A DNA stretch of 64,000 bases from positions 92,194,001-92,258,000 of the forward strand of contig CM060731.1 in the NCBI GenBank assembly GCA_030704615.1. Direction: 5' to 3'. Position numbers and translations under genes: made by a program. This document shows, one piece after another, positions 1 through 64,000 of the stretch. The notes below the pieces were generated by a model. The model was not told the origin of the DNA. It did no database searches and saw only the letters and a program-made list of their open reading frames with translations. The stretch comes from Takakia lepidozioides. Lineage: Eukaryota; Plantae; Bryophyta. The first letter of the stretch is position 1. The number at the start of each line of letters is the position of its first letter.

Positions 1-181
1 ACAATTCCCAACGTGGAATTGGCTCATTTTTTGATATGTTGTGCATAAATGAGCTGGGTCCACTTCTATATGGCGAGAATCTATGGATGATTTTTGGTAG
101 GTTTCTGCGGGCAATTTACTGTAGCTGGGTACCCAAAATTGTTAAAAACTCCAAAAAAGGCTTGGGAAGTTAAGGGTTAAA

Positions 182-955
182 GGATATCTCTTATTGTCAT
201 TTCACAATACCATGGGCCTTTCAAGACTTAAATATTATATATATGATTGAAACTAAAATGTTTTTGAAATTCCAAAATGACCTAAAAATATTGGGGAGGC
301 TTAATTTTCTTAAAAAAATATATATTTACTGGATTTCACAATACTACTAGGGTAGCCTGTGCCGTTGGCCCAAGTGTGCAGTGTCATCTAAGTCCAAGTG
401 CAATACCATATGTATCCAAGTGCGTCTCCTATGTCGAGGCCCACGTGTGAAGAATTGAAATCTAAGATCAAGTGCAATTTCCAAGTGTGTCTCCTATGTG
501 GAGGCCGATCTAAGCCCCAGTGCAATCTTCTATTCATGTATCCAAGTACGGAGACCTTTTCCTTGATATCTCTCCTGTCGAGCCTCCAACCATTGTCCCA
601 GGAGAGCCCACTTTGCTATTTTTCCCAAATTTCCAGCGACCCAAAGTACTTGAAATTCCACATCTCCCACACCGCAACCAAAAATCATGAGACCAAGTCG
701 GTGCACCCCTCTTCATCGAGGGCTTTCCAACGGTACCAAGCACTCAGGGTGGGGCCCCGCAGTTTGGGACATCCCAAATCTACAAAACAAAACAAACGTC
801 TCGATTCATATATTGATGCTTTCAAGTACTTAAATAGTATATATTTGATTGAAATTAAAAAAAAATGAAATTCCAAAATGACCTTAAAATATTTGGAAGG
901 TCTAATAAATTGCCTCTCATTTTAGATTAATTGGGTCTTTAACGCCTTACGTGTG
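182..955. repeat. Left arm of a long imperfect inverted repeat built of ~150-160 bp AT-rich units (partner at 21766-22265); interrupted by a Helitron
   Basis: taaattgcctctcattttagattaa (~906-930) is the reverse complement of ttaatctaaaatgagaggcaattta (~21790-21814). The unit cacaataccatggg...gaaattccaaaatgacctaaaaata is shared in inverted form. Confidence 0.75.
347..816 (-). mobile_element. Non-autonomous Helitron-like element
   Basis: On the minus strand it starts with TC (816-815) after an A and ends ...ggcacaggctaccCTAG (350-347) before a T. There is no TSD. Removing it roughly restores the host repeat unit cacaatact-a|t-gctttcaagtac. Confidence 0.6.
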
Positions 956-1295
956 AGCTAGGCAGCAAGCCCCAAGCACGGATGTGGGGTCGCTTCCCCC
1001 CTCCCCCGACCGGCAAGTCGTGCAACACGGCCCCAACGCGGTCGCGGCCGCGCAATCCCCCGCCCGCGGCCGTCGGCGCCCCACCCACGGCACAGTCCCC
1101 TCGTGGCTGCCGCAGGGCCCGTGTCCACCCTGATCTTTACTAGAAGAATGAAACCCACTCTGGATACATGGGCTCACAAGTGCTAGTCCAAACAGCTTGT
1201 ATTCCTTGGGAGAGTGTCGCGGCCCTTTACCTTGAGGGCGGGGGGTCGGAACACAAGAGGGGCTGCCCCTGTGGTGGGGGCAGTGGTAGCGAATA

Positions 1296-1630
1296 TGTCA
1301 AGTTAAATAAGCACAGTGTGAAAACAGCTAGAATAAAACTAGTTATTTGTATTTAACACTTGGATTTAGGTCAAGTGTTAAATCAGATGTCAAGTTTAGT
1401 TTGACACCTGGTCCGTCTTATCTTCACGAGAGCGGCAGTCGCGCGGCTCATCTTTCTCGAGTTGAGCCTGCGCGACCAAGCTCCTACATGCGGTTAGATT
1501 TGAGTGTGCTTATGTAGGGGTACAGGTTGTTGTGGGGTGGAGTCCCCATAGCTTGGGGTGCCCCTGGCTCGACTACTATTTCTAAGAGTGATGGTTTGGT
1601 TTTCATGTTTTGTGTAAACAGTGTGTTCGT
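1296..1630 (+). repeat. Terminal repeat A1 (335 bp), identical to A2
   Basis: Matches 12993-13327 base for base by eye. It is followed by a unique 90-bp segment ending in TGACA at 1720. Confidence 0.95.
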
Positions 1631-1727
1631 CACTCGAGAGAGATGCGCCATCTAGTTTTCTAGTGCTAAGCTAGATATAATGTTTGTTTTAGCACTATTA
1701 TAATATACCTTGGTGTGACACAGGTCT

Positions 1728-3025
1728 GTGAATGATTCAACTGAGTGTTTAACCATTCTGGAGCGGCAGAAAGCTATTAAGCTTGCGGCGGATACTTCAC
1801 TTGCAGTTACTGCTAGCGGATCTTGCTGGAGTCACGCGTTTAGTAGAGATCTTGCTCAGGCTACTGGAGATGAATGCAGCCTGATTGATTCATCAAGTAA
1901 CGACGGGTTAAAGGTTAGCTCTTTTTCGTGCCTAGATTCTTCTGCAGCGATCCTGTCATCGTCTTAGGGCTGCCGTGTGGAGTGGAGATGAAGGGCTTGC
2001 CGTGGGTGACTCCAAGCCAGCCCGTTTTTTTGGATTGAAGAGGCCTGTGAGCAAGGGTACCGTTTATGGAGAGCCCAAGAATCAGGGTATTACCCAGTTC
2101 AAGTTTCAGCGAAGCCTGCGGTCTGTAGCTGAGGAGCGGCCAGGCAGAGAGACGACTACAACGAGAAGGAAGAGATGGTAATGTCGGTATCGCAGGGCAC
2201 TCGTCAGTAACTGCCCGACGCCAGCTGTTATTCAGCCTTTCTGTGGCACTTGGAGCACTAAGGTTGGGCAATGTTGATCTTCCTGCAAAAGCAGCAGTTT
2301 CAACGAGAGTAAAGCTCAAAGACATTAAAAATCCCAAGCTGCAGGATGCTCTCAGGGTGGCGGTTGCTGGAGACCTGGAAACTGCTGAAGAATTGTTTTC
2401 AGCTTTGATAGATGAGGATTCCGCAAATGCCAGTGTCTGGTCCAACCGGGGGAGTGTGAGGGTCTCCCTTCTGAAGTTTGAGGAGGCGGCCCAGGATTTC
2501 AGTAAGGCTATTGAGCTGGCTCCTGAGGCCCTAGTCCCATTTCTTAATCGCGTCATTTCTTACGAGGCACTTGGACGCTATCAGGAGGCTATTGCCGACT
2601 GCAAAACTGCCATTGTCAATGACCCTGAGGAGTTTGCAGCTTGGTTTAACTTGGGAAAGGTGGAAGCGTGAGTAAGTGACTATGACACTGCTTTGACTGC
2701 TTATTCCAGAGCCTCAGTGCTGGCTCTTGGAATTGCAGGATACCGACTCAAGTAAGCTCTGGTTCTCTTTCAGCTCGACAGATTGGGGGAGGCCAAGAAA
2801 CTGATACAAGGCCTTGTCCGGAAGTATCCAAATTACACTGAGGCTCATGCAGCTCTAGCGGCAGTGCTGTGGAAAGAAGGTGACCGCAGCCGGGCAGAGG
2901 AACAATTCTCTGAGGCCACTGCTCGGGAACCGCAGTACAGCAATATCAGGTGGATTGGTGTAGAGCTGCAGTGGCCACCAGGTGCCGTGGAAGCCATGGC
3001 CAAGTTTCTTAATATCACTTACTAA
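1728..3025 (+). pseudogene. Captured intronless host TPR-protein gene (probably plastid/thylakoid-targeted), disrupted
   Basis: TPR motifs ASVWSNRGSVR..FEEAAQDFSKAIELAP, PFLNR..YEALGRYQEAIADC and AAWFNLG. An RRQLL...AKA Tat-like signal precedes them. In-frame stops at 2669-2671 and ~2753. No introns. Confidence 0.8.
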
Positions 3026-3143
3026 GATAAGATTTTGCCAAGCATCGTCTTCAAATAAGCGAAGCGGAAGTCTACAATTGTTGGGCAGCGTTCTCTCTAT
3101 TCGGCTGGGGCCAGGAAGCACAAGTCTGGCGGACACCAAATCA

Positions 3144-3430
<287 letters not shown>

Positions 3431-4042
3431 GAATTTAGGTTCGAAGATTGGCCGTCCGTTCGATCTGCCGTCGCTGTGCTGGCATCTGCTCGGCGAGGAG
3501 AATCTCGCAACAGAGCCCACTCAGAGTTTGCAAGCTTGGGCTAGGTGAGGAAGCGGGAAAGAGATGGCGACAGCAATGGCATGCACGCGGCTTGCTGCGG
3601 CCCCTTCCTTGGCCGTGGTGCAAAGATCCCGTTTTTTTTTTTTTTTTGGCAGCTCAAGCTCTGTGGACATTGGTAAGGGAACCTGTGAGAACTACATGAA
3701 CGGCCTCGGGAACCCGTAGATAACCTGGGAACAGGTTGTAATGGCGAGAACGTTTTGGTGTTAAAAAAAAAAAAAAAAAAAAAAAACCTTTTGATCTAAT
3801 TTAAATGATTTAGAGCCTGATTGGTCATAACTTTGTCAGATGGACTCCGTTTGACTCAGTTTTTGGGGGAATAGCTGCAGAAAGGGGAAATCTACCTATC
3901 TTAACCTAGTTTTAGTTTTTGGGACTCTGCTAAAAATCTATGGAATTTTTAGAGTGTGAGTGTGCCGTGAAAAATCCACAATTCTGTTTCTAGAACCAAT
4001 TCTGGTCTATTTGAGAGACAAATCTATGGATGTCCTCCTTGC

Positions 4043-4792
4043 ATGGCTGGGGGAAATGAGGACGTAATTGAAGGGCAGGTCTCTTCTCTTAGCCTGTGCA
4101 CACAAGGGGACAGGATTTATGTTTCCCAAGGAACTCAGACTGATTTGAGTGGAGAACAGTTGGACGAGTTGATTGCATACTGGGAGTCAGGCATTAGCAG
4201 TAGGCAACAGACTGCTGTAGTTGGCATTGAGGGCCTCAATATCGCCTTGGACAGTCAGAACTCTGTTGGAGCCAGCAGTTCTGCAGCTGTAGGTGAAATA
4301 CCAAAGTGGGTGAAAGCTAGGCTTGGAACACAGCCAAAGACAGCCCCGGGGACCAAGGTGTTCAGCCACAAGGCTGTGGTGTACTGGAGCAGAGGAGCAG
4401 GAGCTACACAAGTTTGTGCAATCAGACAGCGTTGCAGCCGGACACGCTCTGCACAAGGCAACCACGAGCGGGGGTTCATTAGCGAGGACAAGTTTGTTCT
4501 GTTTGAAGAAGATGCAGTCATTCGCAATGAGGACACCCGCAACCGTCTCAAAGCTTTCGAGTTGAGAGACTATCAGACTCTACCTTTGTTTTCTTTAGTG
4601 TTCAGTCAGCGGGAGATAGCAAAGTGTTGCTTTGTCTCTACTTGGCAAAAAGAGGAGGAGGGTTGGTTAGAGCGAGCTACTGTAGCTTGGGACAAGGTTA
4701 GTGGCAGGTTTCTGGACATAGATATACCTCCTACACCTTACCATCATGCAGAGCGAGGCACTTTGAGAGAAGTCTGGCAGTTGATAGCATAG
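4043..4792 (+). CDS. Accessory 249-aa ORF of the DNMT retrotransposon, unknown function
   Basis: ATG-initiated open frame upstream of gag, collinear in copy 2 (58550-59299). No motif recognised. Confidence 0.55.
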   Translation: MAGGNEDVIEGQVSSLSLCTQGDRIYVSQGTQTDLSGEQLDELIAYWESGISSRQQTAVVGIEGLNIALDSQNSVGASSSAAVGEIPKWVKARLGTQPKTAPGTKVFSHKAVVYWSRGAGATQVCAIRQRCSRTRSAQGNHERGFISEDKFVLFEEDAVIRNEDTRNRLKAFELRDYQTLPLFSLVFSQREIAKCCFVSTWQKEEEGWLERATVAWDKVSGRFLDIDIPPTPYHHAERGTLREVWQLIA

Positions 4793-5311
4793 ATCAGGAT
4801 TAGATCTTGCTGGGTCGGGCTTCTATTTTTCCCCTCCATATCTGTACTATTTTCATTACCTTGTACTTGTAGTTGCCAAAGCCTCTCTTGGTGGAGGCCA
4901 GTCAGTCCGGGGTTTTGGGCTGGGATATTCTGCAGGATCAGCGTTGCTGCTGGATTTTGGTGTGGGGGTGTTGATGTTTTGATTTCTTGTGTTTGGATCC
5001 CCCCCAACACCTGCATGCTTGACTGTGCGCCATGTTGGTTTTGTGTGGGCGCTTGCTTTCATAGGGATTAGGCCGGATTTGATCACCGGTCAATCCTAGA
5101 GTATGCTGTCGGTGGTGAGGCTGGAGTGATGACCAGCAAGACCACCAGTGTTTCTTCTATGGTGAGGCTGGGTTGATGACCAGCCAACCATAGGAGTTCT
5201 TGCGGTGGATGCAGGTGCAGGTGCCCTGAGCCATTGGGATATGACCCTTAGACTGCAACAGGTGCCCACCCGTGTCACTATTAGATTAGTACTAGAGACT
5301 TATAGTGTCAC

Positions 5312-7950
5312 GTGGAGGAGGTGCACATTGTGAGTGTCATTACGGAGTTACCCAAGGGTTTTGAGGGGAGTACGGCTACAAGCAGTACCAGTGAGAGTGG
5401 GTTCACAAGACGAGGTATTCGGTTCAGACCACCTTCACCGCCACCCTCAACTACTGTAGAGTCAGACACAGACTCGGAGGCTTCATCAACAAGTGTGCAG
5501 TTTCATTCGCCATTGTTGTGGGACGACATGGAGGAGATGTATGGAGCTACCAAGGGGCCTCGTAGGTACTCTGGAGCTATGGGCACAATTGAGTTGGATG
5601 ACTTTATCCAGGAGTTTGACAGCTGGTGTGATTTGCAGCAGATGCGCAATCCACAGCTATTCACCCCATTCATGGCGTGGAAGGGACTGTTCCAGCATTT
5701 GGAGAGCCCGCCTATGGACGATTACCACGAGTTCAGGCGAGGACATGAAGCAGAGATTGAGGAGTGGAGGATGTATTGGTCACCTGACTACGTCTCCATT
5801 ACTCGAGGCATGACGCGACCAGTAGCTGCATCAGTACCAATAGCTCTCACAGTAGTAGTAGTGGAGCAAGTAGTGCTGGTACTTCTGTAGGTGGTACCAG
5901 TTCAAAAGGTGCTACTACTCCTCCTGCCACGACTACAACACATGTGCCTAGATTCAACCCGGTGGTGGAGTTCTTCCAGGAGTTGCGGAGGAACTACCAA
6001 GGTGTACGGACAGAGAAGCTGCAAAGTTTGCAAGACTTCCAGCGCAAACCCAGTGAGAGCCTGCGAGAGGCGTACACTCGTATGAGGCGCTTGATAAGTG
6101 TGACCCAAGGGGTTACTGAAGCTCAGGCAATCCAGTTTTGGTATGGAATTCTGGATAAGGAGCTCAAGAGAAGGGTGCGAGATGCAACCCTGTTACAAGC
6201 AGCCCAACCCACATTAGCAGATGTGTTTCTGCTGGCTGAGCGGATTGAGCTCAACATGGTGGAGGAGTGAGTTGTTACCATTGGATTTGGCAAAGACATG
6301 CCTACACGAGGCGTAGCTGCCAGCCCACAGGCACAAGGAACCGCTCGACAGCGTGGTCAGGGGGGCAAGGTTGCCCAGCCCAAGTTCCATGGAGCTTACA
6401 GGGGACCTCAGGTGCAGAGGCCCGTGGCATCTTTTGCAGGCCAACAGCAACCAGGGGTGATATGTTGGACATGTGGAGGACCCTATGTCAAGAGAGATTG
6501 CCCAGAGAGTGGCAAAAGGCCGGCACAAGCACAGCCTGCACAGTTGCAGTGTGGGCATTGTGGCAAGTATGGGCATGGAGATGCCCAATGTTATGACTTG
6601 CACCTGAGTTGCGCCCAGGCCAGTTCCAAGGGAACAATGGTGGCCGGGGGCGAGGTGGACCAGCCCAAAGAGGACGAGGTGGTCGGGCACGAGGTGCAGG
6701 CCAAGGGCAAGCTCCACATGGCCAAGGACGCAGAGGTCAGGGTGTTGACCAAGGCATGGCCAATCGGCTTCAGCAGCTAGAGCAGAGGCTCGCTGCCATG
6801 GCTATAGCTCAGGCGGTACCGGCTCCCAGGCGGGATGGTCCACCTCCTGCTCCTGAGGGAGGAGATATGGGAGGCATGGGCTTTATGTGCGGAGCAGCAC
6901 TACCACTAGAGCAGGTGGAGTTTGCTGCAGCCGTGACTCGAGGAGCATCACGAGTTCCTGAGCCACGAGGTGCAGAGGTGGAATTGGATTCACAGTGTGG
7001 GGAGGCAAGCCGTCAGGCGAGGCTTCCTCAGTCATTCACATTGGCGGAGACTGTGTCGACGCCATCCATGGCACCTAGTTCTCGCCCGACTGCTACCGAG
7101 GCGGAGGTTACTATGCCATTGGGGAGAGCTATACGTGCAGCACTGACACCTGCTACCAAAGCTAGTGCGGCCGGTGTGTTATTGGGGGTAGCCACCTCTG
7201 TATGTCAGGCCCCACTGTTCTCGGCAACAATGATTGCGACGCCGGGGGTGAGACCAGCTGCAGTGTTCCGACTAGCAGCAACACTCTGTGAGAGTGGGGA
7301 GGTCACTTCATCTTCTGCGGAGTTAGTGGAAGGTGTAGCGGCAGAGGGATCCTCGGATTTGAGGGTCAAGACTGCCACGGCTGCGCCCTGGCAAGCTGCA
7401 GCTGTCAGGTTGACGGAGCTGCCAGCTAGGCCAGCCTTTGAGCGCGCCATGGTGACACCTGGAGTTGTCTTGTTAGACAACCAGGGAGGCATTTTCACTT
7501 TGAGTGGACCGGCAGGCAAGAAGTACCGGCCACTGCGGGTCTTGTTGGACTCGGGAGCTCAGCCACTGATGTTGGGTAGAGCTGCTATTGCAGGTTTGGG
7601 CCTCATGGAGGCGGATATGGAGCCTTGTCCTTTCCAGATACAGACATCTCTGGGAGGATCAGAGCAGGCTCGGGGCATGACACGGCATCAATTGGCCATT
7701 AGACTGCAGCCGGATCATCCTATCGATGGCTCAGTAATGCGAGCCAAGGCCATTGTGACAGACGCAGTCTCTTACGATGTCCTCGTTGGTGGGGCAGCGT
7801 TATACCCCATGGGCTTCACCCTGGATTTTTGGGAGGAGTCAGCATCCTACAGGCCTGGATGGCAGTCAGGCGATGGTCGCCGTGCACAGCTCCCTGTGAC
7901 ATTCATTGGGGGTATAGCGGCTGCCCAGCGGGGCAAGATTCCAACACTAG
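5312..7950 (+). pseudogene. gag and aspartic protease of copy 1 (frameshifts and a stop)
   Basis: Retrotransposon gag-like helices (LQDFQRKPSESLREAYTRMRRL), zinc knuckles CWTCGGP(H/Y)VKRDC and CGHCGKYGHGDAQC, an RGG-rich tract, and protease VLLDSGA. Copy 2 shows most of gag through PR in one 683-aa frame. Confidence 0.9.
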
Positions 7951-8254
7951 CCGCCTTTACAGCTGCAGTTAGTTGGCCTGGAGAGTTGTTGGAAGGCAAT
8001 GCCCATGCAGAGGATGTGCCACCTCCAGCAGAGCAGGATGACATGCATGGTATGGCGGAGTTGTCTGCCATGGTTGCTCATACTCCATTGTGGGGTACGA
8101 GCAAGGATTTGCAGCATGTTGCTGATCGACGGGTGCAACAAGCCTGGGTAGAGGCTTTTGTTCCGTCAGGAGAGGAGGAGAGTGCGGGTATTGCACCAGG
8201 ACCACCTCAGTTGTCACCATTGGATACCACACCTATTGTGTGGCAGTATCCGGA

Positions 8255-9200
8255 TGAAGGCATTTGCCTTCTGGACTTGTTTGGCGGGATCAGCACCGGA
8301 TTGGCTGCTGTGCTACAGGCAGGTGTACGAGTTCGACGTTACCTGTATGTAGTGAGAGATGAGACTGCACGACGCGTCTCACTGCGCCATGTTGCTCAGT
8401 TGGTACAGCAATACCCTGACTTGTTGCCAATGTCTGCAGTTCGTGGATACCAACAAGCCTTGCCAGCAAACATTTCTTTGCTGGGGGCGCAGGATTTGGA
8501 GCAGGTTGGCTCCATTGATCTGGTAGTGGCAGGTTGGCCCTACCAAGGGCATTCATCAGCCGGGCATGGCAATGGATTGCGAGACTCGAGGACGGGTCTG
8601 TTTTGGGAGATGGTGCGGATTTTGCGCTGCTTGCAGCTTCATCAAGCTGTATCTCCAGCATACATCTTGGAGAATGTACCACTGATGGGTGATTCTCGGG
8701 CCAGGGTGATGGCCAGTGTGCATCAAGTCCGGTCGTGGCTTGGGTCAGCAGTGTTGCTGGATGCAGCTGCAGTGGGGTCACGGGCTCATCGTCCACGGCT
8801 TTGGTGGACTAACTTGATGCCACCCGCACTACTCAAGCGTGCATTTGATGGGGTGCAGCGGCCAGCACACCTTACCGTGGATGGCATTTTGGACACAGGG
8901 AGGCAGTCTCAACGTGTGAGACACGATGACCGTTCGCCTTTGGCAGTGGTCAACAGGGTGGGTCAACCACGAGCAGCATTACCTACACTGCTCAGCTTCC
9001 CAGGATCCCATGCTTTTCGGGATGGTGGACCTGGCCTCCTGTGGGATGCTCAGTTTGCAGCAGTTAGTGGAGCCTAATGCCGACGAGCGAGAGCGGGCTA
9101 TGGGGTTTTCCACTGGGACCACGGCGGTGCCTTCGCTTTCTGAGGCATCACGACGTCAGGTGTTGGGGCAAGCAATGGATCTCAATTGCTTGACTTGGAT
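8255..9200 (+). pseudogene. DNMT3-like C5 cytosine methyltransferase domain within the polyprotein (copy 1; catalytic Cys replaced by Tyr)
   Basis: Motif I LLDLFGGISTG; IV DLVVAGWP(Y)QG; V GLRDSRTGLFWEMVRIL; VI YILENV; VIII DAAAVGSRAHRPRLWWTNL; IX ERERAMGF; X RRQVLGQAMD. It is in frame with the protease in ORF 6609-9077, with a 1-nt frameshift at ~9055. Confidence 0.93.
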
Positions 9201-9510
9201 TATCAGCTTGGCTATGGCTGAGCAACGTAGAGTGCGGAGTGCACTCCCCTTCATGGTCTCTCTGCCTACCGAGACGGTACAGGCAGCGAGTGGGGGCGAG
9301 CCGGTGAGGACCACGGGGTGTAGACATCCATGGCACACGTGGGAGGTGCTCGAGGTCCAAAGGGAGTTGGCAGCCAAGGCAGCTGTGATGGATGAGGTTG
9401 GGGATTTTTCTCGGGTTGAGGAGGTTCTCAATGATGAGATGATGGGGCAGGATGAGGCCTTGTCATTGACTGAGCAGGAAGGGGGTACTGCTCAAGAGGT
9501 TGCAGCATAG

Positions 9511-12500
9511 CAACCACGGGACGCGTCCTCTACCTCTAAGCCCACTGGACTTAAGGTTGCAGTTACGGAGGACAATTGGGAGCCTGACATTGGACCCATT
9601 GTCACCGGAGGAGAGAGACGACGTATACGGCGGTTCCTGAGGGCTTACAGGAATTGCTTTGCCTTCAGTTTGAAGGACTTGGGAGCACTGAAGGGTCAAG
9701 AGATCCGTATTGAGTTGGCCACTGACACGCCAATCTTTCGGAGACCTTATAGATACAGTGACATGGAGAGGTCTTTGATTCAGATGAGGACTCAAGATCT
9801 CTGGGAGGCAGGTTTGGTGGAGCTCTCTGGTGGAGAGTATGCTTCAGCCACAGTGATGCCAGCTAAGAAGGATGTCTATGGCAATTGGACGGAGAGACGT
9901 ATGTGCGGTGATTACCGGCCTGTAAATCGTCAGACCAAGTCCGATAGGTATGCCATGCCAACACCAGAGGAGATCTTTGATGCCATTGGGCATTCCAAGG
10001 TCTTTAGCACGTTGGATTTACGATCCGGATATCACCAGTTGCCGATCAAGGAGGCGGATAAGCAAAAGACGGCATTCTGGGGGATCAATGAGCACGGGAA
10101 GGATTGCCTATACCAGTGGCGGTTCTTACCATTTGGGCTTAAAAACGCTCCCGCTGAGTTTCAAAGAGTCATGGACAGGATTCTAGCAGGGGTGGAGTTT
10201 GCTCGGTGCTACATAGATGACATCATCATCTTTAGTGCTACGGTGGAGGAGCATGAGAGACACCTTCAGGGGGTATTTGAGCGCTTGAGGACGCACGGAT
10301 TGAAGTTACATCCGGGCAAGTGCAAGTTTTTCCACAACCAGATTGAGTATCTGGGTCACATGATATATCCTGGAGGATTGGGGGTACAGCAGACTAAGGT
10401 AGAGTCCATTGCACAGGTTCCACGCCCCACGGATGTGAGCCGAGTTCGAGCTTTCATGGGGTTAGCAAACTATTACAGACGGTTTGTTAAGGGATTTAGT
10501 GCCATTGCAAAGGCTCTAACCAAGCTGACCAAGGTGGACCAGGAGTGGCAGTGGGAAGATGAGCAAGAACAAGCTTTTCAAGAGCTCAAGGCGAGGTTGA
10601 CCTCGGCGCCCATCTTGAGACGACCTATCAGGGGGCGTCCTTTTCAGCTGCATACAGATTGGAGCATGTTGGGGCTTGGAGCGGTGCTCACACAGGTGGA
10701 TGATGAGGGAAGAGAGTTCGTAGTGGCTTATGCTAGCCGCTCGAACAATGCTGCAGAGTCTAAGTATAGCTCATATGAGGGAGAATGCTTAGCTGCAGTG
10801 TGGGCCGTGGCACACTTCAGGTGCTATCTATACGGCAATCTCTTCACCCTTGTCACGGATCACCAACCACTCAAGTGGTTGATGGAGTCAGACAAGCTTA
10901 CGGGGAAGCTTGCACGGTGGGCACTCATCCTTCAAGAGTATGACTTTCAGGTGGTGCATCGACCGGGTTTGGTCAATCGCAATGCAGATGGGTTGAGTCG
11001 CAATCCATGCACGAGCCAACAGGATGACACTGGAGCTCGGTGGCATGGTGAGACGGACGAGGAGATGGTGCCCGGATGGCATGCATCTGCATTTCTGTGT
11101 ATCTTGGCAGCGGAAGGCCAGGTTGGACCTGCAACAGGGATGACTGTAGATCAAGTGTCTGAGGACCCTGAGGCCAGCAATGAGCAAGGTGGCGCCAAAG
11201 ATATACATGAGGATTCAGTTGTGTTGGACTACCTCCGCACTGGAGACACGGCAGCCACTGTGACTGCCAAGGAGAGGGATCGGATCCTACAACGAGCCAA
11301 GAGGTTCAGGTGGGAGGGGACACACCTGCTCCGAGTGTGGGAGGATGGTCGAGTGAGGATTGTGCCTCACCCAACACAGCGGGCACGGTTAGTGCGGCAT
11401 GCCCATGAGGAGTTGGGGCATTTTGGGGTGCGACGCACTCATAGTCTACTGCAGGGGCAGTATTGGTGGCGTGGTATGCACACAGAGGTGCAACAATTTG
11501 TGGCTAGGTGCATGGTGTGTGACAGGGTGCGTGCTTCATTCAACGCCCCTACTCCACAATTGCACCCTCTTCCGATCATGGGATTGGGCTACAGGTGGAG
11601 TCTTGACTTCGCAGGGCCGTTGCCACTGACCATGCGCCACAACAAGTACGTGTTGGTGATGGTGGAGCACTTCTCCAAGTGGATTGAATTGGTTCCATTG
11701 CCTGATAAGGCTAGTAAGGGAGCTGCGTATGCATTCCTGGATTGTGTGCTTAGCCGATTCGGTGCTCCAGCTGAGGTACTCACGGACCAAGGGAGAGAGT
11801 TCTTGGGGGAGTTTCAGGCTTTGTGTCACAAGGCCTTGATAGACCACCGCACCACTTCTCGGGATCATCCTGAGGCCGATGGCTTGGCAGAGAGAGTTGT
11901 TCAGACAGTAAAGAGGGGTTTGCGCAAGTATGGCTTGCAGAAGGGACACCTAGGAGATTGGGACCTTCAGTTACCCTGGTTAGCCATGGGCTACAGGTTC
12001 AGCAAGCAAGCATCACTTGCCTCCTTCTCACCATACTTTCTTCTCTTTGGCCGAGAGCCGGATTTGCCTAAATCCATTTGCAGAGAAGCTGCTACAGTTC
12101 TTAACCTTGACGATCCGGACATGTGGGCACGTGCATGTGAGCAGCGTGCAGAGTTGTTCAAGAGAGTCATGCCCATGGCTTTCGAGAACCTTGCCATTGC
12201 ACAACACCGTGATACGTTGAGGTATCCTACCATACGTGGTGGGGGCTATCGTCCTGGGGTTCGGAGATTCAACCCTGGTGACTATGTCTATCTGCAGCAG
12301 ACTGCTCCTACGACCCTGGATGTGACTGCAGGACGTGTTATTTTGAGGGTTCGAGAGGTCTTGCCCTCAGGCGTCTTGGTCTTGGAGGGTCGGGATGGCA
12401 TAACTTGGAAGGACCATGTGCGTAATTGTGCGCCATGTCACCTTCCGAATGTCGATGGCAGGATTGACCCAAACCTGGCAGTGGTATCTGTAGGTTTGAG

Positions 12501-12645
12501 GTGCATGTTGTGTGGGTCTGCTAAAGGGGCAGCCACCATGCTGGTGTGCGATCGATGCTCTAGAGGTTGGCATATGGGATGCTTGACTCCACCTCTTGAG
12601 ATGGTTCCAGATGGGGATTGGTTATGTCCACATTGCATTGGATAG
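9511..12645 (+). CDS. RT - RNase H - integrase - PHD finger (uninterrupted frame)
   Basis: RT RMCGDYR, LDLRSGYHQ, LPFGLKNAP and YIDD; RNase H LHTDWS, EGECLAAVWA and TDHQPL; integrase HHCC and D-D-E (SLDFAG, LTDQG, GLAER). C4HC3 PHD CMLC..LVCDRCSRGWHMGCL..WLCPHC at 12502-12636. Confidence 0.96.
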   Translation, partial: QPRDASSTSKPTGLKVAVTEDNWEPDIGPIVTGGERRRIRRFLRAYRNCFAFSLKDLGALKGQEIRIELATDTPIFRRPYRYSDMERSLIQMRTQDLWEAGLVELSGGEYASATVMPAKKDVYGNWTERRMCGDYRPVNRQTKSDRYAMPTPEEIFDAIGHSKVFSTLDLRSGYHQLPIKEADKQKTAFWGINEHGKDCLYQWRFLPFGLKNAPAEFQRVMDRILAGVEFARCYIDDIIIFSATVEEHERHLQGVFERLRTHGLKLHPGKCKFFHNQIEYLGHMIYPGGLGVQQTKVESIAQVPRPTDVSRVRAFMGLANYYRRFVKGFSAIAKALTKLTKVDQEWQWEDEQEQAFQELKARLTSAPILRRPIRGRPFQLHTDWSMLGLGAVLTQVDDEGREFVVAYASRSNNAAESKYSSYEGECLAAVWAVAHFRCYLYGNLFTLVTDHQPLKWLMESDKLTGKLARWALILQEYDFQVVHRPGLVNRNADGLSRNPCTSQQDDTGARWHGETDEEMVPGWHASAFLCILAAEGQVGPATGMTVDQVSEDPEASNEQGGAKDIHEDSVVLDYLRTGDTAATVTAKERDRILQRAKRFRWEGTHLLRVWEDGRVRIVPHPTQRARLVRHAHEELGHFGVRRTHSLLQGQYWWRGMHTEVQQFVARCMVCDRVRASFNAPTPQLHPLPIMGLGYRWSLDFAGPLPLTMRHNKYVLVMVEHFSKWIELVPLPDKASKGAAYAFLDCVLSRFGAPAEVLTDQGREFLGEFQALCHKALIDHRTTSRDHPEADGLAERVVQTVKRGLRKYGLQKGHLGDWDLQLPWLAMGYRFSKQASLASFSPYFLLFGREPDLPKSICREAATVLNLDDPDMWARACEQRAELFKRVMPMAFENLAIAQHRDTLRYPTIRGGGYRPGVRRFNPGDYVYLQQTAPTTLDVTAGRVILRVREVLPSGVLVLEGRDGITWKDHVRNCAPCHLPNVDGRIDPNLAVVSVGLRCMLCGSAKGAATMLVCDRCSRGWHMGCLTPPLEMVPDGDWLCPHCIG

Positions 12646-12894
12646 TGGGAGTGGATACAACCATGGAAGGCTAACAAGCAACGCAAGGCCCAGCTACTAG
12701 GAGACCTTGAACACCCGAGATCCTGGCTCAAGTTCACATATTGCAAGACGGCGACTAACGATGGGGCTACTCTTGTACCCGGCCCCTTGGTCTATAGAGT
12801 TTGAGTACAATAGGGACAGTGATAGAGGACTTAGTACGGCTATGGCTATTACATCTTGTAGCTATCTGGAGGTAGAGGGACCTATCCACCAGCT

Positions 12895-12904
12895 AGGGGG
12901 GCGA
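12895..12904 (+). promoter_or_regulatory. Polypurine tract of the DNMT element
   Basis: aggggggcga lies just before the TG at 12906. Confidence 0.65.
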
Positions 12905-13426
12905 TTGTGGCAGACTACTTTATTGTGCATATATGTGTGGTGTGGTTTGGACAGCGATGTAGTTGTGTAGCGATATGTATGCGCACGACAGCTGTCAAGT
13001 TAAATAAGCACAGTGTGAAAACAGCTAGAATAAAACTAGTTATTTGTATTTAACACTTGGATTTAGGTCAAGTGTTAAATCAGATGTCAAGTTTAGTTTG
13101 ACACCTGGTCCGTCTTATCTTCACGAGAGCGGCAGTCGCGCGGCTCATCTTTCTCGAGTTGAGCCTGCGCGACCAAGCTCCTACATGCGGTTAGATTTGA
13201 GTGTGCTTATGTAGGGGTACAGGTTGTTGTGGGGTGGAGTCCCCATAGCTTGGGGTGCCCCTGGCTCGACTACTATTTCTAAGAGTGATGGTTTGGTTTT
13301 CATGTTTTGTGTAAACAGTGTGTTCGTTGGTTTTCTATCATTGTGGCAGACTACTTTATTGTGCATATATGTGTGGTGTGGTTTGGACAGCGATGTAGTT
13401 GTGTAGCGATATGTATGCGCACGACA
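12904..13426 (+). repeat. Right terminal structure B1 (12904-12990) - gc - A2 (12993-13327) - 12-bp spacer - B2 (13340-13426)
   Basis: B1 equals B2 (87 bp) and A2 equals A1. The B1/A2 junction is the palindrome GACA-GC-TGTC. Confidence 0.95.
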
Positions 13427-14067
13427 AATAGGAAAGGGGGCTGAAGCACCTTGAGTGCCGAAGGCACTCAAGAAGGCGGAGGCGCTCACTAGGTGGAGCC
13501 CCTCAAACCGGGTTGCGGTGGTGGGGGCTCCGTGGTGGTAGCGTAGGGAGTCATAGTGGGGGTGGCATAGGACTCACCATGAGGCTGAGGCCTTGTGGTG
13601 GGAGTCGTGGGGAGTCTTGAGACTCACCGCGGTCCATTAGGGCTGTGGTGGGTGGGCCAAGACTCACCGCGACTCACCATGGAAGGTTGAGGGTCTAGGT
13701 GGTGGTGCACCAGATTTGGACTTGGCTAGTTGTGGAACCTCCGCGGACACCTACAAAAGTATATATAGGGAGTAGTAACCCCGAGAACGGTGCAAGCCCG
13801 TTGGTGACCAAAAACTAGTGAATAAGCGTGCGAGCCGGAAAGCGACCAAGGTGTGGGGAGCTATTCCGGACTACCATCTACCAAAGGGAATTTCCACTAG
13901 GCCCAAAGTGATGGAGGGTCTTTTGGAGGCGCAAGGGGGACCGTTATGCCCCGGTGAGCAGCCAAAGCTCCAAGTTGGCCCGACGGCCAGTTTGGGAGTT
14001 AGGCGCGCGCATCAAAGCGAGTAATATGACTTGAAGGGGAGTTTACCGAAGTGAGGTGCGCGACACT

Positions 14068-14079
14068 TGGTATCAGAGC
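14068..14079 (+). promoter_or_regulatory. Primer binding site (initiator tRNA-Met) of the Galadriel-like element
   Basis: TGGTATCAGAGC, 2 nt after the LTR end CA at 14065. Confidence 0.92.
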
Positions 14080-14120
14080 TTAGAGTTCAGTACGTGATCA
14101 TCCTTGAGATTGGTCTCACC

Positions 14121-17100
14121 ATGGGGTCGGGCAAGACAAAGCGAAAGCGGAACGGCCCGAAAGACGATGATCCCAGTGCGCCTGGTGGGGGCGACGTGTC
14201 ACCGAAGCGGCAAATGGAAAAGACGATTTTTGCTTCTGAAAGCGAGGCCGCTCGAGAGTGGGAGGAATCTGGGGAGTCAGAGCCCAAGGACTTCCCAAAG
14301 GCTCTGCCAGACCAACAGATATCTCCCATGCCAGTAGCCTTTTGAGAAGGGTTATTGGCGCAGTTTGGCGGGACGCTGAAAGACGTGATGAGGGCGGCTA
14401 ATGCCACTTCCACTAAGGCAAAGTTTAAGGTGAAGCCTAAGGAACCCGGCACCTTCGAGGGCGTCCGAAATCGGAAGACACTCAACACCTGGCTCTTGGA
14501 GCTGGAGCAGTACTTCCAGGCGGCCAAGTTGAGTGACGAGGATCGGGTGGAAGTGGCTCCCACCTATTTGAGGGGCTATGCTCAACAATGGTGGCAGAAG
14601 CGCCTTCATGACCAAGGGCCAAACCCAGAAACCTTGAGTTGGAGTGGGTTCAAGAAACTTATAAAAAGACAGTTTGTGCACATCAACGCGTCCTGGCTCG
14701 CCCGGGACAAGATGAGGAATTTGAAGCAAACGGATGACATTCGGGGATATGTTCAGGCTTTCAATGTGCTTTTGCTCGAAGTCGCGGATATGGCGGAACC
14801 AGAAATGGTCTTCAACTTTGTGGCGGGACTGGCCCCATGGGCTAGACGGAAGTTGGAGGAGAGGCCACCAAAGACTTTGAACGAGGCAATTGAAAGGGCT
14901 GAATATTTCTCGGATGTCTCTAGGGGCAAAAGACAGGGCCGTACGGAGCTGAACCAGAAGAAGGTCCGGCGAGAGGTGACTCCTTCCGACCGGAAAAGAA
15001 GTGGGATAGGCCATGCAGCAACAATGACGCATGGAAATCAAAGGGAGGTCCTACGCACATCAAGGCGGCAGATGCTTCGAAAGGAAAATCAGGTGCGTCG
15101 GCTCATGCGGACAGAAGGCGACCTTTGATGGGGTGTGCTTTAATTGCGGGGGAGCCCGGGCACACGGCCAAGAAGTGCCTGAAACCCCGACAGTTGAACA
15201 TGACTCGGGCAACCACGGAGCCGTCCGAAGAATCTATGCCGCTTGTTGGAGGCGGTGGTCGCCAAAACTTGTAAGGTAGACAACTACTCTTGTGAGTTGT
15301 ATTAGGAGACGGGAGCTTTGCGTAAAGGGAGTCAGTTGTTGTTTGTGAGCGGGATAATTTCCGGAACTAACGTGTCGTTGTTGGTGGACACAGGAGCGTC
15401 ACACTCCTTCATGACACTGGCAACGGCACGGAAGCTGGGGCTCCCAACAAGTGATGTGGGGGCCTCTATTGAAGTGCGTTCTGCCAAAGGAGAACCACAA
15501 CTGACGACGAGGGTAGCGTTCGATGTTCCTCTTCAGCTGGGGAGTTGGGAGGGACGTGAGAACTTTACCATTTGCGAGATCGAGGAGTGGATCTCATTTT
15601 GGGGATGACCTTTTTGAGCAAATCCGGAGCGGTCATAGATGGCCGCAAGAGAATAGTCATGCTACCGTGTGGGGATGGTGGCAAAGTTTTACGGGTGTCG
15701 GAAACGCCCAACCGAGTGGGAGGGCAAATAAACCTGCTGACAGCAAAGGAGTGGGCCGTGGAGGAGCCACACGAGCCCCAGTTTTTGCTTTACGTGAGAC
15801 AAGTAGAAGGAGAAGTCGATAGGGAGCCGAGCCCAGATTGGATCAATGGGATCCTGGAGAAATACCAGGATGTGATGCCGGAGGATTTACCAAGCGGCTT
15901 GCCACCACGAAGAGGAGTTGACCACAAGATAGAGGTGGTGCCGGGATCGGAGCCGCCTGCCAAGACGCCTTACCGGTTGAGCCACATAGAGTTGGTCGAG
16001 CTGAAGGCCCAACTCAAGGATCTAATGGCAAAGGGGTACATCCAGCCAAGTAAGTCACCTTACGGAGCCCTGGTACTATTTGCAAATAAGAAGGATAGGA
16101 CGCTGCGGATGTGTGTCGATTACAGGGCTCTGAATAAGGTGACTATAAAAAACCAGTACCCTTTGCCAAGGATCGACGACCTCTTTGATCGGTTGGCAGG
16201 AGCAAAGTATTTCAGCCGGATCAATTTACGCTCCGGCTACCACCAGACACGGATAGCGGAAGGAGATGAGGAAAAGATAGCTTGCATGACAAGATATGGT
16301 TCGTACGAATTTTTGGTGATGCCTTTTGGGCTCACCAAATGCGCCAGCAATCTTTAGCACCCTGATGAACTGCCTCTTTCAGGAGTGGTTGGATGACTTT
16401 GTGATCGTGTACATTGACGACATCTTGGTGTACTCGAAAACGAAGGAAGAGCACTTGGAGCACCTCAAAAGGGTGTTCCAGAAATTGCGGGAAGGGAAGC
16501 TGTATGCCAAAGCTTCAAAGTGCGAATTCGGGGTCACGAAAGTGAAGTTCCTAGGGCATGTGATTACACAAGATAGGATCAAAATGGATGACAGAAAGGT
16601 GAGGGCGATCTTGGACTGGGAACCTCCGACTTCGGTCCCGGGAGTGCGATCCTTTCTGGGACTCGCCTCCTACTACCGATAGTATGTGAGAAATTTCGCC
16701 AAGACCGCGGGGCCGCTGTCAGACCTTTTGTGTAAGTCCAAGGTATGGGTATGGAACACTTTTTGTGGCCAAGCTTTTGCCAAGTTGAAGCAGCAGATGG
16801 CGGAAGCTCCAGTCTTGAAGATCCCGGAGTTTGACTGTCCATTCGAGATTCACACGGATGCGTCAGACTTCGCCATTGGGGGTGTGCTGATGCAGGATAT
16901 ATGTCCAGTGGCTTACGAAAGTAAGAAACTGAATGAAGTGGAGCGACGGTGGCCCACGCATGAGAAAGAAATGAAGGTGGTGGTGCATTGCCTTGAGCTT
17001 TGGCGCCACTATGTTGGTTCCAACCCGGTGAAGGTGTTCACGAACAATGTCACGGTGAAGTATTTTGCCACACAGCCTAAGTTGTCCCCAAAACAAATTA

Positions 17101-18291
17101 GGTGGCAAGACACTTTGGCAATGTTCGACGTGGATATCCAGTACAAACCGGGACGGGACAATGTGGTGGCCGATGCTTTGAGTAGAAAGCAGCAGCTCAC
17201 GTTGGTGTATGAAGGTGAGACGGAGTTGCAGAGGAAAATTCGGAAGGCCTATCGGAAGGATGAGTTCGCAAAGTCGATATTGCGGGACTTGAGGCTGGGG
17301 GTTAAGTCGCAGTTCCATTTGCATAAAGGACTGCTCCGCTACAAAAGGATTCGATGCAATTATGTTGGTGGATAGGTTCAGTAAAATGGGTCTTTTCATC
17401 CCCACAAAGGAGACGGTAACGACACAGGAGACAGGGCGACTTTACTTCGCCCACGTCTTCAAACATCATGGACTCTCGAAGGACATTGTTTTAAACCGTG
17501 ATCCAAAGTTTACAAGTAAATTTTGGATTGCACTTCGGAAGAAGATGGGGACGAGGCTCAAGATGAGCACGGCCTTCCGACCTATAACGGACGGCCAAAC
17601 AGAAAGAGTGAACACTGTAGTGAAGCAAATCTTGCGAAATTATGTATCGGCAGACCAGTCGGACTAGGTGGAGCATTTGGATGCGGCAGAGTTCTGTTAT
17701 AATAACACAGAACACTCCACAACGGGAGCTTCCCCTTTTGTATTGGTCTATGGAAAAGCACCTCTGGTGCCAACAAGTTGGGCCGCCCAAGATGGTGAGG
17801 AGCCGGCAACAACAGCGGTGTTGGAAGAACGCGAGCGTTTATTGGAGCTCGCAAAGTACAACATTGCCAAAGCTAGGAAACGGTATGAGCGGCAGACGAA
17901 TCGGAAGCGGAGGGAAGTTAAGTTTGAGGCAGGCATGGAGGTCTGGTTGAACATCAAGAATTTTTGACTACCTCTGGAAGTGAGTCCGAAGTTTGTACCT
18001 CCGTATGCGGGGCCTTTTTGCATCCGGAAGGTTATGAATGAGGATGTTTATGAGTTAGAGCTGCCAGCAGACAGCAAGGTGCATCCAGTATTCCACGTTT
18101 CCCTTTTGAAGCCTTACTTCAAAGATGAAGCGCATCCGAATCGGCATCAAGTGTTGCTTCCGCCACCTGTGCTGAAATGGAAGGGCTATCATCAAGTGGA
18201 GGCAACTTGGGTGCGTGCCTCAGAAATGGGAAACGCATCCGAGGCGGTTGCAGCTTTCAAAGAGCGACCTCAAAAGCGGAAGAAGCGTTGA
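14121..18291 (+). pseudogene. Degenerate gag-pol with a chromodomain remnant (Galadriel-like)
   Basis: gag KPKEPGTFEG; PR LLVDTGASHSF; [14 protein letters not shown] and YIDD; RH TDASDFAIG and THEKEM; IN DRFSKM and DGQTER; GPF motif; chromodomain fragment KWKGY..ATW. Many stops and frameshifts. Confidence 0.92.
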
Positions 18292-18825
18292 TGGGGACAT
18301 CAACCTTGGATCGTGGGGGAGGAAATGCGTGCTTAGTCTAGCTTAGCTAGCTCAGGAATCCGATTGCAAAAACTTGTGTTGTACAAATTTTGTTTATAAA
18401 TGAAAATGTTTCCAAATGTTGTGCTTCCTATTTTGTTTGGAATGGTGATGCATGGTATGGTTGGCCAGTGTGTAGAATGCATGCTAGCTTACAAAAGTGG
18501 GAGATCTATACTCTAGTCCAGACTGCAAACATAAACACCGAAGGTTCAAAGTCTATAAAATATTTGAAAGTACATGTTATGTTAAATACAGCAGGGCGGG
18601 AGAGGGAGTGACCTAGATACTCACCCAGTATACCGAGTGCGCCCCTGCTTTACTCACAGATCATTAAGCTTGAATGTCCTGAAGAGAATGAGTCCGCCCA
18701 CATGTCTCAGCCTACATGCACAGGGACACCAACCACGACGTTAGTACCTTCCCTGCCACTAGCCCCTTCCCTATCCCCAGAATGAGACAAATGGATGTAG
18801 AAGTGTTGCCAATTAATGTACTCAC

Positions 18826-19260
18826 CAGACGTGCTTCAACAGCTGCCTTGCTAGCTCGCCCAGTCTTCGTGGGAATCTGAGTACAGGAATTTGCAATCTA
18901 CATGGCTTTGGACTTTTTCCCAAATGCAAGAGTAGTCCAGTACTTCACTAGTGCCTCCCACTGCAAATCCCTTATATGAGGCGGTTTCCCCTTACCCTTA
19001 ACATGATATACAAATCGAAACGAATTGTCTTCATCATTGTTTCTGTTGTCTTCCTCATATGCTCAAAATCCAAGTCCATGGGTGTTTAGCTATAGACTTT
19101 CTCCAAATTTTCTCTGAATTTGCTTCAAGTCTTCCATCTTCTGTTTATCGATACGCTTTGTAAAATCTAGCAATTGGTAGACTTGAAATAACCTTTGACC
19201 TTCAATGTGTGTTGAAATAACTCTAGAGTTATTTTGTCCTTGACGACATCATTGCAAAAT
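18826..19260 (-). pseudogene. CACTA TnpA-like (Ptta/En/Spm family) transposase remnant
   Basis: Minus-strand manual translation KPPHIRDLQWEALVKYWTT..KKSKAM*IANS...KTGRASKAAVEARL resembles this family. Confidence 0.5.
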
Positions 19261-19659
19261 GGACACAAAAAAACAATCATTTTGCCATGAAGAACCTTCA
19301 GCCTTAGGTACGTGGAGGTCGAGAAATGCTTCCACTATTTTCGCATCGTACTCATTTGGTGAATATCAATACCTTCACTGCATTTTTGTTGCGGGTGACA
19401 TGTACATGATCAACGCACAAGCATCTTCCATGCCTGCAACAACAAATGGAATAGTGTCAGGGAGCTTACAAACAGAAGTAGGTCACATTCAAACGGTGGA
19501 AGCAAACTTGGTCAACCCAACACATGTGTAATTATAAGCTGGATGCCGAAGTTGGGAAAAAAAAAGTGTGACGCCTTCCGAAGGGAGCGTAACTTATGGT
19601 GTCACTTCACCACAAGGGCTACTGCCTTCCAGCTGAAAGGTGGACACCTTCATGACACA

Positions 19660-19735
19660 CTAGACCGTGGTTTGAACCCACAACCACATCCAACGTGGTA
19701 TGTGCCCATTTACCACTGGGCTACATGCTGGTTGT
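19660..19735 (-). repeat. Degenerate tRNA-derived SINE-like head
   Basis: The minus strand has an A-box-like tagcccagtggtaa and a B-box gggttcaaacc. Confidence 0.35.
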
Positions 19736-21765
19736 CGCCGAAGTTGAGACCTTCAGGTCGAGTACCGGGTTTTTCCACTTCGGTGCTTCACTTACTTCAC
19801 TAAAGAATAACAGCAATAGAAGCATGCAAGAAAAGGTGAATGACATAAGAGTATGAAGTAGGAAGGACATAGAGGACAAAGAACATCTATGGAATGAGGC
19901 AGAACAAGTACATGTCAGCAACACCGGTAACGCGACCTTCCATGAAAGGGCGCGACCTTTCCTGCGGAACGATGGTCGCTAACTACACTTCCCAGTAAGC
20001 CTAGTCGCCAAGCCTGCACACAACAAACGTCGTGGTATTGGAAGACATGCAGAATCCACAGAGGCAGGTCGCACACGTCGCGTGCAGAACGACCTAAAGC
20101 GATTCGGAAAGACAGGGCTCGCAAGCTGGCGTGCGGAAGAAGCTTAATGTAATAGCTCACTGCAAAAGGACCGCGCAGCCTACGTGCAAAGGGCCTCATG
20201 CAGGCAATACACGCGCAGCGGCCCATTCGTTGCACGTGACAATAATTTAATACGTCGGTGCAATAATTACCGCTGTCATGGTCCGTCGACATGGTCTGCC
20301 CTCACAGTCCGTTGTCACAGTCTGCCGTCATGGTCTGTCGACAGAATGTCCATTTGGATGGTCCATTGCCATGGTCTGTCGTAATGGTCAATCGAACATG
20401 TGGGCACAGTGTCTGGTCCTCCCAAAGATTCCATAGAAGGGTATGTCCAAAGGGTCCATATTGAAGGTCCATCCATTTGTCCATGTGAATGGTCCATTCT
20501 GAGGGTCCCTTGGTCGGGTCCCTCTCATACATCCATATGGAATGTCCATTGGATGGGTCGTAACAATTCCTTTAGATAGATCCATCGGAAAGGTCCACAC
20601 GCAAGGTCCACCTGTTACGCCAACAAATTGAAGAAACGTAACTCGGTAACAAATCTGAATTTTATATAGTCAACCATGCACATATGCTTCCACCATTTTT
20701 GCAATGTTGTTCTACACATGGTATATGGAGGGTTCGCCTCAAAGAGGAGAATGCTCGACAAGGGAAAGAATGATTCACAAATTGCGGGAAACGAAATGAC
20801 GAGCTCTATATTTTCAATTGTTAGTAAAGATATACATATGCAGGGGTCTAACAACCGTGTTCACTTCCATTAAAGTGTGCATTATAAACTCAATGTAAAT
20901 ACGCAGGTGAAGCGCATATGGACCACAGCTTGAACATCACAAACAACCATGCGCATCCGAATTTACAACATCATCAAAGGGAATCCCGTACCATGCATAA
21001 CCCTGAACATGACAATGGTCCCTGTTCAATAAAATTAACGACCTCTTCCGCAGAATCCAGTCCCATGCATATATAGGCGAACAACAAAGCAAAAATAGTA
21101 GAAGCATATGAGCGAAGGAGGCTGTGGCCTGAAATGAGCGACTTTGACATTGTGAAGGAAGTCCATGACTCCTTCACGTTGCGTCATGCTCCACGGTTCT
21201 TCACAACAGCGCATAGAAAATAGCATTCGATCTGAGAAATTTGTTGGGTCCAAACAGTCAAACAACAAACAACAGCAAAAGGCAGAAAGAGGAAACGAGG
21301 AAGAGGAAAGAGGAACAAATAGAAAAGAGCAAAGGGGGAAGAGGGATTGATCAATGGCTGCGATGCAATGCCATAAATCCGGACGGTCTGGATAGGACTA
21401 TGGTTGGACAACCAGATGCGCGCCATGAGGTGAGTCTGGTGAGGGGCCTGGGGACCATGCAGTTGTGGTTTGCCGCAGCGACAAGGGTGGACCCAACGGC
21501 TGCGACAAGGGTGGACCCTGCGGCAGCCACGAGGGCACCGTGCGCGGGCAGGGCGGGGGCAAACCGCATGGGCCAGTGGCCGCGAGCGGGGGACTACAGG
21601 CCGTAAGGGCTGCGCAGCCGTGACCGCGCTGCGCGCTCGCCAATCCGAGGCGGGGGCAGGGGGAGAGGGGATGGGGGGATGGGGGCTCGCTAATACCCTT
21701 GTTAGATTCTGCAAAATCTTAAAAGATGGTTAGTTAATGATCCCGCGTCTGTGCGTGGGGGTCCG

Positions 21766-22265
21766 CACACGTGAGCCTTACAGACCCCATTAATCTAAAA
21801 TGAGAGGCAATTTATTAAGCCTCCCAAATATTTTTAGGTCATTATATATCAAAAATATTTTAATTTCAATCATATATATACTATTTTTGAAAGGCCCATG
21901 GTATTGTGGAATGACAATAAGAGATGTCACTAACAATCTTTCCAGTAAATTGTTTAAAAAAAAATTAAGCATCCCAAAAAGTCTTAGGTCATTTTGGAAT
22001 TTCAAAATATTTTAATTTGAATCATATATATAGTATTTAAGTACTTGAAAGACCCATGGTATTGTGAAATGACAATAAGAGATGTCCCCCAATCTTTCCA
22101 GTAAATGTTTTCTTAAAAAGAAAATTAAGCCTCCCAAATATTTTTAGGTCATTTTGGTATTCAAAAATATTTAATTTCAATCATATATACACTATTTGAA
22201 AGGCCCATGGTATTGTTAAACGACAATATGAGAGGTCCTTTCAGGACTAATAATCTTTCCAGTAA
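21766..22265. repeat. Right arm of the long inverted repeat; three ~155-bp tandem units
   Basis: Units start taagc(c/a)tcccaaa at ~21816, ~21966 and ~22126, and are the reverse complement of 182-955. Confidence 0.75.
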
Positions 22266-22363
22266 ATGGTTGATCCCTTTCCTTATATATATATACTGGT
22301 TGTATTATTCATGTACCTTTAAACTTGTCCTAGATTCCCAATCCACCCGGCCCTTGTACAAAC

Positions 22364-23015
22364 CAGTGTTGGACTGGTATGTCCATTTTTTAATACCAGA
22401 CTCGTCCTGTTATGAAGGGTCCCACCCCTTTTTCATACCAGGCTGGTATAGGTATCTATACAGGTATGAGCAACTTGGGTATGAATCTGGTAAGAGTAGT
22501 TGTACTTTGGGCTGTATATGAGTATGGTACTGGTATTGCCCTTTCTCTGTAGTGATAATGGGGGGGTATGAGCACTGGTATGGTATTTCTACAGCTCACC
22601 ATGCATAGAAATAAATGTCATTTAGCACATAGCTAATTTTAATCCAAGCCCTGAAACACTAGGCAAAGATAACCCAAAGTAGCACGAAACAGCAAATGAA
22701 GTCTAAATTGCAACATGGAGCCTTGAATTAACCAAATTGTAGTACAGGGTATAACTAGCTGCACTAACATATACTCATACCTACCTCCATTCGCCATGAA
22801 CTCACCGCAATACTGGTATCGGGACCATGCTATTCCTCCATATACCCATACTGGTATGGTATGTGTGCGGGGAATCCTAAAGACATACTCCCCCCAGTAC
22901 GTGTATCACATGGGTACACTGGTTCTTTCATACCCGACTTGGTATGTTCTTCAATATATATATTCATACCTGTATTCCATACCTAGGTTAAACCAGGTAT
23001 ACCAGTCCAACACTG
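22364..23015. mobile_element. hAT-type MITE
   Basis: 17-bp perfect TIR CAGTGTTGGACTGGTAT / ATACCAGTCCAACACTG and 8-bp TSD GTACAAAC (22356-22363, 23016-23023). Confidence 0.93.
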
Positions 23016-24010
23016 GTACAAACATAATTGCCCTTCAATACCAATACACCTAGTAAACCCGTGTTAATATCTATTTCATGTATTCACTCAAAGCAATATT
23101 TTCAGCAGCTCAAAACAATGTAAACATAAATACTGTTGATTTATTAGAAAAATAGTCAGTCGTTAAAGGACATTTCTTATGGACCTTTCTACAATACTAG
23201 ATATGGGTATGTCAATAAATAGTAAGCATGATACCATCTAATATATATACATATATGAATATCTGTAGGAGGAAAATTAATTTATTTGTGAAAATATGGA
23301 TATTAGTTAAAGAGACTTTGCTCCTTTTTTAAAAAAACCTCCATTTCTCAAAAGTGGTCGACATGAATGCAACAAATTGATAAATAGCAAGTTTAGAAGA
23401 ACTAAAATATATCATGCTACACCAATACCATCACAGTGATCGGGATGATGCCATAAGAGGATATGGACTTGTCATAACATGGACCATCTCTCTCTGTATA
23501 CATTGTCCACACATACATATACATGCAGCATCATCTTATCATGTAGTGCATGTAAGGCATGTGCATGTATGCCACTAGAGAGGATGTAATGTTGAGACTT
23601 TCAAGTGGCAAGGTTACTTACCAGCAAACACGCACGATTACGGCACCAGAGACGGTACAGGCAACTGGCAAGGGATCACCCGGGAATACAACAGGTGAAA
23701 ATAGATTTAAATTGCAGAGAAATGAAGAATGTGCAAACCGTCCACCGGACTAGTTTTTCACATTTCCAGCGTTTTCACTTGCGAAGGTTTGAAATCCTTG
23801 CACGTGAAAAGTGCAAAATGGACGTTTTTCACACAGGTGCAAACGGGACGCCATAGTTTTATAGTAGTTAGCGTCGCCACCGCACTAACGGTTTTTGTAG
23901 CTTCCCATTTTGAGCATCTCGCTCGAGTTAGTGAGCGTTGGTAGTAATCAGTGTCGGAGAGACAGTAAGAAGTCTAACAAGAAATTGCGTCCACGGGAGA
24001 TCCAGATAGT

Positions 24011-27000
24011 ATGAGTGGATTGGGAGAGAGAGCCAGAAAGGAGGTGTTCAGTTGGCAATTTGGAAGGAGAGAGAGCGAGTGCATGCATTCCTGAGGGTGA
24101 AGACGTGTAATTTGAAGCCCCCATAGCATTATCTGTACAAAATCTCTCATCAAGAAAGGACGACTTTAAGCATCAGAAAGACAGCGTTTCAATGAATGCA
24201 CGCAAACCATGAGATAATGAGGAGGCGAGCTTGTAATTGTGCATTCAAGTGTTGGATGAGAGAAAAATGGTGGCGCAGAGAGAGGAAAGTATTGGGGAAT
24301 CGGCTCTCAAAGATGGCAAGTGTGAGCTGGATTTGGGGATCGAAGGGAGCATTCGTCGCTGCGAAGCTCTGCTGGCCATGGTTCCTCTGTCGCTGCAGTC
24401 GTCCATCGCTGATGGTGTGTCTCTTTTCCTCACACCCACACGCACAGGGATTGATCAGAGGAGTAAATATTACATAACTGCCACACTCATTGGCCTTCCC
24501 AGTGTATGCATGCAAGACTTTATAGTAGTTCGAGTTACTTTTCCAGATTCATATTTGAGACCAGCTAGAGTAGAGCTTTATGTAGCTTACTTTGGCCTTT
24601 CCATCCTCAGATTGTCACCCAAGTGGAATGGGTTACCTTTGGGTAATGAGATCAATGGCCGCAAGGCGGTGCCGCTATTGTGTTGCAAAATACATCATTG
24701 TATTGCGAGAAATTTTTCTCTCTTTCTGGTCTCTCTCGCACGCCCTATGAACATCCGCCAAGGTGGGCAAGGATTTCAATTGAAGCCTCAGGTTTATGCA
24801 ACGACGTCTTCCAGGCTCCACTTGTACACAGTTCGGATTTGTCTTTCCTCTTAAATCATTAGTGGCCATCTGTATTACCTCGTCGCGCTCTTAGGTCGTA
24901 GCAGTATCTCTAACTTCTCTCAGCTGCCCTCTGTCTTCATATGTTTGTCTGTGAGTATGCAATTAAGAGTTACAGTGACATCGCGGCCTCAGTTACTTCA
25001 TTAGATAAACAAACAAGAAAGAAAGATTGAGAGAAAGATCATAATCTTCACAAGAAGGAAGGAATTTATTCCGTCCAAGGAGAGGTTAGACCGTTGTGGA
25101 CCGTTCCTGCGAAAATAGCAGACTTCGCTCTCCCCGAGCTGGTCGTGGGTTCGTGCCAGAGGGAAAAGAGAACTGATTGATTTGACCTGCATAAAATCGG
25201 GACCTGCAGGTGCATTGAGGTCGGGGAGGAGAAGTTGGATGGGGACTAATGCAGCTCAGACATGCCTGGACCTGGAGTTCGAGAAAAAGTTGACTGGGTT
25301 GGAACCGGAGTGGACCAAGAACATGGGGCTGCTCAGTAGCATCACCGATGATCGCAAATCTACCCCTCCCGCGGTGTGTTTCTGCTTTGATACATGGAAT
25401 CTGTAACTGCCACTGAGAAACGAAATTGCATTTTCGGTCTGGACAGCAAAATAGTGGGGAAGAGGGTGTCAAAATTGCTCTAAATTGTCATGCCAGCACA
25501 CACAAATAATAATGATCCGTAGCTGGACAATCAAGGGTCTCATACGAAAATGGTCTTCTGAGTACAGCGGTATCTTCTGCAGAACAAAGATGTTGGTGTA
25601 GTTGTGCTCCCAGGGAAGAGGCCACTCAGAGGAGAAAGAAAGGAAAGGACGGAACTTTATAACTCCCATAGGAAGCTTAAAGACATATGGGTAAGAAAGA
25701 AGAATGAAAGAAACAAATGAAATGAAATGAAATAGTAAACGTCCGCAAGAAGCTTAAAGAGCTTATGGGACAAGAGGAAGAAAGAAACAAGAAGAGATAG
25801 AGGGGCCACAAACAGCCCAAAGCAACTAAAGCTCAAGGGATTGTCTAAGAGTCAATGCTTCATACACGTAAGCTGCCAAGCATTTCTGATCCTCATAATG
25901 GAAGACGTCCATGAGAGATTGGGTATCCTGGAATAGACAGTTGAATCTCCCACGGATCTGATAGTATAAAGGCCAGTGAAAGAAGGAATGTTTTTCAATT
26001 TCCCTGGAGTTCCCAAAGCAAGCGGGCATAGTTAGTCTTCATGTTGCAGATTTTTCCACCTACAAGTCTCCATCCTCAGACTGTGGGAGCCCACCCTGAC
26101 CCTCTCCAAGGCCCTTAGAAGGGAGATAGGGCTGCAGACAGGTAATTAGGCTGCAAGATCCTATCGTCATGGAGAACAAAGAACGTCTCCAGATGCAGTT
26201 GCAATTTTGTTGTTAGAGTGGCTGGTTTCCAATTCCATATGACGTGTAGATCCACAAGTTCTCTTCTGATGCATCTATTGCGGTCCTGTTTGGACGCAAT
26301 ATCTACCCCCTCTGTATTTTGTGGCAGTAGGGAACCAATTGGGGGTCCGTTGTGCTGAACAAAGTTTGACACCCGAGCATACCAACAGTGCTTGAAACAA
26401 AGAAATGAAATGAAACGAAATGGTGTTTTATAACGTCCGCGGAAAGCTCATAGAGCTTATGGGACAAAATGGAAAGAAAAACATGAGAGAAAACAGGAAA
26501 CCAGAGTCAGAGATAAGAACTATTGTTCGAGTGATTGTCTAAGGGTGAATGCCTCCTGCAGGTAGGCTGCCAAGCATTTCTGATCTTCTTAGTGAAAGAG
26601 TCCCGCGGAATAGACAATGGAATCTCCCACGGATCTCATAGTATAGAGGGCAATAGAAGAAGAAGTGTTCTTCAGTTTCAATTTCCTGGTTGCGCCCTGT
26701 GCAAGCTGGACAGAGGGGGTCCTCCCGCTGCAGGTTTTCCCATCTGCCAGTCTCTATCCGTAGGTTGTCGGAGCCCACCCTGAACCGCCCCAAAGCCCTC
26801 AGGAGAGAGGAGATAAAGAGGCCGAAAGGTAATTGGGCCGCAAGATTCTATCATCTCAGAGAACCAAGAATGTTTCTCGATAGAAATGGAGCTTTGTCGT
26901 GAGGTTTGGTAACTTCCAAGTTCTCCTGACATGTAGCTCCATGAGCTCCTTTCTAATGAGTTGGTTGCGGTCGTGCTTGGATGTGATGTCCACCCCTTCT

Positions 27001-30000
27001 GGGTTCACTGGCAATAGTGAAGCAATAGAGAGTCCATGGCGTTCAAAAAAGGTATCCACACGAGCATACCAGGATTGTTTGAAGCCTGCATTTTTGAGTC
27101 TCATAGATGTTGTGAGGGCCCTGGCCACAAGCCCCTTGGGGGGAAGGGCTTGTAACCTATGCAGGAAAATTGTAAGCCGGAAGAGGGCCTCGGTTTGAAG
27201 TGGCACACAGGCGAATTCTGCATTCAGTATGTGAGATGGAGTTGTGCCTCTGGCGCCAAGCATTGCGTGGAGGAAAGATGACTGCAATGGTTCCAGATTC
27301 TCCCACCAGGAAACTGGGACTGCAGGTGCCCAGAATTCACAACCAAAAGTGGCATTTGGGATGACCATGCTATCAAACAGCCACTTCTTGGTCGGTGGAT
27401 GGCGCAGGTGTATCTGTTTGCATTTGGCCTGAAGGCGGATGGAGAAAGAAAGTTATAACATCTGCAGAGGGCCCACCCAGGGCCCATGGGACAGGGAGGG
27501 TGAGACATAATTGATATAATTCCTTAGACCTGTGTAGTCAAGTGAAGCTGAAATCCAATTCGTGAGAGGATATGTTAAAAGTGCTAAATAATATGGCCCA
27601 GGTTGATGGAAAATGGGACTTCCCCACCAGTGAGATACCATCCCAAGAAGATTCGCTAAAGAATGTGCAGAATGAGGTACCCAACATTCCAAAGCCGCGC
27701 CCTTGTCCAGTTCCATCAAGCCCCAACTCACACCTGGATTACATATCTATTGTGGGCACAAGAACCCCAAAGAACGAGATAGTGCACAAGAAAGTTCATA
27801 TCAAGAGACTTTGTTCTCGGGGCAGTGAGGGCTCTAGTGCTTCAGAAGACTGGACTATCGATTTTTCTCCGGCCGACACTACGACAACGTCGGTGAGTGG
27901 CAGTCAGGATGGCCATAGCTGCCAAGATCCCAGGGTGAGTAGCATGTACCTGGTCTCCATGTGCTTCTTGTCTTTAGTGTTCCTTTTCCATCTGGTCTGA
28001 AAGGTATTCAGCTTACTTCATACTGGAAGTTAAATCGTAATTTTCATGGGTCCACAGTAATGTATATCTAAACGTATAAGCTGAAGACAAGTATAATGAG
28101 ATGTTACCTCGGTTGAGAGGTCAAGTGACATTTTCACGAAGAAGAGGATGTTAGCGCTAACAAGTGAAACAAATATGACATCTGAGCAGGAGGGTGGTGA
28201 CAATTTGAGTTCCAGCAAAAAGAGTGGTAAAATGGGGTTGCACATCTTGAAGTCATCATGGCTTGAGAACAAGAACGAGAAAAGTACATGTGCACTTTCT
28301 GTGGACGGCCTAGCTATGGCTGAAAGTGGTCTCCTTTCTGTGCCTTCCTCTACTCCTACTGTAAGTTGACCCCTTAGACACCCTCCCTTTCCTTTGCTTC
28401 TCATACACATGGCTCTGCAGTGGTGTTTGAAAGTCAAAAGCTGAGCTTTCTGTCAATTGCATCAGGTATAGTTAGGCTGTTAGCAGGTCCACCATCGGTT
28501 GTATTTTCGGATTATGGATATCTTCCTGCAACTTCTATGTGCTGCAGAGCTACTTAAATGCTGTAAATGTGCAACCATGATGAGCAGATGGAGGGAGATC
28601 TGGAGGAAGTCGATACACGAAAACGTACACCCTCCATGCATTCAGATTCCAGCCGGGGGTCTCGGCAGTCATTTGAGACCTTGTGTTTCACATTCACAAC
28701 CCCACAGCATTGTGAGGAGGCATGGGAATGGTTTGACAAGTGTTCGGTGGACACCAGCCCGGATTTCAAGTATGAAGGTGAGACAGTGAGAGAGTGTGTG
28801 CATCCTTTAGATAGCTCATTAGCAAAGAAGAATACTGTGGTGGAACTTCATGAGAAAGAGACTGTTTTTCCTCTCCAGGTTGTGAGCTCTATAAGAATTC
28901 AATGGTATGAGGGTGGCCACACAGGAAATGTCATCCATGAGGTTCACCCACAAAGAGAAAAACCATTGAAGCACTTCATCCGCTCTCGGTGGAAGCCAGA
29001 CGATAATATACTGGAACAAATGCACCTCACCCGCAAGTCTGTCGACAATTCTGGAAAGTTAAAGCCTGTAAGCTCACTGCTAACACCGAATACAAAAGAA
29101 CCAAGCAATACAACCCAACATGTTTTTGGACGGGAGAACTGAAAGGAAATGATACTTTATAATGTCCACAGAAAGCAAAGAGCTTATGGGACAAGAGAAA
29201 GCACAAGAAAAAGAGAGGCACTCCACAAGCAGCTCAATAGCAACTGTTGTTCAAGGGATTGTCTAAGAGTCAACGCCTCATGCCGATATGCATTTCTGAT
29301 CCTCGTAATGGAAGACGTCTGAGAGATTGGGTTTCTTGGAATAGACAATAGAATCTTCCATGGATCTCATAGTAGAGAGGACAGTGAAAGAAGAAATATT
29401 CTTCACTTCCGATTTCCCTGTCGTTTCCAGCGCAAGCAGGGCACCGGATAACTGAAGTGGTACTTTAGAAAGAAAGAAGCTGCACAATGTCTATAGGGCC
29501 ACAAGGTCCATGGGACAAGGTGCTCATTGATAGTGCATTGGTTAACTTTTATGATGTGCCTTTCAGGGCATAATTGCAACAAAATACACCCCTTTTCCTG
29601 AAACTCGGCCCAAAATGCAACAGCCGTTGTTCACAGCTGAGGATAATCTGGTCACGAGGTCTATTGATTGTCAATCTTAGGGGCTAGCATCAAAATCACA
29701 CTTGAGAGTAACATTACTGCAAGTGTAGCCCTCCACCTATACAGCTGTAAGTTATGTGGTGTCAATTGCAATGTGAATCTTACAGAAGAAGAGAAAGAAA
29801 GAAAGCACCTCAACTCATTGAACATCCCTGTGAATGTGGGTGTGTGGGTGTGTGTGTGTGTGAAAGGGGGTTTGGAAGGTGGGGTGGTGCGGGGGATTTC
29901 AGAGAGATTTTTGAGGAGGGAGGGAGAGAGTGGAGGTTTGATGGCTTGGATGCAAATCCAGTATGCAGAGTGACAGTGTGCCATGGTTTCTGTGGTTACA

Positions 30001-33000
30001 GAAAGGCATACCAACGAACTACAGGAGAAGCAAAAGTGCTTCCATTAAAGAAAGACAGAAGGTGTGCAACTCTTTATCTTATACTTCAACCTCCTCCGCT
30101 GATACAATACTGTTCTCATGCAACTGATGCTTCCAAGGAAAAGTGATCATGAAATATGGTATGAGATCATGGACTAGGTGAATTTAGTGAGTGACATGTA
30201 GCACTTAACTTCAAAGTAAAAAGCTCATCATGAAATCACCACTGTGCCCAGGCACAGCTGAGAACATTCCAGTAACAGGGGTTTTACCACTACGCTATGG
30301 ATATCTTGGTAAAATTATCATCATTTTAGATCATATAGATGAGTAGATGTCCACAGGAGGTCCAAACAGCTAATGGGACAGTATCGTAGAGAGAGGGACT
30401 CAGTTTGGGTTGTATACTGTGGCATTAGGATGGACAAAAGAGTATGATAAACAGGGCACAGACAATGTGTGCGACCACAGGAAAGTTCAAGACTGTTGCA
30501 GACATGGTACTATTCTTCTTTACTGGCATAGTTTTTTGACAGTTGATGCTACATAGTGCATTTATGAAGCCATAATGCAGATCCAATAGTTGGGTATAAA
30601 CATCTCTTTCTTTCCTTGAGGCGTTCACTCTTAGACAATCCCTTGGGCAATAGTGCTTTTGGGCTGCTTGTGGAGTGCCCCTCTCTCTTTCACAGGCCCT
30701 TCCACCCAAAGGGCTAGTGGCAAGGGCCCTCACAACATCTATGAGGCTCAAAGCTGCAGGTTTCAGGAACTCCTGGTATGCTCGTGGGAACAGTTTATTT
30801 CAATGTAACGGACTTTCTACTGCTTTCCTATTACCAATGAACCCAGATGAGGTGGACATCACATCCAGACATGACCGCAACAGACTCATTCGGAGAGAGC
30901 TTAGGGAATTACATGTCAAGAGAACTTGGATGCTACCCAATCTCACAACAAAGCTCCACTTCTATCGAGAGACATTGGTGCTCCGCGATGATAGAATCTT
31001 GAGACCAAATTACCTTTCAGCACCCTTATCTCCTTCCCTCTTGAGGGCATTGGGGCGGTTCAGGGTGGGTTCCCACAACCTACGGATAGAGACTGGCAGA
31101 TGGGAAAACCTGCAAGGGGAGGACCGCCTATGTCCAGCTTGCATAGGGCGCAGCAAGGAAATTGAAACTGAAGAACACTTCTTCTTCTACTGCCCTCTAT
31201 ACTACGAGATCCGTGGGAGATTCCACTGTTTATTCAGTGGAACCCAAACTCTCACTGATGTCTTTCACTATGAGGATCAAAAATGCTTGGCAGCCTACCT
31301 ACACGAGGCCTTCACCCTTAGACAATCGCTAGAACATTAATTGTGGTTTCTGGATTTGTTCCTCTCTCATGTTTTCTTCCATTTTGTCCCATAAGCTCTA
31401 CGAGCTTTCCGCGGACGTTATAAAGCACCATTTCATTTCATTTCATTTCATTTCTTGTTGCTTCTCTTGTCCCATAAGCTCTTTGAGTTTTCTGCGGACG
31501 TTATAACGGACCATTTCATTTCTGTCCCCCTTCCTCAACACTCCAACTGTTGTGCATTTTCTGCAAGAACAGGCCAGCCTAAGGCGTCTGGCAAGACCCA
31601 GAACTGCATTGTATCAGCGGTATGCCCAAACAAAAGCCTTGCTGGAAGAGGAACAGATGTCTGAATGCTCATTCAAGGTTTGCCCCCTGCGTGTCACTCT
31701 AACTCTTGTGCTTGCACTGGTTTGTAACTGAATTCTTTGTTTATTTTGCGTTCTTGTCTCATAAGCTCTTCAGGCTTCATGAGGGGTTGCTATAGAGTTT
31801 CTTTCTTTCTCTAAAGTACCATTTCATTTCAGTTCTCTAGCTTTGTCAATCCACATTGCAGGAATATATTGATCTTTTAGTTGGCCTTTTCTTAAGGGCT
31901 AGCAGCTTGCACTCTTTCAATATACAGTCCAGAGGGATTTCTGGATTTTACGTGTGAGTCCACCAGTCTGGGCAGCGGTTCTGCCATTGCTTGTTTATTT
32001 GCCTAGTAGTGCAAGGTTTTTATCTGAACTAGCAAGCTGAGATGAGTTAGCTGTCAATGCCTCCCTACATGCTCCTCATACAAGTGCTTTTCCACCTATT
32101 CAGTTGGTTCATTGTGTACTTGTTGTTTGCACTCTGCTACAGCCTGTCGTGGGACGGAGACCAGACCCTGGTTCATCCTTGTCTGCTCCTATCGTTGACC
32201 GCCTCAGTGAAATGAAACAGCGTATTGAATTTCGTAAAAGAGTATGTGTCTACTTTCATTGAGCTGTCCTCCTTCCCTCGCCCTGTTTTCTTTTGGAGTA
32301 AGTAAGCAGTATAGCCATTAGGAGCCTTCAATTTCTCTTCATAGTAAATCTTGACTTTTATGTCGAAGAGTCCCAGCCTCTTGCATTAAGTGGCAGTCCA
32401 TGAGTTTCAGCATGCGTGTTTTTTGAGATGCTGGTGGTGATGAGTATGCTGTCATGCTAGCATTCCTGATGCTAGAGGGAAGCAAAGAAATGACCCCCTC
32501 CAAATCCTTTTGAGTCTTCATGTTGATTGACTGGCTACTCTGTGTGTGATTGTGCAAGCTTAGGCTCGAAAGGTGATTGAGAAAGAGGAGTTGGACCAGT
32601 GCTCCTTCTGGCCTAAAATCAACTTGAGCTCAGTGTACCTGGATATGGATGCCTATCAACCCATTCAGGAGCGCCTACAAGAGCTTCTGGTTGGAATCTT
32701 GTCCTCGTGCTTTTTTTGTTGTAGTACGGTACTGCTGTAGGATAAGTGAAGTTTTCCTATTTGAGGTAAGTGTGCACTATAGACATAAATGGAGTTTGGC
32801 CACAGAGTATGAATTGGCTAAGCCCTGGTGGAATCACTTGGAACCATGTACAGAAGCACCTAAAGTGCATATTTACATACTAACCAACAGACTTCTAGTG
32901 GTTTCATGTAGGCTCACATCAACTAAGCGATTGTTCTGGTGATTGCAGAGGAAGCGGGATGAGAGAATTGCCCAAGCAAGAGCCCAGGAGGCAAAGGTGC

Positions 33001-36000
33001 TCACTTTCAAACCTGAAATCAACCAGAAATCCCTTCGACTTTTCAAGCAGGTACTTTGTGTGCAGCCATGTTCAAACTTCCCCTCCCCACATCAAGTGTT
33101 CTCACATCATTTTTTCTCTGCCCAGGAAAGCCCTGTCCTTCCTACTCACAAGTGAGTACATCACACTCTCTCTATGGAGTTCATTTCTTTGATTGGTCCT
33201 GGCTGTCTCTATGAGGGGCTCATCTTCGTGCAGCTATGTAGGCCTGGCTTTCTAGGTTTTCCCCTTCTTTCTTTCTTATATCCTGTTTTCTTGTGTCCCA
33301 TAAGCTCTTAGAGCTTCCCGTGTACCAAAGCATTTTTATTTCTTTCATGTCCAACTATTTGAGCACAATGGACTCTCTGTTGCTTCCCTACTATCAAAGC
33401 AGAACTGCAATAGATGCGTCAGACAAGAACTTATGGAACTTCACGTCAGGCTGACAGGGCAGCGAATCAACAAAACTGCAGTTCCACCAGTTCCTCCGTG
33501 ACAAAAGAATCTTGCTGTCCGATTACCTGTCAACAGCTCTATCTCCCTTTCTTCTAAGGGCATGGGGAGGTTCAGGGTGGGCCCCCACAGTCGGAGGATA
33601 GAGAGAGGTTGGTGGGAAAATCCGACGAAGCCTTGCTTGCATTGGAAACTACAGGGAAATCGAAAGTGAAGAACTTTTCTTCTTTCACTGGCTTTTCTGC
33701 TATGAGACCGTGGGAGGTTCAATTGTCTATCCCGGAATTCCCAATCTCTCACAGAGGTCTTCCCTTACGAGGATCATAATTGGCAGCTTGCATGTATGAA
33801 GTGTTGACTCTTAGACAATTTGTTGAGCAATAGTTCCTTTTGGGCTGCTTGTGGAGGGCCCCTCACATTTCACTTCTCACTTAGAGGAATAATAAATGCG
33901 TACATTCTCTCTACTTTGAAAGTTTAGGTTGTCCATTTGCTGGTCCGTACATGCAGTTTCAAATATTCAACTCGGTCACTGGTAACTCTAACTCATGAGG
34001 CATCTCTTCTTATCTCCCATTCACATGCTTATTGGCTTGGATACAGAAAGGATTAGAAACAATCGATGTTGCAGACAGGCTGACAAGTTGCGGTCCACCT
34101 CATTTTGATGGAAATGGAGAGTGCCGGGTATTCTAATTGCCCTCGCTTTCATTCAGCAATTGTTCACCACTTTCTCAGATTGACCTAGCATCCACCATTT
34201 ATGTCAGTCCTTGTCTCTCTCTAACTCTTCCATTTGTACCTCAACCCCTCATCACCCGTCCCATGGATGTGATAAATCTCTTCTCTCTATGTGGGAGAAT
34301 GTCTTAAATGAGTCCCTCCTCTCTCTCTCCCCTTTCTTCCAAATTATGGGCAGGTCGGTCAACACGGCATACTGAATACATCTCTCATCTTGACAACTGG
34401 GTTAAACAGGCAAAAGTATACAGGCCAAAGGATGAGTGCACGTTTTCCCCAGAGATAAATCCCAACACAGATGACATCCTGGCGGGGTCTAAGTTTGAAG
34501 GTTGCGATTTTCTATCACGCCAACAACAGTTTTTATGCAGATTGGAGCAGCACAAGGTAGATTTGTAAAAACTCAACCCTTAACTTTTGAGATAATTCTA
34601 TGTAGAGTAGGTTGGCACACGCTGGGCCAAGTCACATCTTCTCATACTTCTATCGTTTATCATTACTCATTCAAGCAAGTCTTCCTTGCGTCACAAGACA
34701 ATCATGATTGTGAGAGGTTTTAGCATTTTTTGTTACATTTCATACCTCTTTAATTGAGAACCAGTTGGGCATCGATAAACTTCTTAAATGTTGATGTGTG
34801 ACCAGTACAAACCCTTCAGCTACCTTTATGTTTAGAGCAATCATCTATAGATGGGTGTTGAAAGTTTGGAGTTTGGAGGATGAATCTAGTTCATACACCA
34901 GCTGCACAAAAATGAAACTGACAACCAAACATTCTTGTGGCTGATATTCATTGCATGTGCAGAGGATAGAGCAAATAGGGCCTACCGACTTGACCTTTCA
35001 CCCAAATATTGGAAATGCCTCTTTCATTTTGCGGTCTTCCCCATTCTCAGAGGTCATTGGAGAGACGCTGGACGAGCGATTAGACAGACTCTCTCGCCGA
35101 GACAGTCAGCGTCGTTGCCACGTCCGTCAACGGATTGCTGTATGTGTCATACACAAGAAGTTCACACTACCCCCACCTAATTTGCAATATGTTGCTGTAG
35201 GCAGCATCTGAGAGTATTTGAAATTCAAATTGCCAGAGAAGCAACCCAAAGATTGTGTTCCAGTTATTATTGTACGTACATCTGTCACCTAGATACAGCA
35301 TGGGAACAAGATGGCAAAAAGTATAAGAGAGTTGCAAAGCTTGTCCTGTTGTCATACATTGGGCTGACTGGGCAATTCCTCACTTGCTGATGCATCTGTC
35401 ATTCTTTCTGTATTGTTGGTGGCCTTTCACGCAGGATAACTACTATTCTCAGTTCAGATTCCAACCCAAAATTGACCAGACTTCGCGGACTTTGGGACGA
35501 GCTCCTACTATCCAGGAGCTCTACATAGTGAGTAACTTCTGTCTTTGGCACTGCTCCACAGGACAAAGAGCCTTCATATTAATGGAGAGGTAGATTGCAT
35601 TGGAGGGTAAAGTAAGATATAGACCACTTTAAGACATGGATTTGAATGGGTGAGAACCATGTTCATCTTCAGCAGAACTCTCCTCCCACAGGTGCCTCAA
35701 CTACCTGCAATGGGCAATTTTTATTTCTATAAACTGTAATTCTACTATTAGGAAAGTCATAACAGGGGGGGCCTTCTATGGGTGTATTATATGGCGTCAA
35801 CATCTTGGGAAGAAAAGCAAGTGGTTTCACTGTTTACGACTTTACATAAAAAGGACTGTCTTTGCAACAAACCTGAGGGATAATATTAACAGAAACTTGT
35901 GTTTCCTAGAATGAAAGAGGAAAGCGATGCAAGGAAGCACTGCAGCAAGTGGCTCACAAGGAATTTCAACAGCAGTGCACCTTTCACCCTGATGTAAGTG

Positions 36001-37508
36001 TCTGTTTTTTGGTTCTTCAGCTCAGCCAGATTGTGTGATATCAAGGCTTTCAGATCTGTTGCCCCTGACAATGACCGCAGGTTAAGATCCCCCTCTGTTG
36101 GAGAAATTTTGTGCTGAACTAACTGTTTATTTAAGCGGGCTTAGAGTGAGTGAAACCATCACAGAATTCAACATTTGATTGTTTGAGCAGGTGAACACCC
36201 ATAAATCAACTGACGCACTGGAAAAACTTCTTCAGGACCGCCGCAAGTTCCGGCAGGTATTTGCTAAGCATTTTTTTTTTGGTACCATCCCCCTCTCATC
36301 TCTCAAAAATAAATGTATGATTGCATGATGGAGAAGCATTCAGAATACCTCAAATCTCATGTGAACTCCACCCTCTCTGTAATGGCTCGCCATATGTCTT
36401 TGGTAAGCAATTTGCTAACCTCCTTCAGACAACGAGGTAGACAGAAAGAAACCTTGTAAAATCCACAGGGGTCCTGAGAGAAAGATGGGGAGAGAGATTG
36501 AACAGCCCCAAAGACAAATGGAATGCTAACCTTGGCAGGAGAGAGCCAAGATCCGGGAAGCACAGCGTGTTGTAAGGGAGTTGCAGGAGGTTAAGGAGTG
36601 CACTTTCAAACCTGCAGTGCACCCTGTGCCCCCAAAAGACAAGGAACCCGTTGCTATTAAAGGCCTTGGGCGGCACCTGGAGCTCCAGGATCTGGCTAAA
36701 CAAATGAAGAAGGACCAGGAAGAGTGGGAGCGGAAGGTCTTCTTTTCTCATGTAATAACCTTGTCCCCACGGTATACCTGTAATTCTGTGCAATTTGACA
36801 TAGAGAGATGATATTCAGAAAGGTGATCAGGACATAGTTAAACCACTCTGCAGTTATGTAGAACCTAGTACTGCCCAGATCAGGTTATCATTGTTAATGA
36901 TTAGGTTTCTTTCTGAGGCATTTGACTTCAACCTCCTTTTTCCATGTAGATGAAAGTGAGCTAGAATCCAAGAGATACTTCAAAGCTGTATAGCTTTGCC
37001 CTGACAACAGATGCAATGGCCCTCTTGTGACAATCGTCCATGACTTTCACTGCTGTCTCAATGTTCCTATAAATATGTTAATGTAGCCCCACGGACAAGG
37101 ATGGCAGAACATTGGTATATTGCATGTTGATGCTTAACTCTTGTGAAACGTGCCAGTTACCCTGTAAAATACCCCCAGCAGACCAAGAGAGGGAGTGAGC
37201 ATTGTTAGCTCATGACTAATTCATGGTATATAAGTGAAATCTGAAACTGGCCACGGGTACCACAGGTGCATGAGCTGCCCAAAAGACAGTACACCATACC
37301 CAAGCCCTTTGTACTTCGTAGCGGACGGCCCACAAGCAAAGGTGCTCCCATGCGGCCTGATCACTGCATCTCAGGTGTTGAATCACTGTCAAAGACCACC
37401 TCCTCAAGCCACCAAAGCTGCACTCAAAGCCAGAGCAGTGCCAAAGGCGACGCTTCCAGTACCAAATTGACAAGCAATTCTTCTTGTGACAAAAAGGGGC
37501 CTCAGTAA
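24011..37508 (+). CDS. Multi-exon host gene with repeated (C/L)TFxPxI motifs and a terminal TxPKPF motif; putative microtubule/centriole-associated protein. 5' boundary uncertain.
   Basis: AG/GT-bounded in-frame exons at 32143-32241, 32564-32689 (QCSFWPKIN) and 32949-33050 (LTFKPEIN). Further exons at ~34334-34555 (ECTFSPEIN), ~34965-35140 (LTFHPNI), ~35435-35527 (FRFQPKID), ~35910-35992 (QCTFHP), ~36430-36737 (ECTFKPAV) and 37266-37508 (YTIPKPFVL, stop). Probable upstream exons lie near 24250, 25200, 27570 and 28550. Confidence 0.65.
25715..27450 (-). mobile_element. Two adjacent or nested 5'-truncated non-LTR retrotransposon (RTE/RTEX-like) 3' ends in an intron
   Basis: FGCEFWA and FRVGSDNLRIETGRW..LCPAC..ETEEHFFFYC C-terminal zinc motif. 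(GAAAT)n tails at ~25715-25733 and ~26402-26421. Confidence 0.8.
29140..29440 (-). mobile_element. Short 3' fragment of the same LINE family
   Basis: Encodes LSDVFHYEDQKC and shares the 3' UTR motif gagcttatgggacaa. Confidence 0.7.
30610..31522 (+). mobile_element. LINE 3' end (~30690-31454) nested in the 3' UTR of an older copy
   Basis: ORF 30675-31340 with SHNLRIETGRW..CPAC..EEHFFFYC. (ATTTC)n tail at 31430-31454. The older copy's UTR resumes at 31455. Confidence 0.82.
33420..33860 (+). mobile_element. Degenerate LINE 3' fragment, same family
   Basis: Nucleotide similarity (ggggaggttcagggtgggcccccacag; ttgactcttagacaat). Confidence 0.65.
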
Positions 37509-38103
37509 TATATGCATTTGATCTTGTTGATAGTTTCAGCCGTCTTCAGGCTATGAACGAGACACCAAAGCATCCCAGTAAGCAAAATGCAATTGATGTT
37601 CAGAGTCGTCCCATCAACTTATTGTTTTATGACATTATGCAATCTCCTTCATTGTGTTCCAGGGAGAAGACACTTGTTAGGAAAGAGGCACCAACTATCA
37701 AACTTTCCACGGTCAAACTTCTCACAGTGGGGCAGGCAAATAAGTATTATATCAAACTCAGAGAAGAGAGAAAGACTATCACTTTTGAAATACAAAAGGC
37801 ACCCCTCATAGCACAAGCTGGTACTAGGAAGAGGTCAACCGGTTCTACTTCCATCATGAGGGCTCGGAGTTGCCTTTGCCAAAGAAGGATGTTGCCCACT
37901 AATACTTCAATTCTCAATTGGCTGTTCAGAGCAAGTGAATGTTGCCTGATGGGGCAGCACAGTCACTTGAAGCAACACATGCCAAACTAGACCTTGGATT
38001 TGAATTTTTCTATTTATTTTTTTCTTTCTAATCACCGAGGCTGGCAACCAAAGATTCTTCCTCAGTTGTCTGGACAATGACAGGTAGCCTTGAGCAAGAA
38101 AGC

Positions 38104-39792
38104 TCACAGCCGACTCTTGGGAGCTCTGTGAAGACTACCCAAAGCTATGGCTCTTGACCGAAGAGCATGCTTTTGGATTTTGCCAGTTGCTGTCTTGGGT
38201 AGAGGGCCGAACACCACAGATCGTGGCACCATAAAATGTGGCAGCCGGTCATAACAAAATTGAATGACATCTCGTTCACTCAGTGAGACCTTCCCATTTG
38301 GTGTGACAAAGGCACATGGTGTTTCACCCCAGCGTTCATCAGGCCTAGCTACCACAGCTGCCTCAAGCACCAAGGGATGTCTGAACAACACATTCTCCAC
38401 TTCCAAGGAACTAATGTTTTCCCCTCCTGATATGATGATATCTTTGGCTCTATCCTTTATCTCCATATAGCCATCTGCATGCTTAACAGCGATATCGCCT
38501 GAGTGATACCAGCCCCCTTTGAAACTTTCCTGGGTGACTTTAGGATTGTTCAAGTAGCCCTTCATCACCATGTTCCCTCGAATCACGACTTCACCCAGGG
38601 TGGATCCATCTGCAGGCACAGGAGCCATTGTCTCTGTGTCAACCACATCCAGGCCCTCCTGCCCTATGTAGCGAACTCCCTGCCGTGCCTTTAAGAGTGC
38701 TTGCTCTTCTAAAGGGAGTCCATCCCACTCAGGCTTCCAAGCGCAAACAGTACATGGCCCAAAAGTCTCTGTCAAGCCATATGTGTGTGTCACCCGAAAG
38801 CCCTGTTTTTCCATATTCTCCAACACTGCTGCAGGAGGTGCTGCACCAGCAGTCATCACATGGCACACACCCCGGATGGGTACCCGGTCTTCCACCTGCG
38901 CATTAACAATCGTGTTGAGCAACACAGGAGCACCACAGAAATGTGTTACTCCATGCTCTCCAATTGCAGTGAAAATTGCCTTGGCTGTCACATGGCGCAA
39001 GCAGATATTCGTGCCTCCAAGGGCTGCCAAAGCCCAGGAAAAGGTCCACCCATTGCAGTGGAAGAGAGGAAGTGTCCACAGATAGATAGCTCCAATTGGC
39101 ACTTCCCATATCAGGCAGTTACTGAGTGCTGCCACATATGCACCTCTGTGACTCAGAACCACCCCCTTGGGACTGGACGTGGTACCGGATGTGTAGCAGA
39201 GGGATATGGAATCCCATTCATCTTTTGGGGGCGTCCAACAAAAAGTCGGATCCCCCTCCGACAAGAAGTCCTCGTATTTTACAACCCTCTTGGCTAAAGC
39301 GTCAGCAAGTCCAGAACGCTTCTGATTGTCAAGAGAATCATCCTCAATGACCACTAATAAGGGCATTTCAAAATCTGCAAGTCTCTGGCCCAACATGGAG
39401 AGGGCTTCGTCAACAAGTAGGAAAAACTCTTCATCAACAAGAAGAGCTTTAGACTTGGAGTGCTCCAACAAAAAGGCTATTGTGCGTGAATCGAGCCTAA
39501 TGTTAATGCAATTGAGCACCGCCCCAGCCATTGGCACTCCAAAATGCGCTTCATAAATTGCTGGCACATTGGGTGCCAATACAGCAACGGTGTCACCCGG
39601 GCAGATTCCATGGCCGAGGAGTGCAGAGGCCAGTCGGCGACAGCGGTCGAACGTTAGAGCCCATGTGTGCCGAATTCCGCCATACACCACAGATGTTCTA
39701 CTACCATAGACAGCGGCGGCTCTTTCCACGAATCCTACTGGCGTTAAGGCTGCATAATTGGCTGGCCCTCTTGCCAGCAGCTCCTTCCCCAT
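38104..39792 (-). CDS. Peroxisomal acyl-activating enzyme (AAE7/ACN1-like acetate/butyrate-CoA ligase), single coding exon
   Basis: 562 aa, with ANYAALTP, AMP-binding YTSGTTSSPKG, YGLTE, GWYHSGD, IISGGENISS and LPKTATGKIQK. C-terminal PTS1 SRL. Confidence 0.95.
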   Translation of the reverse strand: MGKELLARGPANYAALTPVGFVERAAAVYGSRTSVVYGGIRHTWALTFDRCRRLASALLGHGICPGDTVAVLAPNVPAIYEAHFGVPMAGAVLNCINIRLDSRTIAFLLEHSKSKALLVDEEFFLLVDEALSMLGQRLADFEMPLLVVIEDDSLDNQKRSGLADALAKRVVKYEDFLSEGDPTFCWTPPKDEWDSISLCYTSGTTSSPKGVVLSHRGAYVAALSNCLIWEVPIGAIYLWTLPLFHCNGWTFSWALAALGGTNICLRHVTAKAIFTAIGEHGVTHFCGAPVLLNTIVNAQVEDRVPIRGVCHVMTAGAAPPAAVLENMEKQGFRVTHTYGLTETFGPCTVCAWKPEWDGLPLEEQALLKARQGVRYIGQEGLDVVDTETMAPVPADGSTLGEVVIRGNMVMKGYLNNPKVTQESFKGGWYHSGDIAVKHADGYMEIKDRAKDIIISGGENISSLEVENVLFRHPLVLEAAVVARPDERWGETPCAFVTPNGKVSLSERDVIQFCYDRLPHFMVPRSVVFGPLPKTATGKIQKHALRSRAIALGSLHRAPKSRL

Positions 39793-40516
39793 ACGCTTGA
39801 AGACACAGTTTCGTTACAATAGCGCCTCCCTTTGGGTCCTGCAGTGCCTGATGGCTGATCACCTGGCAACTAGAAAGGTCCTGCATTGAAGGCTGCAAAA
39901 GTTAGATGCTCCCCATGCCCAGCAACAAGATATGGGCACCCCCGGCCCATCCTCCAACGATTCAGCAATCTGACCTTATGCAATTCAAATCCAAATCACA
40001 ACGCAAACTACACAAAGTATCAGGGACAACGACACAGCAGGAAAATGAGATACTTCCAATCTCAACAGCTTACGGCGACTCGCTGCTAGATGGTCTGTAC
40101 ATGGGAGCTCTGATTGTGCACTGATGGAGCACATGTAAAGGCTGGAACTGTGAACCCCGCGTACGAGAAGCTTCTCTCGTATGCCCATGCGCTGCTACTT
40201 GAGTACCGGATCACTTCCAGCCTTCTTGAAAACCACCAAAACTCAAACTGGGCACCATCTCTCTCACACAACCCGCTTCCAATTGCTCTCTCCACTTTGG
40301 CAAGACTCATACTCGTGTTGGACTAATTTTCCACGTGTATATTGGACCCCTAAAGTCCATGACCCCTTTTTTCAACCGAACTTATCAGTTTTTTTTTGTT
40401 TTTGTTTTTATTTTACAGAACAGGGGGTAGTAGTAGCCCTGATACGTTTTATTATAAATTATTTTGGGGAAAAAAATTAAAACCCCCATTACACCATAAG
40501 GCACACACACCGTAAT

Positions 40517-40794
40517 CAGTGTCCTTTTTTTTCTTTTTCAAATTTGGAAAATAACAGGAGTGGCTCCTGAGTTTTGCAGGAAATAGCCATATTTTCTGTT
40601 CATCCACTGAAATTTGGACAGAATCATCCTCCTCTGTACTATCATCCATATTAGGCGAATTCATCCAAGATTTATATTTTTTTGGGAGAAGTTTGGCGAT
40701 TTCATCCATGAGAAAATAGGGAATTTATGACAGAATATTCGATTTTTTTTTGAGGTCGAAAAAGTGCAAAATTTCGCCAGAAATAAAAACACTG
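40517..40794. mobile_element. Small MITE with CAGTGT termini
   Basis: Imperfect TIR cagtgtccttttttt ... aaataaaaacactg. No clean TSD. Confidence 0.5.
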
Positions 40795-40929
40795 GAACTT
40801 ATCTTCCTGAATTTCGACTCGCCTGATATGCCGCTAAAACCAAATGAGAGCTTTTCAAATGGCCAAATCCCCTTCTCGAGCGTGATTACATAACTCTGAG
40901 AGTTATGTATTAGGTAACGGGCGCAAGGA

Positions 40930-41019
40930 GCCAGGTTACCAGTTGTAATTTGGCCATGAATACTCTCACCGCGGGAGCGGTGAGAGTATTCATGGCCAAA
41001 TTACAACTGGTAACCTGGC
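40930..41019. repeat. Perfect 43-bp inverted repeat with a GGGA loop
   Basis: 40930-40972 is the exact reverse complement of 40977-41019. Confidence 0.97.
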
Positions 41020-43149
41020 GACTCCCACCGGCTACTTGACACAACCGGTTTTAGGATGAGTTGAGCCGTTAGATTCTTTCCATCTGTGTCGTCCATTCCC
41101 ACCTTGGCGGGGACTCGCGATGGGAGAGCGGAGCGCCGCCCTCCTCAAAGCCTTTTGGCTATCCTCTCTGCTACCCACCGTTTTAGGCACTTCCTAAATT
41201 CCGTTCTCATTATACTCACTATCCTGACTATTTCTAGCGGCACCTCTACCCTAGTCAAGGCTACCGAAGTTAGCGAGGCCCGCCGCCATAGCTCCCCTCC
41301 TCACTTCATTCTACATGCGTACTCTCTGAGTCATTGGTACTCTTCCCTCCCCCATGATTACTGGCACCGCTATCCCTCTGTGCACATTTTGAGCCATTTA
41401 CCGCCCGCATTGGGCCCAGGAGATCCTTCTTGAGCTTCTGCACAGTATTTTCCACTTCGAGCACACTGAATGCGATCTCATCAAACTGCTGCACTACCAC
41501 TACACAAGGCCAACGAGCTGGTATGCCCCTCCCTTCTCAAGCCGACCTATAGCCGACACTCACACAAACAACATGGCCCCCGGCACTCTCTACTCGGCGC
41601 TTTCTGACCATGTGTACAGGGTTGGAGTTCTCACTACGGCAAACACCTAAGGCCAGGGAAGCAACAGTTCCTTTGCATGCTGCCTCAGGATATCTATCTT
41701 CAGTTTCTGTGGTCGCCCATTCTGCTACCCTCTGATGTATTCTACCAAGCTGCTCCCCCCACTCATCAATCCCTAGAGATGTGTGCTTCAATGGCGAACG
41801 GTTGCCCCGAACTGCGAGCAGCTCCCCCCGCTGGTGGTCCGTTCCTAGATGGCATCCAGGCTGCTGCCCTCCGGCTTCGATTCGGGAGGTTTATACCCTG
41901 CACATCAACAGCGCCGGCCACCCTCAAAGCTCCACAAACACGTTCATGTTCTACTTACCTGAAGGATGGAAATTCGGCGCCGGTTTTCCATCCGGCGGCT
42001 TCTGGATGAGAACGTCTCGGGCGGAGGGAGGGCCATGTTGCGTCCTACTTTATCCGCTGGATGGAAATTCAACGCCGTTTTTTCCATCCAACGGGCGAAT
42101 GATGAATTCTTGGGGGGAGGGTGGGCCAAGTGGCGCCTGTGGCCGACCTCCATACCTATGACATTTAAGGGCGCAGTTGCACATTAAATGTCCTCCGCCG
42201 TCGGTTTGAACCGGATGTTCCACACGGATTCCGCGCTTGCTTCCCGGATACGCCTTCGACACCTGATGTGACGGGTGGATGAAGTTCCATTCGAGGCCTG
42301 TACGCACGCATTATGTGGGAGATTTTTTCTTTTACTGGGACTTATGCCGCGTGGAGAAGGGCGTGGCTCTCCTGAGAGAAACCCCACATCCAGACCGCGG
42401 CGCAAACTGAAGCCTTTGTACTACGGGCGGCATCCAACGTCTCGCATGGCCAAACTGAAGCTCTAGCAGGAGATCCCGTTGTCTTGCTCACAGCCCGCGC
42501 CAACTGAAGGCGAGCACTCTCAGGCAAGCCCCTTCCTCTTTTGCTTTGTGTAACATGTGCGGTCTTCTTCGCTTTGTTTTGTTTGTTTTGGCATCCTTCT
42601 GCTGCTTCTGCATGTGATTGTTAGGCATTGCTTGGGTTTGTTTTCATTGTTGTTCCATGCCACTCCATACTTGGTTTTGTTTCCATTGTTGTTCCACGAT
42701 TGTTGCGATGGTGGTTGCGATGGTGGTTTTCATTGCGTTGGTGGTTCTCACGATTGTTGGGGATGACAGAGTGAAGACGAGCGCAACACAGTGGTGGTAT
42801 CATTGACAGCTCCAACTGCTCGAGCAGTCACTCCAAAAGCCGCTATTCATCAAGCGCAGTCGGAGAGTCGTCGGCAGCAGACGTCGGAGCTGGTGCTTCG
42901 CATGTTTGGATCGCCCAACTTGGGGCGGGAGGGCAAACAAAATCTTGCTCCTTTTGTTGGTAGGCGGGAGGACCTGCAGCGAGAGTACGCCAGAATAGGC
43001 ATTCGGGAGGTTGGTGCAGGCGGCATGGCAGGTGAAGGGCGTCGGATGAGGACAGCAGATCCGGTAATGGAGGAAGCTGATGCACATGCAGTAGGGCCCG
43101 CCCACGCAAAGAAGAAGAAGAAAGCCAAGCACATGCAATCCCCGGCATG

Positions 43150-43678
43150 CACCCACATTTGGCAAACATGTCCACCAGGGCAGTGTTCAGGATGACATCT
43201 GATGCAATTCCAGCTTTGACAATGTCACTATGGACCTCTTTCCTCTTTTCCAGAGCTCCCAGGCTTGCACACGCATTGCAAACACAAAAAAATGTGATGT
43301 GGTTGGGCTTTACCGCTTCGCACATCATTTGCTCATATATCTCCAAAACATTCCTACCAAACCTATGCTTGGTAAATCTTCCAACATAATATTCCACGTG
43401 ATCAAAGATCATTGAGGCATTCTGTTGAACACTTGGTGAGCATCCCTGACGCTCCGGCACTTAACATACATATTGACAAGGGTGTTGAGTAGAAAAACAT
43501 TTGGCGAGAATCCACTTTGGATAATGTGAGTGTGCACCTGCTTTCCAGCTTCCAGACCTTCCATCTTGATGCACTTAAGCAAGAGACAGACATACATATC
43601 TGAATCTGCTGAAATGCTTCCTTGGTTTAGAGTCTGTAGAGCCTCTGTCAGGCTATCTGCCGCACAAAGTATCTTCAT
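43150..43678 (-). pseudogene. PLS-class PPR gene fragment (N-terminal part)
   Basis: GKQVHTHIIQSGFSPNVFLLNTLVNMYVKCRSVRDAHQVFNRM; PNHITFFCVCNACASLGALE..VHSDIVKAG..LVDMFAKCG. Frameshifted. Confidence 0.88.
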
Positions 43679-46485
43679 GCCAGAAGAGGCATTCAGTATC
43701 CATAAGAGGCAAAAAAAATAAAAAATGACTCCTCCCTAAAAAGGGTTTAGGGTTTACATTGTGGACTCCCCTCTTGATCCTCTTTCGGAAGCTGTGGTCA
43801 TGGTTGAGGTGCCTGATTTTATTAACTGTGCCGCTGCAGCTGCTGCCTTTAGCTGACCATCTACCCATGCAGGTTTCTTATAGCTACTGACCCACATGGA
43901 ATCAAGATAATCTGGAGCTTGAAGTCCAGCCCTCTTGGGTGAAGCTGGATCCACAATCTATCCATGCTCCTTCAGGCAGAAACAAGAAGAAGGCAAAAAC
44001 AGGCAAAAACGGGGAAAAACTTTGATAACAGGGAAAAACAGGCTGAAATGTGTTGAAGAAGGTACCTTCATTAGCAGCACATTGTTCTATCATTGCACTG
44101 CTGCCGCTGCCGTTTCCAGTTGACCATCTACCCGCGCGGATTGCTTATAGCTATTGATCCACAGGGAAGCAGAAGTAATCTTCTGTTTGAAATCCGGCCC
44201 TCTTGGATGAATCTGCACCTCTGTCCCTGGTCCTCAGCTATCCCTGCCTGTGTACAAATCATGAATACATCCTCAGCCTTGCTGCTAGCAGCTGACACTG
44301 ATGGCATGAAGTTCTTCCAGCAAACACCCTAAACCCTAATGATGAGAGGGCAAAACATACTGAAATAGGTTGAAAGAAGGTACAGGGAGCACAAAATCAC
44401 TCCATTAAAACCACCATAGATCCACCAACGAGCTAACTTACAGAATTCAGCATAAAAAATTAGGGACGACTCTGCTAACAGGGAAAACAGACTGAATGCA
44501 TTGAAGAATGTACCTTCATTAGCAGTGCCTTGTTCTATCAATGTGCTGCTGCTGCCGCTGATATTTCCAGTTGACCATCTACCCGCGCAGGGCGAGATTG
44601 AGCAGGCAAAGATTGAAACATGGCCTGCTAAGACCAAGCTGACGCGGAAGGGCGCGGGAGAGGAGGGGAGAGGAGGGGAGGGAAAAGGAGCCCGCGGGAG
44701 ACAGATCGTGGGGAGGAAAGGAAAAAAGAAAAGCAAAAGAATGATGCATCGCGATTTGATCCCGCAGTGCATCGCGACACAATCTACGTCCTTACCACTA
44801 GACTACCCTGAAATTCAACTATCCCCTCTTGTAACCTTATATTCAAGGTGTTTTAAACCCCCCTCTATATGTATAATGTTGTACATGGAGGGGTTTAAAA
44901 TACCCCCTCCTGTGCACGCACGTGGCTGGTACATATTGGCTAGAGTGCACCCCCCAGGAGCTGAGTGGGCAGAGATTGAAACGCGGACCAAGCTAACTCT
45001 CCCAAGAACCTTGTAAACATCAGAATGAATACCAAATCCTGGTACTAACAAGAGCCAAGAGCCCACATTTGCAGGATGGACAAACTTTTTCACATCGTAC
45101 ATTGAGAAAAAGACAAACCTTGCTATTGCGGTTCTCCCAACATCGTGACGGATCTTTAAAAAACTCATGCCAGCTCTGCTCCGTGCTCCAAGGTAGAGGT
45201 TTGTGATCAAAAATCCGACAGCATCAACATGTTGACATGGTCTTTTACTGAGGGGTGCTTGTGAGCTTTCAACAACATTCATGCAAGTTGTTTTGGGCTC
45301 CATTGGGCTCTACACGATGAGGAACAACGAACTCCAAACTCTACTCAAGAAATAACGTAATGTCCTGTAAAAAACTCATGCCAGCTCTGCTCCGCCGAGC
45401 AATCCAGGGCCGAGTCTAATGAGAGGGAAAAACAGACTGAAACAGGTCGAAGAAGAATCAGGCTCGCACACGCATTGCATCTACAAACGAACGTGACCAA
45501 GTCTGCATTTACCCCTTCCCGCATCATTTGCTCATAGGTCTCCAATGCCTCCATCCCGCATCCCTGCTGTGCATATCCCGTGATCATCGCACTCTAGGAC
45601 ACGACATTTCGTTCAGCCATATTCTCAAACACTCCCTTTGTATCCTCAATACTGCCACATTGTCCACGAGGGTATTGTTCAGAATGACATCGGGTACAAT
45701 TCCAAATTTGACAATGGCACCATGGACCTTTTACCATTTCCTAGGGTGCCAGGCTCGCACAAGCATTGCAAACACAAACGAACGTGACCCGGTCCGGCTT
45801 CACCCCTTCCCGCATGCTCATACGTCTCCGAAGCCTCTATACCACCTCACGTTGTGCATATCCTCGGTGTGCCTATGCTCCTTCCTGCATCATTTGCTCA
45901 AGAATAGGTCTGCAAAGCCTCAATCCCACGCCCCTGCGATTATCGCGTTCCATGCATGCTCTAGGCTCGTGGATACTAAGAAAACATATGGTGTGGCGGA
46001 AGACAAAAAAAAGAAGCCCAAAAGGAGGCCAAGTCCCAGCCCTCTGTTCACGGCTACCCTAATGAGCAACCCTATAAGCAACTTTTTGAAAAAATTTAAC
46101 ATTTGCACTTTGATCATGGATGAATGAACTTACCCAATGGATGAATACATTCGTGTATGTGCCTTCAAAATGACACGTGCAGTGATGCAGTCGTATAATT
46201 AGAGCTGTGAAACCATATTCAGTCATGAAGTCATACGATTCTAGGAAAATTCATCCACGTGTAGTCCTCCATATGACGCGAGTCATATAAACCATCCCTG
46301 TCATCGTGGTCAACAATGTTTGACCAATGCTCCCTACCTTTCCGGAGTCATGTAGTGATATCCATTACTATAGAGTGATAAAACTATGACTGCAACGCAT
46401 TTCAGCGTTCTGTAGTCGTGTACCTAGTGCCGTTTTTATGACTCCGCAAAAGCCGTAGTCCTAAAAACGCTCATCTCTTGTAGTG
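43150..46485 (-). mobile_element. Partial CACTA element carrying PPR fragments; related to 51418-55174 in opposite orientation
   Basis: Ends ...ctcttgTAGTG at 46485 with gtcat/atgac subterminal repeats. 44965-45090 is the reverse complement of ~52150-52290. A further PPR fragment lies at ~45460-45900. The other terminus was not found. Confidence 0.65.
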
Positions 46486-49322
46486 TCTCTTAGAAATAGA
46501 ACCGCTATTCGAGCCAATGTCCTTTTTAGAAATAGCCAGAGTTGGTCCTCTGAGGTGCACCAAATATCCAATCTTTTCCCGCTAATATACGAGCACAGGC
46601 TCAAAGTATTTCCAAGACCGTAATAGAATTAGAAACCAATGTGACAAATATCATATCTTCTTCCATCATCTAGGGGATTCAAACCCAGTCCGGTGGGGGA
46701 GAATGGATGGTTTTGAAATGTTTTTATCTGAGACTCAAACTCTCTCCGAAGAGGGATATGGGATGGTTTTACAAATTTATTATCTGGATTTCTGCTCAGG
46801 GAACTCAAACTCTCTCTGTAGAGGGCGAGTGGATGGTTTTGAAACTTTGTGATCTGTTTCTCTTTCTTTGATAAAGAAGTCACATCAAAACAATGTACAT
46901 TTGTACAGCCAACAAGTAGTGTCACTGTTAGATTTTAGTTCAAAGTGTGCAACTAGAGATTCTGGGTTCTTTCACACTTGGGTCGAGTGCTCCCCATTGG
47001 TCGCCATATATGTCGATCAATTTTTCGGATCATAATTTAAAATAACGTATTTTTTGTACATTAGTATATATTTTATTGGGTGCAATACAAAATCATAGTA
47101 GAAAATCATAAAGAAAATGGAATTCTAGCAATGGCGGAGCTGGAGTAGCTATCGAGCAAGCTAGATGGGATGACGGCTTCTTCAAGAAGACTTTGGGGAG
47201 TGGCTACAACGACATGTTCCAGCAGTTACAGGAATGCAGCTTTTGGTTTGTGGATAGTGCTCTAGAGGCTACATGGTATGGAGATATGATCTAGAATATA
47301 ACAAATAATCTTCAGCGGCAGACGACTCTCAAGACAACACTACAACTCATTGCTTCAAGCATGGGAGCCTCTCCCCGACATCAACATAGCATGGAAGTGG
47401 AATTGAATGGGAGCGCAAGGGTTAATATGGACCGTTGGATGCTAGTCAATCGAGGGTGGCGATCTCACCGGATGAATATCCATGGATGAAGTGTCATCCA
47501 CTTGAATTTCAAGCGTATCATGTACCAACTTAAGTTGGTCATGTACCAAACTTAAGTTGGTCATGTATTCCCTGGATGAAATCAGCAGATGGATGAAATT
47601 ATAGGCTGGAATTATAGATGGATGAAATTACACTTTGGATGACCAACCCAATGGATGGATGGAAAACAAGTGGCTCGATCTGGTCCATTCAGATGGAGGG
47701 GGCGGATTAGAAGCATTAAAATAATGTTAAAAAAATATAGAATAGGGGGATTGAATCAATGTTGGGAGGTTATTTATTCTTGTCACTAATAACAGTTGGT
47801 TATTTATCCGGTTATATATATGTATAACCGCAGGAGATGAAATTTTTAAATAATCAGTCCCGATAGGAACCGGCAGACTGTAGGCATACAAGTAACCGGT
47901 CCCAATAGTAACTGGCGAAGGCCACAACTTCTGCCATTGTGTAAGTTTCCAAGGTGTTTTCACATCTGGTCTTGGCGAGTTCTGTTTGCCAGATGCTGGC
48001 AAAGTAGACAACCGGTTGGGTGTTTTTTCAATGGACGGTTATGTGTATATATATTGGGTCTAATAACCTAAGGCAATGAGTGGCGGTTATGAGGTGTGAG
48101 TCCTTGGCTAGATTCATGAATGAGATTGCCAAGGCTTCATATATTGAAGCTCATTGAAACATTATGATAGGACATTTTTTGAAATCCCCATTGATGAGCC
48201 CAATTTATTTAGTAATTCCAGATGCATGTGTCATATATCTAAAATATATATGCAGGCCAGTTCCATTGTACTGATGCACGCTTGAAAACATATTTATGAT
48301 TGATAGAAGATTCAACTATAATTTTATATTCCTTTTTAAATAAATAAATAAATATACATAACCGGTTGTATAACCCTCAGTTATAGCGAAAATGATAACC
48401 GGATTTATGGATACCCGGCCAAAAAAACATGTCACTCTTAATCGCAACCGGCAGGTTATTAGAAAGTCAATAAATTGAAGTAACCGGCCTACAAGGTTCT
48501 TTCCATATTGAGTTCCAATGTAACCGCAACCGCCTGTTAGTAAAAAATATAAATAACCGTCCTGATTAGTTTATTGAAATAATTATTTGGAGGGGAAAAA
48601 AATTAAAACCCCAATTACGCCATAAGGCACACACACTGTGATCAATGTTTCGAGAACCAACAATCTTTGATGGAGATTTAAGTCCAAGGGACAAAAGACC
48701 ATGTCCTTAGTAAAGCACTGCTCTGCGACGACCAGTAAAACACGAATCGGACAACTCTCAATGGAGAAAAGTCGAAGAGACCAAAAAACAGGGCACACTG
48801 CCCAAGACTCAAAGTGTAGCAGATGCGGAACCTAATTACTACTGGGTTGCTGAAGAACAGACAGGGTATAGCAGGGATGCTTTGAGATTGACGTAAATGA
48901 GTCTTTGACTTGAGAGGGGTAAAGAGATCATTCTATCTATATAATAGTTTAGAAGCAGTCGTGGAGTGTTTTAGATGCTTCCAGTTGACCTCCCTTTCAA
49001 ACTCAAGAGAAAGTGTGGAGTGGTGCACGTAAGTCTCGTCACGGTTGAGGGGGGAGCTCGTTCCAGCTGCATTGGTCCTGTACATGGCTGCTGCATATGA
49101 TGTTCTGCTTGCCCCAGGTGTGTTGAAATCTCCTATGGGTCGCTGCTGCATTCGTGGAGTGTCGTTGAATGTCTGCACAGAGTTTGGCCCAGACCTTCCT
49201 AACTTCAGTTTGCAAATCAAGAAAGACCAAGGTAAGAAGGGCAGATATAGTTGTGGTTTAGCCATTGAACTTGTTTTTGTATCGAAGCTTCCAAATATGC
49301 CACATTACAGATATCATGAGGG

Positions 49323-49911
49323 TGTCAAGGACGAGAACACGACTGAACACAAACAAGAGATCAGACTAGATGTACAAGACTAGACAAGAAGTCAAGGTCG
49401 GCGTGGCCGAATGCATGATGGGTAAACATGAATCAAGATGATCTTTATAACAATGGACAAGAGTATAAGATACTGGAACTCAACTTGAAGACTGGAATAC
49501 TGGAAACTGGACTGGAGTACCAGATACTGGAAACTGGACTAGAGTACTGGAAGTTGGACTGGAGTACTGGAACTACAAACAAGAGTAGCTTGAACTTGTG
49601 TTGACGAAACTGAAGAGTGTCCAGTCTCACCTCCTATATATACTGGCTACTAGGAAGTTCCCTAAGAAGCTTCCCCAATGGATGTTTCTTGATGGACAAA
49701 GGAGGTATCTTAATTGAGAAGTTTCCTCCAAATGAAGCTTCCTGAGCAGTTTCCAAGTTACTCTCGGTAATTTGGTAAACTCCCGATAACTTGGTAATTA
49801 ATGGTAACTTATGATAAATCATGATAGATTGTGGTAACTTTCGGTAACATGATAACTTGGTAACTTCTGGTATTTACTCATGGTAAGTTCCTTTGGGCTA
49901 TGTACGTGACA
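49323..49911 (-). repeat. 3' LTR of the Tcn1-like element (589 bp)
   Basis: TGTCA...TGACA termini, adjacent PPT at ~49913-49924, and internal ctggagtactggaa tandem repeats. Confidence 0.8.
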
Positions 49912-51417
49912 TCACCCCCTCCTCTAGCGTCGATTTCCTCGAGGAGCGGTAAAATCTTGGACTTGCTTAGAGTTGGAAAAAATCCAAAATCCGGCGAATG
50001 GTACTTGCCAAGTATTCGGCTCTTCGTTCTTGACTCAAATGATTTATAGGTCCCTGCAACCATCGATAGTGTCCAACACCTTGAACTTTGGACCACGCAG
50101 TGATTTGAGCATTCTGATTTTCCGAAGCTGCATTCAAACATGATTTCGTTGCCTTCTGGGTCCGAAGCCTCAACCTCCAACAGGATTATCAGACTTCGAG
50201 TAGGCTCTACTCACCGTCGTATAGGGTCCAGACGAGGAAGTACGCATCGCATTGGTGGCCCATCGTCTCGAGAGCGTCGGCGTGATGTTGAAGGTCGTGA
50301 GAGTCGGAATGGCTGATCTGGTAGTTGGGTAATCGACAGCTCCAATGTATCTGGTTCCTGTGACTCCATGCTGCCAATACAAGATGCAAGAGTGCTGGAA
50401 GTGTAACTATATATACTGATGTGTGGTGCTCATCCCTCCTTAGCGTGTATCAGGTACACTGAGTCTTCACCTTGAAGCTAACTTGACTGACATCATCGTT
50501 ATGACGTCTTATTGACGTGTAACTCGGGGCTTAGCTGGATATCGTTGGTGAAACTCTTGGACTTTGTCAGATGCATTGGCGAGGTTGGATGAAGGTTCCC
50601 ACGTTCGTTCGCTGATGTCGTAGCCTTTCCAATGTACGAAATACTCAAGACGTTTATACTTGATGCGAGAGTCTAGGACTTCGTCGACTTCATACTCGAT
50701 TTCCTGATTGACTTCGATTGGTGGAGGTGGTACGGAGACTCTCCCTGGAATATTCGATGGATGATACAACTCCAATAATGAAACATGAAAGACTGGATGG
50801 ATGTGCATACTTCGTGGGAGTTCAAGCCGAAAACTGACCGGATTTATTTGTCGAATAATTTTGAATGGACCTAGACGTTGATAATCCAACTTCCTTGATG
50901 GTCGTGAGGTTTGTATGTCCCGTCGAAGAAGCCACACACGATCTCCGACCTTGAACTGGGGTTGGAGTTGGCGATGTTGATCTGCATACTCCTTGTATTG
51001 TTTTTGAGCTTCTGCGAGGTAGAATGTAAGCTCCTTGTGAATCGTAGCAAGATGAGTAACAAGGTTTTCTGTAGCAGGGCTTCCAACAGTCCTCATGTGG
51101 AAAGGGTTTGCTCGAGGATGATGACCATAATTGGAGAAAAATGGAGTTTGTTTGGTCGAAGAATGTATAGTGTTGTTGTAGGCAAACCCAGCCAATGACA
51201 GAACGTCCGTCCAATTATCTTGGTGATAATTTATCGTACAGTAAAGATACTGCTCCAAAACCTGGTTTACGCGTTCGGTTTGACCATCAGTCTGTGGATG
51301 ATTAGCTGTAGAGAGGTTGATCTTAGTATCTAATATGTGAAATAATCCCCTCCAGAAATTTGATATGAACTGTGGTCCTCGATCAGATACGATGTCCTTC
51401 GGGAGTCCATGAATGCG

Positions 51418-54400
51418 CACTACAACAGATTGCGGCTTTTATGACTTCCATGGCTGCGCAGTCATGACAGATTTGTGGCAGAAATACCATTTGAAGTCGT
51501 AGATGCCTTTTGAAGTCATAACGCAGGTCCGGGGAAGGCGTATATGCGATTGCATGACTCCGGACTCTGCGCAACACAGGTCAAACATATTTGACCACGA
51601 ATATTGGCATGACAGATATGACTACCAATCACGGTCATACCCACACTGGAATGACGTATACAAGTTGCTAGACGGACATATGACTTTATGACTCTCACTC
51701 TAATGCATTCTGCCATATCATCACATGGATGAATCACTACATGACTGCACGTGTCGACACATGCTTTTCTGGTTATATATATAATATATCAATATTTATA
51801 TTTTAAGAAAATGTCGGAGACTCTAACCACTAGAATGAATTTTTTTTTTTTAAATCAAAGTGCAAAAGATTTGAAAAAAGCACATCGGCTGGAGGTGCAC
51901 AGTGTGTCACCCCGGTGGTTCGGGGTTCAAACCCACTGCCCTACCCCGTGTGTGGGATTGTTCGTGACGATATGTTTGGGCGTTGATCGTCCTGTAGGTC
52001 TCATGGCCCAAATGAAAGGGGGTTAATTTTTCCCCCTCCTCTAGGGCCTGAGGCTTCCTTTAAAAATTTATTTAAAAAAGAAAAAGAAAATTGCTTGCAG
52101 GGTTTGCAAGAAGGTTTAAAAACTTAAAAAGTTGCCCATCACGGTAGCCGTGAAGAAGTTTGTCCATCCTGCAAATGTGGGCTGTTGGCTCCTGTTAGTA
52201 CCATGATTTGGTATTCTTCCTTATGTTTCAAGGTTCTTGGGAGAGTCAGCTTGGTCTTAGCAGGCCGTGTTTCAATCTCTGCCTGCTCATCTGCACCGTG
52301 CTGGTTCTCACAGACCAATCCGACATTACCTGACTATAAGACACAAGCAGCACACACAAGAGGTCCTTTTGGGTTGATGGTCGGTCAAATCCTCTATGGG
52401 TTCTTCTTCGACCTATTTCAGCCTGTTTTGCCCTCTCATCAGACTCGGCCTTGAGATGCATATTGAATGATGTAAGTTAGCTTGTTGCTCATTGATAAGT
52501 AGGGTTGGGGGTGTTTGCTGGAATGATTGTTGTATGCATGATTTTGTGCAGAGGCATAGATAGCTGAAGGAGCAGGGATAGAGTGTGGAAGAGGGCCAGA
52601 TTTCAAGCTCCAGATTATCTATGATTCCTTGTGGAAGGATAGATACAAGAAACCTGCATGGGTAGATGGTCAATTGAAAGCCGCAGCAGCAGCAGCACAA
52701 TTGATACAATCAAGCACTGCTAATGAAGGCACCTTCTGAAACACATTTCACCCTATTTTCCCCTCTTATCAGAATCGGCCCTAAATTTTCATGTTCAATT
52801 CTGCAAGTTAGCTGGTTGAGTGAATCTAGTTGGAGTGACTTTGACATAATACTGCCAATGTGACAAGAGTATGCATTGAACCCATTGGTAGCGGGATATT
52901 GGGATATCTCTTGGCCATGTGCCATCGTCAAAGCTGAAATTGTACTAGTTGTCATTCTGACCACTGCCCTAGTGGACATGTATGCCAAATGTGGGTGCAG
53001 CAAGCCTGATGCAAAGGGAGAGTTCGACAACATGGCTAAATGAGATGTGGTGAAAAAGGGTACAGAGGTCCACGGTGATATTGTCAAAGCTGGTATTGTA
53101 TCTGATGTGATTCTGAACGTTGCCGTAGTGGACATGTATGCCAAGGTTGCAGGGTGCAACTACAAGGATACATGGCTGTTTTGATAATATGGCTGAATGA
53201 GATGTGGTACCAGCCTAGCCCATAATTGCACTTAACTAGAGTAGGCAATGAGTGAAGACGGGGTTTGTGATGACATCGTCCAAGCTGGAATTAAACAAAT
53301 GTTGTTCTGAACTATGCCCTTGTGGACTTGTATGCCAAATTGGGGTGCATGGAGGATGATGATCCCAGGATATGCACAACAGCGGCGCGGGATGGAGGCC
53401 CTTTGGAGAGGTCTATGAGCAAGTGGTGTGGGAAGGGATACTGCAGCGCAACCACATCGCGTTTGTTACATTTGCAACATGTGTGCAAGCCTGGCAGCCC
53501 TGCAAAATAGCAAAGAGGTTCGTGGTAACATCGTCCAAGCTGGAATTGTACTAGATGTCGATCTGAACTTTGACATGATGCCCATGTGACAACAGGAAAG
53601 TATCCAGAAACAGGTCACAGAGACGAGGAGAAGTTGTGGAATGGTGGGACAACCGAGGGAAAAAGGTTAATGCCTGTTAGATTATAGAGGGCAGACGCAA
53701 TTCAGCTAGGAACTAGTGTGATAAGCTGAGTTGGGTGTTTCCTAGAACAAATCTAGGCTGTCATTATCAGCTGCAAGACAATGAAGTATGCATGATTTGT
53801 GCAGAAGCAGTGATAGCTGAAAGAGCAGGGATAGAGTATGGGTCCAGATTCATCCAAGAGGGCTAGATTTCAAGCACATGATTACCTATGATTACCTGTG
53901 GATTTAGCTATAAGAAACCTGCATGGGTAGATGGTGAACTGAAAGCGGCAGGAGTAGCGGCACAATTGATAAAATCAAGCACTGCTAATAAAGGCACCTT
54001 CTTCAACACATTTCACCCTGTTTTTCCATCTTATCAGAATCGGCCCTAAATTTCAATGTCTGCAAGTTAGCTGGTTGAGTGAATGTAGTTTGGAGTGACT
54101 TTGACATGATATTGTCAATGTGACAACAGGAAAGTATCGAAAAACAGTTAACGGATATGAGGGGAAGCTGTGGAATGAATACTTTTTTGACCCCAGTCAA
54201 TGGTGGGACAACCGAGGCAAAGAGGTAAATGCCTGTTGGATTACAGAGAGTAGCAGATGCAATTGAGAATATGAACTAGTGTGGTAAGTTGAGTTGGGGT
54301 GTTTGCTGGAACAAATGTAGGCTGTCATTGTCAACTGCTAACAGCAATGCAAGGATATATGCATGATCTGTGCAGAGGCATGGATAGCTGAAGGAGCAGG

Positions 54401-55174
54401 GATAGAGTGTGGGTCCAGATCATCCAAGAAAGCCGGATTTCAAGCTCCAGATTACCGATGATTCCCTGTGGAAGGATAGCTACAAGAAACCTGCATGGGT
54501 AGATGGTCATGGGTAGATGGTAGATAGTTTGGAGTGACTTTGACATGATACTGCCAAAGTGACAATAAAAAAGTATCCATAAACAGGTAACAGTAGCAGA
54601 CGCAATTCAGCATAGGCACTAAGGCAAACTCTCCTTCCCCGTAAGGGTGTGTTTTGGTATAATATTTTATCTAAGAATATAATTTCAAAAATTCGTTATT
54701 TAATAATGTGCCACTGTCCCATGTTGGTTAATACTAATAATTATTATATTATATTATATTATATTATAGTAATTATAATAACAATAAATTAAATCTCCCC
54801 CCACACAGCGACGCGTGTCAATTGACATGAGGAACCACGTGTCAAAATCACGATGCGACACATGCTGACGTCTGATTCCCTCCTCTGCAGTCAGATGGCG
54901 TCGCAGTCTGACACATGGCGTGTTCTGTAGAGAGCACGTGTCTCTCTTACACAGCGGCTGACATGGACCCATTCAGTCATTCAGTAAAGCCAGCGTGTAT
55001 GACTACCCATACAGCTGCTCAAGCGTCACGTCACAGCTAGGCTGGCGAGTCATATCTGCCATGCCACAACTGACTAGGGTTTTACGACTGCAGAGTCATG
55101 AAGTCGTAAATGGCTTTCGTAACTGCATTTGCAGTCATAACACAGAGTCGTAAAAGCCGCAATCTGCTGTAGTG
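51418..55174. mobile_element. Non-autonomous CACTA element with PPR gene fragments
   Basis: 29-bp TIR CACTACA(A/G)CAGATTGCGGCTTTTA(T/C)GACT and 3-bp TSD GCG (51415-51417, 55175-55177). It splits the integrase ORF. Confidence 0.95.
52915..53570 (+). pseudogene. Tandem degenerate PPR motifs inside the CACTA element
   Basis: Repeated IVKAEIV..ILTTALVDMYAKCG / VHGDIVKAGIVSDVILNVAVVDMYAK units. Confidence 0.75.
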
Positions 55175-57955
55175 GCGGTAGATATTATTGAAGAAGAGTC
55201 TTGCAGTTTCTTCGCCGGTAACCGTCTTATTTCATGGAATGAAATGTGTCATCTTTGTAAAACGATCTACAATAACAAGGATTGAATCGGTGGTCTTGGA
55301 AATTGGAAAGTCCGTAATAAAGTCCATAGACACGGACGACCATGGACCCTTGGGAATAGATAATGGTTGAAGAAGGCCGTAAGGTCGATGTCGTGGTCCC
55401 TTCGCTCTAGCACACATGTCGCAAAATTTTATAAATTCTTTCACGAGTTTCCACATCTGCGGCCACCAATAGTCCCTGGATATCAATTCCATTGTTTTGT
55501 TGAAGCCGAAATGTCCTACAGCCGGAAGATCATGACATGTTTGAAGAATTCGAAGTCGTGTGGGTCCTGGAGGTACATAGAGAAGTCTCTTGAAATAAAA
55601 TAAGTCATCTTTGAATTCGAAGTCGTTTGTAACATGTGGGTTGTCTCAATGTCGATTTAGTTGACTTCGTAGTGTCGTAGCAAATTAGTCACTCCTCAGT
55701 GCTTCCTGAATCTCCTTTATGATCTATGCATCATCATAGGTGGACATGGATAGCTTATTCAATTGGAGATTTGCTGATTTCAAGATGATGGATTTCTGTT
55801 GGTCGAAAGCTGCCTCCTTTTTTTTCGGCGCAAAATACGATCGTCGAGAAAGAGCATCGGGTTTCCCTTTGAAGATGTCCGGGGCAATAGGTAATAACAA
55901 AATCAAACCTTGCTAGTGACATACCCCATCTTGCTTGACGTCGATTCAAAACACGAGCACTCATAAAATATTCGAGGTTTTTGTGATCGGTGTAGACAGT
56001 GACCTGATGTTTAGCTCCCTCCAATAGATGACGTCACTCCTCAAAAGCATCGATGATCGCTATAAGTTCTTTGTCATGGATTTCATAATTAATTTCTGTA
56101 GCGGAAAATTTGCGAGAACGAAAAACAACAGGGTGAAGTCGGTCATCCGTACCGTATTGAGTATAGCGCCAAGTGCAAAGTCCGATGCATCTGCTTCCAA
56201 AAAGAATGGTTTGGATGGGTCTGTATATACCAGTATTGGAGCCGTTGTAAACGCCTGCTTCAGCCTTTCAAATGCACGGTCAGCCTTATCGTCCATACAA
56301 ATTTGTCATTCCCTATGAGTCGTATCAATGATGTAGCAATTTTGGAGTAGTCATTGATGAAGATTCTATAAAAATTTGTAAATCTCATAAAACATTGTAC
56401 ATCTCGGACCGAAGTTGGTTTAATCCACTCGATGATGGTTTATATTTTCTTCTGATCCATAAAGACGTATTTGTCGGAAATAATGTAGCCCAAAAATTCG
56501 ACCTCAGATTGATGGAAAGACATTTGTCCAACTTGGCATATAATCATCTTTTTCTTAATTTATCAAGGACAAGGCGTACATAGCGGCTATGTTCTTCTTC
56601 ATTTTGTGAAAATATCAAAATGTCGTCCAAATAGATGATGACAAAGTCATCTAAAAATTCTCGAAAAATGTCATTCATCATATGTTGGAAAATTGCTGGA
56701 GCATTTGTAAGACCGAAAGACATAACACTGTATTCAAAATGTCCATACCTTGTTTGAAAAGCTGTTTTCCATTTGTCTTCTTCTTTTATCCGTACAAGGT
56801 TATAAGCTCCTCTCAAGTCAATTTTGGTGAAAATCTCCGCTCGTCTCAGCTGGTCGAGAAGCCCAGAAATCAGCGACAACGGATAACGATTATTAATTGT
56901 GACTTTGTTGAGACCGCGATAGTCTACACAGATGCGTAATGATCCGTCTTTTTTTTTCACAAACAAGATAGGCGCCCCCGCAGGTGATTTTGAATGTTGG
57001 ATGAAGTTCTTCGACAAATTTTCATCAATGTACTCACGTAATGCAGCCAACTCCGTCTGGGATAAATTATAGATTGGGCCGAATGGTGGTTGGGCTCCTT
57101 CTTGTAACTCAATTGCACAGTCATAAGGTCGATGTTCTGGCAATATGTCTGCATTTTTCTTCTCGAAAACATATTTGAAATCTTGATATTGAGTGGATAA
57201 TGTTGAAGTACCTTTGTCTGTTGTGATCTTGATCAGAGTCGCATAAAGTGCAAATGCCGCATCATTTTTGGTAACTCTCATGAAAGCTCTAGCTCCAAGG
57301 AACAAGGGTGGGAGCTCCAGCTCTACTTGTCTCATCATTGAAGACTTCCAACTGATCACTTGCCTCTACTGTCATTTCGGCGTCAAGGGTACTTACTTCT
57401 GCACAGGCGAGCAGGGGAGGAAATGCGAAGACTCGTAGCAGGAGAAGCAATGCTGACGGATGAGGCCAGCGGACGAGAGCCTCCAAGGGTTGATGGAGAG
57501 GCGGCGGAAGGAGGCTGCAGATTGAGTTCCACTTTACTGAGGCAATCGCAAATTCCTGTAGAGACTTGATAACTGTATGATTGTCTCTCTTATACTGGAG
57601 CTGATGCAGATGGACCCAGGCCTTGGGTCTGCATGCTGAGCATGGTTCACTTTCTTTTTCCTGGCAGTGAAGTTGTCTGTGCCTTGTGGGGGTGGTGACG
57701 GGGCAATATGGTGCCTGTTGTCGCCGATCCCTGACCTGTAAATTGCACACTGAAGAAACACGAGCAGTAACAGGAAGGCGGAAACCATTGTAAGCCAACA
57801 ATAATCGCTAGCGAGAGATGCAAATTAGACCAAGTTGATGGAACTTCAAGCTGGTCTTGGCCTTGGATTCCATGCAAAGACGGCCACATTACAGCAGGCT
57901 GCCTGTCCATAAGCCATGAAGGTGCTGCGCAGTGCATCTGCTCTTGAAATCGCCC

Positions 57956-58211
57956 CAATTCCTGGTTTGTAGTCTCTAGGTCGAATAAGGCCTGGGCTAC
58001 AGCCTCTTCGAACTCATCAGGCTCGAGTCCCTTCTCCTTCTGAATCTTCCTGCGTGCTGTAAACATGGCTGCTGCCTTGCCGTCCTGAAAGCTCGAGGAG
58101 GCAGGCCCACGCGCAGAGAAAAGCAAATCGCCTCCAGGGTGTGATACCCCACCCAACTGAGGTCGAGTTTTGGAGTTAATGAGCTCTTGGTGCCTGGAGA
58201 AGCCTGGAGGG
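57956..58211 (-). pseudogene. RPS7: Captured 5' UTR plus first 37 codons of 40S ribosomal protein S7 (eS7), intronless
   Basis: ATG at 58066 reads [37 protein letters not shown], then similarity stops abruptly. Confidence 0.9.
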
Positions 58212-61200
58212 GAACGGCCTCGGGAACCCGTAGATAACCTGGGAACAGGTTGTAATGGCAAAAACGTTTTGGTGTTTTAAAAAAAAAAGGGCATTTTTGA
58301 TCTAATTTAAATGTTTAAAGAGCCTGGTTGGTCATATCTTTGTCAAATGAGCTCCGTTTGACTCAGTTTTTGAGGGGATAGCTGCAGAAAGGGGAAATCT
58401 ACCTATCTAGACCTGGTTTCTGTTTTTGGGACTCTGCTAAAAATCTATGGAATTTTTAGAGTGTGAGTGTGTCGTGAAAGATCCACAATTCTGTTTCTAG
58501 AACCAATTCTGGTCTATTTGAGAGACAAATCTGTGGATGTCCTCTTTGTATGGCTAGGGGAAATGAGGACGTAATTGAAGGGCAGGTCTCTTCTCTTAGC
58601 CTGTGCACACAAGGGGACATGATTTATGTTTCCCAAGGAACTCAGACTGATTTGAGTGGATAACAGTTGGACGAGTTGATTGCATACTGGGAGTCAGGCA
58701 TTAGCAGTAGACAACAGACTGATGTAGTTGGCGTTGAGGGCCTCAATATCGCTTTGGACAGTCAGAACTCTGTTGGAGCCAGCAGTTCTGCAGCTGTAAG
58801 TGAAATACCAAAGTGGGTGAAAGCTAGGCTTGGAACACAGCCAAAGACAGCCCCGGGGACCAAGGTGTTCAGCCACAAGGCTGTGGTGTACTGGAGCAGA
58901 GGAGCAGGAGCTACACAAGTTTGTGCAATCAGACAGCGTTGCAGCCGAACACGCTTTGCACAAGGCAACCACGAGCGGGGGTTCATTAGCGAGGACAAGT
59001 TTGTTCTGTTTGAAGGAGATGCAGTCATTCGCAATGAGGACACCCACAACCGTCTCAAAGCTTTCGAGTTGAGAGACTATCAGACCCTACCTTTGTTTTC
59101 TTTAGTGTTCAGTGAGCGGGAGATAGCAGAGTGTTGCTTTGTCTCTACCTGGCAGAAAGAGGAGGAGGGTTGGTTAGAGCGAGCTACTGTAGCTTGGGAC
59201 AAGGTTAGTGGCACGTTTCTGGACATAGATATACCTCCTACACCTTACCATCATGCAGAGCGAGGCACTTTGAGAGAAGTCTGGAAGTTGATAGCATAGA
59301 TCAGGATTAGATCTTGCTTGGGCGGGCTTCTATTCTTCCCCTCCATCTCTGTACTATTTTCATTACCTTGTACTTGTAGTTGCCAAAGCCTCTCTTGGTG
59401 GAGGCCAGTCAGTCCAGGGTTTTGGGCTGGGATATTCTGCAGGATCAGCATTGCAGCTGGATTTTGGTGTGGGGGTGTTGATGTTTTGATTTCTTGTGTT
59501 TGGATCCCCCCCAACACCTGCATGCTTGACTGTGCGCCAAGTTGGTTTTGTGTGGGCGCTTGCTTTCATAGGGATTAGGCCGGATTTGATCACCGGTCAA
59601 TCCTAGAGTATGCTGTCGGTGGTGAGGCTGGAGTGATGACCAGCAAGACCACCAGTGTTTCTTTTATGGTGAGGCTGGGTTGATGACCAGCCAACCATAG
59701 GAGTTCTTGCGGTGGATGTAGGTGCAGGTGCCCTGAGCCATTGGGATATGACCCTTAAACTGCAACAGGTGCCCACCCGTGTCACTATTAGAATTAGTAC
59801 TAGAGCCCTATAGTGTCACGTGGGGGAGGTGCACATTGTGAGTGTCACCACGGAGTTACCCAAGGGTTTTGAGGGGAGTACGGCTACAGGCAGTAACAGT
59901 GAGAGTGGGTTCACAAGACGAGGTATTCGGTTCAGACCACCTTCACCGCCACCCTCAACTAGTGCAGAGTCAGACACAGACTCGGAGGCTTCATCAACAG
60001 GTGTGCAGTTTCATTCGCCATTGTTGTGGGACGACATGGAGGAGATGTATGGAGCTACCAAGGGGCCTCGTAGGTACTCTGGAGCTGTGTGGGCACAATC
60101 GAGTTGGATGACTTTATCCAGGAGTTCGACAGCTGGTGTGATTTGCAGCAGATGCGCAATCCACAGCTATTCACCCCATTCATGGCGTGGAAGGGACTGT
60201 TCCAGCATTTGGAAGGCCCGCCTATGGACGATTACCACGAGTTCAGGCAAGGACATGAAGCAAAGATTGAGTGGAGGATGTATTGGTCACCTGACTACGT
60301 CTCCATTACTCGAGGCACGACGTGACCAGTAGCTGCATCAGTACCGATATCTCCCACTACCAGCACTAGTAGTGGAACAAGTAGTGCCGGTACTTCTGCA
60401 GGTGGTACCAGTTCAAAAGGTGCTACTACTCCTCCTGCCACGACTACAACACATGTGCCTAGATTCAACCCGGTGGTGGAGTTCTTCCAGGAGTTGCGGA
60501 GGAACTACCAAGGTGTACGGACAGAGAAGCTGCAAAGTTTGCAAGACTTCCAGCGCAAACCCAGTGAGAGCTTGCAAGAGGCCTACACTCGTATGAGGCG
60601 CTTGATAAGTGTGACCCAAGGGGTTACTGAAGCTCAGGCAATCCAGTTCTGGTATGGAATTTTGGACAAGGAGCTCAGGAGAAGGGTGCGGGATGCAACC
60701 CTGTTGCAAGCAGCCCAACCCACATTAGCAGATGTGTTTCTGCTGGCTGAGTGGATTGAGCTCAACATGGTGGAGGAGCGAGTTGTTACCATTGGGTTTG
60801 GGAAGGACATGCCTGCACGAGGTGCAGCTGCCAGCCCACAGGCACAAGGGACTGTCCAACAGCGTGGTCAGGGGGGCAAGGTTTCCCAACCCAAGTTCCA
60901 TGGAGCTTACAGGGGACCTCAGGTGCAGAGGCCCGTGGCATCTTTTGCAGGCCAACAGCAACCAGGGGTGATATGTTGGACATGTGGAGGACCCCATGTC
61001 AAGAGAGATTGCCCAGAGAGTGGCAAAAGGTCGGCACAAACACAGCCTGCACAGTTGCAGTGTGGGCATTGTGGCAAGTATGGGCATGGAGATGCCCAGT
61101 GTTATGACTTGCATCCTGAGTTGCGCCCAGGCCAGTTCCAAGGGAACAATGGTGGCCGGGGGCGAGGTGGACCAGCACAGAGAGGACGAGGTGGTCGGGC

Positions 61201-64000
61201 ACGAGGTGCAGGCCAAGGGCAAGCTCAACATGGCCACGGACGCGGAGGTCAGGGTGTTGACCAAGGCATGGCCAACCGGCTTCAGCAGCTACAGCAGAGG
61301 CTCGCTGCAATGGCTATAGCTCAGGCGGTACCGGCTCCCAGGCGGGATGGTCCACCTCCTGCTCCCGAGGGAGGAGATATGGGAGGCATGGGATTCATGT
61401 GCGGAGCAGCACTACCACTAGAGCAGGTGGAGTCTGCTGCAGCCGTGACTCGAGGAGCAGCACGAGTTCCTGAGCCACGAGGTGCAGAGGTGGAGTTGGA
61501 TCCACAACGTGGGGAGGCAAGCCGTCAGGCGAGGCTGCCTCAGTCATTCACCTTGGCGGAGACAGTATCAACGCCATCCATGGCACCTAGTCCTCGCCCG
61601 ACTGTTACCGAGGCGGAGGTTTCTATGCCATTGGGGAGAGCTACACGTGCAGCACTGACACCTGCTGCCAAGGCTAGTGCAGCCGGTGTGTTGTTGGGGG
61701 CAGCCACCTCTGTGTGTCAAGCCCCACTGTTCTCGGCAACCATGATTGCGACGCCGGGGGTAAGACCAGCTGCAGTGTTCAGACTAGCAGCAACACTCTG
61801 TGAGAGTGGGGAGGTCACTTCATCTTCTGCGGAGTTACTGGAAGGTGTAGTGGCAGAGGGATCCTCGGATTTGAGGGTCAAGACTGCCACGGCTGCGCCA
61901 TGGCAAGCTGCAGCTGCCAGGTTGACGGAGCTGCTAGCTAGGCCAGCCTTTGAGCGCGCCATGGTGACAACTGGAGTTGTCTTGTTAGACAACCAGGATG
62001 ACATTTTCTCTTTGAGTGGACCGGCAGGCAAGAAGTACCGGCCACTGCGGGTCTTGTTGGACTCGGGAGCTCAGCCACTGATGTTGGGCAGAGCTGCTAT
62101 TGCAGGTTTGGGCCTCATGGAGGGGGATATGGAGCCTTGTCCTTTCCAGATACAGACATCTCTGGGAGGATCAGAGCAGGCTCGGGGCATGACGCGGCAT
62201 CAGTTGGCCATTAGACTGCAGCCGGATCATCCTATCGATGGCTCAATCATGCGAGCCAAGGCCATTGTGACAGACGCGGTCTCTTACGATGTCCTCGTTG
62301 GTGGGGCAGTGTTATACCCCATGGGCTTCACCCTGGACTTTTGGGAGGAGTCAGCATTCTACAGGCCTGGATGGCAGTCAGGGGATGGTTGTCGTGCACA
62401 GCTCCCTGTGACATTCATTGGGGGTATTGCGGCTGCCCAACGGGGCAAGATGCCAACACTAGCCGCGCCTTTACAGCTGCAGTTAGTTGGCCTGGAGAGT
62501 TGCTAGAAGGCAATGCCCATGCAGAAGATGTGCCACCTCCAGCAGAGCAGGATGACATGCATGGTATGGCGGAGTTGCCTGCCATGGTTGCTCACACTCC
62601 ATTGTGGGGTACGAGCAAGGATTTGCAGCAGGTTGCTGATCGACGGGTGCAACAAGCCTGGGTAGAGGCTTTTGTACCGTCAAGAGAGGAGGAGAGTGCG
62701 GGTATTGCACCAGGACCAACTCAGTTGTCACCATTGGATACCACACCTATTGTGTGGCAGTATCCGGATGAAGGCATTTGCCTTCTGGACTTGTTTGGCG
62801 GGATCAGCACCAGATTGGCTGCTGTGCTACAGGCAGGTGTGCGGGTAAGGCGTTACCTGTATGTGGAGAGGGATGAGACTACACGACGCGTCTCACTGCG
62901 CCATGTTGCTCAGTTGGTACAGCAGTACCCTGCTTTGTTGCCAGTGTCTGCAGTTCGTGGATACCAACAAGCCTTGCCAGCAGACATTTCGATGCTGGGG
63001 GCGCCGGATTTGGAGCAGGTTGGCTCCATTGATCTGGTAGTGGCAGGTTGGCCCTGCCAAGGCATTCATCAGCCGGGCATGACAATGGATTGCGAGACTC
63101 GAGGACAGGTCTGTTTTGGGAGATGGTGCGGATTTTGCGCCACTTGCAGCTTCATCAAGCTGTATCACCAACATACATCTTGGAGAATGTGCCACTGATG
63201 GGCGATTCTCGGGCCAGGGTGATGGCCAGTGTGCATCAAGTCCAGTCGTGGCTTGGGTCAGCAGTGCTGCTGGATGCAGCTGCAGTGGGATCACGGGCTC
63301 ATCGTCCACGGCTATGGTGGATTAACTTGATGCCACCCGCACTGCTCAAGCGTGCATTTGATGGGGTGCCGCGGCCAACACACCTCATAGTGGACAGCAT
63401 TTTGGACACAGGGAGGCAGTCTCAACGTGTGAGACACGATGACCGTTCGCCTTTGGCAGTGGTCAACAGGGTGGGTCAACCACGAGCAGCATTACCTACA
63501 CTGCTCAGCTTCCCAGGATCCCATGCTTTTCGGGATGGTGGACCTGGCCTCCTGTAGGATGCTCAGATGCAACAGTTAGTGGAGCCTAATGCCGACGAGC
63601 GAGAGCGGGCTATGGGGTTTTCCACTGGGACCACGGCGGTGCCTTCTCTTTCTGAGGCATCACGTCGTCAGGTGTTGGGGCAAGCAATGGATCTCAATTG
63701 CTTGACCTGGATTATCAGCTTGGCTATGGCTGAGCAACGTAGAGTACGGAGTGCACTTCCCTTGACGGTCTCTCTGCCTACCAAGACGGTACAGGCAGCG
63801 AGTGGGGGCGAGCCGGTGAGGACCACGGGGTGTAGACATCCATGGCACACGTGGGAGGTACTCGAGGTTCAGAGGGAGTTGGCAGCCAAGGCAGTTGTGA
63901 TGGATGAGGTTGGGGATTCTTCTCGGGATGAGGAGGTTCTCAATGATGAGATGATGGGGCAGGATGAGGCCTTGTCATTGACTGAGCAGGAAGGGAGTAC
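58212..64000 (+). mobile_element. Copy 2 of the DNMT retrotransposon (runs off the window; left terminus not found)
   Basis: Collinear with 3698-9488. Contains the accessory ORF 58550-59299 (internal TAA at 58661), gag-PR ORF 60455-62506 and the DNMT. Confidence 0.95.
62770..63710 (+). pseudogene. DNMT3-like domain of copy 2 (catalytic PCQ intact; frameshift ~63061, stop 63555-63557)
   Basis: LLDLFGGIST, YLYVERDE, DLVVAGWPCQ (Cys codon 63055-63057), YILENV and RAHRPR. Confidence 0.93.

Follow-up and report, generated by a model that had tools for sequence, protein, structure and literature searches.

Described systems closest to the element

The closest described system is KnitGypsy-Dnmt3 of the alga Klebsormidium nitens, a retrotransposon with the Gypsy domain set, a non-permuted, intronless DNMT3-like domain, a DIRS-type repeat layout and purifying selection (Ka/Ks < 0.2), whose capture of the domain was placed in the K. 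nitens lineage (PMC5890265). Its domain gave no methylation in yeast, which the authors considered inconclusive, and human DNMT3B likewise gave none in the same assay (PMC5890265). Neither 'Marchantia' nor 'PHD' occurs in the main text of that 2018 paper, and later papers citing it (including bioRxiv 10.64898/2026.05.21.726589) give, in the passages concerned, only 'streptophytes' as carriers. Why a transposon carries its own silencing enzyme has been a puzzle since 2018, the sole plant-lineage example being algal and yeast-negative. In the literature outside subscription journals, Repbase, figures and supplements, no description of the family from land plants or chlorophytes was found, nor of its stop codon, priming or junction.

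Other systems share single traits. SymbioDIRS-Dnmt3 of Symbiodinium also combines split repeats with a DNMT3-like domain in a retrotransposon Pol, and yeast assays showed CG methylation by the dinoflagellate retrotransposon DNMT3s; however, SymbioDIRS-Dnmt3 is a DIRS element with a recombinase and was described as an independent capture (PMC5890265). The Tf1/Sushi and plant Tcn1 chromoviruses are moss and club-moss Ty3/gypsy elements with predicted self-priming, but their LTR pairs are ordinary and they carry a chromodomain, and the text of their survey contains neither 'PHD' nor 'methyltransferase' (PMC6317226); they are set apart here by description rather than by RT comparison. The EpiLTRs of Cymbomonas and Euglena are LTR retrotransposons with a cytosine methyltransferase and a chromatin reader; their enzyme is instead sister to DNMT4 and accompanied by DAM and a chromodomain, and their authors regard them as distinct from streptophyte Gypsy-DNMT3 (bioRxiv 10.64898/2026.05.21.726589). 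The host DNMT3 of non-flowering plants (PpDNMT3a/b) has a non-permuted DNMT3-type catalytic domain but carries a C-terminal DUF3444 (PMC6453930), which was not found in the scanned ORFs of the window (Pfam).

Terminal repeats and insertion

The window is the whole analysed stretch of 64,000 nucleotides from the moss Takakia lepidozioides (contig CM060731.1). The sequence-only reading had recognized an LTR-type retrotransposon at 5312..12645. These limits proved too small, and the type holds in part: the TG...CA ends, short target duplication and polypurine tract are canonical for LTR retrotransposons, but the repeats are split and an ordinary LTR pair is missing.

1296..13426, plus strand: whole element (copy 1), 12,131 bp, TG...CA ends, 4-bp target duplication AATA
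1296..1630, plus strand: repeat A1, 335 nt, 100% identical to A2
1632..1645, plus strand: primer-binding-site position, no tRNA-type TGG start, pairs with 1449-1462
12892..12903, plus strand: polypurine-tract-like run, immediately 5' of B1
12904..12990, plus strand: repeat B1, 87 nt, 100% identical to B2, 3' end CACGACA
12987..12996, no strand: palindromic junction GACA-GC-TGTC, element right end and left end with 2 nt between
12993..13339, plus strand: repeat A2, its final stretch of about 11 nt missing from A1
13340..13426, plus strand: repeat B2, the element's right end

Copy 1 sits within the 5' part of a different Gypsy element, and the empty site was recovered, contigs of public runs joining 1284/1286 to 13427. 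The repeats follow the order A...B-GC-A-B, which is the DIRS-type split layout (A...B-A-B), without one pair of full direct terminal repeats. This long layout was found again in six distinct insertions with both ends, four of them with a perfect 4-bp duplication, while its mirror form was seen in none of 20 distinct 5' ends. The nine ORFs scanned with Pfam gave no match to a tyrosine recombinase and contained an rve integrase instead; with this DDE integrase, membership in DIRS/PAT/Ngaro was rejected. Troyka elements, confined to animals and described with CG...CG ends and a 3-bp duplication (PMC12440569), were likewise set aside by the TG...CA ends and the 4-bp duplication. Split ends alongside target duplications and a DDE integrase suggest that the element integrates by a route unlike that of textbook LTR elements, and finders of LTR pairs would probably miss such elements.

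Coding region and the conserved stop codon

The features of the coding region of copy 1, and the second copy in the window, are as follows.

5528..6602, plus strand: Gag (Retrotrans_gag E 3e-4; tblastn with Marchantia protein P0004)
7500..7950 (approximate limits), plus strand: aspartic protease, LLDSGA at 7542-7559
8250..9250, plus strand: DNMT3-like C5 methyltransferase, motifs I-X in standard order, broken in copy 1
9508..9516, plus strand: in-frame TAG (9508-9510), then CAA CCA
9511..12645, plus strand: open 1044-codon frame with RT (YIDD at 10210), RNase H, zinc-finger and DDE integrase, PHD
12502-12636, plus strand: C-terminal PHD finger, at the end of ORF 9511-12645
58212..64000, plus strand: copy 2, with an extra ORF, gag, protease and DNMT, ending with the window before RT

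Gag has zinc-knuckle-like motifs at 6463 and 6550 and is frameshifted near 5850 and 6603. The protease matched Pfam weakly (E 0.07-0.1); the homologous domain of an open-framed relative, locus L040, matched Asp_protease_2 with E 2e-4. The order protease, RT, RNase H, DDE integrase is that of Gypsy elements.

The methyltransferase had been placed inside the polyprotein, between protease and RT. It does belong to a Gag-PR-DNMT frame, but this is not continuous with RT, from which the TAG at 9508-9510 parts it. A stop is found at the homologous place, between Gag-PR-DNMT and RT-RH-IN-PHD, in 39 of 43 close loci, and Marchantia and Calypogeia-cluster proteins terminate 82-84 aa past the DNMT. DNMT and RT share a frame in the open relative L040, which has the stop between them; a divergent sister clade has the stop in 0/12. 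In the window the stop fits UAG-CAR-YYA, a readthrough motif (PMC3542737). The full CAR-YYA match is present in only 3 of the 39 stop-bearing loci; the commonest context is CAA CCC (29/39) followed by an in-frame ATG, so that re-initiation is possible in place of readthrough. In the window and in L040, at least 85 codons without Met follow the stop.

Since the UAG parts Gag-PR-DNMT from RT-RH-IN-PHD, the enzyme is probably produced in amounts comparable to the capsid; the stop would thus predict both its abundance and its location, and lends support to the earlier suggestion that it is packaged with Gag. Bulk packaging would not be universal, given the lack of the stop in the divergent clade (0/12) and the position of the DNMT after RNase H in many algal relatives, 54 proteins having the order RT-RH-DNMT-IN-PHD.

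The PHD finger is nearest to those of CHD4, KDM5 PHD1, PHF21A and BAZ2, which are readers of unmethylated H3K4. Animal DNMT3 reads unmethylated H3K4 too.

The DNMT3-like domain

The ORF at 6597-9077 matched PF00145 with E 6.1e-9 and 36.2 bits, against a cut-off of 22 bits. The motifs had been reported in order and in frame with the protease. This stands for I (DLFGG, 8274), II (8346), IV (8517-8549), VI (ILENV, 8664) and VIII (AHRPRLWWTNL, 8784), which share one frame with LLDSGA, but not for IX (ERERAMGF, 9085) and X (RRQVLGQAMD, 9151), which lie in another frame past a frameshift near 9054. Both window copies are broken. Apart from this frameshift, copy 1 has WPYQ at the catalytic motif (Tyr) and YVVRD at motif II (Val); copy 2, with the domain at the same place, keeps PCQ and ENV but has frameshifts, one of them just past PCQ, and a stop.

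The proposed likeness to DNMT3 over MET1/CMT, without the permutation of DRM, was borne out by sequence and fold rankings against PDB. With a single query, DNMT3A/B/C gave E 3e-7 vs 6e-3 for DRM2/HhaI, and with a profile 4e-23 vs 6e-14; DNMT1/MET1/CMT had no entry among the 57 profile matches. The model of the L040 domain (pLDDT 93) had DNMT3A as its top Foldseek match (E 8e-20), and the modelled fold matches DNA-bound DNMT3 across the whole domain, far above DNMT2. By sequence and modelled fold, the domain is nearer to DNMT3 than to DRM, MET1/CMT, DNMT2 or bacterial enzymes and is not permuted. Among 270 proteins spanning the relevant motifs, the catalytic Cys is kept in 234, and Cys together with the motif VI Glu in 191 by a strict motif VI pattern.

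Distribution, phylogeny and selection

Two copies with 95% identity are insufficient alone for calling the domain a family trait, as had been done; loci and proteins from elsewhere carry this claim. In the comparison material (contigs of public runs and 80 metagenome loci), a protease lies upstream of the DNMT in 61 of 63 loci and an RT downstream in 52 of 62 with room for it, which agrees with the reported placement of the domain. The same position is found in proteins of Marchantia, Calypogeia, Sphagnum, Closterium, Klebsormidium and Tetraselmis, and relatives whose frame is open, with PCQ and ENV intact, occur in Marchantia as well as in other liverworts and mosses. From viral contigs, a single distant locus (L001) was recovered, along with two blanks.

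The K. nitens protein KFL_009030040 (P0360), probably a KnitGypsy-Dnmt3 copy, has the order PR-DNMT-RT-RH-IN without a stop between DNMT and RT, and aligns to the window DNMT over 202 aa at 45% identity. The window's domain, intronless and part of the pol coding sequence, likewise sits between PR and RT. In a 29-row RT tree, which separated the outgroups, the window element and P0360 are among 23 rows opposed to six ordinary Ty3/gypsy RTs (SH-aLRT 99.8), although they are not sisters there. The clade includes liverworts, mosses, Coleochaete, Closterium and chlorophytes. The RT trees are quick trees with few outgroups, which an 83-row version (seven proteins omitted for short or missing domains) did not separate cleanly. 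The DNMT tree (FastTree, no true outgroup, no host DNMT3 or DRM rows) and the RT tree alike place the window among liverwort and moss copies.

The family, described from one alga, is thus present also in liverworts and mosses. The sequence-only reading knew of no described land-plant family; Marchantia, Calypogeia and Sphagnum do carry one, but as a branch of that reported from Klebsormidium. It shares one RT clade with a K. nitens protein in which the domains are arranged alike, and its repeats are DIRS-like, so by these comparisons it is neither a new kind nor a separate capture.

For the DNMT, the two window copies gave a dN/dS of 0.24 (0.26 for Gag), and comparison of the open relative L040 with locus L041 gave 0.11. 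Between lineages it was 0.07-0.08 where dS was computable, dS being saturated in most such pairs, and among close, decayed metagenome copies it rose to 0.5-1.0. The values of 0.11-0.24 indicate purifying selection on the family's DNMT. None of the four observations named beforehand as counting against the sequence-only reading (no PF00145 match, dN/dS near 1, no open-framed copy with PCQ/ENV, most members lacking the domain) was made.

Predicted self-priming, proposed integration route and possible role of the enzyme

We consider it slightly better than an even chance that copy 1 is a decayed Ty3/gypsy copy of the KnitGypsy-Dnmt3 kind, whose Gag-frame DNMT was likely packaged in bulk and likely methylated the element's own cDNA, in a cycle inferred as follows. 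Transcription would begin about 150 nt into A1. Most ribosomes would halt at the UAG, giving Gag-PR-DNMT, and occasional readthrough would add RT-RH-IN-PHD. The RNA 5' end would then pair with the primer site and prime itself. Positions 1632-1645 and 1449-1462, the latter within A1, form 13 Watson-Crick pairs and one G-U, and the window's 5' RNA folds into this pairing with z -5.7. Among 22 tested 5' ends, the pairing exceeded all 20 controls in 16 (two of these at a second position) and failed in six, being kept in four sequence types. Self-priming from the 5' repeat is therefore predicted; neither it nor an end-to-end junction features in the text of the KnitGypsy-Dnmt3 account (PMC5890265).

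Ordinary LTR-type strand transfers would yield a cDNA bounded by the unit B-GC-A. Since this unit extends from the polypurine tract to the primer site, the ends recognized by the integrase would lie inside the repeat, and insertion is predicted to proceed by cutting the short palindrome there. The integrase would open the left junction, and the free cDNA ends (A end, B start) would be joined to give A...B-GC-A-B. As a precedent, the integrase of HIV-1 is reported to cut a palindromic 2-LTR junction (PMC1905944). The step needs an asymmetry without explanation, as the predicted mirror form is absent from the 20 distinct 5' ends; random cutting of a two-LTR circle at one junction or the other was discarded on the same count.

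DIRS-style regeneration of the ends, in which the transcript would extend to B2 and the circle junction would be copied from the internal B1-A2 junction without an internal cut, would explain why only A...B-A-B is seen, and the KnitGypsy-Dnmt3 layout was itself described as DIRS-like (PMC5890265). The polypurine tract before B1 and the self-pairing primer site after A1 suggest LTR-type priming instead, and the DDE integrase, TG...CA ends and 4-bp duplications, with no recombinase in nine ORFs, are marks of integrase chemistry. We regard this route as possible though rather unlikely; it bears on the ends alone and leaves room for cDNA methylation.

In the last step of the preferred cycle, the packaged DNMT would methylate the cDNA, which would arrive already marked, as protection or self-silencing, and the PHD finger would direct the insertion towards chromatin, probably through recognition of the histone H3 tail. 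The enzyme might instead act on chromosomal DNA, travelling with the integration complex and methylating the insertion site or its flanks together with the PHD. The affinity of the finger to readers of unmethylated H3K4, the cue of animal DNMT3, fits this, as does the DNMT directly before integrase in the 54 algal proteins, but in the window's branch the stop places the DNMT on the Gag side, where it would outnumber integrase, and we think such a target unlikely. More doubtful still is another job for the domain, such as methylating or binding genomic RNA or RNA/DNA hybrids, or drawing off host silencing factors as a decoy: the domain from Klebsormidium showed no activity on the DNA of yeast (PMC5890265) and P0360 has EHV instead of ENV, against which stand the retention of Cys and Glu in most proteins and the whole-domain fold match to DNA-bound DNMT3. 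A neutral passenger or assembly artefact, as the two broken copies and the gene fragments in the copy 1 leader could suggest, is hardly credible against the shared position from Marchantia to Tetraselmis, the purifying selection, the congruent trees and a contig under another organism label that spans 7951-12910.

A bolder form of the cDNA reading, which we hold improbable, is a green-plant-wide lineage that self-primes, hides its integrase ends in the repeat palindrome, and whose capsid-level DNMT3 methylates nascent cDNA including the conserved CpG by the junction (CACGACA), leaving just one of two identical junctions to open. If true, the methyltransferase would be part of an integration switch, beyond camouflage. 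Marchantia polymorpha, a genetic model for which methylation mutants exist, has open Gag-PR-DNMT frames, which makes the question directly testable. Several Marchantia PF00145 gene models are transposon ORFs, which affects counts of host methyltransferases.

Leader, composition and second copy

CpG depletion was 0.51 in the element, 0.75 and 0.70 in two neighbouring Gypsy elements, 0.46 in a host gene and 0.56 in the whole window; the element being no deeper than host gene or window, this is uninformative. Pieces of the element occur in one public run guessed to be RNA, which is no proof of expression. Two further features precede gag.

1900..3697, no strand: low-copy cargo in the 5' leader, a decayed TPR gene piece (plus strand) and a kinesin piece (minus strand), by Pfam
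3971..4792, plus strand: extra ORF upstream of gag, in both window copies

The extra ORF had no Pfam match, no counterpart in 81 loci and no Atlas match of at least 0.9. The contig depth of the cargo is far below that of the remainder of the element, and the cargo is missing from copy 2, upstream of which no A repeat was found. Copy 2 is 95.4% identical to positions 3698-9488 of copy 1.

Coding content and affinity of the methyltransferase

The methyltransferase-bearing element is real and belongs to the known KnitGypsy-Dnmt3 type, from which it differs in part. Copy 1 (1296–13426, TG...CA ends, target duplication AATA) carries on the plus strand gag, protease, cytosine methyltransferase, reverse transcriptase (RT), RNase H, integrase and a PHD finger; the methyltransferase domain matches PF00145 above the curated cut-off (E 6.1e-9). 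The sequence-only reading had all its motifs in frame with the protease, which held for motifs I–VIII and failed for IX and X, located after a frameshift near 9054. Further frameshifts lie near 5850 and 6603, and the catalytic position is Tyr. Copy 2 (58212–64000), 95.4% identical to copy 1, retains PCQ and ENV, is otherwise broken and runs off the end of the window ahead of the RT. Judged from sequence, neither copy can make the enzyme. Two repeat pairs frame copy 1 in the order A...B-GC-A-B:

1296 and 12993, plus strand: repeat A, 335 nt, pair 100% identical
12904 and 13340, plus strand: repeat B, 87 nt, pair 100% identical

Identical repeats around broken reading frames suggest a recent mobilisation of copy 1 by a helper acting in trans.

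Against solved structures, the window domain ranked DNMT3A first (E 3e-7), followed by DNMT3C/B, then DRM (6e-3) and HhaI. A 20-sequence profile gave the same ranking (4e-23 versus 6e-14), with no DNMT1, MET1 or CMT entry among its 57 matches, and the predicted model of an open-frame metagenomic relative, L040 (pLDDT 93), best matched DNMT3A and DNMT3B (E 8e-20). Sequence, profile and model-fold rankings all show the DNMT3 affinity proposed earlier. Among the 270 proteins that extend across both motif IV and motif VI, 234 retain the Cys and 191 retain the motif VI residue as well.

Distribution, selection and domain order

Relatives were found in Marchantia polymorpha (many gene models, up to 72% identity), Calypogeia fissa, Sphagnum, Closterium and Klebsormidium nitens, in the chlorophytes Tetraselmis, Tetrabaena and Scenedesmus and, for the pol part only, in Riccia sorocarpa and Coleochaete scutata; the representative search returned 606 clusters at E ≤1e-10. 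Of 600 metagenomic stretches scanned, 350 were confirmed. Among the best 80 of these, chosen by their methyltransferase, those with enough room had a protease upstream in 61 of 63 cases and an RT downstream in 52 of 62; a set chosen in this way does not show what share of RT relatives lacks the domain. This fixed place and the spread across plants and algae bear out the idea of a family trait. The dN/dS of the methyltransferase is not near 1 in two comparisons, at 0.24 for the two window copies (328 codons, 27 synonymous and 20 non-synonymous changes; Gag 0.26) and 0.11 for L040 and its partner L041; close decayed copies gave 0.5–1.0, as expected after insertion.

In a quick RT-RNase H tree, Calypogeia and Marchantia joined the window in one group (99), whose neighbour was Coleochaete (87), and a 23-row group including the window and the K. 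nitens protein P0360 stood apart from six ordinary Ty3/gypsy RTs (99.8). The same land-plant group appeared in the methyltransferase tree (96). The tree position, together with PPR fragments in the vicinity (weak Pfam match), points to a non-flowering land plant as the probable host. An alternative layout, RT-RNase H-methyltransferase-integrase-PHD, was frequent (54 proteins) and made up a separate group in both trees, the named members being chlorophytes. The domain sits between RNase H and integrase in the algal proteins P0050, P0053, P0062 and others, and single algal members of this layout add a Tudor, G-patch or chromodomain. One member of the P0206 protein cluster (CAA9586175.1) bears the annotation of an uncultured cyanobacterial genome; its contig is probably eukaryotic and mis-binned.

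KnitGypsy-Dnmt3 of K. nitens was described as combining Gypsy domains with a non-permuted DNMT3-like domain and DIRS-type repeats, at Ka/Ks <0.2 (de Mendoza et al. 2018, PMC5890265). The window element shares these features, with the exception of KnitGypsy's uninterrupted reading frame. Relative to the part of the literature covered, the land-plant and chlorophyte range, the two domain positions, the stop, the predicted self-priming and the junction reading are new; no paper on them was found there. A description may exist in supplements, in figures, in Repbase or in subscription papers.

Stop codon between methyltransferase and pol

An in-frame TAG at 9508, followed by CAA CCA, fits the tobacco-mosaic-type readthrough consensus UAG-CAR-YYA (PMC3542737). 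Of the 43 close loci, 39 carry a stop at the homologous position; none of the 12 loci from a divergent clade does. Only 3 of the 39 match the full consensus; the commonest context is CAA CCC ATG, where re-initiation at the ATG is possible. Under readthrough and re-initiation alike, the stop leaves the methyltransferase with Gag. The open-frame relative with intact PCQ and ENV that had been looked for is L040, whose undamaged 1369-codon Gag-protease-methyltransferase frame (WPCQ, ENV) is followed by TAG CAG TTA and a 1047-codon pol frame. Marchantia and Calypogeia-cluster proteins stop 82–84 aa past the domain.

Element ends, priming and proposed replication

The empty site is represented by contigs joining 1284/1286 to 13427. 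At the joint between the first B and the second A, GACA-GC-TGTC, the right and left ends of the element meet via two bases. The same long form occurs in metagenome loci L045 (the same insertion as L051), L068, L072, L076 and L077; with the window, this makes six distinct insertions with both ends (perfect 4-bp duplication in four, mismatch in one, none in one), and the spacer is GC, AC, TC or GT. In a short form, A...B, 12 loci end at B, with a perfect duplication in three of the four having both ends; a one-repeat circle could give rise to it, as could recombination between the B repeats. In L010 (6206–6387) and L012 (6216–6397), an inverted purine tract plus B repeat takes the place of A at the 5' end.

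A purine run directly precedes the first B in every long form shown. No TGG-type tRNA site follows the first A; the segment there pairs with a stretch ~150–190 nt into A. This pairing beat all 20 control segments at 16 of 22 5' ends, 14 of the 16 at that position (some loci being duplicates), and is preserved across four different sequence types, with a TATA-like box 25–30 nt upstream in four loci. The window's 5' region folds into it (z −5.7). The arrangement resembles Tf1/Tcn1 self-priming (PMC6317226). Given the purine tract and the self-pairing, the unit duplicated by reverse transcription would be B-GC-A, which extends from purine tract to primer site and encloses the integrase ends.

From this anatomy, we infer a scheme in which Gag-protease-methyltransferase would be synthesised in bulk, reverse transcription would be self-primed, the packaged methyltransferase would methylate cDNA within the particle, and integrase would open the internal palindrome GACA-GC-TGTC. 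The PHD finger is closest to those of CHD4, KDM5, PHF21A and BAZ2, which are readers of unmethylated H3K4. A precedent for palindrome opening is HIV-1 integrase, which cuts its own two-LTR junction (PMC1905944). The mirror form, with the B-junction upstream of the first A, was absent from all 23 5' ends (20 distinct insertions), an unexplained point against integrase opening. Against cDNA methylation counts the reported failure of the K. nitens domain to methylate DNA in yeast (PMC5890265); the CpG content of the element is uninformative on methylation.

Neighbouring features

Host gene pieces lie directly upstream of 3698 and 58212, where the copies start matching (1900–3697, TPR and kinesin, in copy 1; 57800–58211, ribosomal protein S7, before copy 2); the leader is a possible hot spot of mRNA capture. 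For an extra ORF upstream of gag in both copies (3971–4792 and 58485–59299, ~250–270 aa), Pfam and other searches found no relative. Copy 1 interrupts an ordinary Gypsy element in its 5' part (about 900–1295 and 13427–19000); that element has its tRNA-Met-type primer site near 14069, and its Ty3 capsid ORF lies at 14346. Further features of the window are:

25650–33900: several LINE-like 3' fragment copies, inverted and direct, ORFs 26856–27452 and 30654–31340
38104–39813, minus strand: acyl-activating (AMP-binding) enzyme gene, intronless, 569 codons, apparently intact
42800–45900 and 52100–54600: PPR-like decayed fragments in inverted clusters, weak Pfam match
50509–57800, minus strand: chromodomain-bearing Gypsy element (SH3_Tf2-1 and Chromo matches), directly upstream of copy 2

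ORF 30654–31340 had no Pfam match; the repeated 3' fragment at 25650–33900 is presumably a LINE.
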